NCBI GenBank assembly: GCA_965645245.1
Contig: OZ287068.1
Location: forward strand, 1,550,001 to 1,614,000
Source of the DNA: Massalongia carnosa
Taxonomy: Eukaryota
Length of the DNA: 64,000 nucleotides
Reading direction: 5' to 3'
The translations under genes and the position numbers were made by a program. Of this stretch, positions 1 through 64,000 are shown piece after piece (the first letter of the stretch is position 1; the number at the start of each line of letters is the position of its first letter). The notes under the pieces are model-generated. The model saw nothing but the letters and a program-made list of their open reading frames with translations. It made no database searches and was not told the origin of the DNA.

Positions 1-503
1 TATTAGACAATTTATAGACCCATTTCATTGCTTGTAAAATCGCATGCAGTTCAGCATTTTTAATGCTTGACTGTTTGCTTAATTTCCAGCTTTTCGAAAT
101 CGTATGATACTTGATCAGACAATCTTTTTCGATAAATCGATCAAAATTATTGATAATACTACTCCAATTCCTCATAATTGGCGCAAATGTGACTGCAGAC
201 GTTGCAAATTCGATTTTTGATCCATCCGTATAAAGTAAAACTCGGGATTTATCGGAGTTCATTGATTGAATTTTGGATAAGGTCGAATAATAACTTGATT
301 TAGCAGATTCCTTTGTATTTTCGATTTGAAATTCGATTTTGCACGGCGAGTTCCAAGGTTTAATAAAATGATTTGATTGTTCAAACTCATCAGTTTTGTG
401 AACTATGTCGGAAACGGAATGAAGAACGCGAATGAGCTGACTAGGATGTCGTTTATTTGTTTGTTTTTCGTCTTCGTTCCATTCGGCATATTTGTTGTTC
501 CAT
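1..503 (-). mobile_element. Tad1-like LINE ORF2 fragment (RNase H region, A-type), runs off the left edge, cut by the tail of the next LINE (L0)
   Basis: Near-identical to ~1495-1998 and ~55075-55568; ends at ttgttccat where a poly-T LINE tail begins. Confidence 0.9.
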
Positions 504-737
504 TTTTTTTTTTCATTTATTCATTAAGTGTATTCAACCTAAGGTTATGACACTAAACTATTTTAGCATATGTTTCTATATTACAAATAAATCAACCCTT
601 TATAACCCATCTATGTATCGTCAATTTTTCCCCATTTTTACTTCGTGTTAGTAACAACCTATAGTAATCGAAAAATATCGATTTTACAATTTATCTTTGT
701 AAGTTCGTAACTGTTTCAGCATAAATCGTTTCTGATT

Positions 738-3700
738 TTACTGTTCGATCTCTCCCCAACCTCCAGTTTCGAAAATATCGTCATCAAGCTGACCTAGTAT
801 CCATTTTCTAGTCGCGATTTTGTTACTGACAATGAATTTAATCAAAATGTCATTTCCGATTTTTGTATTAAACAACATATTCAAGTTGATCGTAGTATCG
901 ATGGTTTGTTTCATGTTTTGAATTTCATCGAAATAGTGAATGCAATTCAATAACAAGTGTTCTGGCGTTTGTCGTTGATTGCATCGATTTGAGCATTTTG
1001 ACGAATTATAATCTTTCAATCGATGTAAATATGATCGAAAATAGCCGTGTCCGAATTTTAATTGCATAATAGTAGCAAATATCAATTTGGAACAGTTGTT
1101 TGATAAATAATAAAATCTCGATATGCCAGGTTTCATTTCGAATTTCTCGTAGTATTTGCCTTTTGATTTGCATTGTTGCCATTGATTCGTCCATGTGGTT
1201 AGCATATTTTGATTTATTTGATCTTTTACATAATCAAATGTTATAGCCGAGGACTCGACTAGGATTTGATTATGGCCCGTCTTTGCTATTTTGTCTGCAA
1301 TTTCGTTTTCGGTAATATTCGAATGACTCGGAACCCATTGCAAAATTACCTGATAATTGCTTTCAAATAAGCGTTTTGCGAGCTTTCGAATTTGTCTTGC
1401 GAAAATATGATTTGTCGAGTTATGAATTTCGTTTATCGCGTTTATACTATCAGAAAAAATCCAAATCGTTTTTTCCAAGTTCGATAAAATATTAGTATTA
1501 GACAATTTATAGACCCATTTCATTGCTTGTAAAATTGCATGCAGTTCAGCATTTTTAATGCTTGACTGTTTGCTTAATTTCCAGCTTTTCGAAATCGTAT
1601 GATACTTGATCATACAATCTTTTTCGATAAATCGATCAAAATTATTGATAATACTACTCCAATTCCTCATAATTGGCGCAAATGTGACTGCAGACGTTGC
1701 AAATTCGATTTTTGATCCATCCGTATAAAGTAAAACTCGGGATTTATCGGAGTTCATTGATTGAATTTTGGATAAGGTCGAATAATAACTTGATTTAGCA
1801 GATTCCTTTGTATTTTCGATTTGAAATTCGATTTTGCACGGCGATTTCCAAGGTTTAATAAAATGATTTGATTGTTCAAACTCATCAGTTTTGTGAACTA
1901 TGTCGGAAACGGAATGAAGAACGCGAATGAGCTGACTAGGATGTCGTTTATTTGTTTGTTTTTCGTCTTCGTTCCATTCGGCATATTTGTTGTTCCATAA
2001 ACTAGTGTCAAAACCGATGTTTTCGAATTTTATCGAATATGTATTTGGAATTCTTTGACAAATAGGGTTATTTTCGGCAATCTTCAATAATCGAATTGCG
2101 TATTTTTGATTTTTCATTAATAATCGAAGTTTGTGATTCAATTTCCATCGCCTGAATAGGTGTGGTTTTGAAAGTTCCTAAAATCTTTCGAATCATTCGA
2201 TTTTGTAGGTTCTGAAATAGTTTTTCATATTTCTTTTGACCATTATACCAAATTTCTGAGCCATAGTCCGAAATAGGAATAATGCATGACAAATAGAGCT
2301 GTCTGCATGCGGTCGGTTTCAGACCCCATTCGGATTTCATCAAATTCTGAATTGCAAAAAACGATCGATTCGCAGAAGAGATTCGCGTTTCGACGTGTTT
2401 TTTGAAATTCAGTTTCCGGTCTAACCAGACGCCCAACCATTTGACTACATTTTTCGGTTCTAGTACTGTCCCGTTTGGTAATTCCAATGTGTCTTTCGAT
2501 AGATTTCTTGTCTTTTCGAAGTGAATCAGCTCGGATTTATCGTCATCAAATTTGACATTATTCGATGCGGCCCAATCAAAAGCTGTTTTGACTATGATTT
2601 CGATTTCTTTGCAATTTTGTTTTGCAGTTTTATTTTCGACATATATTGCAACATCGTCAATAAAACTGGGAGAATGTGCATTAAATTTCATTCGTATTTC
2701 CGGAAACAAGTGACGAATGTAAATCAGAAATAGAATAGGCGAGATTGGTGAACCTTGTGGAATTCCTGATTCGACATAATATGTTTTGCTTTTGTTTTCA
2801 TCGAATATCAAATTGATCGATCGTTTTGTCATGAAATGCTTGACCCATTGAATTATTATGCGAGATAATTTCAGCTTTTTCATGACATTTAGCAGTTGAT
2901 TAATCGAGACAAAGTCAAATGCGCCTTTGACATCGAGTAATAAACAGGATAAAACGCTTTTATTTCGATTCGCAATTTCGATATCATGAACGACGTTCAT
3001 TACTGCGTCAATTGCAGAATGATTTTTGCGTCCGCCCATCTGTTCGATATCTAGTAAATTCGAATTTTCGCCGAAGTAGGCTAGTCGATTTGCAACGATT
3101 TTCTCAGCAATTTTACCAAGACAATTTAGTAATGTGATAATTCGATATGATTTTGGTAGCGAATAGTCTGATTTATTAGGTTTTTTCAGAACTGCACCGA
3201 GTCCTGTCCGCCAGCATAACGGGTGATAACCGATCGAATGAATTTCGAATAAATCATGAAAAACACGTTTTTCAACGATTGAAACGATTTTTGAACAATT
3301 GTAAAATTGATTGCATCAGGTCCACATGCTTTCTTCGGATTAAATAAATTAATCGCATTTTGCAGCTCGTTTTCGGTCAAATCTGGCCAATTATCATCAT
3401 TTTCGCTGTCTTGATTTGGTAAATCTTCGACATTATCGTCTATAAATGGGTTTTTTGTGTACATTGCTGACACAAACGCATCGCATTTGTCATCAAACTG
3501 AACATTAAGCTTATTTTCATGTAGAATCGGCGGTATTTTTTCGAATATGCGCGGTTTAGTATATTTATACGCTGTAAACACGTCTTTATTCGTTGCATTT
3601 TCTAGAAAAGTCAACCAGGTTTGTTGTTTTGCTTTTCGAATTGCATGAAAATACTCAATTCGACTATGTTTAAACGTCCGATGACTAAAATCGGACAGAT

Positions 3701-4736
3701 AATTCTTCCATTCTCGACGGTACCTGCACATGATTTTTCGAAGTTCGGTTAAATCTTGCGACCACCAATTTTTCGATTTTGCACATATTTTTGTTTTCGG
3801 AATAAACATTTCAGCCGCGTTTTTGATAATTTTTTGCAAATGTATAGCTGATTCGTCGAATTGATGATTATTCAATAAACTTTGAACTTTTGATTCGTAG
3901 TTGATTGAATTTTCGTCTAGAAACTTCGCGAATTTATTCCAATCGGCTTTATTACAATTGTATTTATACGATAATGCGGTTGCATGTGACGTCAAATTCT
4001 TGAAAGATGCGATTAGTTCAAATCGGATGACTTCATGATCTGAACCTGTGACTGCGTTTTCATCGATTGCCCAGTTTGTAATTGCATTTTCGATTTTGGA
4101 ATTTGCAAATGTTAAATCAATAACAGATGATGAACTTCCAGAATGGGCGTAGAATGTGCATAAATCAGTTGTGTTTATCAAACTACATTTGTTTATTTTC
4201 AACCATTTGACTAAATTTTCTGATCGAATTGCGTGTTGAATTTTCGAATTCCACCAGCTATGATGTGCATTGAAATCTCCACATATGATAAATTGATTAG
4301 TTGATGTAGGTTGATATTTGATTAAAAGTCGATCGATCGTGTATGTTTCTCGATCATTTTGACTTTTTTCGTTATAAATATTGAAAATCTGCACTTTTCG
4401 AATTTCATCAATTGTAATTTCAATAATTTGCATATCGGAATCGTCAATCAGATCCGTTCTAGGCGTGCATTGCAGTTTGGGATTGCATTTTGTGACAAAT
4501 ATAGCTACTCTCGAGCGATAAGTCGCTGTTTTCGGCATAATGCATGTAAATGACGGATGTGATATTGTTTTTTGATCTCGTGTCCATGGTTCCTGAAACA
4601 AAACAATATCAATTTGATTTGATAAAGCATATTCCAAACACGAAATCATTGCATTCATTGACCTTCCACAGTTGTGTTGAATAAATTTGACATTGTGAGT
4701 ATTTTCTATATTTGCCAACGAATGCTGTCCTGCCAT
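738..4736 (-). pseudogene. LINE ORF2 (APE endonuclease, RT, RNase H, Zn knuckle), frameshifted
   Basis: QEP, GDFNAHH, SDH; PQGSPISP, FIDD; YTDGS, AELHAI, WVPSH. Relative to the intact copy: 1-bp deletion near 3234 and ~14-bp deletion near 2132. Confidence 0.92.
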
Positions 4737-6310
4737 TATAAGGCGGATAATTCGTCAGCCGATTTTCGTGGATTTAATGCAGTAAACATTTCACAATGTT
4801 CATCATTTGATTGATGATTTTTATTGCAGTTTGCACATTTCACAACAACGTGTGCATACGCAGTTTTCGATTTGCATGTTATGCATTCATGATTACGTGT
4901 TTCATGATTTTGTGCACAAATATTGCATTTTGATTTGTTTCGACACTGATAATGCTTGTGTCCGAATTTTTGACAATTAATACATTGTGTATTCGGACGA
5001 ACGGAAGTAAATATTTCCGTGTCACAGTGTTTTCCCGCGATATTTACGCCTTTTAACGCGTTTAAGGCCTGATTTCGATCGTTAAAAGTCAAAACGACCG
5101 AAGAATTGACTTTATTTTCGCGATCTCGCGCTAGCCATCTGGGTAAATCGCACAATTCCATGTTAAGGTTGAATTTCTGGATTTCATTTTGCAAAAATTG
5201 CATATTTTGATCAAACGTTGCAATATTTACTCCATGTGCGATCACTTTAAACCAGGATTCGTCTTTTCGAATTCTTTGTGCATCAAACATATGTTCCCAT
5301 ATAGATTTGTTTTCCAACAATTCTGCAGCAGTGTTTTTCGAACTAGTAGTGAGAACGATATTCTGACCTGTTTTCGATTTTTCGACCGTGTTGATTACGA
5401 TATCTAACTTCGCGTTGCTGAATTGCGCGTTGATTTGATCTCGAAGTTTCAATGAGTCGATATCGCCGATTTGAATTTTTGGTGTAATTATCAGTCGTCT
5501 GAGTTTGATTGCATTTAATTCGTCGGTTTTGTCGAGTTTGTTCGAGGTTTGACTCGAATTTTTCGATCTGGAAACAGTGGTCCAATTTTCGGAATTCGCA
5601 GTTGCTTTTCCAAGCATTTGACTCCAGGATGGAGGCGTGTTATTGACCTTTGTACTCGTAACCCCGGCGGTTTCCTTTCGTGCGTTCGTGTTGACGACTT
5701 TATTTGGATTTTCAGTCATATTGACTTGTTGAACCCGAGTCGATTTTCGCGTTGTTTCTGAGGTTCGATTACTAGTCTGATCAATTACCTTGTCCAATTT
5801 CCAATTCATCATGTCTAGTGTTGTTTTGATATTAATTGATTTTTTTGTCAATAAGGAATTGACATTATCAATGACTATTGCTGTTTCTGGATTTTTATCT
5901 AAGACAAATGACTTCAATAACGCGGTTTTAGCCGTTTTGAGTAATCCAATCGATTGTGCTCGATTGATTGCTTCTTGGCTTTCCTCTACTCGTTCGTCGA
6001 ATGTTTTTCGTTTGTTACGTTTGATGGGCGGGCTTAATTCTATATTAGAATTTAACGATGGCATGGGTAGATTGGTAGTAAATTGTCCAGATGGGAATTT
6101 GGTTGCTTTTGGGGTCGGCGTAGTCGGGGCGGACGAATATTCATGTGATTGATCCATAGGCTCGTCAAGTACAGGCGATTTTTCTATAAGTCCTACTGAC
6201 GAGAGCCCCGGAGATTCCATTTGGGGAGGGTTTTGAGGAGTGCTCAGGGGTGTTCCCGGGGAGGCTCTCGATATAATTCGTCGAGTCCTAGGGAGTACCG
6301 GATTGAACAT
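4736..6310 (-). CDS. LINE ORF1 gag-like nucleic-acid-binding protein (A1 type), 524 aa
   Basis: Open ORF, Pro-rich N-terminus, QCINCQKFGHKHYQC and further Cys/His knuckles; stop overlaps ORF2 ATG. Confidence 0.9.
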   Translation of the reverse strand: MFNPVLPRTRRIISRASPGTPLSTPQNPPQMESPGLSSVGLIEKSPVLDEPMDQSHEYSSAPTTPTPKATKFPSGQFTTNLPMPSLNSNIELSPPIKRNKRKTFDERVEESQEAINRAQSIGLLKTAKTALLKSFVLDKNPETAIVIDNVNSLLTKKSINIKTTLDMMNWKLDKVIDQTSNRTSETTRKSTRVQQVNMTENPNKVVNTNARKETAGVTSTKVNNTPPSWSQMLGKATANSENWTTVSRSKNSSQTSNKLDKTDELNAIKLRRLIITPKIQIGDIDSLKLRDQINAQFSNAKLDIVINTVEKSKTGQNIVLTTSSKNTAAELLENKSIWEHMFDAQRIRKDESWFKVIAHGVNIATFDQNMQFLQNEIQKFNLNMELCDLPRWLARDRENKVNSSVVLTFNDRNQALNALKGVNIAGKHCDTEIFTSVRPNTQCINCQKFGHKHYQCRNKSKCNICAQNHETRNHECITCKSKTAYAHVVVKCANCNKNHQSNDEHCEMFTALNPRKSADELSAL

Positions 6311-6844
6311 GATTTAATAAATAAATCGATATGCCTTTTCAATATCCCTTTTATCACCACCAAATAATTTATTCTGATGTTCCCCGGTCGTACTAATCAG
6401 AATAGAAATTTACACCAATTTACAGGTCTAACGACTCTTACTTTCCTATCCCTATTTATATGACAATAACTCGTCAAATAAATCCTAATCGGGTTAAAAT
6501 AGACCGTTCCTCGCTTAGGCAGTAAATCTTATTTAACCCTTTACCAGACACTACAATAGTTGAAAATAATGAAATTTTTTCTGCTTTTTTGCGATAAAAA
6601 TAGATCTAGGGCAAGGTAAGATAATAAGAGAATTCCTATTCTGATTAATCTGAAATAGGATCTTTGGTATAATCCTATTCCAGACGTTTTTCCCCTTCTT
6701 TTCAGTGATCTGTTGACCGGCCGTTCAATGGAGATCGATAAAGCCTAAAATGGTATATGCAGAAATTATACGTGAAATATACTGTGAATATTTGAGCTTG
6801 CGGAAGTTCCCGTAACCTTAAATGAGAAATGAACTTCAAAAAAG

Positions 6845-7545
6845 CCACATGGGCGAATCAATGGCAACAATGCAAGTCAAAAGGCAAATACTATGAGAAA
6901 TTCGAAATGCAGCCGGGCAAATCGAGTTTTTATTATCTGTCGAATAATTGTTCGAAATTAATATTTTCGACTATTATGCAAATGAAATTCGGACACGGTT
7001 ATTTTCGATCATATCTGCACCGATTGAAAGATTATAATTCGTCAAAATGCACAGGGCGCTGCAACGAACGTCAAACGCCAGAACACTTATTGATGAATTG
7101 CATACATTATTCAAATGAAATCCTAAACATGAAACAAAATATCGATACCACAATTACTTTAAAAATGTTGTTTAATACTAGGATCGGAAATAATATTTTG
7201 ATTAAATTTATTGTTGATAACAAAATCGCGACTAGAAAATGGATGCTAGGTCAGCTCGATGACGAAAAAATCGAAACGGGAGGTTGGGGAGAGATCGAAC
7301 AGTAAAATTAGAAATGATTTATGCTGGAATATTTACGAGCTTTACAAAAACAAATTGTAAAATCGATATTTCGATTACTAAAGGTTGTTACTAACACGGA
7401 GTAAAAACGGGGCAATATGGACGATAGATAGTTGGGTTATAAAGGGTTGCTTTATTTGTAAAATAAAACCATATCTTAAAATAGTTTAGTGTCATAACCT
7501 TAGGTTGAATACACTTAATGAATAAATAAATAAAAAAATAAAAAA
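6845..7545 (+). mobile_element. 5'-truncated B-type LINE (L2) inserted antisense in the L1 5' UTR
   Basis: ORF2 C-terminus + 3' UTR + tail; 14-bp TSD gaacttcaaaaaag at 6831-6844 and 7546-7559. Confidence 0.95.
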
Positions 7546-7917
7546 GAACTTCAAAAAAGTTGGTCGTCGCTACAGTTGTTGTACAGTACCGCGACAGTAG
7601 ATATTTTTTGTAGATAATTCTTGTAGTAATAATTGAGGGTAATGCGACAACAGAACAGAAGAAAGTGAGAAAAAAGAGCGATTTTTGGTGATATTGTTGG
7701 TATTTGTTGTTTTTTATAACTTCTTGAGCGCGCTTTATCACGTCTGTCGCGTGCGACCAGCAGAAAATCTCTGCTGGAGCTTTGCTAGAGCTCTCCTACA
7801 CTCAATCTGAGTCCGTTTTTGCTCTGGAGGAGCTCAAATGACTGAGAAAGAGATGTTCAATTGACTGTGAAAGTTTTAGAGTATCAAAAGTTGCGGTACT
7901 TGTGTTTCGATAGGTTG

Positions 7918-10900
7918 GCACACGGAGTAAATATCTCGTTATTCGATAATAACATGCAATATTTGCAAACCAAAATCGAAAAATTCAATTCGAATATCCA
8001 ACTATGCGATTTACCAAGATGGCTTGCTCGGGATCGTCAAAACAAAGTCACGTCGTCGGTAGTTTTGACTTTCAATAATCAAAAACAAGTGTCAAACGCG
8101 TTAAGAGGTGTGAATATCGCGGGTAGACATTGTGACACGGAAATATTTGCTTCCGTTCGTCCAAACACGCAATGTATTAATTGTCAGAAATTTGGACATA
8201 AGCATTATCAATGCAAAAGTCCGGCAAAATGCAATATATGCGCACAAAGTCATGAAACGCGTAATCATGAATGCACAACATGCAAGTCTAAAATCGCATG
8301 CGCACATGTAATTCTGAAATGCGTCAATTGCAACAAAATCGTCAATCGAACGATATAGGTTGCGAAATGTTTATCTCGCTAAATCCTAGAAAATCGAATG
8401 ATGAATTAATGCTTGGTTAATGGCGGGACAACATTCGTTGACAAATATCGAAAATACACAAAATGTCAAATTTATTCAACATAATTTTGCAAAGTCAACG
8501 AATGCAATGATTTCGTGTCTGGAATATGCAGTATTAAATCGTGTTGATATTGTTTTATTTCAGGAACCATGGACGCGAGATCAAAAAACAATTTCCCATC
8601 CGTCATTCACATGTTTTATGCAGAAAATAGCGACTTATCGGCCGAGAGTAGCTATATTCGTTACAAAATGCAATCCAAAATTACAATGCACGCCTAGAAC
8701 GGATCTTATTAACGATTCTGATCTGCAAATTATCGAAATTACAATTGATGAAGTTCGAAAAGTGCAGATATTTAACCTTTACAATGAAAAAAGTCTAAAC
8801 GATAGAGAAACATATACAATCGATCGACTTTTAGTTAAATATCAACCTATATCAACTGATCAATTTATTATATGTGGAGATTTCAATGCACATCATAGCT
8901 GGTGGAATTCGAAGATTCAAAATGCAATTCGATCAGAAAATCTAGTCAAATGGTTAAAATTAAACAAATGTAGTTTGATATATACGCCTGATCTATATAC
9001 ATTTTTTGGTTATTCATGAAACTCTTCATCTATTATTGATTTAACATTTGCAAATTCTAAAATCGAAAACGCTATTACGAATTGGTCAATCGATGAAAAC
9101 GCAGTCACGGGTTCAGATCATGAAATTATTCGATTTGAACTTATCTCGTCTTTCAAGAACTTGACGTCACACGCAAAAGCATTTTCGAATAAATACAACT
9201 GCAATAAAGCCGATTGGGATATATTCGCGAAGTTTCTAGACGAAAATGCAATAAACTACGAGTCCCAAATACAAAGTCTATTGAACAATTATCAATTTGA
9301 TGAATCAGCGTTATATTTGCAAAACGTTATCAAAAACGCGGCGGAAATGTTTATTCCGAAGACAAAAATATGCGCAAAATCGAAAAATTGGTGGTCGCAA
9401 GATTTAACCGGACTTCAAAAAATCATGTGTAGACATCGTCGAGAATGGAAGAATAATCCGTCCTATTTTAGTCATCAAACATTTAGACAAAGTCGAATCG
9501 AGTACTTTCATGCAATTCGAAAAGCGAAACAGCAAACTTGGTTGGCTTTCCTCGAAAACGCAGCGAATAAAGACGTATTTACAGCTTATAAATACACTAA
9601 ACCGCGCATGTTCGAAAAAATACCACCTATTCAATATGAAAATAAGTTAAATGTTCAATTCGATCACAAATGCGATGCGTTTGTGTCAGCAATGTACACA
9701 AAAAACCCGTTCACGGATGATAATATTGAAGATTTAACGAATCAAGACAGCGAAAATGACAACAATTAGCCGAATTTAACCGAAAATGAATTGCAAAATG
9801 CAATTAGTATGTTTAATCCAAAGAAATCATGTGGACCTGATACAATCAATTTCACAATAATTCAAAAATCGTTTCAACCATTGAAAAACATGTTTTTTAC
9901 TATTTATTCTAAATTTATACAAATCGGTTATCACCCGTTATGTTGGCGAAAAGGACTCGGTGCTGTTTTAAAAAAACCTAATAAACCAGACTACTCGCTG
10001 CCAAAATCATATCGAATTATTACCTTACTGAATTGTCTTGGTAAAATTGCGGAGAAAATAGTTGCTAATCGACTAGCCTACCTCGGCGAAAATTCGAGAT
10101 TGTTAAATACCGAACAAATGGGCGGACGCAAAAATCATTCTGCAATCGATGCGGTAATGAACGTCGTTCACGATATCGAAATCGCAAACCGAAACAAAAA
10201 CGTTTTATCATGTCTATTACTCGATCGATGTCAAAGGAGCATTTGACTTTGTTTCGATTAATCAATTGCTAAATGTCATGAAAAAGCTGCATTTATCTCG
10301 CATAGTTATTTAATGGGTCAAGCATTTTATGACAAAACGATCGATCAATTTGATATTCGATGAACACAAAAGCAAAACGCACTATATCGAATCTGGAATT
10401 CCACAAGGTTCACCTATTTCGCCAATTCTATTTCTGATTTATATTCGTTACTTATTTCCGAAAATACGAATGAAATTCAATGCTCATTCACCTAGCTTTA
10501 TAGACGATGTTGCAATATATGTCGAAAATAAAACTGCCAAACAGAACTGCAAAGAAATCGAAATTATCGTCAAAACAGCTTTTTATTGGGCCGCAACGAA
10601 TAATGTCAAATTTGATGACGACAAATCTGAGTTGATTCACTTCGAAAAGTCAAGAAATACATCAGAAGACAAAGTGCAATTACCAAACGGGACAATACTA
10701 GAACCGAAAAATTCTGTCAAATGGTTAGGAGTCTGGTTAGACCGAAAACTAAATTACAAAAAACACGTCGAAACGCGAATTGCTTCTGCAAATCGATCGT
10801 TTTTCGCAATTCAAAATTTGATGAAGTCTGAATGGGGTCTAAAGCCAACTGCATGCAGACAGCTCTATTTGTCATGCATTATTCCTATTTCGGACTATGG

Positions 10901-12671
10901 CTCAGAAATCTGGTATAACGGTCAAAACAAATATGAAAAGCTATTTCAGAATCTGCAAAATCGAATGATTCGAAAGACTTTAGGCACATTCAAAACCACG
11001 CCTGTTCAGGCGATGGAAAATGAATCGCATATTTTACCAGCCAAGCTACGATTGTTGATGAAAAATCAAAAATACGCAATTCGATTATTGAAGATTGCCG
11101 AAAATAATTCTATTTGTCAAAGAATTCCCAGTACCTATTCGGTGAAATTCGAAAACATCGGTTTTGACACTAGTTTATGGAACAAAAGATATGCTGAATG
11201 GAACGAAGACGAGAAAAAATCGAGTAAACCTCATCCTAGTCAGCTTATCCGTATTCTTCATTCCGTTTCGGATATAGTTCACAAAACTGATGAGTTCGAA
11301 TCAGTAAATAATTTTATCAAACTATGGAAGCCGTCTTGTAAAATCAAGTTCCAAATCGAAAGATCAAAAGAAACAGCAAAGTCAAGTTATTATTCGACTT
11401 TATCAAAAATTCAATTAATAAACGCCGATAAATCGCGAGTGTTACTCTATACCGATGGATCAAAAACCGAGTTTTCAACTTCCGCTGTCACATTTGCACC
11501 AATTATGCGAAATTGGAACAATTTCACCGATAACTTCAATCGTTTTATCGAAAAAGATTGTCTCCTCAAACATCATACGATTTCGAAAAGCTGGAAATTA
11601 AACAAACAGTCAAGCGTTAAAAACGCTGAACTGTATCCGATACTACAAGCAATAAAATGGGCATACAAATTGACAATTGCGAATATACTCTCCAATTTGG
11701 AAAAAACGATTTGGATTTTTTCCGATAGCATAAACGCGATAAACGAAATTCAGAACTTGACAAATCATACTTACGCAAAACAAATTCGAAAATTCTCGAA
11801 ATGCTTATTCGGAAACAATTATCAGGTGGTTCTACAATGGATTCCTAGTCATTCGAAAATCGTCGAAAATGAAATTGCAGATAAAGCAGCAAAAGCGGGA
11901 CATAGTCGAATCCTAGTTGAGTCTTCGATAAAAACATTTGATTATGTAAAGGGTCAAATAAATCGAAATATGTTAGCCACATGGGCGAATCAATGGCAAC
12001 AATGCAAGTCAAAAGGCAAATACTATGAGAAATTTGAAATGCAGCCGGGCAAATCGAGTTTTTATTATCTGTCGAATAATTGTTCGAAATTGATATTTGC
12101 GACTATTATGCAAATGAAATTCGGACACGGTTATTTTCGATCATATCTGCACCGATTGAAAGATTATAATTCGTCAAAATGCACAGGGCGCTGCAACGAA
12201 CGTCAAACGCCAGAACACTTATTGATGAATTGCATACATTATTCAAATGAAATCCTAATCATGAAACAAAATATCGATACCACAATTACTTTAAAAATGT
12301 TGTTTAATACTAGGATCGGAAATAATATTTTGATTAAATTTATTGTTGATAACAAAATCGCGACTAGAAAATGGATGCTAGGTCAGCTCGATGACGAAAA
12401 TATCGAAACGGGAGGTTGGGGAGAGATCGAACAGTAAAATTAGAAATGATTTATGCTGGAATATTTACGAGCTTTACAAAAACAAATTGTAAAATCGATA
12501 TTTCGATTACTAAAGGTTTATACTAACACGGAGTAAAAACGGGGCAATATTGACGATACATAGTTGGGTTATAAAGGGTTGATTTATTTGTAAAATAAAA
12601 CCATATCTTAAAATAGTTTAGTGTCATAACCTTAGGTTGAATACACTTAATGAATAAATAAAAAATAAAAT
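7918..12671 (+). mobile_element. B-type LINE lacking its 5' UTR and ORF1 N-half (L3)
   Basis: Begins inside ORF1 (AHGVNISLFD), TAATG junction at 8418-8422, ORF2 to 12437, 3' UTR and tail abutting Copia sequence. Confidence 0.92.
8420..12437 (+). pseudogene. LINE ORF2 with stops and frameshifts
   Basis: Collinear ORF fragments 8420-9019, 9161-9769, 9791-10246, 10329-12437 matching intact ORF2. Confidence 0.92.
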
Positions 12672-15600
12672 AAAAAAGTAGTGATCGTTTCATACCAGAT
12701 TCTAGACGACTGTTTTAGGCCATAAAAAGCTTTCTTCAACTTGCAAACTCTCGTTGACCCGTCATCCAGACCGGTTGGTTGCTCCACGTAGATTTCCTCG
12801 TCTACCCTTCCGTACAAGTAGGTTATTTTTACGTCCATTTGGTAAATTTCCCAATCATTGGCTGCAGCGATAGCGAAGATGGCTTTATATCTTATTGGCT
12901 TCACTACTGAAGCAAAAGTCTCATTGTAGTCAATACCTTCACGTTGCTCAAAGCCTCTGACTACCCATCGAGCCTTGTAACGAATAATCTCGCCAGCCGG
13001 GCCTCGTTTGGTTTTATAAACCCATTTGCCTCGCAGGGCTTTGCGGTCCGGTGGCAGGGAGGTGAGGATCCAGGTATCATTTTCGTTGATAGAGTCAATT
13101 TCTTCCTGCATTGCCCTTCGCCAATCCTTTTCCTCCCGACTATCTACGGCCTGTTTATAGATTTTAGGCTCGTATGGCTCCGGGTTATTGGTCGAGCAAG
13201 AAGAGCCAAAAAAACAAGCGGGTCAGGCGAGGGGGCACGAAGTTTTGGGTGCTTAGAGAGAATATCTGCCAGGGACCAAGGCTCAATGGGCAGTTGGTTT
13301 GCCAATGCCTCTTTTCCAGCGTTTGATAGGAGAGTTCCAGTGGGAATTGGTTCTATGGATTCATGAGCGTCGACTAAGTCCGTATGACGGGAGTCCGTAC
13401 GATGGATAATTTTTTGCTTTCTTGTGGGCGGTCCTGACTGTCCAACATGTAGGGCTCTTTTAGTTTGAGAGAATGATAAGGAAGGAGTAGTCGGGGGGTT
13501 GTTATCTATCTACTGAATATTGGAATAACGCTTGACCGCGCCCCGTGGATTTATCATTCGATAGATGTGATCGCCTTCGTATCCTACTAAAGTACATTTG
13601 GTGGCTCGTTCCTGAAATTTCTTCTATCCGGTGGAGGGCTTTCGCTTTTGCGTATAGCCAGTCTGTCCTATTATCCTTATATGTCCTAGTTCTGGTGGGC
13701 TGCCGGTGTGAGACTCGTACGGGGTGATGGAGCGTCCCGCAGTTGGTTGTCGATTTCTTAGGTAGTTGGCAGTGAGAACCATCTCAGCCCAGTATTTTGA
13801 TGTCTAGTTTAGCGCCTTCTCGCATGCTGCTGGCTAACTTGTAAAGCGTTTGACCTAGGCGGTCGGCTGCCCCGTTCATGGGTGGATATCCCGGTACGGT
13901 AGGTTCCCACTGAATGCCATGCTCGTTTCTGAAATTCTCGAAGTCCTTGGAGTCATACTCACCCCCATAGTCCGATCGCAAGCGCTTAATTCATTTGTCC
14001 CCATATTCATTTTGCTTCTTGTAGTTTTTAAAAGCTTGAAGGACTCCGCTTTTGACGCGCAGTAAGGTGACGTGGGACAGTTTATGGAAATCGCAAAGAA
14101 AGGTCACCATATATTTGGCGCCGTTCAAGGCTTCTGGGAAAGGTCATTGCACATCACTGTGAATTAAGTCCAGCGGGTGCTTGCCTGGTGATGGGGGCCC
14201 GGTATGGTTCTACTTGGGACTGAGCGATGGCGCACGGAGGACAGGCGTCTTGGGCGGGGGCTTGGTGAGGTCCATTCCTTTTGACATGTCAGCGAGCTTG
14301 AGAATATTTTGATTTCCAAGATGGCCTAAACGAGCGTGCCACATTTTTATCGCCTCGCTATTAATTACAGCAAGAGCGAGAGCGGCTTCAGAAACGTTCC
14401 ACATATTCAGGATATATAGAGTGTTGTCCTGGCGGCGAGCGATAATACCATAGTTACCGATTTCAATTCCCTCTGGTACAATCTTTAAGGGACATCTATC
14501 TCGTTGTAATTGTCCTTGGGAGATGAGATTTAGGCCTCCGTCCGGAACGTATAACACATCGAAAAGAGGGAATTCCCGAAGACCCTCGTTACCGGCACAC
14601 CGCAACATGACGTTACCTATTCCTTTGGGAATTAATACTCCTCCAATACCTTGAATTAGAGGGCAATCGGATGTCTTCAATGAGGTAAAGATGGAGCGAT
14701 CGTTGGTAATATGTTGGCTAGTTCCAGAGTCACAGATCCAGAGCTTAGATATTTTGGTTATATCCGCGGTGGCCATGTAGGCGCAGAAGGCTCCTTTGGT
14801 TGAGTCATTGTTTTCCGGTTGGCTTTTGGCTTTGACCTTGACTTTTGGAATTCCTACGACGCTTATTGGAATTACGCTCTGAGTCTTGGTTAACGAGGTG
14901 TGGATATTTTTCACGACACTCGCTCACTACGTGATAGTCTTTTCGGCAGTGGTTGCAGAACTTGATGGTCTTGGTTGTAGCACGTCGACCTAGATAGAAA
15001 TCTAATAGGGACTATGTACGAAAACTAGTAAGATGAAGAAAGAAAGCTATGTACAGATCACCGGTTAATAAACACTCATACCCGTGCTAAGCCTAGTGCA
15101 GGTTTTCATTACCGTCGTTGAACTGCTCATACCACGCGTGTTAATAATGTCGCTACAAGCAGTGCTAAATCCGTTTTCGGTTAGATAAGGTTAATAGTAC
15201 TACGTCATGTGTTGCCTGAGTTTAGAGCGTTGTAATCCGTGACATTGGTGATGATTCTAGAATGGGCTGTTCCGGGTTGAGCTCCTGCTTGGGTTTAAGC
15301 GTTTGAAACAGCTGCCATTACGATTACGGCCTTAGCGCTGGACTTGCTTGGGTTAGTCACCGTGTTTTGGAAATGATGCATAGCCTGACTTAACGTGTGC
15401 TTGGGTTCACCCATTTCATTGAAAGGATCATGATCCTGAGCGTATCGTTCGAAATAGCTGTTGTATTCGAAGCCTAAATTGGTATGGAAGCGATAGATAA
15501 GCCAGTTTTCGTCCAGGCTTAGCTTGCTTGAGAAGGTGCGAAGCTTATTCAACGTGGCGCGAAATTGGGTAACGTAGTCTGCAGGGCTGCTGCAATCCGA

Positions 15601-15912
15601 AAGGATAAGGTTGTCTAATTTTCTAAAAGTGTCATTGAGGAATCCTGAACCGCGAGGCTTATAGTTTGACTCAAGCAGGTCCCAGGCGACGGAAGCAGTA
15701 GTATGGTCTTCTGTATCGGTGTAGGCATTTCCTTCACAAGCTAATCGAAGAGCAGTGCAGGTCTTATCTTGGCCCTTTTTCCATTTGTTGAAGCCATCAT
15801 TGGGAGCGTTTGGGCGTGGTGCAGCTTCGGTGTTATCACAATAGATCCAAAGATCTATCATTTTGAGGCAATCTCGCATGGCTCGCTTCCATGCTGGACA
15901 ACCCTCGTGGTC
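12672..15912 (-). mobile_element. Degenerate Ty1/Copia internal fragment (gag-PR-IN-part of RT), no LTRs (C1)
   Basis: Reverse complement of ~45960-48849; WICDSGTSQH, LRSDYGGEY, YKARWVVRGF; both ends cut by LINE tails. Confidence 0.93.
14976..15244 (-). mobile_element. Solo LTR of the Gypsy/chromovirus family (269 bp) inserted in C1
   Basis: TG...CA, near-identical to 35820-36087 and 41470-41738; 5-bp TSD ttggt at 14971-14975 and 15245-15249. Confidence 0.96.
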
Positions 15913-17343
15913 TTTTTTTTAATTTATTCATTAAGTGTATTCAACCTAAGGTTATGACACTAACCTATTTTAGGATATGTTTCTATATTAGAAATAAACC
16001 AACCCTTTATAACCCATCTATGTATCGTCAATTTTTCCCCATTTTTACTCCGTGTTAGTAACAACCTATAGTAATCGAAGAATATCGATTTTACAATTTG
16101 TCTTTGTAAGTTCGTGAATCTTTCAGCTTAAATCGTTTCTGATTTTACTACTGTTCGATATCTCCCCAACCTCCAGTTTCGAAAATCTCGTTATCAAGCT
16201 GACCTAGTATCCATTTTCTAGTCGAGATTTTGTTATTGACAATGAATTTAATCAAAATATCATTTCCGATTTTTGTATTAAACAAGATATTCAAGTTGAT
16301 CGTAGTATCGATATTTTGTTTCATGTTTTGAATTTCATCGAAATAGTGAATGCAATTAAATAACAAGTGTTCTGGCGTTTGTCGTTGATTGCATAGATTT
16401 ATGCATTTTGACGAATTATAATCTTTCAATCGCTGTAAATACGATCGAAAATAGCCGTGTCCGAATTTTAATTGCATAATAGTAGCAAATATCAATTTGG
16501 AACAGTTGTTTGATAAATAATAAAATCTCGATATGCCAGGTTTCATTTCGAATTTCTCGTAGTATTTACCTTTTGATTTGCATTGTTGCCATTGATTCGT
16601 CCATGTGGTTAGCGTATTTTGATTTATTTGATCTTTTATATAATCAAATGTTATCGCCGAGGACTCGACTAGGATTTGCTTATGGCCCGTCTTTGCTATT
16701 TTGTCTTCAATTTCGATTCCGGTAATATTTGAATGACTCGGAACCCATTGCAAAATCACCTGATAATTGCTTTCAAATAAGCGTTTTGCAAGCTTTCGAA
16801 TTTGTCTTGCGAAAATATGATTTGTCAAGTTATGAATTTCGTTTATCGCGTTTCTACTATCAGAAAAAACCCAAATCGTTTTTTCTAAGTTCGATAAAAT
16901 ATTAGTATTGGACAATTTATAGACCCAATTCATTGCTTGTAAAATCGCCTGCAGTTCAGCATTTTTTATGCTTGACTGTTTACTTAATTTCCAGCTTTTC
17001 GAAATCGTATGATACTTGATCAGACAATCTTTTTCGATGAATCATTCGATTTTGTAGGTTCTGAAATAGTTTTTCATATTTCTTTTGACCATTATACCAA
17101 ATTTCTGAGCCGTTGTCCGAAATAGGAATAATGCATGACAAATAGAGCTGTCTGCATGCGGTCGGTTTCAGACCCCATTCGGATTTCATGAAATTCTGAA
17201 TTGCAAAAAATGATCGATTCGCAGAAGAAATCCGCGTTTCGACGTGTTTTTTGAAATTTAGTTTTCGGTCTAACCAGACGCCCGACCATTTGACTACATT
17301 TTTCGGTTCTAGTACTGTCCCGTTTGGTAATTCCAATGTGTCT
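15913..17343 (-). mobile_element. 5'-truncated, internally deleted A-type LINE (L4)
   Basis: Tail at 15913, ORF2 C-terminus 16148-16933, internal deletion near 17038 at aatcttt..cga microhomology, RT C-terminal part to 17343. Confidence 0.9.
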
Positions 17344-17909
17344 TCTCGAAGGTTGATAATTACACCGAAAGCTCAAATCGGCGATATTGACTCACTGTTG
17401 CTTCGAAACCAAATTAATTCGCTTTTTAAAGACGCGAAGTTGACTATCGTTGTTAACACGGTCAAAAAGTCCAAAATCGGTCAAAACATGGTTCTGACTA
17501 CTTGTCCTGAAAACACTTTTGAAGATTTATCGAACAATAAATCAATATGGGAGCATTTATTTGACACACGAATAGTTCGAAAGGACGAATCGTGGTTCAA
17601 AGTCGTCACACAGGGTGTAAACATTGCAATATTTGATGAAAACATGTAATATTTGCAAGACGAAATTCAAAAGTTCAATTCGAACATTCAGTTATGCGAT
17701 TTTCCTAGATGGCTAGCACGTGATCGTCATAACAAGATCAAATCATGCGTTTTCTTGACATTCAAAGATCGAAATATGGCCTCGAACGCTTTAAAAGGAG
17801 TCAATATCGCGGGCCGATACTGTGACACGGAAATATTTACCTCCGTTCGTCCAAACACATAATGCATTAATCGTCAAAAATTTGGACACAAGCATTATCA
17901 ATGCAAAAG
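17344..17909 (+). mobile_element. A2-type LINE ORF1 internal fragment, degenerate
   Basis: RRLIITPKAQIGDIDSLLLRNQ...KFGHKHYQCK; matches ~50788-51354 with stops. Confidence 0.9.
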
Positions 17910-17910
17910 G

Positions 17911-17966
17911 ATCGGTCCTCCTCCTTCTATACCATCGGTCCTCCTCCTTCTACACCATCGGTCCTC
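17911..17966. repeat. 23-bp tandem repeat, ~2.5 copies
   Basis: atcggtcctcctccttctaYacc at 17911, 17934 and partially at 17957. Confidence 0.9.
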
Positions 17967-18138
17967 ACCACGGAGACGCCAAAGGCCTCACCGTGGAGCG
18001 ACCGACAAACATAGATTTGCTCCTATCTTTTCGCATCAAAACGATGCTAATTTAACGCGGTCACCCGCGTCGCAGACGAACGTACGGAAGAGGATACGAA
18101 GGCCAACCGCCGGGGGGTAGAATGCGCGCGTCCCTGCA

Positions 18139-18878
18139 ACATGCTTCTAAGGGTTCAAGTCCCTTCATGCAGTCATCAGCTGGAAGAAGATGTGGACCAA
18201 AGGAGCCGTATCATCATCCCCCACCCGGGCACAATCGACACGCGTTCTAGCTCCTGAGAGTTCAAGTCTCCCCATGCAGTCATCAGCTGGGATCAACAGA
18301 ACGCGTAAAGGCACCGGGGCGAATGCTGTCACCTCAATAAAACTCCATCTCGGAGCAGAATAACAATATCCCATTTAATAGGCCCGGCCTGTTAAATAAA
18401 ATCGAGGAAATCACAGAGTCACAAAACACATAGTCATCAATCACACGTTTTACAAAGCACACATATACAAAGCACACAGTCACAAACATACAGTCGCAAA
18501 CACACAGTCAAAAAACACAAAGTCACAAAACACACAGTCACAAATCAATAACACGTCCCTGTTAAGGGGGTTCTGCGGGGGCTCGTTAAGACAGATCTGC
18601 ACCCCGTTAATAACGGCGTACATATTTTTAGAGGTTCAAGTCCTTTCTAGCAGTCATCATCTGAAAATGATGCATTTTGACACGGGCATGGGGTGGATTT
18701 GACACGGGTAGACCTCGATGAATCACAAAACGAATGAAAAGAGTTCAGCGGAACTTCGTTAATATTGTGCTCTAAGACCTCGTTAATAAGATTTTCATAG
18801 ACCTCGTTAACAACGTTCAGTTATACTCTTAAAGGTTCAAGTCCTTTCATGCAGTCATCGGCTGAGAGCTAAAGACGT
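18139..18878. repeat. Four dispersed copies of a 35-bp structured motif containing a B-box/T-loop (GTTCAAGTC)
   Basis: Cores at 18148-18182, 18255-18289, 18629-18663, 18830-18864, each closed by complementary flanks. Confidence 0.85.
18411..18545. repeat. Degenerate CA-rich minisatellite (cacaaaacacacagt-like, ~15-bp period)
   Basis: Repeated cacagtcacaaa / cacatagtca motifs. Confidence 0.7.
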
Positions 18879-19338
18879 ACGACACGGGTCAGCTATATCT
18901 GTCATACGGCTCTCCTTCGTCTACAACAGGAAGCCCTCCGGCTGAAAGAAATAAAACATATAGAAACATATTGTAGGGTCACACCCTACTCGATATAAGG
19001 GATTTGGGTTATGAAAACTATCCGATTGATGGCTACCGTGAGCAACACGGCCCGCACAGGAGTCGTACCGGGGATGGTGGAGGCAACCTAGTCATCAAAT
19101 AGGGCACAATTGGGACAAGAAGAGGGCAATATACGAGGAACCCGTTAATTGATAACAGTCTAGGCTCTGAGCTAATAGACGAATTTCAAACGAGCACCAC
19201 TCCGAGTTGTCCTCGACTCGTTTTGGTTAGTAGGGACGGAGAATCGATATTATACTGCCTGGTCAAGAGCATAGTAGTCGAAATCCCTGCGAGACATGGT
19301 CGGTTCATAAACGGGAGACCTTTATGAATAACGCGAAG

Positions 19339-20644
19339 TGAAAAAGCTGCATTTATCTCGCATAGTTATTATTAAATCGGTCAAGCATTTTATGACAAAA
19401 CGATCGATTATTTTGATATTCGATGAACACAAAAGCAAAACGTACTATATCGAATCTGGAATTCCACAAGGTTCACCCATTTCGCCAGTTCTATTTCTGA
19501 TTTATATTCGTTACTTATTTCCGAAAATACGAATGAAATTCAATGCTCATTCACCTAGCTTTATAGACGATGTTGCAGTATATGTCGATGTCATAAAATG
19601 CCTCCGACCTCACCACGTGCCTCTATCACGTGCCTTGATCTGATGACTACTCACGGACGTCGTGCCATGCCTTCGGGACCTTCATATCATTCTTCGAATT
19701 CGCCGATTACTGATCATTAATCAGCCTCGCATTGATGATTTATTCCCGTCTTTCGACTATTATCATGTCTAATAGCTTCGCATTGATGTTTGACATCTCC
19801 CGTCTCCTCGCTGACCCTATCGTGCTTATTGCCGCTATAATGCCCCTCATTCATCATCGCACTGACTAGACATCATTCGCCGCCACCCTAGAAAGATGAA
19901 TATGGGAGGACAAAGATATAAGAAAGAAGTCGAATCATGGAAGTTCTGATTCTTTGTCGAACGTCTTGAATAGCCAACCTAGCCTAGCCTAGATTCATAG
20001 CTATCGACTCAATCAATAAGCTTGACCATCAACCCACCTTGCCTTTGCCCTTGCCCTCGACCTGATTTCGTGACAGTCGAAAATAAAACTGCCAAACAAA
20101 ATTGCAAAGAAATTGAAAATTATCGTCAAAACAGCTTTTGATTGGGCCGCAACGAATAATGTCCAATTTGATGACGACAAATCTGAGTTGATTCACTTCG
20201 AAAAGTCAAGAAATGCATCAAAAGACAAAGTGCAATTACCAAACGGGACAATACTAGAACCGAAAAATTCTGTCAAATGGTTAGGAGTCTGGTTAGACCG
20301 AAAACTAAATTACAAAAAACACTTCGAAACGCGAATTGCTTCTGCAAATCGATCGTTTTTCGCAATTTAAAATTTGATGAATTCTGAATGGGGACTAAAA
20401 CCAACTGCATGCAGACAGCTCTATTTGTCATGCATTATTCCTATTTCGGACTATGGCTCAGAAATCTGGTATAACGGTCAAAACAAATATGAAAAGCTAT
20501 TTCAGAATCTGCAAAATCGAATGATTCGAAAGATTTTAGGCACATTCAAAACCACGCCTGTTCAGGCGATGGAAAATGAATCGCATATTTTACCAGCCAA
20601 GCTACGATTGTTGATGAAAAATCAAAATACGCAATTCGATTATT
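19339..20644 (+). mobile_element. B-type LINE RT-region fragment, interrupted by a solo LTR
   Basis: KKLHLSRIV...PQGSPISP...FIDD to AIRLL; strand flips at ~20645. Confidence 0.9.
19589..20075. mobile_element. Solo LTR (487 bp) of a family not otherwise present in the window
   Basis: TGTCA...TGACA termini; 5-bp TSD gtcga at 19584-19588 and 20076-20080; LINE sequence resumes exactly. Confidence 0.92.
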
Positions 20645-23600
20645 AAGAATACGGATAAGCTGACTAGGATAAGGTTTACTCGATTTTTTCTCGTCTTCGT
20701 TCCATTCAGCATATCTGTTGTTCCATAAACTAGTGTCAAAACCGATATTTTCAAATTTCACCGAATAGGTACTGGGAATTCTTTGACAAATAGGATTATT
20801 TTCGGCAATCTTCAATAATCGAATTGCGTATTTTTGATTTTCCAGCAACAATAGTAGCTTGGCTGGTAAAATATACGATTCAATTTCCATTGCCTGAACA
20901 GGCGAGGTTTTGAATGTGCCTAAAATCTTTCGAATCATTCGATATTGCAGATTCTGAGATAGCTTTTCATATTTCTTTTGACCATTAAACCAGATTTCTG
21001 AGCCATAGTCCGAAATAGGAATAATGCATGACAAATAGAGCTGTCTGCATGCAGTTGGTTTTAGTCCCCATTCAGACTTCATCAAATTTTGAATTGCGAA
21101 AAACGATCGATTTGCAGAAGCAATTCGCGTTTCGAAGTGTTTTTTGTAATTTAGTTTTCGGTCTAACCAGACTCCTAACCATTTGACAGAATTTTTCGGT
21201 TCTAGTATTGTCCCGTTTGGTAATTGCACTTTGTCTTTCTTTTGATACATTTCTTGACTTTTCGAAGTGAATCAACTCAGATTTGTCGTCATCAAATTTG
21301 ACATTATTCGTTGCGGCCCAATCAAAAGCTGTTTTAACGATAATTTCGATTTCTTTGCAATTCTGTTTGGCAGTTTTATTTTCGACATATATTGCAACAT
21401 CGTCTATAAAGCTAGGTGAATGAGCATTGAACTTCATTCGTATTTTCGGAAATAAGTAACGAATATAAATCAGAAATATAATTGGCGAAATTGGTGAACC
21501 TTGTGGAATTCCAGATTCGATATAGTACGTTTTGCTTTTGTGTTCATCGAATATCAAATTGATCGATCGTTTTGTCATAAAATGCTTGACCCATTGAATA
21601 ACTATGCGAGATAAATGCAGCTTTTTCATGACATTTAGCAATTGATTAATCGAAACAAAGTCAAATGCTCCTTTGACATCTAGTAATAGACATGATAAAA
21701 CGTTTTTGTTTCGGTTCGCGATTTCGATATCATGAACGACGTGTATTACCGCATCGATTGCAGAATGATTTTTGCGTTCGCCTATTTGTTCGTTATCTAA
21801 CAAGCTCGAATTTTCGCCGAGGTAGGCTAGTCGATTAGCAACTATTTTCTCCGCAATTTTACCAAGACAATTCAGTAAAGTAATAATTCGATATGATTTT
21901 GGCAGCGAGTAGTCTGGTTTATTAGGTTTTTTTTAAACTGCACCGAGTCCTGTTCTCCAACATAACGGGTGATAACCGAATTGTATAAATTTAGAATAAA
22001 TAGTAAAAAACACGTTTTTCAATGGTTGAAACGATTTTTGAATTATTGTGAAATTGATTGCATCAGGTCCACATGATTTCTTTGGATTAAACAAACTAAT
22101 CGCATTTTGCAATTCATTTTCGGTTAAATTCGGCCAATTGTTGTCATTTTCGCTGTCTTGATTCGTTAAATCTTCAATATTATCATCCGTGAACGGGTTT
22201 TTTGTGTACATTGCTGACACAAACGCATCGCATTTGTGATCGAATTGAACATTTAACTTATTTTCATATTGAATAGGTGGTATTTTTTCGAACATGCGCG
22301 GTTTAGTGTATTTATAAGCTGTAAATACGTCTTTATTCGCTGCGTTTTCGAGGAAAGCCAACCAAGTTTGCTGTTTCGCTTTTCGAATTGCATGAAAGTA
22401 CTCGATTCGACTTTGTCTAAATGTTTGATGACTAAAATAGGACGGATTATTCTTCCATTCTCGACGATGTCTACACATGATTTTTTGAAGTCCGGTTAAA
22501 TCTTGCGACCACCAATTTTTCGATTTTGCGCATATTTTTGTCTTCGGAATAAACATTTCCGCCGCGTTTTTGATAACGTTTTGCAAATATAACGCTGATT
22601 CATCAAATTGATAATTGTTCAATAGACTTTGTATTTGGGACTCGTAGTTTATTGCATTTTCGTCTAGAAACTTCGCGAATTTATCCCAATCGGCTTTATT
22701 GCAGTTGTATTTATTCGATAATGCTTTTGCGTGTGACGTCAAGTTCTTGAAAGACGCGATAAGTTCAAATCGAATAACTTCATGATCTGAACCCGTGACT
22801 GCGTTTTCATCGATTGACCAATTTGTAATTGCGTTTTCGATTTTAGAATTTGCAAATGTTAAATCAATAATAGATGAAGAGTTTCCTGAATAAGCAAAAA
22901 ATGTATATAGATCAGGCGTATTTATCAAACTACATTTGTTTAATTTTAACCATTTGACTAGATTTTCTGATCGAATTGCATTTTGAATCTTCGTATTCCA
23001 CCAGTTATGATGTGCATTGAAATCTCCACATATGATAAATTGATCAATTGATATAGGTTGATATTTAACTAAAAGTCAATCAATTGTATATGTTTCTCGA
23101 TCGTTTAGACTTTTTTCATTGTAAAGGTTAAAGATCTGCAGATGCTACAATTATCAGCATAAAGCCAACCCCCAAAACATCGGTACCCTATATTTTGATA
23201 TACTGAAACTTTCCCAACTTATTCTCCTCATTCTTCTCATTCATTTGAGCCTATCAGAAGCTAAAACCCATCAGAATTGGGTACAGGAGAGCTCTTCCAC
23301 TGCTCCTGCAGAGTTTTCCTCGCGGTCTGTCCGCCCCTTCACCAAAAAGCGCGTCCAAAAAATCTACAAAACACAAAAACACCAACAACAACGTCAAAAA
23401 TCGCTCGATTTTCGATATTTCTTCGGTTTAATTGTCGCATAGATCTCATCTATAATCACAAAAATTATCTACAAAATATCATCACTGTCGCGTAACTGTA
23501 CAACCTGTTCTCGAGACAACAAAACTTCTTGGTGTTCATTTGAAATTTAAGGTTACCGGTACCGTATACACTATTCCATTTTGGGTTTTTTCGATTTTCG

Positions 23601-24053
23601 TTGAACTGCCGACCAACAATCTGCTGAAACGAAGGGGAAAAACGTCTGAAATAGGGTTAAACCAAAGGCCCTGTTTCAGGCTAACCAGAATAGGAAGTCT
23701 CCTCTCTCTCATTGTACTTGATTTTATTTCTGGATCAAAAACATTTTTTTAAAAAAAAAAATTTTTCTGTTCGATCGTAAAATTCTTATTATATTCCATA
23801 TATCGTAGTGTCAAGGTAAAGAGTTAAATAAGATCTATTGCCTAAGCGAGGAACGGTCTATTTTAACTCGACTAGGATTTATTTGACTTGTTATTGTCAA
23901 ATAAATAGGGTTTGGAAAGCAAGAGTCTTTAGACCAGTAAATCGGCGTAAAAACTCTCTATTCTGACTATTACGTCCGGGGAAGGTCCGAATAAATTATT
24001 TGGTGGCGATAAAGGGGATATAGCAAAGGCAACATCGATTTATTTATAAATCC

Positions 24054-25637
24054 ATGTTTAACGCGGTAATGAACCGCCGGAATATACCAAGGACACCACC
24101 CCCAGCCGGTCCCGCCCCCCTATCGACCCCTTACCCGGCCCCCCCCCGACACTCCCCCGGACCATCTCCGGTGGCGTTGATAGGGAGCTCTCCCCGTCTT
24201 GAACCTATGGATCAAACTCGCGAATATGCATCAGCCCCGTCAACACCGACACCAAAGGCAACGAAATTCCCATCGGGTCCATTTTCCACTATCTTGCCAA
24301 TGCCTTCATTGAACTTAAACATTGGATCAAGCCCACCAATCAAACGAAATAAAAGACGCACATTTGACGAACATTCGAGAGATAGCCAAGAAGCGATCAA
24401 TCGGGCAAATTCAATTGAGCTTCTAAAGTCGGCCAAAAAAGCATTATTGCAATCATTTGTACTGGACCAAAATCCACAAACGGCTATCGTAATTGACAAC
24501 GTTAATTCGTTGATTTCGAATAAATCAATCAATTTACAAACATCCTTAGATATGATTAACTATAAAATGGGCATAGTACTTGATCAAACTAGTCATCTTT
24601 CCTCAAAAACGTCACAACAACAAACGACTCCACTACAGAATGGTCCAAAACTCCAAAAACCTGTTGTTAAATTGAACGAAAATTCAATTATCGAAAATCA
24701 GACCATTCGCAAAGGAGCCACCGGGGTCTCTGGTAACAATGTTAGCACAACCGGTACATGGAGTCAAATGCTTGGAAAAGCAACCGAAAACTCCGAAAAT
24801 TGGACTACTATTCAAAGGAAAAGTTCGAATCATAATTCGAACAAAGTCGATCGATTTGATGCAATCAAGGCCAGACGACTCATAATTTCACCGAAAAATC
24901 CTGACGCTCAAATCGACTCTATGAAGCTGCGTGATCAAATTAACGAGCTATTAAAAAACGCAAATTTTAACATCATCGTCAATACTGTTGAGAAGTCCAA
25001 AACCGGTCAGAATATCGTTCTCACCACTAGCCCTGACAACAATGCCGAAGAATTGTTGAAAAATAAATCTTCATGGGAACACATTTTCGAATCACAAAGA
25101 ATTCGAAAAGACGAATCCTGGTTTAAAGTCATAGTACACGGAGTAAATATCTCGTTATTCGATAATAACATGCAATATTTGCAAACCGAAATCGAAAAAT
25201 ACAATTCGAATATGCAACTATGCGATTTACCAAGATGGCTTGCTCGGGATCGTCAAAACAAAGTCACGTCGTCGGTAGTTTTGACTTTCAATAATCAAAA
25301 TCAAGCGTCAAACGCGTTAAGAGGCGTGAATATCGCGGGTAGACATTGTGACACGGAAATATTTGCTTCCGTTCGTCCAAACACGCAATGTATTAATTTT
25401 CAGAAATTTGGACATAAGCATTATCAATGCAAAAGTCCGGCAAAATGCAATATATGCGCACAAAGTCATAAAACGCATAATCATGAATGCACAACCTGCA
25501 AGTCTAAAATCGCATGCGCACATGCAATTCTGAAATGCGTCAATTGCAACAAAAATCATCAATCGAACGATATAGGTTGCGAAATGTTTATCTCGCTAAA
25601 TCCTAGAAAATCGAATGATGAATTAATGCTTGGTTAA
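24054..25637 (+). CDS. LINE ORF1 (B type), 527 aa; first knuckle has C>F (CINF)
   Basis: Open ORF homologous to the other ORF1s; TAATG overlap with ORF2. Confidence 0.88.
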   Translation: MFNAVMNRRNIPRTPPPAGPAPLSTPYPAPPRHSPGPSPVALIGSSPRLEPMDQTREYASAPSTPTPKATKFPSGPFSTILPMPSLNLNIGSSPPIKRNKRRTFDEHSRDSQEAINRANSIELLKSAKKALLQSFVLDQNPQTAIVIDNVNSLISNKSINLQTSLDMINYKMGIVLDQTSHLSSKTSQQQTTPLQNGPKLQKPVVKLNENSIIENQTIRKGATGVSGNNVSTTGTWSQMLGKATENSENWTTIQRKSSNHNSNKVDRFDAIKARRLIISPKNPDAQIDSMKLRDQINELLKNANFNIIVNTVEKSKTGQNIVLTTSPDNNAEELLKNKSSWEHIFESQRIRKDESWFKVIVHGVNISLFDNNMQYLQTEIEKYNSNMQLCDLPRWLARDRQNKVTSSVVLTFNNQNQASNALRGVNIAGRHCDTEIFASVRPNTQCINFQKFGHKHYQCKSPAKCNICAQSHKTHNHECTTCKSKIACAHAILKCVNCNKNHQSNDIGCEMFISLNPRKSNDELMLG

Positions 25638-28600
25638 TGGCGGGACAACATTCGTTGACAAATATCGAAAATACACAAAATGTCAAATTTATTCAACATA
25701 ATTGTGCAAAGTCAACGAATGCAATGATTTCGTGTCTGGAATATGCAGTATTAAATCGTGTTGATATTGTTTTATTTCAGGAACCATGGACGCGAGATCA
25801 AAAAACAATTTCCCATCCGTCATTCACATGTATTATGCCGAAAATAGCGACTTATCGGCCGAGAGTAGCTATATTCGTTACAAAATGCAATCCAAAATTA
25901 CAATGCACGCCTAGAACGGATCTTATAAACGATACTGATCTGCAAATTATCGAAATTACAATTGATGAAGTTCGAAAAGTGCAGATCTTTAACCTTTACA
26001 ATGAAAAAAGTCTAAACGATCGAGAAACATATACAATCGATCGACTTTTAGTTAAATATCAACCTATATCAACTGATCAATTTGTCATATGTGGAGATTT
26101 CAATGCACATCATAGCTGGTGGAATTCGAAGATTCAAAATGCAAATCGATCAGAAAATCTAGTCAAATGTTTAAAATTAAACAAATGTAGTTTGATAAAT
26201 ACGCCTGATCTATATACATTTTTTGCTTATTCAGGAAACTCTTCATATATTATTGATTTAACATTTGCAAATTCTAAAATCGAAAACGCAATTACAAATT
26301 GGTCAATCGATGAAAACGCAGTCACGGGTTCAGATCATGAAGTTATTCGATTTGAACTTATCGCGTCTTTCAAGAACTTGACGTCACACGCAACCGCATT
26401 ATCGAATAAATACAACTGCAATAAAGCCGATTGGGATAAATTCGCGAAGTTTCTAGACGAAAATGCAGTAAACTACGAGTCCCAAATACAAAGTCTATTG
26501 AACAATTATCAATTTGATGAATCAGCGTTATATTTGCAAAACGTTATCAAAAACGCGGCTGAAATGTTTATTCCAAGACAAAAATATGCGCAAAATCGAA
26601 AAATTGGTGGTCGCAAGATTTATCCGGACTTCAAAAAATCATGTGTAGATATCGTCGAGAATGGAAGAATAATCCGTCCTATTTTAGTCATCAAACATTT
26701 AGACATAGTCGAATCGAGTACTTTCATGCAATTCGAAAAGCGGAACAGCAAACTTGGTTGGCTTTCCTCGAAAACGCAGCGAATAAAGACGTATTTACAG
26801 CTTATAAATACACTAAACCGCGCATGTTCGAAAAAATACCACCTATTCAATATGAAAATAAGTTAAATGTTCAATTCGATCACAAATGCGATGCGTTTGT
26901 GTCAGCAATGTACACAAAAAACCCGTTCACAGATGATAATATTGAAGATTTAACGAATCAAGACAGCGAAAATGACAACAATTGGCCGAATTTAACCGAA
27001 AATGAATTGCAAAATGCGATTAGTTTGTTTAATCCAAAGAAATCATGCGGACCTGATGCAATCAATTTCACAATAATTCAAAAATCGTTTCAACCATTGA
27101 AAAACGTGTTTTTTACTATTTATTCTAAATTTATACAAATCGGTTATCACCCGTTATGTTGGCGAACAGGACTCGGTGCTGTTTTAAAAAAAACCTAATA
27201 AACCAGACTACTCGCTGCCAAAATCATATCGAATTATTACCTTACTGAATTGTCTTGGTAAAATTGCGGAGAAAATAGTTGCTAATCGACTAGCCTACCT
27301 CGGCAAAAATTCGAGCTTGTTAGATACCGAACAAATGGGCGGACGGAAAAATCATTCTGCAATCGATGCGGTAATGAACCTCGTTCATGATATCGAAATC
27401 GCAAACCGAAACAAAAACGTTTTATCATGTCTATTACTCGATGTCAAAGGAGCATTTGACTTTGTTTCGATTAATCAATTGATAAATGTAATGAAAAAGC
27501 TGCATTTATCTCACATAGTTATTCAATGGGTCAAGCATTTTATGACAAAACGATCGATCAATTTGATATTCGATGAACAGAAAAGCAAAACGTACTATAT
27601 CGAATCTGGAATTCCACAAGGTTCACCAATTTCGCCAATTCTATTTCTGATTTATATTCGTTACTTATTTCCGAAAATACGAATGAAATTCAATGCTCAT
27701 TCACCTAGCTTTATAGACGATGTTGCAATATATGTCGAAAATAAAACTGCCACACAGAATTGCAAAGCAATCGAAATTATCGTCAAAACAGCTTTTGATT
27801 GGGCCGCAACGAATAATGTCAAATTTGATGACGACAAATCTGAGTTGATTCACTTCGAAAAGTCAAGAAATGCATCAAAAGACAAAGTGCAATTACCAAA
27901 CGGGACAATACTAGAAACGAAAAATTCTGTCAAATGGTTAGGAGTCTGGTTAGACCGAAAACTAAATTACAAAAAACACGTCGAAACGCGAATTGCTTCT
28001 GCAAATCGATCGTTTTTCGCAATTCAAAATTTGATGAAGTCTGAATGGGGACTAAAGCCAACTGCATGCAGACAGCTCTATTTGTCATGCATTATTCCTA
28101 TTTCGGACTATGGCTCAGAAATCTGGTATAACGGTCAAAAGAAATATGAAAAGCTATTTCAGAATCTGCAAAATCGAATGATTCGAAAGATTTTAGGCAC
28201 ATTCAAAACCACGCCTGTTCAGGCGATGGAAATTGAATCGCATATTTTACCAGCCAAGCTACGATTGTTGATGAAAAATCAAAAATACGCAATTCGATTA
28301 TTGAAGATTGCCGAAAATAATCCTATTTGTCAAAGAATTCCCAGTACCTATACGGTGAAATTTGAAAACATTGGTTTTGACACTAGTTTTTGGAACAACA
28401 GATATGCTGAATGGAACGAAGACGAGAAAAATCGAGTAAACCTCATCCTAATCAGCTTATCCGTATTCTTCATTCCGTTTCGGATATAGTTCACAAAACT
28501 GATGAATTCGAATCAGTAAATAATTTCATCAAACCATGGAAGCCGTCTTGTAAAATCAAGTTCCAAATCGAAAGATCAAAAGAAACAGCAAAGTCTAGTT

Positions 28601-29650
28601 ATTATTCGACTTTATCAAAAATTCAATCAATAAACGCCGATAAATCGCAAATTTTACTCTATACCGACGGATCAAAAACCGAGTTTTCAACTTCCGCTGT
28701 CACATTTGCACCAATTACGCGAAATTGGAACAATTTCACCAATAACTTCAATCGTTTTATCGAAAAAGATTGTCTCCTCAAACATCATACGATTTCGAAA
28801 AGCTGGAAATTAAACAAACAGTTAAGCGTTAAAAACGCTGAACTGTATGCGATACTACAAGCAATAAAATGGGCATACAAATTGACAATTGCGAATATTC
28901 TCTTCAATATGGAAAAAACGATTTGGATTTTTTCCCGATAGCATAAACGCGATAAACGAAATTCAGAACTTGACAAATCATACTTACGCAAAACAAATTC
29001 GAAAATTCTCGAAATGCTTATTCGGAAACAATTATCAGGTGGTTCTACAATGGATTCCTAGTCATTCGAAAATCTTCGAAAATGAAATTGCAGATAAAGC
29101 AGCAAAAGCGGGACATAGTGGAATCCTAGTCGAGTCTTCGATAATAACATTTGATTATGTGAAGGGTCAAATAAATCGAAATATGTTAGCCACATGGGCG
29201 AATCAATGGCAACAATGCAAGTCAAAAGGCAAATACTATGAGAAATTCGAAATGCAGCCGGGCAAATCGAGTTTTTATTATCTGTCGAATAATTGTTCTA
29301 AATTAATATTTGCAACTATTATGCAAATGATCTTCGGACACGGTTATTTTCGATCATATCTGCACCGATTGAAAGATTATAATTCGTCAAAATGCACAGG
29401 GCGCTGCAACGGACGTCAAACGCCAGAACACTTATTGATGAATTGCATACATTATTCAAATGAAATCCTAAACATGAAACAAAATATCGATACCACAATT
29501 ACTTTAAAAATGTTGTTTAATACTAGGATCGGAAATAATATTTTGATTAAATTTATTTTTGATAACAAAATCGCGACTAGAAAATGGAAGCTAGGTCAGC
29601 TCGATGACGAAAATATCCAAACGGGAGGTTGGGGAGAGATCGAACAGTAA
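25637..29650 (+). pseudogene. LINE ORF2 with several frameshifts
   Basis: Five overlapping ORF fragments collinear with intact ORF2. Confidence 0.92.
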
Positions 29651-30246
29651 AATTAGAAATGATTTATGCTGGAATATTTACGAGCTTTACAAAAACAAAT
29701 TTTAAAATCGATATTTCGATTATTAAATGTTGTTACTAACACGGAGTAAAAACGGGGCAATATTGACGATACATAGTTGGGTTATAAAGGGTTGATTTAT
29801 TTGTAAAATAAAACCATATCTTAAAATAGTTTAGTGTCATAACCTTAGGTTGAATGCACTTAAGGAATAAATAAAAAAATAAAAAAAAAAGTTAAAGATC
29901 TGCACTTTTCGAACTTCATCAATTGTAATTTCGATAATTTGCAGATCAGAATCGTTAATAAGATCCGTTCTAGGCGTGCATTGTAATTTTGGATTGCATT
30001 TTGTAACGAATATAGCTACTCTCGGCCGATAAGTCGCTATTTTCGGCATAATACATGTGAATGACGGATGGGAAATTGTTTTTTGATCTCGCGTCCATGG
30101 TTCCTGAAATAAAACAATATCAACACGATTTAATACTGCATATTCCAGACACGAAATCATTGCATTCGTTGACTTTGCACAATTATGTTCAATAAATTTG
30201 ATATTTTGTGTATTTTCGATATTTGTCAACGAATGTTGTCCCGCCA

Positions 30247-31830
30247 TTAACCAAGCATTAATTCATCATTCGATTTTCTAGGATTTAGCGAGATAAACAT
30301 TTCGCAACCTATATCGTTCGATTGACGATTTTTGTTGCAATTGACGCATTTCAGAATTGCATGTGCGCATGCGATTGTAGACTTGCATGTTATTCATTCA
30401 AGATTATGCGTTTCATGACTTTGTGCGCATATATTGCATTTTGCCGGACTTTTGCATTGATAATGCTTATGTCCAAATTTCTGACAATTAATACATTGCG
30501 TGTTTGGACGAACGGAAGCAAATATTTCCGTGTCACAATGTTTACCCGCGATATTCACGCCTCTTAGCGCGTTTGACGCTTGATTTTGATTATTGAAAGT
30601 CAAAACTACCGACGACGTGACTTTGTTTTGACGATCCCGAGCAAGCCATCTTGGTAAATCGCATAGTTGCATATTCGAATTGTATTTTTCGATTTCGGTT
30701 TGCAAATATTGCATGTTATTATCGAATAACGAGATATTTACTCCGTGTGCTATGACTTTAAACCAGGATTCGTCTTTTCGAATTCTTTGTGATTCGAAAA
30801 TGTGTTCCCATGAAAATTTATTTTTCAACAATTCTTCGGCATTGTTGTCAGGGCTAGTGGTGAGAACGATATTCTGACCGGTTTTGGACTTTTCAACAGT
30901 ATTGACGATGATGTTTAAATTTGCGTTTTTTAATAGCGCGTTAATTTGATCACGCAACTTTATAGAGTCGATTTGGGCGTCAAGATTTTTCGGTGAAATC
31001 ACGAGTCGTCTGGCCTTGATTGCATCAAATCGATCGACTTTATTCGAATTATGATTCGAACTTTTCCTTTGAATAGTAGTCCAATTTTCGGAGTTTTCGG
31101 TTGCTTTTCCAAGCATTTGACTCCATGTACCGGTTGTGCTAACATTGTTACCAGAGACCCCGGTGGCTCCTTTGCGAATGGTCTGATTTTCGATAATTGA
31201 ATTTTCGTTCAATTTAACAACAGGTTTTTGGATTTTTGGACCATTCTGTAGTGGAGTCGTTTGTTGTTGTGACGTTTTTGAGGAAAGACGACTAGTTTGA
31301 TCAAGTACTATGCCCATTTTATAGTTAATCATATCTAAGGATGTTTGTAAATTGATTGATTTTTTCGAAATCAACGAATTAACGTTGTCAATTACGATAG
31401 CCGTTTGTGGATTTTGGTCCAGTACAAATGATTGCAATAATGCTTTTTTGGCCGACTTTAGAAGTTCAATTGAATTTGCCCGATTGATCGCTTCTTGGCT
31501 ATCTCTCGAATGTTCGTCAAATGTGCGTCTTTTATTTCGTTTGATTGGTGGGCTTGATCCAATGTTTAAGTTCAATGAAGGCATCGGCAAGATAGTGGAA
31601 AATGGACCCGATGGGAATTTCGTTGCCTTTGGTGTCGGTGTTGACGAGGCTGATGCATATTCGCGAGTTTTATCCATAGGTTCAAGACGGGGAGAGCTCC
31701 CTATCAACGCCACTGGAGATGGTCCGGGAGAGTGTCGGCGGGGGGCCGGGTATGGGGTCGATAGGGGGGCGGGACCGGCTGGGGGTGGTGTCCTTGGTAT
31801 ATTCCGGCGGTTCATTACCGCGTTAAACAT
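30247..31830 (-). pseudogene. LINE ORF1 (B type) frameshifted near the C-terminal knuckles
   Basis: 478-aa ORF nearly identical to 24054-25637 until ~30400. Confidence 0.88.
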
Positions 31831-32739
31831 GATTTTATAAATAAATCGATGTTGCCTTTGCTATAACCCCTTTATCGCCACCAAATAATTTATTCTGACG
31901 TTCCCCGGACGTAATAGTCAGAATAGAGAGTTTTTACGCCGATTTACTGGTCTAAAGACTCTTGCTTTCCAAACCCTATTTATTTGACAATAACGAGTCA
32001 AATAAATCCTAGTCAAGTTAAAATAGACCGTTCCTCGCTTAGGCAATAGATCTTATTTTACTCTTTACCTTGACACTACGATATTTGGAATATAATAAGA
32101 ATTTTACGATCGAACAGAAAATTTTTTTTTTTTAAAAAATGTTTTTGATCCAGAAATAAAAATCAAGTACAATGAGAGAGTAGGAGACTTCCTATGCTGG
32201 TTAGCCTGAAACAGAGCCTTTGGTTTAACCCTATTTCAGACGTTTTTCCCCTTCGTTTCAGCAGATTGTTGGTCGGCAGTTCAACGAAAATCGAAAAAAC
32301 CCAAAATAGAATAGTGTATACGGTACCGGTAACCTTAAATTTCAAATGAACACCAAGAAGTTTTGTTGTCTCGAGAACAAGTTGTACAGTTACGCGACAG
32401 TGATGATATTTTGTAGATAATTTTTATGATAATAGATGAGATCTATGCGATAATTAAACCGAAGAAATATCGAAAATCGAGCGATTTTTGACGTTGTTGT
32501 TGGTGTTTTTGTGTTTTGTAGATTTATTGGACGCGCTTTTTGGTGAATGGGCGGACAGACCGCGAGGAAAACTCTGCAGGAGCAGTGGAAGAGCTCTCCT
32601 GTACCCAATTCTGAGGGGTTTTAGCTTCTGGTAGGCTCAAATGAATGAGATGAATGAGGAGAATAAGTTGGGAAAGTTTCAGTATATCAAAATATAGGGT
32701 ACCGATGTTTTGGGGGTTGGCTTTGAGTAGAGAATTGAC

Positions 32740-33762
32740 CAATGCTACAAGCATCTGTCAACCATTGGATCAAGGCATCATCAAGACGTTTAAGGCTTAC
32801 TACAAGCGAAAATGGCTAGCCTTTTTATGTGATCAGTATGATGCGGACAAATATCCTTTTAAGAACATGCATATTTTGCAAGCTATTCGTTGGTCAATGA
32901 CTGCTTGGGAGTATGACGTCAAACCCGCTAATATCGTCAACTGCTGGATTAAGTCTTTGGTATTCTTAGCAAATTACTTTTTTTATTTTTTATTTATTCA
33001 TTAAGTGTATTCAACCTAAGGTTATGACACTAAACTATTTTAGGATATGTTTCTATAATACAAATAAATCAACCCTTTATAACCCATCTATGTATCGTCA
33101 ATTTTCCCCCGTTTTTACTCCGTGTTAGTAACAACCTATAGTAATCGAGAAATTATCGATTTTACAATTTGTCTTAGTATCTTAGCAAATTACGGACCTA
33201 CTACGCAATTGCAAGCGAAGAAATTGGGCTGGACGAAAGAAAAGGATGTGTCGAATGCAGTTGATCAAGAGACGGAAGACTACAATCAACTAGTAAAAGA
33301 GATGAGTATTACATTGCAGCAGTTGAAGAAGAATGATCGCATTCAAGACGTCATAAGTATTGAACGATGTCTCAATCCCGCGGAAGAAATCATTGAGGAT
33401 GATGATGATGATGACATTCTTGATACTATTGTGGATGCATACGCCGAAGGTCAAATTGAAGAATCGGATGAAGATGAGATCGTCAAACCTACAGTGAAAT
33501 ACTCTGAAGCTATTCGAGTTTTAAGAATACTACGTACATTTCATGAGCAATAGGAAGATGGCGACATCGATTTGATTCAACGTTTGAATGCTTCGGTGCA
33601 GGTTATGCTAAATGGGGAAATAATACTAGAAAGCAGATGACCATTACCAGCTATTTTAGGTAGAAAATGAGATGTTTTCGTAGAAATTAAGGTTATAACG
33701 AAAACTGGTTATAACGAATTTTTTTCATGGAATTATCGATTCGTTATAGCCAGGGTTTACTG
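32740..33762 (+). mobile_element. 3' part of a Tigger/CENP-B-like pogo DDE transposon with right TIR
   Basis: NATSICQPLDQGIIKTFKAYYKR, acidic C-terminus; terminus cgttatagccagggtttactg (33742-33762) followed by TA; subterminal ggttataacga twice. Confidence 0.85.
32978..33179 (-). mobile_element. 3'-UTR-only A-type LINE insertion (~200 bp, L7)
   Basis: Tail + 3' UTR; 14-bp TSD tcttagcaaattac at 32964-32977 and 33180-33193. Confidence 0.93.
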
Positions 33763-33886
33763 TAATCTGAAACAGGACCTTTGGTATAATCCTATTCCAG
33801 ACGTTTTTTCTCTTTTTTTCAGTGATCTGTTTACCGGCCGTTCAACGAAGATCGATAAAGCCAAAAATGGAATATGTAAAAATTAT
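33763..33886 (-). mobile_element. A-type LINE 5' UTR remnant; host of the Tigger-like and piggyBac insertions
   Basis: Matches ~60309-60432 and ~6646-6769. Confidence 0.88.
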
Positions 33887-34044
33887 CCCTTCGTCTGGCA
33901 ATTTGGCAGCCACCTTAAACTGGCTTAGTGAGATACCGTAGGGCTGAGTCGCGAATGTCAAAATATTCTCCACTTTTTTTATAAATAAGAAGGTAAACAT
34001 CAGTTGAAAATCATTAAAACATCTACAATTTCTTTAGAATAATC

Positions 34045-34880
34045 ATGAGAGGCATTGAGAAAGAAGTTCCTGACCAATCAGACGCTTTGCACCCCTCAAT
34101 TCTGAAAGAACAGGCTAAAAAGAATAAACCCAGCGTACAAAGCATAATTGACTCCATGCCCTCTCCGTCATCAAATTATTGTCCAATTTCGATCCCATTT
34201 CGAAAACCACAGCCGGACGAGACGTTGCGCTTGATAAATCAGACTCCTTTCAGTTTATTCTGCCTCTTCTTTAGCTGTGAAATGCTTGAAAGCATAGCTA
34301 AAAACACCATTCTTAAAGCGAAAAAGAAGTATGCCCTTAACGACATCAAGAGACGTCAACGGCATGACACCTCTTCTTCTGAAGTAGGAGCTTTTCGGGT
34401 AATTATATTATATATGGGGTATACACTAATGCCACGTCTTACTGACTATTGGAACACGTCTCCTAAATTTGCCATACATGACATGGTGATTCAAGCCATG
34501 AGTCTTCGAAGATGGGAGCAACTCAAGCGATTTTTGAAGATATCCAACCCCGACGAAGATGAGATCATTGATACTCGAGGCCTTGATTGGTGGAAAAAGC
34601 TGGAACCATTGGCCACAGACTTTCGAAAAGCATCAAAGAAATACTGGATTCCTGGAAGTCATGTATCAGTTGACGAGCAATTGATTTTATTTAGGGGTAG
34701 GAGCTGCCCTACTATGCGAATAGGCACCAAGGCGGCTGGTATAGGCTTTAAAATCTATAGTTTATGTCAGGAATCAAACATTGATGACGGGGACATTCTG
34801 TGTATAGTATGGGTTGATTTAAACACCCTGCAATTCATGACCACGGTTCATACAATTGAGGAGTTGAAGACTTCTTTCTA
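34045..34880 (+). pseudogene. piggyBac transposase (DDE_Tnp_1_7-like), interrupted and probably internally deleted
   Basis: PFSLFCLFFS, RLTDYW, MSLRRWEQLKRFL, HVSVDEQLILFRGR, KAAGIGFKIYSLC, WVDLNTLQFMTTVH. Confidence 0.88.
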
Positions 34881-36169
34881 ATCGTCGGCTAGTGTAATGG
34901 GCTACGAGACTAGTAAGCTTATCACGAGCGACACTAATCTCGAAAGGGGAAATGCTCAGCGTGAGAGGAGGACGATAGCTACTACGTGCTAGTCTCCGAG
35001 AGTATATGTGATCCAAAGAACTACTGGATGTGGAAGTGCTTGGACCAAGAGATCTCGTCCGAGACCCAAACGTAGGTTGTTTATAGAATAAAGACTAATT
35101 GCTAACGAATACTACAAGATTCGTTCTGATATTTATCCTACTCACCCCAAGCCTATAGCCTTGGGAGCCTTGGAACCTTAGGAGCCTTGCAAGCCTTGGG
35201 AGTCTTGCGAGCATTATAGCCTTGCAATCCACATCCGACTTTATCGCATTACATCCAACCATCCCTCAGGATCCATCCACGAACTCGGCGTTCGCTGGAT
35301 CATCTAGTCAGCCTCGAGCAGCCTTCTAGATCTTCCCTTGCAAGGTAGAACAATTCTACCCCCGGCTAGATCCCTCACTACATGCCTCAGGCTATGTAGC
35401 TTTATTTCGCCGTCACCACTACCTAGTGATGGAAGGTTACCTCCGACTGAATACCTCGCTACACTGCGGACCTTACTCTAGACACAAGGTCTAGACAACG
35501 AGGTCATGTAGGTTCATTCAGCCGACATCACTACCAACGTAGTAATAAAGGTTAAAGCTGAAGTTTATACCAGGGAGCCTAGCTCAAGCTGCGTCCAGCG
35601 AGCCGTGCCTCCTGCTACCTCTCTTGATCCATCAAGAGATCCAGTAGCTCCGAGTAGGCCAGTAGATCCCATATAGAGTTCCTTTGCGTCTCCACAGGAG
35701 TCCGCCTTACACTCCATGGCAATCTACCACCACGGCCTCGACAAGTGTTTGATCTGTGAGTAGTCAAGAACGTGATAACAATAACTCCGAAGTTTCGGGG
35801 CAAGATGGCAGTGTGTCTGTGTAGCACGTCGACCTAGATAGAATCTAATAGGGACTATGTACGAAAACTAGTAAGATGAAGAAAGAAAGCTATGTACAGA
35901 TCGCCGGTTAATAAACACTCATACCCGTGCTAAGCCTAATGCAGGTTTTTATCACCGTCGTTGAACTGCTCAGACCACGCGTGTTAATAATATCGCTACA
36001 AGCAGTGCTAAATCCGTTTTCGGTTAGATAAGGTGAATAGCACTACGTCATGTGTTGCCTGAGGTTAGAGCGTTGTAATCCGTGACATTACCCCCTTCTT
36101 TAGATCGCGAATCACCTGATCGCGATTAGCGCCGTTCTTGTCAGGTGACGTAATTCCCGTTGACTGTTG

Positions 36170-39100
36170 TCAACCTGGTGCGAAATTCCACCGTGGTTTG
36201 CTAGGATAGCGCACATAGAAATCCTCCACTATCTCCTTAGCATTTTCAAATCCATTAGCATCGTACCAATCTGGATCTTCCGGATGGTCCTTCCATTTGA
36301 CTCGAAATTGCACCTTTCCTCTTCGCCTTCTGGCATCCAGCACGTCATCAACTTCCCATTCTTCCTTACCTTCTATCACTACCGGAGTGGCTGGATCATT
36401 GATCTGCCCTGGTAATGGATCCACCGCGGCCTTTCTCAATAGACTAGTGTGGAATACATTATGAATTTTCATCGATTCGGGCAGAGCTAGCCTGCACGAT
36501 AACCCAATCATCTTGTCTATTCGGTACGGTCCGATCATCTTGTGGTCCAGTTTCTTCGAAGTTCTCTCGGTATGGATATTTTTCGTTGACAACCAAACCA
36601 TATCGCCCTCTTCATAGCTGACCTCCTTTCGATTCTGATTAGCCACCCTTTGCTGTCTATCCTGCGACTTCTTCATGTTTTCGTGAACGAACTCCCAGGT
36701 TTTCTTCATCCTTTCGGTGATATTTTGGGCACGTTCCTTAGCTAACCTTTCTCGAGTAGTATCTGCAGATAGATCAACCACATCGAAACTTATCCTTGGT
36801 TCATATCCCTTTGTGGCCATAAACGGTGTCAACTTGGTGGAGGCCGATTCGCAAGCATTGGCCGCAAACTCCGCCATCGGTAGTAGCATCACCCAATCAT
36901 CCTGGAAATAGTTTACATAGCTGCGCAGGTGTCGCTCTATTTCCTGATTGGCTATCTCGCTCTGGCTATCGGTTTCCGGATGAAATGCTGTGGAGAGTTT
37001 GGCCGTTATACCCAGTATTTTGCACATCGTTTTCCAGACCGCCGATACAAACTGCGGTCCCCGATCGGATACTATGCTACTGGGCAACCCATGGTATTTC
37101 CAGACGTTATTGATCAACAACTTCGCCGTTGCTTCGCTCGTGGTTCCATGTTCCTCGGTAGTGCATGGTATGTAATGCCTTTCCTTCGATAATCGATCTA
37201 CCACCATAAGAATCGCATTGAATCCTTCGCCCGACAGTGGAAGGCCCGTTACGAAGTCTAGTGATATATCCTGCCATAGTTGTTCGGGTATAGATAATGG
37301 CCTCAACAAACCATTGTACTTATCTCTAGGTGCTTTCGCGCGTCTGCAAACATGACAATTCCGTATATACCGTTTGATATCCGCTTCCATTTTGGGCCAG
37401 TAGTAATTCCGAGTTATCATCTCCAAGGTTCGAGCGACGCCAGGGTGCCCTACAGCTGGCTGATCATGAATCTGACGGATTACCTCCAGTTTCAATTCAT
37501 CCTGTGCGGGCACCCATAGCTTATTCCGCTTGTATAGCAAGCCGTCCTTGACCTGACAGTCTTTTAACGCCGGCGAGTTTTCCGAGTCTGAATCAAGTCC
37601 AGTGCTTGCAGCACTCAATGCCTGACGCATATTATTGTAATCCTCATCTGTGACATTGCCCTGCCTTACCTTTTCTTCCAAGGTCTGAACAGTCTCTTCC
37701 GTTTCTGTCTCGATGGGCGCCAGTTCGATGCGATTGCGGGGCAACAGAGTCTGTAGCTGATGCTGTTGGCGTTCGTCCTTCTCATCCTTGGGCTTATCAT
37801 TGGGTCTCCGGGTTAGAGCATCAGCCTTTTCATTATTTTTACCCGTTTGATAAACGATGACGAAGTTGAACTCAGATAGGAATTCCGCCCATCTAGCCTG
37901 TCGACGGGTCAACTTTTTGGTAGTCATGAAAAATTCCAAACTCTTGTGATCGGTGAAGACCTTTATAGGTATTTCTGTGCCTTCCAATTCTGGTCTCCAT
38001 TGTTCAAAGCATCGAATGATAGCTAACAGTTCTTTATCGTAGATCTCGTAATTGCACTCGGCCGGGCTCATGTTCTTTGAGAAGAAGGCTACCGGATGCA
38101 ACTCGTCATCCTCACCCATTTGGGACAGAATACCCCCACTGACATAATCCGAAGAGTCTGTTTCTAACCAACACTGTAGTTTTGGATCGAAATGAGCAAG
38201 AACAGGTGCTTCCACCACTCGATCCTTCAGGTCCTGGAACCCCTGAGCCAAGCTTCGGTCTATTCGAAGATTCTATCCTTCTTGGCCAGTGCATTTAATG
38301 GTCCAGCTAGTTTGGAAAAGCCTCGAATGAAGCGCCGATAGAAGTTGCAAAAACCTATAAATGATCGCACCTCGCGAAGACAGGTAGGAACGCTCCATTC
38401 CATGATAGCCTTTATCTTTTCCGGGTCCATCTTGATACCATCCGTGCTGATGATCAGGCCCAAATACTTCGTTTCAGTGACGTGGAATTCACACTTATCC
38501 ACATCGGCTTGAATGCCTGCCTCTCTTAACTTGGTGAGCACTCCCCTTACATGCTGACGGTGTTGTTTCAGATTTCTGCTATAGATCAGAATGTCATCCA
38601 GATAGGCCGTACAAAATTTGTCTAAGTATTCAAAGAGGACATCATTAATGAAGTGCTGCCACGAAGCCGGTCCTCCAGTCAATCCAAATGGTAACACCTT
38701 GTATTTATAGGCCCCAAACCGTGAGTTGAAGGTGGTGAGGTCCTCCGACGCAGCCTCCATCCGAAGTTTATGAAAGGCCTGACGAATATCTATTTTGGAG
38801 AATATTTTAGCCTCTTTCAACTGAGCCAACGTTTCCTCGATCAAAGGTATTGGATAACGATCCTTTTTAGTGATCTGATTCAGCCTTCGGTAATCTACGC
38901 AGAACCGTAATCCACCACTAGGCTTTTTCGCTAACAGAATGGGCGATGAGCATGCGGCATGGCTTGCTTCGATAAAGCCTTTTCTGAGATTGTCTTCTAG
39001 ATATTTCTTGACAAACTCCAGTTCTTTCTGGGACATGCTCCGAAGAGGACTATATCCATGATCTTTGCCCCCTTCGAGCAGTATCTTGTGATCATGCAAT

Positions 39101-39981
39101 CTATGAGGTGACAACGTATCAGAATCTATCTTCGAAAACACGTCCAAAAACTCGTGATACTCCGGCGGCACTACCAACTTTGGATCAGTAGGAGGCCTCG
39201 ACTCCTTATTCAACTGATCGTCTATGTCCTTCATCGAGATCGCATAGACTTTTACCGCCTTACAGTGAGTAAGGTATCGGTAGGAGTCTGCACCAATGAT
39301 GGCTACATCAACCGGTTTAGATGGTTTCGGATCGATCCTCGGAACTTCCTTTGGGATTGGAGTAGCCTCCGGTTTATCTTCCATGATAGATCGACGCAAT
39401 ATCTTTCGGGGTGAGATTACTGTAGTCAACTCCTCATCCGTCGATTTTTTATCGATCGTTTCCAGTTTCCTAGGAGGTTCTATCAACTTAGGAGCACCCG
39501 GGTGGGTGCAGTGTCCAGGCCAGAACATGATTTTATCGCAACTCATGTCCATAATGACTCCATGCTTTCGCATCCATGGTTTTCCTAGTATCATTTTATG
39601 CTGCCCCAGCTGTGTAATCAACAGAGGCGAGATTGTTTCCCTATGATTCTGCACGGTGAGGGTAGGATAGATGGCGTGGGTGATAGGTTTACCCAAGCGG
39701 CCATCGAAACATCTCACCGGCTTCGGTTTCGTCAATCGCTGCGGTGATAGTTGCAGTCGTTCACAAATCGTGCGCACCATCTTTTCATCAATAAAAGCAT
39801 GTCCTGTAGCACTAGTGTCTAACAGAGTAACAAGCTCTATTTCTTCCTGGTTGCCTAGTTTACATGAAGTAACAAGAGGTTCATCGGTAAACAAATCACC
39901 AGGCAAACAAGAGGATGAGATCAAAAGAGGTTTATCATCGTCATCTCCACTCGCGTCTTCGAGGGAGATCAGTCTTTTTTT
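36170..39981 (-). pseudogene. pol: Gypsy pol: PR-RT-RNase H-IN-chromodomain, with a nonsense codon and 1-bp deletion at ~38250-38262
   Basis: LLDTSA, RFCVDYR, YLDD, ETDSSD, HHCC, SDRGPQF, EWEVDDVLD..VKWK. Confidence 0.93.
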
Positions 39982-41249
39982 GACTTCGGCTCAACATCTA
40001 ACTCGTTAATGATGGCTGTCATCTTTGATTTCTTTTTAGGGCAGTCCCTTGAGGGATGTCCGACCTCCTTGCAATTGAAGCACTTCCCTTCCCTGCTCAA
40101 CCGCTCCCGTTCCGAGTCCGATAGATAGGATCCTACGGTCCAGGACGACAAGGTCGATGGTGGTGAAGGGGCACGAGACTCGGTGCGAGCATTTGGTGCC
40201 ACATAGGTTTTGCTTTCGGTGGTAGCGGTAGGGGTGTTCGCCGGGACCACTACGCTGGTTGGTTTTTTTCCTTCGGCAAAGCGTTCCATCCTAGCCTTGC
40301 TACGATCCACATCCTTCAGAGCCTGATACATGCGCTGGCAACGCTGAGCGAACGCATATAGGTCGGTTGGTTCGTGATCGCCGGTGGCTAGCTGACGGCG
40401 CATATCTAGGTTGAGCTTGTGTTTCAACTCACCGATTAGGGTAGACTCATTGTGATCCAACTCGGCGGCCAAACGCTGAAACTCCGCCCAAAAGGTATTG
40501 AAGTCCTTTTGACCCTGTCGCAGAGAACGGAATAGGTTCATGGCAGTCTGTTTGCGGTTCGGATCTCCATAAATTCGTTCCAAATGATCAAACATTTCCT
40601 CTGCAGTAAGAAAAGGTTTGATAGCATTTTTTCGGAGACGAGGTTCCAAATGGCCCATAGCCTCTCCGCCGACTCGGTTTTCCACATAGGCCTTTTTAAA
40701 TAGCTCGGTAGGCATATGGTCTTCATTAGCTGCTAATTTGCTGCGCATTTTAGTCAACCAATGATCGATACTCGGTTCTTTTCCATCGATAAAAACCGGT
40801 GGGTCGGGAAGTTTCATCGACTTCCATAAAGATTCTTCGCTCTGATTGGATCGTGCAGGGGAGCCCTGCAGGTCATGTGGAGGTGGAAATGGTGGTGGTG
40901 CATTACTCCCTGCAGGTGCAGTAGCTGCTGTGGCCATCCGCCGAGCCTCTTCAAGTTCTTCCTTCTGGTATTCAATCATACCTGCTTGGCGATTGATTTT
41001 GATCTGACTATCTTCTAAACTAAGCACAAGCTTATTATGTTCCACCACGACCTCCTCATAGTCTGACTTCATGTCTCGTATTATAGCCAAGACTGTTTCA
41101 GCATCCTCCTGCACCCAGTGCCGAAGATGTTGTACTGTTTCTATCCTCCATGGTGAGTCAGCCCCGGGGCCTTCTTCACCGATGTCTATGGGCGGGATGA
41201 GAGACTCCCGTTGATAGTAGGTGGGTGTTTCGTTCGCGGATCTAGCCAT
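39969..41249 (-). CDS. gag: Gypsy Gag, 426 aa
   Basis: KLPDPPVFIDG, LRQG, CFNCKEVGHPSRDC zinc knuckle. Confidence 0.92.
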   Translation of the reverse strand: MARSANETPTYYQRESLIPPIDIGEEGPGADSPWRIETVQHLRHWVQEDAETVLAIIRDMKSDYEEVVVEHNKLVLSLEDSQIKINRQAGMIEYQKEELEEARRMATAATAPAGSNAPPPFPPPHDLQGSPARSNQSEESLWKSMKLPDPPVFIDGKEPSIDHWLTKMRSKLAANEDHMPTELFKKAYVENRVGGEAMGHLEPRLRKNAIKPFLTAEEMFDHLERIYGDPNRKQTAMNLFRSLRQGQKDFNTFWAEFQRLAAELDHNESTLIGELKHKLNLDMRRQLATGDHEPTDLYAFAQRCQRMYQALKDVDRSKARMERFAEGKKPTSVVVPANTPTATTESKTYVAPNARTESRAPSPPSTLSSWTVGSYLSDSERERLSREGKCFNCKEVGHPSRDCPKKKSKMTAIINELDVEPKSKKD

Positions 41250-41456
41250 TTCTATCGCTCTTCCTTACTCAGCTCTGTTGAGTATAGTCCAGTTTCGTTC
41301 GTTTTCGGATTGTTATCGGATCTACTATCATATGCTGAGGATAGTCCTAGGATTTCGGATCTGGTTCGTGTTTCGGGTGCTGACTGCCTGACGGACTGAC
41401 ATACAGTTGGGTGGATTGTTTTATATCCTCCACAAGGGATAGCAAGATTTAGAGTG

Positions 41457-41468
41457 ATCTTACTAGTT
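41457..41468 (-). other. Self-priming-type primer binding site of G1
   Basis: Element-sense AACTAGTAAGAT, 1 nt after the 5' LTR, is complementary to LTR sequence at 41517-41528. Confidence 0.8.
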
Positions 41469-42125
41469 GTGTAGCACGTCGACCTAGATAGAAATCTAAT
41501 AGGGACTATGTACGAAAACTAGTAAGATGAAGAAAGAAAGCTATGTACAGATCGCCGGTTAATAAACACTCATACCCGTGCTAAGCCTAATGCAGGTTTT
41601 CATCACCGTCGTTGAATTGCTCATACCACGCGTGTTAATAATATCGCTACAAGCAGTGCTAAATCCGTTTTCGGTTAGATAAGGTGAATAGCACTACGTC
41701 ATGTGTTGCCTGAGGTTAGAGCGTTGTAATCCGTGACAGTCAGCCTCGACGGCTTATGCGACTTCGTACTACGGCATGGTCCACGCTAGTTAATCCCGCA
41801 ACCGCCATAGGCGATCACGTATCCCTCTAGCGCCATCCGTATTACAGCTAGCTTAGTGTGATCCGACTCGGAGGCCGTCGCCTCCTAGTCGGGGAAAGCG
41901 ATTTGCATCCGGAAAGCGATTTGCATCCACTCAAACTGAAATTTTGATCATTTTTCACCTTTTACCCTCAACTACATTGATCAATCATTACTTAATATCG
42001 TAAAAAGCTTGAAAGTATCGTCGTCGTCATCGTTGTCATCAAAATTATCCCTCCCCCTCAATTTCCGATCCTTTATTATCCCATTTGCAACTTTCGAAAA
42101 GAGGTTTTCAACCTCCCTTCGTACC

Positions 42126-43092
42126 ATGGAAAATAATGCCTCAATCTTGGTTTCCACTCTCAGCCCCATGAAAAGATTGGAAGAAGCGAAGAAATTTCTG
42201 ATTGATCATCCCGAAGAAAGCAAGGCTGCTGCGTCAAAGATCTACAATGTCAACGTTAAAACGTTGACGTCTTTTATTCGTCATTATCCGAAAGAAGGAC
42301 AGAAAAAAGAAGGGAAAAAAAAGGGGGGAGAAAATCAGATACTGAAAGAGCATGAAGCTAGGGCTTTAGATAGATTCATTAAATCCTTATTGATACATGG
42401 AATTCTACCTACGCATCATATGGCTTTTAATGCTATTGTAAGTCTGAGAAAGGCTCATAAATTAAAAGCTCCATTAAGACGATGGTTTCGGTCTTGGTGG
42501 AAACGTAACAATTTACACAAGATTAAGACCAAACCATTACCAATGATTCGCTTTGAAGCCGCTGAAGAATCAGATGTGATCGAATGGTTTGATGGCTACA
42601 AAGAGGTATTGAAAGAATTGAAAATCAGAAGAAGACGAAACATTCTAAACTTTGATGAAGCTGGTTTTCGAATTGGATGCATGAAGGGTCAGGAAATCTA
42701 CGTTCCTATGGAAATCAAGCAATTCTACGCCGTCAGCCCGGAGAATCGCAGATCTGCGACGGTCATTGAGACGATCAATACTGCTGGCGACTATCCCCTC
42801 CCCCCATGATCATTATACAGGGTCAGGAAATCATGGCGACGTGGTTTTCGGAGGATTTGCTGGTGGGCACGCGTATTGTGCCTTCCGACAGTGGTTTTAC
42901 ATCTGCTAAGATAGCAATTGAATATTTGAAGCATCTTATTCAAAATTCGGATGTAGGACCTAATGCAGATTGGAAATTGCTCCTGATGGATGATCATAGC
43001 AGTCACGTTACTCCTGAATTTGTACTTCTGGCCAATGAAAATCACATTCGTCCCTACCCACTAATTCCACATTTGACTCATTGCATGCAGCC
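42126..43092 (+). pseudogene. Fot1/pogo transposase N-terminal part (HTH, first two catalytic Asp)
   Basis: ILNFDEAGFRIG, LLLMDDHSSH, HCMQP; frameshift near 42806; cut by LINE L8. Confidence 0.92.
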
Positions 43093-44701
43093 GACGTAAC
43101 ACGCAACCGCATTATCGAATGTAATCCTACGCCTGAACAACAAGAAACACAAGTACCGCAACTTTTGATACACTATAACTTTAACAGTCAATTGAGCCTC
43201 TATTTCTCAGTCATTTGCGCTCCTCCAGAGTTAAAACGCTCTCAGATTGAGTGTAGGAGAGCTCTAGCAAAGCTCCAGCAGAGTTTTTCTGCTGGTCGCA
43301 CGCAACCGACGTGATAAAGCGCGCTCTAGAAGTTGGAAAAAACAACAAATACCAACAACCTCACCAAAAATCGCTCTTTTTTCTTGTTTTCTTCTGTTCT
43401 GTTGTCGCATGACCTTCAATTATTACTATAAAAATTATCTACAAAAATTATCTACTCTCGCGGGACTGTACAACAACTGTCGCGACGTCAGAGTCTTCTA
43501 AAGTTCATTCCTCATTTAAGGTTACGGGAACTTCCGCAAGCACAAATTTTCATAGCATATTTCACGTATAATTTTTGCACATTCCATTTTCGGCTTTATA
43601 GATCTTCGTTGAACGGCCGGTCAACAGATCACTGAAAAGAAGGGTAAAAACGTCTGGAATAGGATTATACCAAAAGTCCTGTTTCAGATTAATCAGAATA
43701 GGAAGTCTCCTATTGTCTTACATTGCATTAAAATTTATCTTTATTGAAAAAAGCAAAAAAAAAAAAAAAACTTTCATTATTTTCACCTATTGTAGTGTCT
43801 GGTAAAGGGTTAAATAAGACTTACTGCCTTAGCGAGGAACGGTCTATTTTAACCCGATTAGGATTTATTTGACGCGTTATAGTCAAATAAATAGGGATAG
43901 GAAAGAAAGAGTCATTTGACCAGTAAACAAACAGGTGTAAATTCTATTCTGACTAGTACGTCCGGGGAAAGTCAGAATAAATTATTTGGTGGCGATAAAA
44001 GGGATATTGCAAAGGCAAAAACACTATGCTCAATCGAAGATTTAACCCGATAGGTCATAGACCAAATCGATTGATACCAACAACTCCTCCCCCAGGCCCC
44101 CCTCCACAACATCTATGGGTCCCCCCGAGTACTCCCCCGTGCCCCCCCCGAACCGACTCCCCCACGCCATCTTCGGTAGCGATAATTGGGAGCAACCCCC
44201 TAACCGTAGAATCCACGGAGGCCATGGACCAAACGCGAGAATTTTCGTCCGCACCGTCCACACCCACCCCAAAAACGAAACCTTTTGTCGCGCCATCTGG
44301 TGAATTCAGTACCAATCTGCCCATGCCATCATTGAATTCTGATATTCGACTGAGTCCACCAATTAAACGCAACAAAAGACGAACATTTGACGAACATTCG
44401 ATTGAGAGTCAAGAAGTCATCAATCGATCAAAATCGATTCAACTATTGAATACGGCAAAAAATGCATTATTAGAGTCATTCGTAATAGATCAAAACCCCG
44501 AAACTGTTAGAATGTACAAATCAGGTTACTTCATTTCAGCCGCACTCACCTTCTACCGCACGAGTATGGCGCACGCTAATGGCTAGACGTATCGCTAGTC
44601 TAATACTAGCATACCGTACATTGTCTATAAATCTAGCTATTCCCACTATATAGAACAACAGCAAGCGTTCTATCCTCTATCTACTATACTACCTTTTGAT
44701 A

Positions 44702-44716
44702 GGTTATGAGCCCGGC
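44702..44716 (+). other. Copia PBS complementary to the anticodon arm of initiator tRNA-Met (half-tRNA primer type)
   Basis: GGTTATGAGCCCGGC directly after the 5' LTR, like the Ty5/copia PBS. Confidence 0.85.
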
Positions 44717-44968
44717 CGCAGGGCGCCTCTTTACATGTGTTTGCTTGTCTTACTTTACCTACCCTAACACAAGCCTCCTTACCGTCGCAAACAATTACCG
44801 TCGCGAATAATCTCCTACAAAAAAATCCGACACAAATCGACACATATGAAACAGTCGGCAGTGTTTGAGATGGCTAAGCACTACTATCGGGCGCCCGGCT
44901 TCTTCTTTGCCCCTTACTAAACGAACGCTAACAAATATTTTAACAGGCACCTCCTTGCACTTCGTTTC

Positions 44969-45293
44969 GATGTCTCGGATGATCTACATTCCCCACAAAA
45001 AACCGGGAATGTGACATCCAGATGTCTCGGATGATCTACGTTCCCAATAAAAAACCGGGAATGTGACATCCACTTCACTTTGATGTCTCGGATGATCTAC
45101 ATTCCCAACAAAAAATCGGAAATGTGATATCCAGGTGTCTCGGATGATCTACATTTCCAATAAAAAACCGGAAATGTGACATTCACTTCGATGTCTCGGA
45201 TGATCTACATTCCCAACAAAAAACCGGGAATGTGACATCCAGATGTCTCGGATGATCTACGTTCCCAACAAAAAACCGGGAATGTGACATCCA
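44969..45293 (+). repeat. Six 52-bp palindromic repeat units (three dimers) in the Copia leader
   Basis: Units start at 44969, 45021, 45082, 45134, 45190, 45242. Confidence 0.95.
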
Positions 45294-45896
45294 TTGGGAT
45301 GAAACCAAATCTCCCTGTAATCGATTTTGCCCTCTATTCATAGTCAGCATCTGCGTATCAGTTATAAGACTGCAGGATTATGGCTTCGAGCAACAAAAAA
45401 CGCTCTCGATTTATCAACCCCAAAGGCACAACTAAACGCCTCAAATCTATCTTTGCACCTGCATCTGCTTCTGCGTTTAGATCTATTATATCAATCACTG
45501 CCCCATTCCTACGTGGCACTCTTGCCGAGATCCAATGACTCTCAGAGCCTCAACCAAATAATAGGCCGGCAACAAGGCTTGAACGGGATTCACAACATAC
45601 ATTACAGGCGGCTAGTGCGGAAATCGTTGCTTTCTCTTAGAGGATAACTCAGATCAATCAAAATTGGATTGCTTTGTACCATCATCCCTGAGCCTCCAGT
45701 CACTCCCGGTCAGTCCACATCAAAATCGGACCTAGAACCGCCCAGCGACTGTGATCCTTTCGATCTAAGAGCCATAACCAAGTCACCAAGCACTTATAAT
45801 AGCACTCCGTCGGAATCCGGTAAAACCAAACACCAGTTCAAGCCAGTCCGTTAACAAGGACAATCCATTAAGCTCTTCCAATAAACCCTTTCCATC

Positions 45897-48800
45897 ATGA
45901 GTGAAAAAATCTCTGGATCGGGGTCCTATAGCGCTATTGATAGGATCCCTAAGCTAGTGGACCACGAGGGTTATCCAGCATGGAGGCGAGCCATGCGAGA
46001 TTGCCTCAAAATGATAGATCTTTGGATCTATTGTGATGACACCGAAGCTGCACCACGCCCAAACGCTCCCAATGATGGCTTCAACAAATGGAAAAAGGGC
46101 CAAGATAAGGCCTGCACTGCTCTACGATTAGCTTGTGAAGGAAATGCCTACACCGATATAGAAGACCATACTACTGCTTCCGTCGCCTGGGACCTGCTTG
46201 AGTCAAACTATAAGCCTCGCGGTTCGGGATTCCTCAATGACACCTTTAGAAAATTAGACAACCTTATCCTATCGGATTGCAGCAGCCCTGCAGACTACGT
46301 TACCCAATTTCGCGCCACGGCTTCGAATACAACAGCTATTTCGAACGATACGCTCAGGATCATGATCCTTTCAATGAAATGGGTGAACCCAAGCACACGT
46401 TAAGTCAGGCTATGCAGCATTTCCAAAACACGGTGACCAACCCAAGCAAGTCCAGCGATAAGGCCGTAATCGCAATGGCAGCTGTTTCAAACGCTCAAAC
46501 CCAAGCAGGAGCTCAACCCGGAACAGCCCATTCTCGAATCATCACCAAGACCATCAAGTTCTGCAACCACTGCCGAAAAGACTATCACGTAGAGAGCGAG
46601 TGTCGTGAAAAATATCCACACCTCGTTAACCAAGACTCACAGCGTAAGTCCAATAAGCGTCGTAGGAATTCCAAAAGTCAAGGTCAAAGCCAAAAGCCAA
46701 CCGGAAACAATGACTCAACCAAAGGAGCCTTCTGCGCCTACATGGCCACCGCAGATATAACCAAAATATCTAAGCTCTGGATCTGTGACTCTGGAACTAG
46801 CCAACATATTACCCACGATCGCTCCATCTTCACCTCATTCAAGACATCCGATTGCCCTCCAATTCAAGGTATTGGAGGAGTATTAATTCCCAAAGGAATA
46901 GGTAACGTCATGTTGCGGTGTGCCGGTAACGAGGGTCTTCGGGAGTTCCCTCTTTTCGATGTGTTATACGTTCCGGACGGAGGCCTAAATCTCATCTCCC
47001 AAGGACAATTACAACGAGATGGATGTCCCCTGAAGATTGTACCAGAGGGAATTGAAATCGGGAACTATGGTATTATCGCTCGCCGCCAGGACAACAATCT
47101 GTATATCCTGAATATGTGGAACGTCTCTGAAGCCGCTCTCGCTCTTGCTGCAATTAATAGCGAGGCGATAAAAATGTGGCACGCTCGTTTAGGCCATCTT
47201 GGAAATCAAAACATTCTCAAGCTCGCTGGCATGTCAAAAGGAATGGACCTCACCAAGCCCCCGCCCCAAGACGCCTGTCCTCCGTGCGCTATCGCTCAGT
47301 CCCAAGTAGAACCACACCGGGCCCCCATCCAACCAAGCAAGCACCCGCTGGACTTAATTCACAGTGATGTCCAAGGACCTTTCCCAGAAGCCTTGAACGG
47401 CGCCAAATATATGGTGATCTTTCTTTGCGATTTCGATAAACGGTCCCACGTCACCTTACTGCGCGTCAAAAGCGGAGTCCTTCAAGCTTTTAAAAACTAC
47501 AAGAAGCAAAATGAATATGGGGACAAACGAATTAAGCGCTTGCGATCGGACTGTGGGGGTGAGTATGACTCCAAGGACTTCGAGAATTTCAGAAACGAGC
47601 ATGGCATTCAGTGGGAACCTACCGTACCGGGAAATCCACCCATGAACGGGACAGCCGAGCGCCTAGGTCAAACGCTTCACAAGTTAGCCAGCACCATGCG
47701 AGAAGGCGCTAAACTAGACATCAAATATTGGGCTGAGATGGTTCTCACTGCCAACTACCTAAGAAATCGACAACCAACTGCGGGACGCTCCATCACCCCC
47801 TACGAGTCTCACACCGGCAGCCTACCAGAACTAGGACATCTAAGGATAATAGGACAGACTAGCTATGCACAAAATCGCAAGCCCTCCACCGGATGGAAGA
47901 AATTTCAGGAACGAGCCACCAAATGTACTTTAGTAGGATACGAAGGCGATCACATCTATCGAATGATAAATCCACGGGGCGCGGTCATGCGTTATTCCAA
48001 TGTTCAGTGGATAGATAACAACCCCCCAACTCCTCCTTCCTTATCATTCTCTCAAACTAAAAGAGCCCTACATGTTGGACAGTCAGGACCGCCCACAAGG
48101 AAGCAAAAAATTACCCATCATACGGACTCCCCTCATACGGACTTAGTCGACGCTCATGAATCCATAGAATCAATTCCCACTGGACCTCTCCCATCAAACG
48201 CTGGAAAAGAGGCATTGGCAAACCAACTGCCCATTGAGCCTTGGTCCCAGGCAGATATTCTCTCTAAGCATCCAAAACTTCGCGCCCCCTCGCCTGACCC
48301 GCTTGCTCTTTTGGCTCTTCTTGCTCGAGCCAATGACCCGGAGCCATACGAGCCTAAAACCTATAAACAGGCCGTAGATAGTCGGGAGGAAAAGGATTGG
48401 CGAAGGGCAATGCAGGAAGAAATTGACTCTATCAACGAAAATGATACCTGGATCCTCACCTCCCTGCCCCCGGACCGCAAAGCCCTGCGAGGCAAATGGG
48501 TTTATAAAATCAAACGAGGCCCGGCTGGCGAGATTCTTCGTTACAAGGCTCGATGGGTAGTCAGAGGCTTTGAGCAACGTGAAGGCATTGACTACAATGA
48601 GACTTTTGCTTCAGTAGTGAAGCCAATGAGCTATAAAGCCATCTTCGCTATCGCTGCAGCCAATGATTGGGAAATCCACCAAATGGACGTAAAAACAGCC
48701 TTCTTGTACGGAAGGGTGGACGAGGAAATCTACGTGGAGCAACCAACCGGTCTGGATGACGGGTCAACGAGAGTTTGCAAGTTGAAGAAAGCTCTTTATG

Positions 48801-49942
48801 GCCTGAAACAGTCGTCTAGAATCTGGTATGAAACGATCACTACTTTTTTCAAGTCTCATGAATTCGTTCCAGTCAACGCCGACCTTAGCGTTTTCGTTAA
48901 AGAAGGGGTTATCGTAGCCATTTACGTCGATGATTTAATCATCACTGGCTCTTCTTCTTCCGAGATACAACGTGTCAAGAAACTGCTGAGTGACGAGTTC
49001 TCGATGGTTGATTTAGGCCCTATCAATTACTACCTGGGCATGACGATAACTCGGGATCGGGCTAATAGGATTCTTCGCCTTGGTCAGCAGGCCTATCTGG
49101 AAAAAGTACTACGCGACCATGGCATGTGGGACACTAACCCCGTGGCTACCCCGATGGATGGGCGACTGGAGGCTGCACCAGAGGGCCATCAGGCCACAGA
49201 TGACTCTCGCCTCCGCTACCAATCAGCGGTGGGCTCTCTCATGTATGCTATGCTAGGCACTAGGCCTGACTTAGCCTACGCCGTATCGGTGGTCAGCCGC
49301 TATGCCTCGAACCCGACCGATACGCACTGGAAGGCAGTCAAACGCATCTTTCGATACATCAAGGGCACTCTACCGTTGCAGTTAACATACAAAGGTCACT
49401 TACAACCCTTGAACGGTTACACTGACGCGGATTGGGCCGGAGATCATCATACCCGAAGGTCTACCTCAGGCTTCGTGTTTAATGTGGGTAGTGGCGCTAT
49501 TAGCTGGTCTTCCAAACGACAACCGACCGTAGCCCTATCTTCATGCGAAGCCGAGTACATGGGTCAGACTCAAGCCACCAAGGAAGCCGTCTGGCTGTCT
49601 AGTCTTCTCGACCAACTTTCAGCACCTCAAGTCCCTGGGATACACTCTCTCCAAACCCAGAGCACCTCTGTAGCCCTTGGCTGCTTGCCTACATCTTTCG
49701 CCCTAAATGCTATCATCATTCACTGCGACAATCAAGGAGCAATAGCTTTGGCCAAAAATCCCCAGGCACACGCGCGGAGCAAGCATATTGACATCCAATG
49801 GCACTACCAAAGAGAGAAGATCGAAGACAAATCAGTGGAATTTCGCTATGTTCCTACCGAAGAACAGGTAGCTGACGGCCTAACCAAGGCCCTACCAAAG
49901 GACAAATTTGTTGTCTTTCGAAAAGCTTTAGGCTTAGAATAA
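45897..49942 (+). pseudogene. gag-pol: Copia gag-pol (Gag, PR, IN, RT, RNase H) with one frameshifting deletion in gag
   Basis: CNHCRKDYHVESEC, DSGTSQH, WHARLGH, IHSDV, YVDD, YTDADW, RSKHIDI; 79-bp deletion at ~46319 relative to C1. Confidence 0.93.
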
Positions 49943-52900
49943 ACCAGAAGCCCTTTGTCGTAAAAAATTCGACCTTAACCCAAAAAAAAAAAGTATCACC
50001 CACAGCTGAGCCTGTGGGGGTGTTTTCGTACATCGCCAGCAGCATTAGCCTGCGGAGTACACTGACTCACCTGCAGGTGATCCACTGGGAAGCATGATAT
50101 TATACTGGAGTATGTGGGAGTTATTGAATTTCTCTTTATCATGTGGGAGTGCTATTTCAGTGCCTGAGTGGGAGTGTTAGAATGTACAAATCAGGTTACT
50201 TCATTTCAGCCGCACTCACCTTCTACCGCACGAGTATGGCGCACGCTAATGGCTAGACGTATCGCTAGTCTAATACTAGCATACCGTACATTGTCTATAA
50301 ATCTAGCTATTCCCACTATATAGAACAACAGCAAGCGTTCTATCCTCTATCTACTATACTACCTTTTGATAGAAACGGCTATGGTAATCGATCACGTCAA
50401 TTCTCTACTGGCAAAGAAATCGATCAAGCCAAAAGCAACGTTAGAAATGATTGATTGGAAATTGAATAGGGTGCTAGAACAAACTAGCCAAATTCCAGAA
50501 ACAAAGAGACAATCGGTGCATCCTATACAGACAAAATCGAAGGGAAATTCAAATGGAAATTCGAATTTGACTCAAAACGTCAACCCAGAAATTCGGAGCG
50601 AAACCGCCGGAGTCCCAGGGCCGCAGGTCAACGATACAGCTAGAACATGGAGCCAAATGCTCGGAAAAGCGACTGTCAATTCCGAAAATTGGACTACCGT
50701 TCCTCGATCCAAAAAAACAAACAAGAACAACAACAATAATTCGAATGCGAACAAATTCGATAATACTGACGATTTCAAGGCGATCAAATCTCGACGATTG
50801 ATAATCACACCGAAAGCTCAAATCGGCGATATCGATTCACTGTTGCTTCGAAACCAAATCAATTCGCTTTTTAAAGACGCGAAATTGACTATCGTTGTTA
50901 ACACGGTCGAAAAGTCCAAAACGGGTCAAAACATCGTTCTGACTACTAGTCCTGATAACACTGCTGAAGATTTATTGAACAATAAATCAATATGGGAGCA
51001 TTTATTCGACCCACGAACAGTTCGAAAGGACGAATCGTGGTTCAAAGTCGTCGCACACGGTGTAAATATTGCAACATTTGATGAAAACATGCAATATTTG
51101 CAAGACGAAATTCAAAAGTTCAATTCGAACATGCAATTATGCGATGTTCCCAGATGGCTAGCACGTGATCGTCATAACAAGATCAAATCATCCGTTGTTT
51201 TGACATTCAATGATCGAAATATGGCCTTGAACGCGTTAAAAGGAGTCAATATCGCGGGCCGACATTGTGACACGGAAATATTTACCTCCGTTCGTCCAAA
51301 CACACAATGCATTAATTGTCAAAAATTTGGACACAAGCATTATCAATGCAAAAGTCAAGCGAAATGCAGCATATGTGCGCAAAACCATGAAACACGCAAT
51401 CATGAATGCACAACATGCAAGTCAAAAATTGCTTGTGCACACGCCGTCGTCAAATGCGCGAATTGCAACAAGAATCATCAATCCAATGATGAAAATTGTG
51501 AAATGGTTATATCGTTAAATGTTCGAAATCGACTGACGAATTAGCCGCTTTGTAATGGCAGGACAGCATTCGTTGACAAACATCGAAAATACACAAAATG
51601 TTAAATTTATTCAACATAATTGTGCAAAGTCAACGAATGCAATGATATAGTGTTTGGAATATGCTTTATCAAATCAAATTGATATTGTTTTGTTTCAGGA
51701 ACCATGGACACGAGATCAAAAAACAATATCACATCCGTCATTTACATGTATTATGCCAAAAATAGCGACTTATCGCTCGAGAGTAGCTATATTTGTCACA
51801 AATGGCAATTCCAAACTGCAATGCACGCCTAGAACGGATCTTATTGACGATTCCGATATGCAAATTATTGAAATTACAATTGATGAAGTTCGAAAAGTGC
51901 AGATTTTCAATATTTATAACGAAAAAAGTCAAAGTGATCGAGAAACATACACGATCGATCGACTTTTAATCCAATTACAACCAAAATCAACTGATCAATT
52001 CGTCATCTGTGGAGATTTCAATGCACATCATAACTGGTGGAATTCGAAAATTCAACAAGCAATTCGATCAGAAAATCTTGTCAAATGGTTGAAATTAAAC
52101 AGGTGTAGCTTGATAAACACACCTGACTTATGTACATACTACGCCCATTCTGGAAGTTCTTCATCTGTTATTGATTTAACTTTTGCAAATTCTAAAATCG
52201 AAAATGCAATTACAAATTGGTCAATCGATGAAAACGCAGTCACAGGTTCTGATCATGAAGTCATCCGATTTGAACTAATCGCATCTTTCAAAAACTTGAC
52301 GTCACATGCAACCGCATTATCGAATAAATACAATTGCAATAAAGCTGATTGGAATAAATTCGCGAAGTATCTAGACGAAAATTCAACCATCTACGAATCA
52401 CAAGTTCAAAGTTTATTGAATAATCATCAATTCGACGAATCAGCGATATATTTGCAAAACGTTATCAAAAACGCGGCTGAAATGTTTATTCCGAAAACGA
52501 AAATTTGTGCAAAATCGAAAAATTGGTGGTCGCATGATTTAACTGAACTTCGAAAAACCATGTGCAGACATCGTCGAGAATGGAAGAATTATCCGTCCGA
52601 TTTTAGTCATCGGACGTTTAAACATAGTCGAATCGAGTATTTTCATGCAATTCGAAAAGCAAAACAACAAACATGGTTGACTTTTCTTGAAAATGCAGCA
52701 AATAAAGATGTATTTACCGCGTATAAATACACTAAACCGCGAATATTCGAAAAAATACCGCCGATTCTACATGAAAACAAGCTAAATGTTCAGTTTGATG
52801 ACAAATGCGATGCATTTGTGTCAGCAATGTATACAAAAAACCCATTTATTGACGATAATGAGGAAGGTTTATCAAATCAAGACAGCGTAAATGATGATAA

Positions 52901-54307
52901 TTGGCCAGATTTGACCGAAAACGAGTTGAAAAATGCGATTAGTTTATTTAATCCGAAGAAAGCATGTGGACCTGATGCAATCAATTTTACAATTGTTCAA
53001 AAATCGTTTCAATCGTTGAAAAACGTGTTTTTCATGATTTATTCGAAATTCATTCGAATCGGTTATCACCCGTTATGCTGGCGGACAGGACTCGGTGCAG
53101 TTCTGAAAAAACCTAATAAATCGGACTATTCGTTTCCAAAATCATATCGAATTATCACATTATTAAATTGTCTTGGTAAAATTGCTGAGAAAATCGTTGC
53201 AAATCGACTAGCGTACTTCGGCGAAAATTCGAATTTACTCGATATCGAACAGATGGGCGGACGCAAAAATCATTCTGCAATTGACGCAGTAATAAACGTT
53301 GTTCATGATATTGAAATTGCAAATAGAAATAAAAACGTCTTATCATGTTTATTACTCGATGTCAAAGGCGCATTTGACTTTGTCTCGATTAATCAACTGC
53401 TAAATGTTATGAAAAAGCTGAAATTATCTCGCATAATAATTCAATGGGTCAAGCATTTCATGACAAAGCGATCGATCAATTTGATATTTGATGAAAATTT
53501 AAGCAAAACATATTATGTCGAATCAGGAATTCCACAAGGCTCACCAATCTCGCCTATTCTATTTCTGATTTACATTCGTCACTTGTTTCCGAAAATACGA
53601 ATGAAATTCAATGCACATTCTCCCAGTTTTATTGACGATGTTGCAATATATGTCGAAAATAAAACTGCAAAACAGAATTGCAAAGAAATCGAAATCATAG
53701 TCAAAACGGCCTTTGATTGGGCCGCATCGAATAATGTCAAATTTGATGACGATAAATCCGAGCTGATTCACTTCGAAAAGACAAGAAATGTATCGAAAGA
53801 CACATTGGAATTACCAAACGGGACAGTACTAGAACCGAAAAATGTAGTCAAATGGTTGGGCGTCTGGTTAGACCGAAAACTAAATTTCAAAAAACACGTC
53901 GAAACGCGGATCTCTTCTGCGAATCGATCGTTTTTTGCAATTCAGAATTTGATGAAATCCGAATGGGGTCTGAAACCGACCGCATGCAGACAGCTCTATA
54001 TGTCATGCATTATTCCTATTTCGGACTACGGCTCAGAAATTTGGTATAATGGTCAAAAGAAATATGAAAAACTTTTTTTTTTTTATTTATTCATTAAGTG
54101 TATTCAACCTAAGGTTATGACACTAAACTATTTTAGGATATGTTTCTATATTACAAATAAATCAACCCTTTATAACCCATCTATGTATTGTCAATTTTTC
54201 CCCATTTTTACTCCGTGTTAGTAACAACCTATAGTAATCGAAGAATATCGATTTTAAAATTTGTCTTTGTAAGTTCGTGAATGTTTCAGCATAAATCGTT
54301 TCTGATT

Positions 54308-57300
54308 TTACTGTTCGATCTCTCCCCAACCTCCAGTTTCGAAAATCTCGTCATCAAGCTGACCTAGTATCCATTTTCTAGTCGCGATTTTGTTATTGAC
54401 AATGAATTTAATCAAAATGTCATTTCCGATTTTTGTATTAAACAACATATTCAAGTTGATCGTAGTATCGATGGTTTGTTTCATGTTTTGAATTTCATCG
54501 AAATAGTGAATGCAATTCAATAACAAGTGTTCTGGCGTTTGTCGTTGATTGCATCGATTTGAGCATTTTGACGAATTATAATCTTTCAATCGATGTAAAT
54601 ATGATCGAAAATAGCCGTGTCCGAATTTTAATTGCATAATAGTAGCAAATATCAATTTGGAACAGTTGTTTGATAAATAATAAAATCTCGATATGCCAGG
54701 TTTCATTTCGAATTTCTCGTAGTATTTGCCTTTTGATTTGCATTGTTGCCATTGATTCGTCCATGTGGTTAGCATATTTTGATTTATTTGATCTTTTACA
54801 TAATCAAATGTTATAGCCGAGGACTCGACTAGGATTTGATTATGGCCCGTCTTTGCTATTTTGTCTGCAATTTCGTTTTCGGTAATATTCGAATGACTCG
54901 GAACCCATTGCAAAATCACCTGATAATTGCTTTCAAATAAGCGTTTTGCGAGCTTTCGAATTTGTCTTGCGAAAATATGATTTTTCAAGTTCTGAATTTC
55001 GTTTATCGCGTTTATACTATCAGAAAAAATCCAAATCGTTTTTTCCAAGTTCGATAAAATATTAGTATTAGACAATTTATAGACCCATTTCATTGCTTGT
55101 AAAATTGCATGCAGTTCAGCATTTTTAATGCTTGACTGTTTGCTTAATTTCCAGCTTTTCGAAATCGTATGATACTTGATCAGACAATCTTTTTCGATAA
55201 ATCGATCAAAATTATTGATAATACTACTCCAATTCCTCATAATTGGCGCAAATGTGACTGCAGACGTTGCAAATTCGATTTTCGATCCATCTGTATAAAG
55301 TAAAACTCGGGATTTATCGGAGTTCATTGATTTAATTTTGGATAAGGTCGAATAATAACTTGATTTAGCAGATTCCTTTGTATTTTCGATTTGAAATTTG
55401 ATTTTGCAAGGCGATTTCCAAGGTTTAATAAAATGATTTGATTGTTCAAATTCATCAGTTTTGTGAACTATATCGGAAACGGAATGAAGAACGCGAATAA
55501 GCTGACTAGGATGTCGTTTATTTGTTTGTTTTTCGTCTTCGTTCCATTCGGCATATTTGTTGTTCCATAAACTTGTGTCAAAACCGATATTTTCGAATTT
55601 TATCGAATATGTGTTTGGAATTCTTTGACAAATAGGGTTATTTTCGGCAATCTTCAATAATCGAATTGCGTATTTTTGATTTTTCATTAATAATCGAAGT
55701 TTAACTGGTAAAACATGTGATTCAATTTCCATCGCCTGAATAGGTGTGGTTTTGAAAGTTCCTAAAATCTTTCGAATCATTTGATTTTGTAGGTTCTGAA
55801 ATAGTTTTTCATATTTCTTTTGACCATTATACCAAATTTCTGAGCCGTAGTCCGAAATAGGAATAATGCATGACATATAGAGCTGTCTGCATGCGGTCGG
55901 TTTCAGACCCCATTCGGATTTCATCAAATTCTGAATTGCAAAAAACGATCGATTCGCAGAAGAGATCCGCGTTTCGACGTGTTTTTTGAAATTTAGTTTT
56001 CGGTCTAACCAGACGCCCAACCATTTGACTACATTTTTCGGTTCTAGTACTGTCCCGTTTGGTAATTCCAATGTGTCTTTCGATACATTTCTTGTCTTTT
56101 CGAAGTGAATCAGCTCGGATTTATCGTCATCAAATTTGACATTATTCGATGCGGCCCAATCAAAGGCCGTTTTGACTATGATTTCGATTTCTTTGCAATT
56201 CTGTTTTGCAGTTTTATTTTCGACATATATTGCAACATCGTCAATAAAACTGGGAGAATGTGCATTGAATTTCATTCGTATTTTCGGAAACAAGTGACGA
56301 ATGTAAATCAGAAATAGAATAGGCGAGATTGGTGAGCCTTGTGGAATTCCTGATTCGACATAATATGTTTTGCTTAAATTTTCATCAAATATCAAATTGA
56401 TCGATCGCTTTGTCATGAAATGCTTGACCCATTGAATTATTATGCGAGATAATTTCAGCTTTTTCATAACATTTAGCAGTTGATTAATCGAGACAAAGTC
56501 AAATGCGCCTTTGACATCGAGTAATAAACATGATAAGACGTTTTTATTTCTATTTGCAATTTCAATATCATGAACAACGTTCATTACTGCGTCAATTGCA
56601 GAATGATTTTTGCGTCCGCCCATCTGTTCGATATCGAGTAAATTCGAATTTTCGCCGAAGTAGGCTAGTCGATTTGCAACGATTTTCTCAGCAATTTTAC
56701 CAAGACAATTTAATAATGTGATAATTCGATATGATTTTGGAAACGAGTAGTCCGATTTATTAGGTTTTTTCAGAACTGCACCGAGTCCTGTCCGCCAGCA
56801 TAACGGGTGATAACCGATTCGAATGAATTTCGAATAAATCATGAAAAACACGTTTTTCAACGATTGAAACGATTTTTGAACAATTGTAAAATTGATTGCA
56901 TCAGGTCCACATGCTTTCTTCGGATTAAATAAACTAATCGCATTTTTCAACTCGTTTTCGGTCAAATCTGGCCAATTATCATCATTTACGCTGTCTTGAT
57001 TTGATAAATCTTCCTCATTATCGTCAATAAATGGGTTTTTTGTATACATTGCTGACACAAATGCATCGCATTTGTCATCAAACTGAACATTTAGCTTGTT
57101 TTCATGTAGAATCGGCGGTATTTTTTCGAATATGCGCGGTTTAGTATATTTATACGCGGTAAACACGTCTTTATTCGCTGCATTTTCTAGAAAAGTCAAC
57201 CAGGTTTGTTGTTTTGCTTTTCGAATTGCATGAAAATACTCGATTCGACTATGTTTAAACGTCCGATGACTAAAATCGGACGGATAATTCTTCCATTCTC

Positions 57301-58321
57301 GACGATGTCTGCACATGGTTTTTCGAAGTTCAGTTAAATCATGCGACCACCAATTTTTCGATTTTGCACAAATTTTCGTTTTCGGAATAAACATTTCAGC
57401 CGCGTTTTTGATAACCTTTTGCAAATATATCGCTGATTCGTCGAATTGATGATTATTCAATAAACTTTGAACTTGTGATTCGTAGATGGTTGAATTTTCG
57501 TCTAGATACTTCGCGAATTTATTCCAATCAGCTTTATTGCAATTGTATTTATTCGATAATGCGGTTGCATGTGACGTCAAGTTTTTGAAAGATGCGATTA
57601 GTTCAAATCGGATGACTTCATGATCTGAACCTGTGACTGCGTTTTCATCGATTGACCAATTTGTAATTGCATTTTCGATTTTAGAATTTGCAAAAGTTAA
57701 ATCAATAACAGATGAAGAACTTCCAGAATGGGCGTAGTATGTACATAAGTCAGGTGTGTTTATCAAGCTACACCTGTTTAATTTCAACCATTTGACAAGA
57801 TTTTCTGATCGAATTGCTTGTTGAATTTTCGAGTTCCACCAGTTATGATGTGCATTGAAATCTCCACAGATGACGAATTGATCAGTTGATTTTGGTTGTA
57901 ATTGGATTAAAAGTCGATCGATCGTGTATGTTTCTCGATCACTTTGACTTTTTTCGTTATAAATATTGAAAATCTGCACTTTTCGAACTTCATCAATTGT
58001 AATTTCAATAATTTGCATATCGGAATCGTCAATAAGATCCGTTCTAGGCGTGCATTGCAGTTTGGAATTGCCATTTGTGACAAATATAGCTACTCTCGAG
58101 CGATAAGTCGCTATTTTTGGCATAATACATGTAAATGACGGATGTGATATTGTTTTTTGATCTCGTGTCCATGGTTCCTGAAACAAAACAATATCAATTT
58201 GATTTGATAAAGCATATTCCAAACACGATATCATTGCATTCGTTGACTTTGCACAATTATGTTGAATAAATTTAACATTTTGTGTATTTTCGATGTTTGT
58301 CAACGAATGCTGTCCTGCCAT
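54308..58321 (-). CDS. LINE ORF2 polyprotein, 1337 aa (APE-RT-RNase H-Zn knuckle)
   Basis: Uninterrupted ORF with all catalytic motifs. Confidence 0.96.
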   Translation of the reverse strand: MAGQHSLTNIENTQNVKFIQHNCAKSTNAMISCLEYALSNQIDIVLFQEPWTRDQKTISHPSFTCIMPKIATYRSRVAIFVTNGNSKLQCTPRTDLIDDSDMQIIEITIDEVRKVQIFNIYNEKSQSDRETYTIDRLLIQLQPKSTDQFVICGDFNAHHNWWNSKIQQAIRSENLVKWLKLNRCSLINTPDLCTYYAHSGSSSSVIDLTFANSKIENAITNWSIDENAVTGSDHEVIRFELIASFKNLTSHATALSNKYNCNKADWNKFAKYLDENSTIYESQVQSLLNNHQFDESAIYLQKVIKNAAEMFIPKTKICAKSKNWWSHDLTELRKTMCRHRREWKNYPSDFSHRTFKHSRIEYFHAIRKAKQQTWLTFLENAANKDVFTAYKYTKPRIFEKIPPILHENKLNVQFDDKCDAFVSAMYTKNPFIDDNEEDLSNQDSVNDDNWPDLTENELKNAISLFNPKKACGPDAINFTIVQKSFQSLKNVFFMIYSKFIRIGYHPLCWRTGLGAVLKKPNKSDYSFPKSYRIITLLNCLGKIAEKIVANRLAYFGENSNLLDIEQMGGRKNHSAIDAVMNVVHDIEIANRNKNVLSCLLLDVKGAFDFVSINQLLNVMKKLKLSRIIIQWVKHFMTKRSINLIFDENLSKTYYVESGIPQGSPISPILFLIYIRHLFPKIRMKFNAHSPSFIDDVAIYVENKTAKQNCKEIEIIVKTAFDWAASNNVKFDDDKSELIHFEKTRNVSKDTLELPNGTVLEPKNVVKWLGVWLDRKLNFKKHVETRISSANRSFFAIQNLMKSEWGLKPTACRQLYMSCIIPISDYGSEIWYNGQKKYEKLFQNLQNQMIRKILGTFKTTPIQAMEIESHVLPVKLRLLMKNQKYAIRLLKIAENNPICQRIPNTYSIKFENIGFDTSLWNNKYAEWNEDEKQTNKRHPSQLIRVLHSVSDIVHKTDEFEQSNHFIKPWKSPCKIKFQIENTKESAKSSYYSTLSKIKSMNSDKSRVLLYTDGSKIEFATSAVTFAPIMRNWSSIINNFDRFIEKDCLIKYHTISKSWKLSKQSSIKNAELHAILQAMKWVYKLSNTNILSNLEKTIWIFSDSINAINEIQNLKNHIFARQIRKLAKRLFESNYQVILQWVPSHSNITENEIADKIAKTGHNQILVESSAITFDYVKDQINQNMLTTWTNQWQQCKSKGKYYEKFEMKPGISRFYYLSNNCSKLIFATIMQLKFGHGYFRSYLHRLKDYNSSKCSNRCNQRQTPEHLLLNCIHYFDEIQNMKQTIDTTINLNMLFNTKIGNDILIKFIVNNKIATRKWILGQLDDEIFETGGWGEIEQ

Positions 58322-59979
58322 TACAAAGCGGCTAATTCGTCAGTCGATTTTCGAACATTTAACGATATAACCATTTCACAATTTTCATCATTGGATTGAT
58401 GATTCTTGTTGCAATTCGCGCATTTGACGACGGCGTGTGCACAAGCAATTTTTGACTTGCATGTTGTGCATTCATGATTGCGTGTTTCATGGTTTTGCGC
58501 ACATATGCTGCATTTCGCTTGACTTTTGCATTGATAATGCTTGTGTCCAAATTTTTGACAATTAATGCATTGTGTGTTTGGACGAACGGAGGTAAATATT
58601 TCCGTGTCACAATGTCGGCCCGCGATATTGACTCCTTTTAACGCGTTCAAGGCCATATTTCGATCATTGAATGTCAAAACAACGGATGATTTGATCTTGT
58701 TATGACGATCACGTGCTAGCCATCTGGGAACATCGCATAATTGCATGTTCGAATTGAACTTTTGAATTTCGTCTTGCAAATATTGCATGTTTTCATCAAA
58801 TGTTGCAATATTTACACCGTGTGCGACGACTTTGAACCACGATTCGTCCTTTCGAACTGTTCGTGGGTCGAATAAATGCTCCCATATTGATTTATTGTTC
58901 AATAAATCTTCAGCAGTGTTATCAGGACTAGTAGTCAGAACGATGTTTTGACCCGTTTTGGACTTTTCGACCGTGTTAACAACGATAGTCAATTTCGCGT
59001 CTTTAAAAAGCGAATTGATTTGGTTTCGAAGCAACAGTGAATCGATATCGCCGATTTGAGCTTTCGGTGTGATTATCAATCGTCGAGATTTGATCGCCTT
59101 GAAATCGTCAGTATTATCGAATTTGTTCGCATTCGAATTATTGTTGTTGTTCTTGTTTGTTTTTTTGGATCGAGGAACGGTAGTCCAATTTTCGGAATTG
59201 ACAGTCGCTTTTCCGAGCATTTGGCTCCATGTTCTAGCTGTATCGTTGACCTGCGGCCCTGGGACTCCGGCGGTTTCGCTCCGAATTTCTGGGTTGACGT
59301 TTTTAGTCAAATTCGAATTTCCATTTGAATTTCCCTTCGATTTTGTCTGTATAGGATGCACCGATTGTCTCTTTGTTTCTGGAATTTGGCTAGTTTGTTC
59401 TAGCACCCTATTCAATTTCCAATCAATCATTTCTAACGTTGCTTTTGGCTTGATCGATTTCTTTGCCAGTAGAGAATTGACGTGATCGATGACCATAGCC
59501 GTTTCGGGGTTTTGATCTATTACGAATGACTCCAATAATGCATTTTTTGCCGTATTCAATAGTTGAATCGATTTTGATCGATTGATGACTTCTTGACTCT
59601 CAATCGAATGTTCGTCAAATGTTCGTCTTTTGTTGCGTTTAATTGGTGGACTCAGTCGAATATCAGAAATCAATGATGGCATGGGCAGATTGGTACTGAA
59701 TTCACCAGATGGCGCGACAAAAGGTTTCGTTTTTGGGGTGGGTGTGGACGGTGCGGACGAAAATTCTCGCGTTTGGTCCATGGCCTCCGTGGATTCTACG
59801 GTTAGGGGGTTGCTCCCAATTATCGCTACCGAAGATGGCGTGGGGGAGTCGGTTCGGGGGGGGCACGGGGGAGTACTCGGGGGGACCCATAGATGTTGTG
59901 GAGGGGGGCCTGGGGGAGGAGTTGTTGGTATCAATCGATTTGGTCTATGACCTATCGGGTTAAATCTTCGATTGAGCAT
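58321..59979 (-). CDS. LINE ORF1 (A2 type), 552 aa
   Basis: Open ORF, Pro-rich N-terminus, Cys/His knuckles, TAATG overlap. Confidence 0.94.
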   Translation of the reverse strand: MLNRRFNPIGHRPNRLIPTTPPPGPPPQHLWVPPSTPPCPPRTDSPTPSSVAIIGSNPLTVESTEAMDQTREFSSAPSTPTPKTKPFVAPSGEFSTNLPMPSLISDIRLSPPIKRNKRRTFDEHSIESQEVINRSKSIQLLNTAKNALLESFVIDQNPETAMVIDHVNSLLAKKSIKPKATLEMIDWKLNRVLEQTSQIPETKRQSVHPIQTKSKGNSNGNSNLTKNVNPEIRSETAGVPGPQVNDTARTWSQMLGKATVNSENWTTVPRSKKTNKNNNNNSNANKFDNTDDFKAIKSRRLIITPKAQIGDIDSLLLRNQINSLFKDAKLTIVVNTVEKSKTGQNIVLTTSPDNTAEDLLNNKSIWEHLFDPRTVRKDESWFKVVAHGVNIATFDENMQYLQDEIQKFNSNMQLCDVPRWLARDRHNKIKSSVVLTFNDRNMALNALKGVNIAGRHCDTEIFTSVRPNTQCINCQKFGHKHYQCKSQAKCSICAQNHETRNHECTTCKSKIACAHAVVKCANCNKNHQSNDENCEMVISLNVRKSTDELAAL

Positions 59980-62632
59980 AGTGTTTTTGCCTTTGCAATA
60001 TCCCTTTTATCGCCACCAAATAATTTATTCTGACTTTCCCCGGACGTACTAGTCAGAATAGAATTTACACCTGTTTGTTTACTGGTCAAATGACTCTTTC
60101 TTTCCTATCCCTATTTATTTGACTATAACGCGTCAAATAAATCCTAATCGGGTTAAAATAGACCGTTCCTCGCTAAGGCAGTAAGTCTTATTTAACCCTT
60201 TACCAGACACTACAATAGGTGAAAATAATGAAAGTTTTTTTTTTTGCTTTTTTCAATAAAGATAAATTTTAATGCAATGTAAGACAATAGGAGACTTCCT
60301 ATTCTGATTAATCTGAAACAGGACCTTTGGTATAATCCTATTCCAGACGTTTTTCCCCTTCTTTTCAGTGATCTGTTGACCGGCCGTTCAACGAAGATCT
60401 ATAAAGCCGAAAATGGAATTTGCAAAAATTATACGTGAAATATGCTATGAAAATTTGTGCATGCGGAAGTTCCCGTAACCTTAAATGAGGAATGAACTTT
60501 AGAAGACTCTGACGTCGCGACAGTTGTTGTACAGTCCCGCGAGAGTAGATAATTTTTGTAGATAATTTTTATAGTAATAATTGAAGGTCATGCGACAACA
60601 GAACAGAAGAAAACAAGAAAAAAGAGCGATTTTTGGTGAGGTTGTTGGTATTTGTTGTTTTTTCCAACTTCTAGAGCGCGCTTTATCACGTCGGTCGCGT
60701 GCGACCAGCAGAAAAACTCTGCTGGAGCTTTGCTAGAGCTCTCCTACACTCAATCTGTGAGCGTTTTAACTCTGGAGGAGCGCAAATGACTGAGAAATAG
60801 AGGCTCAATTGACTGTTAAAGTTATAGTGTATCAAAAGTTGCGGTACTTGTGTTTCTTGTTGTTCAGGCGTGAATATGAAAAACTATTTCAGAACCTACA
60901 AAATCAAATGATTCGAAAGATTTTAGGAACTTTCAAAACCACACCTATTCAGGCGATGGAAATTGAATCACATGTTTTACCAGTTAAACTTCGATTATTA
61001 ATGAGAAATCAAAAATACGCAATTCGATTATTGAAGATTGCCGAAAATAACCCTATTTGTCAAAGAATTCCAAACACATATTCGATAAAATTCGAAAATA
61101 TCGGTTTTGACACAAGTTTATGGAACAACAAATATGCCGAATGGAACGAAGACGAAAAACAAACAAATAAACGACATCCTAGTCAGCTTATTCGCGTTCT
61201 TCATTCCGTTTCCGATATAGTTCACAAAACTGATGAATTTGAACAATCAAATCATTTTATTAAACCTTGGAAATCGCCTTGCAAAATCAAATTTCAAATC
61301 GAAAATACAAAGGAATCTGCTAAATCAAGTTATTATTCGACTGTATCCAAAATTAAATCAATGAACTCCGATAAATCCCGAGTTTTACTTTATACAGATG
61401 GATCGAAAATCGAATTTGCAACGTCTGCAGTCACATTTGCGCCAGTTATAAGGAATTGGAGTAATATTATCAATAATTTTAATCGATTTATCGAAAAAGA
61501 TTGTCTGATCAAGTATCATACGATTTCGAAAAGCTGGAAATTAAGCAAAAAGTCAAGCATTAAAAATGCTGAACTGCATGCGATTTTACAAGCAATGAAA
61601 TGGGTCTATAAATTGTCGAATACTAATATTTTATCGAACTTAGAAAAAACGATTTGGATTTTTTCTGATAGTATAAACGCGATAAACGAAATTCAGAACT
61701 TGACAAATCATATTTTCGCCAGACAAATTCGAAAGCTCGCAAAAATCTTATTTGAAAGCAATTTTCAGGTGATTTTGCAATGGGTTCCGAGTCATTCAAA
61801 TATTACCGAAAACGAAATTGCAGACAAAATAGCAAAGACGGGCCATAATCAAATCCTAGTCGAGTCCTCGGCGGTAACATTTGATTATGTAAAAGATCAA
61901 ATAAATCAAAATATGCTAACCACATGGACGAATCAATGGCAACAATGCAAATCAAAAGGCAAATACTACGAGAAATTCGAAATGAAACCTGGCATATCGA
62001 GATTTTATTATTTATCAAACAACTGTTCCAAATTGATATTTGCTACTATTATGCAATTAAAATTCGGACACGGCTATTTTCGATCTTATTTACAGCGATT
62101 GATAGATTATAATTCGTCAAAATGCACAAATCGATGCAATCAACGACAAACGCCAGAACACTTGTTATTGAATTGCATTCACTATTTCGATGAAATTCAA
62201 AACATGAAACAAAATATCGATACTACCATCAACTTGAATATGTTGTTTAATACAAAAATCGGAAATGACATTTTGATTAAATTCATTGTCAATAACAAAA
62301 TCGCGACAAGAAAATGGATACTAGGTCAGCTTGATGACGAGATTTTCGAAACTGGAGGTTGGGGAGAGATCGAACAGTAAAATCAGAAACGATTTATGCT
62401 GAAACATTCACGAACTTACAAAGACAAATTTTAAAATCGATATTCTTCTATTACTATAGGTTGTTACTAACACGGAGTAAAAATGGGGAAAAATTGACAA
62501 TACATAGATGGGTTATAAAGGGTTGGTTTATTTGTAATATAGAAACATATCCTAAAATAGTTTAGTGTCATAACCTTAGGTTGAATACACTTAATGAATA
62601 AATAAAAAAATAAAAAAACATTGCATGCAGCC

Positions 62633-63816
62633 ATTAGATGTCGGCGTATTTCAGCCCTATAAACACTGGCATCAACAGGCTATTGAGGAGAATGTTGCAT
62701 CGTCATTTGTCGAGTATTTCCTGACTCGGTTTCTTCAGGATTTGATCAAAATTAGAAACTAGACATTCAAAGCTTCTACAATCCGACATGCATTTGAAAA
62801 TTCGGGAATCTGGCCGGTCAATCCAGAAGCATGCATTCGTCAGCTGAAACAATTCATTCTCGACAATTCTAGTCTGAACAATTCTGATCTGACTGATTAG
62901 CCCTCACTTCCTCTACCTCGTCAAATTCAACCTAGGGATATAGTCGACATAGAACATGGATTGCGTCAATGGGGGTCAAAAATTCAAGAATCTATGCAAT
63001 AAAGTGATCCCGCCCGAGCAGGGGAATTTGATTCTTTTATATCTGGTACGAAAGAGATCATTTCGAAGTCTATACTCGGACAAGCGGAGCTTGAAATATA
63101 TCAGCAGCAAAGAACGAATTAGCTAAACAGCAGACGAATATCTCGTAAAAGATTGAGACCTGAAATCGGAAGATAGGAATAACCGCTGAAGATGCGAAGC
63201 AAGCTATAGCCATGAAGCTACAAAAGATCAGGAAATTGAGAAGAAGAAGGAGAATAATAACTTCATGAAGCTGTGAAGAACGGAAAGAGATGAAATTCAT
63301 GTCAAAGGGGTGACTGCTCGAAAAGTAGAAAGGGATCGAGTCAAACGACTAAAAGAGATGCAGAAAGGGCTCGGTGCCATCTCAGTTGAGATGTATGAGG
63401 AGATTCCTGACCCCGAGGCATTATGGAAAGCGACGAATGAGGTGTGGATAGCTGAGGAAGCGAAAAAAGATGCCAAAAAGAATCCATCTGCAACTGCTCG
63501 TGCCAATGTTGAAGAAGACGTCACATTTATTGTAGATGAGACTGAAGCTAGAAATGGAGGCATTTCGAACATTTCGAACATTCCGGACATTCCAGAAGAA
63601 GAAGCATGGCTACGAGATGATTTTATGTCTTTCGATCCAGGTTTCCAATCGGGAGATGCTTCGACTTATGAGGGGGATGCGGGGTATGCGGGGTATCAGG
63701 AAGATCAGAATAATCAGGGTGGTCAGGGTGGTCAAGGGGGACAGGGGGGTCAGAGGGATGATTTTAATGACGGCTTTGATGATGACGATGCCTTTCGAGC
63801 TTTGTATGAAATTTAG
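62633..63816 (+). pseudogene. Fot1/pogo transposase C-terminal part with stops; acidic/GGQ-repeat tail
   Basis: Resumes (QP)LDVGVFQPYKHWH after the TSD, giving 35 residues between the 2nd and 3rd Asp. Confidence 0.88.
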
Positions 63817-64000
63817 AATCAATAAATCAATGTGGTTGAGGGTAAAAGGTGAAAAATGGTCAAAATTTCAGTTTGAATAGATGCAAATCGCTTTCCGGAT
63901 GCAAATCACTTTCCCCGACTAGGAGGCGACGGCCTCCGAGTCGGATCCTACTAAGCGAGCCGACGATTACAAGAATTCCCGTCGACGTCATGGAATTCCT

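Follow-up and report, generated by a model that had tools for sequence, protein, structure and literature searches.

The locus raises the question of why a short element that resembles a tRNA T-loop recurs four times in non-coding DNA, and to what kind of genetic element it belongs. Within the window, the whole 64-kb stretch of DNA analysed, the motif is about 43 nt in size and its four copies span 18144-18868, all on the + strand: copy 1 at 18144..18186, copy 2 at 18251..18293, copy 3 at 18625..18667, and copy 4 at 18826..18868. A repeat finder returned the units 18139-18185, 18246-18292, 18620-18666, and 18821-18867, the others being 79% identical to copy 1. Exactly these four sites in 64 kb were matched by a 20-base degenerate pattern (0.01 expected by chance), and four pattern matches were reached in none of 100 shuffles. 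The covariance-model check proposed in an earlier, sequence-only reading of this DNA was carried out with a model (R1) built on 49 instances of the motif; copies 1 to 4 scored 68.3, 62.1, 59.3, and 67.2 bits, respectively, and the next best match in the 64-kb window 8.6 bits. The repeat finder, the degenerate pattern, and the covariance model thus agree on the four positions given in that reading.

The layout proposed there, P1-U-5-bp stem with TTCAAGT loop-4 nt-CAG[7 nt]CTG-P1', also proved correct. The closing stem P1 is variable, with at least 3-4 bp and up to 11 bp; P2 is a 5-bp hairpin with a G-C closing pair and the loop UUCAAGU; and P3 is a 3-bp hairpin with the loop UCAUNNG. The junction itself consists of one invariant U and a C-N-N-G linker, the loops being the most strongly conserved parts. 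No instance departs from G18 or C26, and the first loop reads TTCAAGT in 46 of 49 instances and TTTAAGT in three, an invariance that is in part by construction, since the exact-pattern scan required intact loops. With its UUCAAGU loop and G-C closing pair the first hairpin matches the consensus of the tRNA T-arm or B-box, and the GTTCAAGTC block, kept in 46 of 49 instances, fits the B-box consensus; a 5-bp stem closed by G53-C61 and a 7-nt loop of the type UUCRANN make up the T-arm consensus. The T-like arm comes first and the second hairpin precedes the 3' strand of P1, an order that is not that of tRNA.

The closing stem of copy 1 is CTTC/GAAG with P2 AAGGG/CCCTT, and in its minimum-free-energy (MFE) structure P2, P3, and the closing stem are all present, the last being 1 nt off register. 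P1 of copy 2 is TCC/GGA and is extended by an outer stem, ACGCGTTCT/AGAACGCGT, at 18240-18248 / 18298-18306 on the + strand; a copy with an ACGCGT-type outer stem is also found in three metagenomic loci, L005, L006, and L008. P1 of copy 3 is ATTTT/AAAAT, its L3 loop having decayed to TCATCAT, and that of copy 4 is CTCT/AGAG. The closing flanks had been described as complementary within each copy and unrelated between copies; the complementarity stands, while the flanks are not unrelated, the 5' side being pyrimidine-rich, the 3' side purine-rich, and the differences mostly transitions.

A metagenome scan yielded 33 loci on 30 contigs with the motif, and the window and these 30 contigs together gave the 49 distinct instances. 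Within the window alone, double-sided changes are seen at P1 pairs -1/+1, -2/+2, and -4/+4 and at three of the five pairs of P2. Among the 49 instances 96.4% of the cells in the stems pair, 111 of them by compensatory change, and double-sided changes occur in nine of the 12 pairs (four of four in P1, four of five in P2, and one of three in P3, where CAG/CUG becomes GAG/CUC in two instances). Controls slid along the sequence gave 46-62% pairing, and none of 500 shuffles, which take the copies as independent with their relatedness uncorrected, reached 96.4%. When P1 was stretched to 12 ungapped pairs, 65% of the cells paired, because bulges occur in many copies, and this longer stem was rejected. 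On the + strand G·U pairs outnumber A·C mismatches by 39 to 9, for which reason the + strand is taken as the RNA; when a near-identical tandem family was collapsed, the numbers were 33 and 6. The + strand also gives the more stable fold in 39 of 50 instances. The thermodynamic signal is weak for the window copies, two of them being near zero (z = -0.76, -2.31, -0.05, and +0.35); the mean z against mononucleotide shuffles is -1.37, and all three helices are present in the MFE structure of 12 of 50 instances. The claims that the stems vary yet keep pairing, both in the window and across the 49 instances, and that structure is conserved over sequence are borne out by the covariation and by the strand asymmetry. 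The fold is under purifying selection.

The motif forms the core of repeated modules, in which CGTTAA boxes, the junction, and ACGGGCA boxes follow one another. Boxes of these kinds flank the junction in the majority of modules at the loci, and likewise in copies 3 and 4 of the window: three (C/T)GTTAA boxes at 18560..18610 lie upstream of copy 3, an ACGGGCA and an ACGGGTA box at 18682..18710 downstream of it, and three CGTTAA boxes at 18757..18810 upstream of copy 4, all on the + strand. By hand count, the nearest CGTTAA box is located 17-19 nt upstream of the junction U in modules with boxes, and ACGGGCA-type boxes 17-22 nt past P3 in most modules of the loci. A remnant of a fifth module, with a CGTTAA box, a 41-nt deletion, and a decayed 3' half, is found at 19143..19175 (+ strand); alignment with L005, L019, and L028 indicates that a fifth copy was once present, of which the deletion near 19149 took P1a-P2.

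All motif copies are contained in a non-coding fragment of 1.43 kb at 17910..19340 (+ strand), hereafter the head, which also holds six of the window's 24 + strand occurrences of CGTTAA. This head is a high-copy repeat in all four sequencing runs compared (X1, X5, X6, and X3), its loose ends falling at 17911 and 19340; one run with the head is labelled lichen metagenome. No second head copy was found in the 64-kb window. The window head is colinear with positions 590-1712 of L005, its 5' side carrying a 23-nt tandem repeat of 2.4 units (17911..17966, + strand) where L005 shows comparable repeats of about 24 nt at the equivalent place (590-650). A full head is a discrete, non-coding unit of about 1.5-2 kb; the copy in the window is without its 3' ~380 nt and without the original junction. 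What is left at its 3' side, 19222..19340 on the + strand, is the first 117 nt of a conserved tail domain of about 175 nt, 73-76% identical to 17 loci, and the continuation beyond the loose end in runs X1 and X5 agrees with the consensus. The tail domain has a consensus fold with covarying helices of its own; inspection by eye for an HDV-like ribozyme in this block revealed no matching P1.

Both sides of the head are occupied by pieces of LINEs. At its 5' end lies a LINE ORF1 fragment of subfamily 1 (17344..17909, + strand), 93% identical to 50789-51354 and 59088-58523, which probably represents the insertion site. At its 3' end a reverse transcriptase (RT) fragment of subfamily 2, corresponding to about ORF2 aa 618-700 (19339..19588, + strand), is fused directly to the truncated head and is 95-96% identical to 10279-10525, 21628-21382, and 27492-27738; the RT fragment continues at 20076..20648 (+ strand), past a unique insert of 487 bp (19589-20075). 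On a contig of run X3, 604 nt separate the head part from the RT part. The window copy of the chimera is a rearranged one. A 306-nt inverted repeat (17039-17344 / 20222-20527), tried as terminal inverted repeats of a DNA transposon, is really LINE RT in two orientations. In the protein atlas, the rows for the window LINE ORF2 are of Arthropoda only, with 1-2 members.

The association with LINEs is general. Among the 33 loci searched, ten have an ORF2 match at E<1e-3, and each of the ten has the LINE RT downstream of the motif and on its strand, the RT match starting at ORF2 aa 320, 495, 635, 692, 721, 723, 795, or 844. Eleven copies of one family share about 484-495 nt past the tail start and then split into nine distinct continuations, which are nested offsets within one LINE sequence. 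Since there are nine distinct junctions in 11 copies, the LINE bodies are variably 5'-truncated behind a constant 3' end of the head. The same head boundary is observed in the L005/L008 and L033-type families; a 3'-terminal hairpin followed by TTGG is kept in L019, L032, L033, L006, and L005, and the hairpin is seen in L020, a locus that stops short of the terminus. The number of motifs per head is 1-5, partly arranged as tandem monomers of 183 bp or about 116 nt, and the architecture is conserved in no fewer than four divergent families, drawn from several metagenomes. The head was also considered as the LINE's own 5' UTR, which was rejected because the head end is constant and the LINE part starts at many points, and also because the resident LINE copies of the window have other, motif-free 5' regions. 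A site-specific LINE target would be excluded on two grounds, the analogy with the MINE elements of Magnaporthe and the occurrence of heads with 5' truncations. A gene neighbouring the head in L003 has Ascomycota clusters as its nearest relatives; the hosts of the head-LINE element are probably ascomycete fungi, and a fungal origin of the window copy is a lead. The statement that no element in the window explains the motif is overturned, the copies being located inside the high-copy head of a head-LINE chimeric retroelement.

Searches against known families linked the motif to no Rfam family, tRNA, or SINE. The proposed Rfam check (Rfam 15) gave no match at the gathering threshold for the window and 20 of the 33 loci, and over 17900-19100 no match at E up to 10, tRNA and hammerhead models included. 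L005 gave three Rfam matches far under gathering (E 0.5-6.6), among them ceN28 with 18.2 bits against a gathering threshold of 70, which overlaps only the last ~20 nt of module 4. ARAGORN found no tRNA gene in 64 kb, hence none of the four-armed cloverleaves (acceptor, D, anticodon, and T arm) by which tRNA finders recognise such genes, and inspection of the module flanks showed no A-box 30-60 nt upstream of the B-box. The exact pattern had no match in either the prokaryotic or the viral collections. In a full-text literature search no description of the motif was found, and the 15 fungal motifs of Li & Breaker 2017, compared by description and as far as they are set out in the portion of that report drawn on here, apparently do not include this one (PMC5640933). 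The fold and its job are undescribed so far, and the fold is absent from Rfam.

Structure, strand, and context, taken jointly, lead us to consider it probable, with some reserve, that the motif is a fold of + strand RNA in the modules of the non-coding head of a head-LINE chimera. Each core would fold into the three-way junction on the + strand RNA; the head would be made as a discrete RNA and, at each transposition, would be joined to LINE RNA that has been copied in part, through template switching of the RT or through RNA ligation. As to function, a tRNA-elbow mimic or processing signal, suggested in the sequence-only reading, still appears to be the best guess. In a more specific and tentative form, the most likely of the mechanisms considered although on its own less likely than not, the junction would be a compact mimic of the tRNA elbow or T-arm, whose invariant loops bind a conserved host factor. 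Such a factor could come from the tRNA pathway (a processing, modification, export, or ligation enzyme), and several copies might add up so that the head RNA is kept stable, exported, or held near the LINE ribonucleoprotein. A simple substrate of RNase P or RNase Z is not obvious, because P1 is not fixed at 7 bp. A bolder and more doubtful extension regards the head as an obligate hitchhiker, neither a gene of the host nor the 5' UTR of a LINE: a structured non-coding RNA replicon spread across ascomycetes, without a LINE-primable 3' end of its own, that would be re-attached at its ...UUGG end in each generation to broken or partly copied LINE RNA. By mimicry of the tRNA elbow, its T-loop junctions would recruit whatever carries out the joining, either the tRNA processing and ligation machinery or the LINE particle, and it would give a promoter to dead, truncated LINEs.

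The same cores could act at the level of DNA. The GTTCAAGTC block fits the B-box consensus, and TFIIIC B-boxes together with the CGTTAA, ACGGGCA, and ACGCGT boxes might constitute a modular internal promoter, enhancer, or insulator, comparable with mouse L1 monomers and TFIIIC-only sites. The RNA fold would then be either secondary or left over from a tRNA ancestor. The tandem monomers, of 183 nt or about 116 nt, with further short boxes at fixed positions suit this explanation, as does the fact that new copies could be expressed only from a promoter inside the head; MINE copies are reported to be transcribed (PMC2104539). However, a protein-DNA site leaves unexplained both the compensatory changes in P1, P2, and P3 and the 39-to-9 excess of G·U, and the second hairpin and positions 6-7 of the T-like loop exceed what a B-box needs. 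Inspection showed no A-box-like sequence upstream, and the depletion of T-runs needed for read-through by Pol III is inconsistent across heads: runs of four or more T are absent in eight of nine copies of one family, whereas over ten heads the P value of depletion ranges from 0.03 to 0.98. A role at the DNA level is rated as rather doubtful. Binding by the partner LINE itself is less likely still. In this case the modules would be sites for ORF1p or RT that load the head RNA and favour template switching at its 3' end, and it is true that heads are found only beside LINE bodies in loci long enough, that RNA-binding proteins which form multimers would be well served by several copies in one head, and that junctions arise anew again and again, for which the head must be physically close to the LINE RT (PMC2104539). 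If a fast-evolving protein of a transposable element were the binder, however, its sites should co-vary with it, whereas the loops are identical even though the rest of the heads is 66-75% alike or unalignable and the LINE partners have 26-38% amino-acid identity to the window ORF2; moreover, the modules are located 0.6-1 kb from the 3' end of the head, where joining occurs.

Cleavage of head or co-transcribed RNA at each module, whether by a novel small ribozyme that cuts itself or by RNase P or RNase Z recognising the module as a signal, is judged improbable, slightly more so than binding by LINE proteins. The three-way junction is of hammerhead size and its closing stem covaries, and the stacking of a T-arm on a stem, with a bulge of one nucleotide, is reminiscent of the minimal model substrates of RNase P. 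Other retrotransposons carry ribozymes at their 5' ends (PMC5640933). Conservation, however, is highest in the loops and low in the junction, whereas known small ribozymes show the reverse; at E up to 10 there was no match to a ribozyme model of Rfam; P1 ranges from 3 to 11 bp in length; and a head cut internally at 2-5 places would be destroyed, whereas heads are copied whole, with sharp ends that the copies share. The minus-strand ribozyme that had been suggested is disfavoured by the 39-to-9 ratio of G·U on the + strand and by the better + strand fold in 39 of 50 instances, and on the minus strand CUGAUGA lies inside a hairpin loop, followed by no conserved GAAA of a hammerhead core. The T-arm-like sequence and the surrounding DNA rich in transposable elements are what fragments of a decayed tRNA gene or tRNA-derived SINE without function of their own would offer, and a match of this kind had been named beforehand as a result that would speak against the motif. 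No such match was obtained with ARAGORN (zero tRNA genes in 64 kb) or with the Rfam tRNA model (nothing at E up to 10), nothing past the T-arm is tRNA-like, and the covariation and invariant loops persist over divergent families at a fixed place in a larger module. This origin, the least credible of all, is effectively refuted.

With the preferred reading, a structured RNA in the head of a head-LINE chimera, there is good support for proposing both the motif and the structured tail as new RNA families, whatever their function, and covariance model R1 provides a handle for annotating head-LINE chimeras in fungal genomes. If the head is the counterpart of the WEIRD RNA of Magnaporthe, the chimeras would also offer a testable system for the capture of other RNAs by LINEs, for the regaining of promoters by truncated LINEs, and for the use of the tRNA pathway by retroelements.

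Among known systems, the tRNA T-arm shares with the motif the 5-bp, G-C-closed stem, the 7-nt UUCAAGU loop according to T-loop rules, and a stackable stem, and the conserved G of the second loop could stand in for the D-loop. Mimics of the tRNA elbow include the viral 3' TLS and mascRNA. The motif differs from tRNA in that it has no D arm, anticodon arm, or CCA end, its order of helices is mirrored, its closing stem varies in length, and it is internal and repeated. The monomers of the mouse L1 5' UTR, tandem units of about 100-200 nt in variable number with presumable promoter activity, likewise lie at the 5' end of LINE-linked sequence; they are, however, part of the LINE's own 5' UTR, whereas the head is separate and joined to truncated LINEs, and no covarying RNA fold is known in these monomers. 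The ETC/COC sites of yeasts, TFIIIC-only clusters of B-boxes outside tRNA genes, share the clustered B-box-like sequence, but are not known to have covarying flank stems or a second conserved hairpin. With the hammerhead the motif has the topology of a three-way junction in common, while the consensus of the catalytic core is absent and conservation is in the loops. Retrotransposon ribozymes, which are of the hammerhead type in retrozymes and Penelope-like elements and HDV-like in R2 and in fungal elements, resemble the motif as small structured RNAs in the 5' region, and HDV-like variants are abundant in fungi (PMC5640933). The U6 snRNA/LINE-1 chimeras of mammals, reportedly joined by the RNA ligase RtcB, are similar in that a variably 5'-truncated LINE RNA is linked to a small RNA whose 3' end is defined, and the product is retrotransposed (PMC6789731). 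U6, however, belongs to the host, where it has loci and a function of its own, whereas no independent head gene is known.

The closest known kind, judged by architecture, appears to be the MINE element of Magnaporthe. WEIRD, described in 2005-2007, is reported as a non-coding RNA of 1.1 kb that is in every case fused to a 5'-truncated MGL LINE; it is abundant and has no assigned function, it was seen in one fungus only and without relatives, and no solo copy is known (PMC2104539). The same report gives target-site duplications (TSDs) around the whole chimera and the junction consensus GCC joined to A/U (PMC2104539). The two systems share a non-coding 5' part of ~1-2 kb with a constant 3' end, a LINE in the same orientation that is cut at many points (33 chimeras have 28 different junctions there, PMC2104539, and 11 copies have nine here), and an ascomycete host, which is a lead here; a solo head is seen in neither. 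If the head is the counterpart of WEIRD, such heads are widespread and built of modules, and their RNA structure, with a tRNA-like T-loop junction that Rfam does not contain, is strongly selected; if the hitchhiker reading is true, it would represent a new mode of non-autonomous retrotransposition and would explain the WEIRD RNA. In contrast to MINE, for which TSDs are reported, the heads here are known from loci that carry 1.5 kb of flank; and whereas WEIRD, at 1.1 kb, is without known structure, repeats, or homologues in that account, the heads are about 1.5-2 kb long and carry a T-loop junction in 1-5 modules together with a structured tail.

A unit of about 47 nt was identified by a repeat search of the window in four direct copies within 18139-18878, all on the + strand (copy 1, 18139-18185; copy 2, 18246-18292; copy 3, 18620-18666; and copy 4, 18821-18867). 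Each copy is composed of the 5' strand of a closing stem (P1), a single T, a hairpin (P2) with a 5-bp stem and a TTCAAGT loop, four bases (CATG or CTAG), a second hairpin (P3) with CAG and CTG enclosing a 7-nt loop (L3; TCATCAG/T or TCATCGG), and the 3' strand of P1, altogether forming a three-way junction. A 20-base degenerate pattern matched only these four copies in the window against 0.01 expected, and none of 100 shuffles yielded four matches. The four structured copies pointed out in the sequence-only reading are real and significant. From copy 1 to copy 4, pair -1/+1 of P1 is C-G, C-G, T-A, and T-A, pair -2/+2 is T-A, C-G, T-A, and C-G, and pair -4/+4 is C-G, mismatched, T-A, and C-G; two-sided changes were also found at three of the five P2 pairs. 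The closing flanks are complementary as that reading described, but they are not unrelated between copies: the 5' side is pyrimidine-rich, the 3' side is purine-rich, and the differences are pairing-preserving transitions.

A metagenome collection was scanned once with the exact pattern, and 33 loci on 30 distinct contigs were obtained. By tolerating up to four substitutions, a total of 86 motif instances were collected from the window and the loci, and 49 distinct 59-nt sequences were aligned without gaps and tested for a structure of three helices and 12 pairs, with P1 set to 4 bp. Standard pairs occupied 96.4% of the 588 cells, a level attained by none of 500 shuffles (mean 84.2%; the shuffles ignore the relatedness of copies), and pairing dropped to 46-62% when the partner was slid by 1-3 columns. 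Two-sided changes were detected at nine of the 12 pairs (all four of P1, four of five in P2, and one of three in P3) with 111 compensated cells, and two instances had GAG/CUC in place of CAG/CUG in P3. Because the scan pattern fixed the loops, their invariance is in part built into the collection. When P1 was lengthened to 12 ungapped pairs, pairing was just 65% because of bulges in many copies; a continuous P1 of 7-11 pairs was found in nine of 38 non-redundant instances.

Within the 12 pairs, G·U was found in 39 cells on the + strand versus nine cells of A·C, which corresponds to G·U on the minus strand (33 versus six after collapsing a near-identical tandem family), and the + strand fold was more stable than the minus in 39 of 50 instances. 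An RNA fold on the + strand is under selection, and the proposal that structure is conserved over sequence is borne out. Thermodynamic support is modest, with a mean folding z of -1.37 against mononucleotide shuffles for the 50 instances and all three helices present in the MFE structure of 12; the values for window copies 1-4 were -0.76, -2.31, -0.05, and +0.35, and these copies look decayed and AT-enriched. The suggested minus-strand ribozyme is not a hammerhead, because its CUGAUGA is part of a hairpin loop and GAAA is not conserved. The window contained no tRNA gene, and the Rfam search proposed beforehand gave no match at gathering scores over the window, nor for 17900-19100 with E relaxed to 10. 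The exact pattern was absent from a prokaryotic genome collection and a viral collection, and a full-text literature search found no description of the motif. As judged from its section names, the survey of 15 fungal RNA motifs by Li and Breaker (PMC5640933) apparently does not include it.

The window is eukaryotic DNA saturated with transposable elements, including several LINE copies with endonuclease, RT, and RNase H and the remains of other elements: a piggyBac-type transposase fragment (34045-34881), a gypsy element whose tail is chromodomain-like (36170-41249), and a copia element whose pol ORF spans 1221 aa (44026-49942). All motif copies are located in a segment at 17910-19340, without a second copy in the window, between an ORF1 piece from one LINE subfamily on its left (17344-17909) and an RT piece from the other on its right (19339-19588 and 20076-20648), the latter in the same orientation as the motif. 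When contigs of four public runs (none on record as RNA) were aligned to 17800-19450, 17911-19340 was found to be a very abundant repeat, matched by 3425, 216, 141, and 8 contigs, of which most are 90-99% alike, with loose contig ends at 17911 and 19340; beyond 19340 other copies carry on. In one contig, 604 nt intervene between the segment end and the RT piece, corresponding to about 380 nt of head sequence absent from the window and about 230 nt of LINE, indicating that the window copy suffered a later deletion across this boundary. The initial interpretation is partly right: selection on structure stands, but not the statement that no element in the window explains the motif, which lies in the non-coding 5' part, the head, of a LINE chimera.

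A 306-nt inverted repeat around the motif region turned out to be LINE RT in two orientations. A 487-bp segment, single-copy in the window (19589-20075), splits the RT fragment at a point where the LINE positions on the two sides match up exactly, and is probably a small inserted element. At 16000-23140, pieces of two LINE subfamilies, about 86-89% alike, form a mosaic and point in either direction; deletions are present, as is an inverted junction near 20642-20648, and the area is either a graveyard of rearranged elements or partly an assembly artefact.

The association with LINEs was examined by tblastn of the window ORF2 against the 33 loci (E < 1e-3). Matches were found in ten loci, always downstream of the junctions on the same strand, with alignments starting at aa 320, 495, 635, 692, 721, 723, 795, and 844; in locus L005 an endonuclease domain follows the head. 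In one head family with 183-bp tandem monomers, 11 copies are alike to a single point, about 484-495 nt past the start of a conserved tail, and then diverge into nine different continuations, several being nested offsets of one sequence. A constant head boundary was also found in two more families (L005 versus L008; L033, L022, L014, and L020). The 5' start point is shared by most members of the 183-bp family and adjoins unrelated AT-rich flanks, and other members are 5'-truncated to differing extents. The constant 3' end, nested LINE offsets, and 5' truncations altogether indicate that the head is a discrete unit of about 1.5-2 kb that is copied in the 3'-to-5' direction and re-joined to variably truncated LINE bodies. 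These data show repeated fusion of a head with defined ends to pieces of LINE.

The junction is embedded at a constant position within a larger module of the head, both in the loci and for window copies 3 and 4. CGTTAA boxes, one to three in number, precede it, the closest lying 17-19 nt before the junction U, and one to three ACGGGCA/ACGGGTA boxes follow, the first of them 17-22 nt past P3 (spacings counted by hand). One to five modules are carried per head, as 183-bp tandem monomers in one family and units of about 116 nt in another. The window segment is colinear with L005, in which short tandem repeats are followed by four modules and then the tail. The tail (window 19222-19340; about 175 nt in loci, such as L005 1585-1760 and L019 2096-2274) is 72-76% conserved across families, is present twice in the L019-type head, and includes covarying helices (CCAGGA/UCCUGG versus CUAAG/CUUAG; CAGG/CCUG versus CGGA/UCCG) with an alifold energy of -43 kcal/mol for ten sequences; without an Rfam match in L005, it is a candidate second RNA family. 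The head 3' terminus, consisting of a hairpin of the GGTAAGG...CCTTAC type, about 10-12 nt, and TTGG directly followed by the variable LINE junction, is conserved in L019 (2540-2591), L032, L033, L006, and L005 (about 2030-2074), and the hairpin is present in L020, which stops before the terminus. This conservation suggests a defined signal for 3'-end formation or joining.

Other repeats were noted along the head. A 23-nt tandem repeat lies on its 5' side (17911-17966), similar to repeats of about 24 nt at L005 590-650, and other head copies in run X1 seem to have more units upstream. A 15-nt tandem repeat between modules 2 and 3 (18408-18544; about nine units, 75% matches), with no counterpart seen by eye in L005, is probably a local expansion. 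A fifth-module remnant (19143-19175) retains a CGTTAA box; just beyond it, most of the junction was lost to a deletion of 41 nt near 19149. ACGCGT palindromes at 18240-18245 and 18301-18306 form an outer stem of copy 2, and (T)GACGCGTC words are repeated upstream of the first module in loci (L005 about 680-760; L007 about 300-330); the recurring palindromes could be a protein-binding box or a piece of an extended stem.

Ascomycete hosts are suggested, as leads only, by a neighbouring gene in L003, by one run labelled lichen metagenome, and by some monomers of L012, L015, and L025 (183-bp family) with clustered C-to-T and G-to-A changes (in L3 and the T-like loop, for instance), a pattern that repeat-induced point mutation would produce in ascomycetes. 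The upstream flanks of these three heads are 23-33% GC.

The head would be a discrete RNA, presumably attached to LINE RNA or cDNA at every transposition. P2 conforms to the rules for a tRNA T-arm, in which a G-C pair closes the stem and the loop has UUCAA at its core plus two further bases. P2 can stack on P1 over the single U, and the short P3, which has a conserved G, could bend back onto the T-like loop, as does the D-loop in the tRNA elbow. Since the loops are identical across head families that can otherwise barely be aligned, with LINE partners only 26-38% identical in protein, a conserved host factor is a likelier ligand than an element-encoded protein. The favoured candidate for such a ligand is a protein of the tRNA pathway (processing, modification, export, or ligation), with several junction copies acting additively, although this particular assignment is tentative and rather doubtful. 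The T-like loop could instead serve at the DNA level as a B-box for TFIIIC within a modular promoter, a role that could coexist with the RNA fold but leaves the covariation unexplained. Self-cleavage, or cutting by RNase P/Z, at the junction is unlikely because whole heads are copied and conservation of the junction core is poor.

The structured RNA motif in the head is new and well supported; the kind of chimera is known and little understood. The head-LINE element shares the architecture of MINE of Magnaporthe, described as a full-length 1.1-kb non-coding WEIRD RNA fused to a 5'-truncated MGL LINE, with 28 different junction sites among 33 chimeras and TSDs surrounding the whole chimera (PMC2104539). 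According to the same report, neither solo WEIRD nor a WEIRD homologue was known at the time, and expression was measured. Its authors proposed template switching by the LINE RT (PMC2104539), and RNA ligation by RtcB is reported for mammalian U6/L1 chimeras (PMC6789731).

Follow-up and report, generated by a model that had tools for sequence, protein, structure and literature searches.

A 28-nt piece of another LINE subfamily heads a full-length LINE in a fungal transposon nest and may derive from a lost donor

Sequence foreign to the element has been described at the 5' ends of LINEs in several systems. In human L1, 5' tags of 10 and 18 nt are identical to the upstream flank of the donor and have been ascribed to initiation upstream of +1. 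Such short 5' transductions identify donors; they are said to account for <0.1% of L1-Ta insertions, and for 3/14 in one exceptional family (PMC6425141). Zorro3 of Candida shows 5' extensions initiated upstream as well as switches to other RNAs (PMC3510499), the MGL/WEIRD chimeras of Magnaporthe join a full-length 5' partner to a 5'-truncated LINE (PMC2104539), and 5' template jumps are mentioned for ZfL2-2 with reference to unpublished data (PMC2666801). In R2, the template RNA carries up to 36 nt of host 28S flank at its 5' end (PMC3774820). A literature search, mostly of freely available papers and of their main texts, revealed no fungal Tad-like LINE in which short 5' flank tags are described as frequent; passages of PMC10191854 contain nothing on 5' tags.

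Here we describe the 5' end of one LINE copy, L8, in a window of 64,000 nt (C2:1550001-1614000, on contig C2 of a 25-contig, 52-Mb assembly; labels such as C7:575530 give assembly contig and position). The window is a nest in which LTR elements, DNA transposons and three related LINE types (A1, A2 and B, ~80-89% alike) occur together. Most of contigs C1-C22 have one main dense nested LINE cluster, with a few outliers. Because they lie mostly in one cluster per contig, the clusters suggest centromeres; centromeres made of transposon clusters are reported for 34/49 fungi (bioRxiv 10.64898/2026.09.17.752431). The window also contains a Gypsy element (35818-41738) with a weak chromodomain match and LTRs 98.5% identical, and a piggyBac-like DDE_Tnp_1_7 fragment (34018-34881).

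Pfam matches identify endonuclease, RT and RNase H domains in ORF2 of L9, a young A2 copy, while Pfam returned no match for ORF1. A motif scan detected cysteine-histidine motifs in both LINE ORFs: those of ORF1 are zinc knuckles, that of ORF2 is a C-terminal CCHC. We take the traits of the Tad clade to be two ORFs, an AP endonuclease, RT, RNase H, cysteine-histidine motifs (zinc knuckles in ORF1, a C-terminal CCHC in ORF2), an A-rich tail and TSDs of 11-16 bp, and by domains and motifs the window LINEs appear to fit this fungal clade. Over 6.8 kb, no more than 0-3 bases distinguish L9, C11:1265661, C7:563977 and C7:601115; the family was therefore active very recently. Private substitutions of A2 copies genome-wide (n=693) comprise C>T 207, C>A 151, A>T 126, A>G 102, C>G 62 and A>C 45; a RIP-like excess is absent and C>A changes are numerous.

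L8 is a full-length Tad-like LINE of the A2 subfamily inside a DDE_1 transposon; it starts at 43093, and its tail ends at 62618. Its features, in window positions, are as follows.

41847-43092, + strand: host DNA transposon (DDE_1 type, inverted ends), left segment; the transposon resumes at 62619-63960
43079-43092, + strand: left TSD of L8, 14 bp, from which public contigs continue as the empty site
43093-43120, + strand: 28-nt tag, a sense piece of B-type ORF2 just past the endonuclease domain, source step T-G
43121-43123, + strand: spacer of 2-3 nt, no template identified
43124-44504, + strand: normal A2 5' end of L8, 5' UTR and start of ORF1
44505-50371, + strand: Copia-type LTR element in L8, identical LTRs, 5-bp TSD
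50372-54073, + strand: middle part of L8, where 52298-52325 is the A-type counterpart of the 28-mer
54074-60872, - strand: L9, inserted antisense into L8; a young A2 copy of full length with a 13-bp TSD and both ORFs open
60873-62618, + strand: 3' part of L8 and A-rich tail
62619-62632, + strand: right TSD of L8
26380-26407, + strand: closest match to the tag in the window, in the B-type ORF2 of L5, uninterrupted there and so not a donor junction

Both copies of the 14-bp TSD, cattgcatgcagcc, are intact, and the host reading frame is continuous across it (HCMQ/PLDVG); the host protein matches DDE_1 with E 2e-4, just below the Pfam cut-off. In public contigs from 3/4 runs, 43092 joins the right-flank sequence directly, which is the empty site, and 43104-43120 is uncovered in 4 runs, a gap that counts neither for nor against the tag; no RNA run was listed among the public runs. 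Since these contigs pass from 43092 directly to the right flank, the tag is not host DNA. It contains gacgt, which resembles host D-V codons; an origin as host transposon sequence is ruled out by the TSD together with the empty-site contigs. The right LTR of the Copia element (44505-50371) terminates in TA, not CA, ahead of the 5-bp TSD.

A sequence-only reading of the window had proposed that L8 starts with a 28-nt piece of a different LINE subfamily, and this was borne out. The tag is identical to B ORF2 (26380-26407, sense) at 27/28 positions, whereas A-type ORF2 agrees at 26/28, as does the copy within L8 itself at 52298; the number of chance matches expected is 0. The difference from B, an A at tag position 6, is private to L8 and present in no other genomic copy. 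The contrast between cacg in B-type and catg in A-type copies, on which that reading had relied, was also confirmed in fetched DNA: C occurs in 16/16 B-context copies and T in 62/64 A-context copies, with 7 further matches, L8 among them, set aside for want of clean context. The two A-context exceptions read catacg, not cacacg, and cacacg is confined to B context. The B assignment depends on this single site.

The foreign sequence had been taken to reach 43128. This holds for the tag and not for the end, as A2 elements normally begin with the atcct of 43124-43128: the form atcc(c/t)acgcc is found in 8/41 A2 copies, so that only gt(a), 2-3 nt, of the presumed 8-nt spacer is unexplained. The 28-mer itself occurs at 1/42 A2 ends, that of L8 alone, which rules it out as part of the normal A2 5' end. 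L8's extra sequence lies inside the TSD and 5' of a full-length element, as in a 5' transduction; equally, tag and LINE are two transcript-derived parts in the same orientation within one TSD, as in a template-switch chimera. The G of the T-G source step is itself templated, hence there is no cap signature.

A search for the L8 junction across the genome, exact and with 3 mismatches, found it to be unique, with no donor in the assembly. At the B position no right-hand scar (tail plus TSD) was detected, the one match being an intact variant B copy, and among the 42 A2 5' ends (41 from one search and one added later) no sibling carries the tag. The donor A2 copy in B ORF2 and the tag-sharing siblings that had been predicted are thus both absent from the assembly; the sequence-only reading had held that this outcome would favour template switching, so transduction is not shown for L8 itself. 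We do not file L8 as a proven 5' transduction because the donor is lacking; a lost donor is possible. In the A2 tree (29/41 copies, with 11 short rows and one divergent chimera excluded) L8, which has 14 private SNPs in 6751 nt, is placed in a polytomy whose other members carry other extras. The sole copy with L8's atccT variant, C5:1951151, has no tag and lies in a different host, which weakens the case for transduction.

To place L8 among its relatives, the 5' junctions of full-length copies were collected. In all, 105 full-length 5' ends were fetched (41 A2, 32/56 A1 and 32/46 B), and the insertion boundary was set for 33. Extras of at least 8 nt (8-39 nt) are present in 22/33 boundary-resolved full-length copies vs 1/10 truncated ones (Fisher p 0.003), the latter being hand-curated controls from which rows of host homology or wrong length were dropped. 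For long tags the same comparison, 7/33 vs 0/10, is not significant (p 0.17). Extras end <=54 nt from the anchor, a figure whose weight is limited by a TSD search confined to 110-400 nt upstream; traced tags start at -24 to -40 and that of L8 at -45. In the source sequence, the tag starts at a Y-R step in 9/11 hand-picked templated tags, that of L8 included, against a background of 0.24, and in 6/8 unambiguous tags (p 0.003; 3 of the 11 are ambiguous). The contrast with truncation points, 9/11 vs 3/9 (p 0.065), is weak, and tag boundaries were set by eye. G is the first extra base in 13/33 copies (p 0.003 against 0.18; 0.05 against 0.25), which is only suggestive.

Fungal siRNAs are 20-25 nt long with a 5' U; the tags, at 11-43 nt and with a purine as the usual first base, do not fit, and siRNA-sized acceptors are ruled out. 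L5, here taken as the B copy at 23165, had been cited as a second instance of a 5' tag. Its extras have no traceable source (best match 10-12 nt) and lend the idea no support. Directly ahead of the A1 copy C14:885044 stand ~20 nt from the 5' end of B, either as a tag or because this copy was inserted into the start of a B copy. Among the extras of C14:906024 are 13 nt that match the junction flank of C6:1804408 exactly, though the tree sister of C14:906024 is C20:823105; this match may reflect a jump onto the 5' end of another copy, or a reused site.

Several tags could be traced to donors. C7:575530 carries, inside its own TSD, 9-11 nt of the TSD of C15:1035003 followed by that copy's extras (40/40 nt). 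C15:1035003 keeps both copies of its 14-bp TSD, and the direction from C15:1035003 to C7:575530 is fixed because the shared bases are the donor's target site, as in a 5' transduction. At the start of C7:615215 stand 17 nt from the LINE that flanks C15:1019921 in antisense (38/39 nt). The tree sisters C1:1792814 and C14:832033, the latter nested in A1 ORF2, have in common a 27-nt junction and 24 exclusive SNPs (bootstrap 100). We infer the direction for C14:832033 and C15:1019921, as both are nested donors without a right TSD. Neither C1:1792814 nor C14:832033 has a clean TSD of its own, and for this pair a tag-guided switch in the opposite direction is possible. Shared extras also delimit a clade of C3:1246092, C11:1283500 and C17:863267 (bootstrap 99). 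Among A1 pairs there are no exclusive SNPs in common and the tree is star-like; SNP sharing in A1 and B did not resolve parents.

LINE-derived tags of at least 16 nt number seven, two with a donor and five without (L8, C20:823105, C8:1615593, C5:1926173 and C6:1793649, the status of the last two coming from inspection of all 42 A2 ends). Donors are retained for copies as old as, or older than, the donorless ones. The proposal that 5' tags record parent loci is supported by other copies (C7:575530, C1:1792814 and C7:615215) and not by L8 itself. Its companion, that nests act as sources, is likely and yet close to automatic, because 74/105 full-length 5' ends lie in another LINE (41 sense, 33 antisense); it is supported but expected, most copies being nested.

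We lean, with modest confidence, towards a short 5' transduction as the origin of L8's tag, the donor having been nested in B ORF2 and since lost. An earlier A2 copy would have sat in sense in B ORF2 with the junction ...ttatcgaat/gta/atcctacgcc. The internal promoter of that copy would have started transcription ~30 nt upstream, at the T-G step within the B sequence, and the RNA, reverse transcribed to its 5' end, would then have been inserted in the DNA transposon. The donor would later have been lost by rearrangement of the nest or by chromosome segregation. Loss is plausible because nests are rearranged by inversions and deletions.

Transduction is favoured for L8 because the same process is seen in other copies of this family and extras are nearly confined to full-length copies, because 9/11 tags start at Y-R, as transcription starts do, and because the -45 start of L8 lies close to those of the traced tags. 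PyPu is reported as the preferred Pol II start (PMC9504043). The private A also argues for transduction: a host copy lost along with the donor fits it better (~20% likely) than later mutation alone (~6%). The case is weakened because L8 has no donor junction, scar or sibling and 5/7 long tags need lost donors, and its support is limited by the p values of the Y-R contrast (0.065) and long-tag contrast (0.17) and by the delimiting of tags by eye. A target-site score of the putative donor nick was uninformative, the preference being weak and two donor controls scoring like L8.

A plausible rival, which we judge somewhat improbable, is a template jump during 5' joining: the RT would have run off the A2 RNA, added gta, copied 28 nt from B RNA or from nicked B DNA in the nest, and then joined the target, so that no nested donor is called for. 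The absence of donor, scar and sibling, and the five donorless tags among seven, are as a jump would have it. So are the patchwork extras of C5:1926173 and C17:863267, some of the extras having 1-4 nt of microhomology to the TSD, and the different extras of the tree sisters C14:906024 and C20:823105; precedents are provided by Zorro3 (PMC3510499), the Magnaporthe MGL chimeras (PMC2104539) and ZfL2-2 (PMC2666801). On the other hand, no copy here whose parent is known shows a newly gained LINE tag of >=16 nt, and extras are almost missing from truncated insertions. Neither the Y-R starts nor the narrow range of lengths is predicted by a jump, and the A variant is in no B copy. The Magnaporthe chimeras, moreover, consist of a full-length 5' RNA and a truncated LINE, the reverse of L8's anatomy.

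It is quite unlikely that the tag is a host repair patch, that is, a microhomology-mediated templated insertion from LINE DNA of the nest during or after integration. B copies do lie 17-34 kb off in the same nest, and nests are heavily rearranged; but the TSD is intact, microhomology is absent from both ends of the tag, extras are largely limited to full-length copies, and no local template exists within 300 nt (best match of the flanks 7 nt, p 0.7). Very improbable are an origin in A-type ORF2 of L8's own RNA, which matches at 26/28 with the subfamily decided by one site but needs a second change and lacks the B-only cacacg, and an assembly artefact, the junction being known from the assembly, but the same anatomy recurring at other loci with clean TSDs.

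Short 5' transduction would be the preferred account of L8, and the reading as first proposed is upheld in part: for sister copies, and not for L8's own transduction, for which the assembly has no donor. Our conclusion is a modest one: the tag is genuine, its origin unproven, and known mechanisms suffice. For this fungus as a whole, we consider it an even chance that full-length LINE copies normally arise with a short 5' transduction. The promoter would fire 10-40 nt upstream, and 5' ends would grow by accretion of the parents' flank and junction bases, recording which nested copy spawned which, vanished donors such as L8's included.

The nests themselves bear marks of rearrangement. Left and right TSDs are swapped between LINEs of opposite orientation 29-48 kb apart, in C17:821026(-) and C17:843260(+), and likewise in C11:1283500 with C11:1331444 and C10:1391203 with C10:1435781; swapped TSDs are the mark of inversions by recombination inside nests. 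C14:837589/832033 and C7:2119088/2111066 each combine the 5' part of an outer element with an inner element of full length, the two sharing one 3' end and one TSD; either a deletion joined direct copies within the nest, or a single long chimera was inserted. C5:1926173 with C5:1951151, and C14:832033 with C1:1792814, are mosaic, with blocks of shared SNPs in one half of the element, a pattern that suggests conversion, or a homologous switch from one copy to another. An identical or almost identical nick in a host LINE is reused in C1:1799605 and C17:856481, and in C14:825247 and C7:608505; these are independent insertions, despite an overall target preference that is only weakly AT-rich.

Young LINE copies here are 99-100% identical and their trees star-like, so that internal SNPs rarely reveal parents. 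Flank tags do so for at least three pairs across contigs, from C15 to C7 twice and between C14 and C1. If the clusters are centromeres, LINE copies nested in one centromere are transcribed and give rise to insertions in others, and the proportion of donorless tags would measure the turnover of nests.

Both mechanisms are already known; what is new is the frequency of the tags in centromere-like fungal nests and their use in linking parents to daughters. The LINEs resemble those of the Tad clade (Neurospora Tad, Magnaporthe MGL) in their family features, a likeness set by domains and motifs. The short tags taken from the donor's upstream flank resemble those of human L1 (PMC6425141). In contrast to the <0.1% stated there, 22/33 resolved full-length copies here carry extras, at least three of them traced, and the flanks are mostly other LINEs; the donor of L8 is missing. 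With Zorro3 and MGL/WEIRD, L8 has in common foreign RNA-derived sequence fused 5' of a LINE within the TSD. It does not have the make-up of the MGL chimeras, since L8 is a full-length LINE and its partner an internal piece of 28 nt. With R2 the likeness lies in upstream host flank carried at the 5' end (PMC3774820). R2 is site-specific, and its flank anneals to the target and vanishes, whereas here the targets vary and the flank remains as a visible tag.
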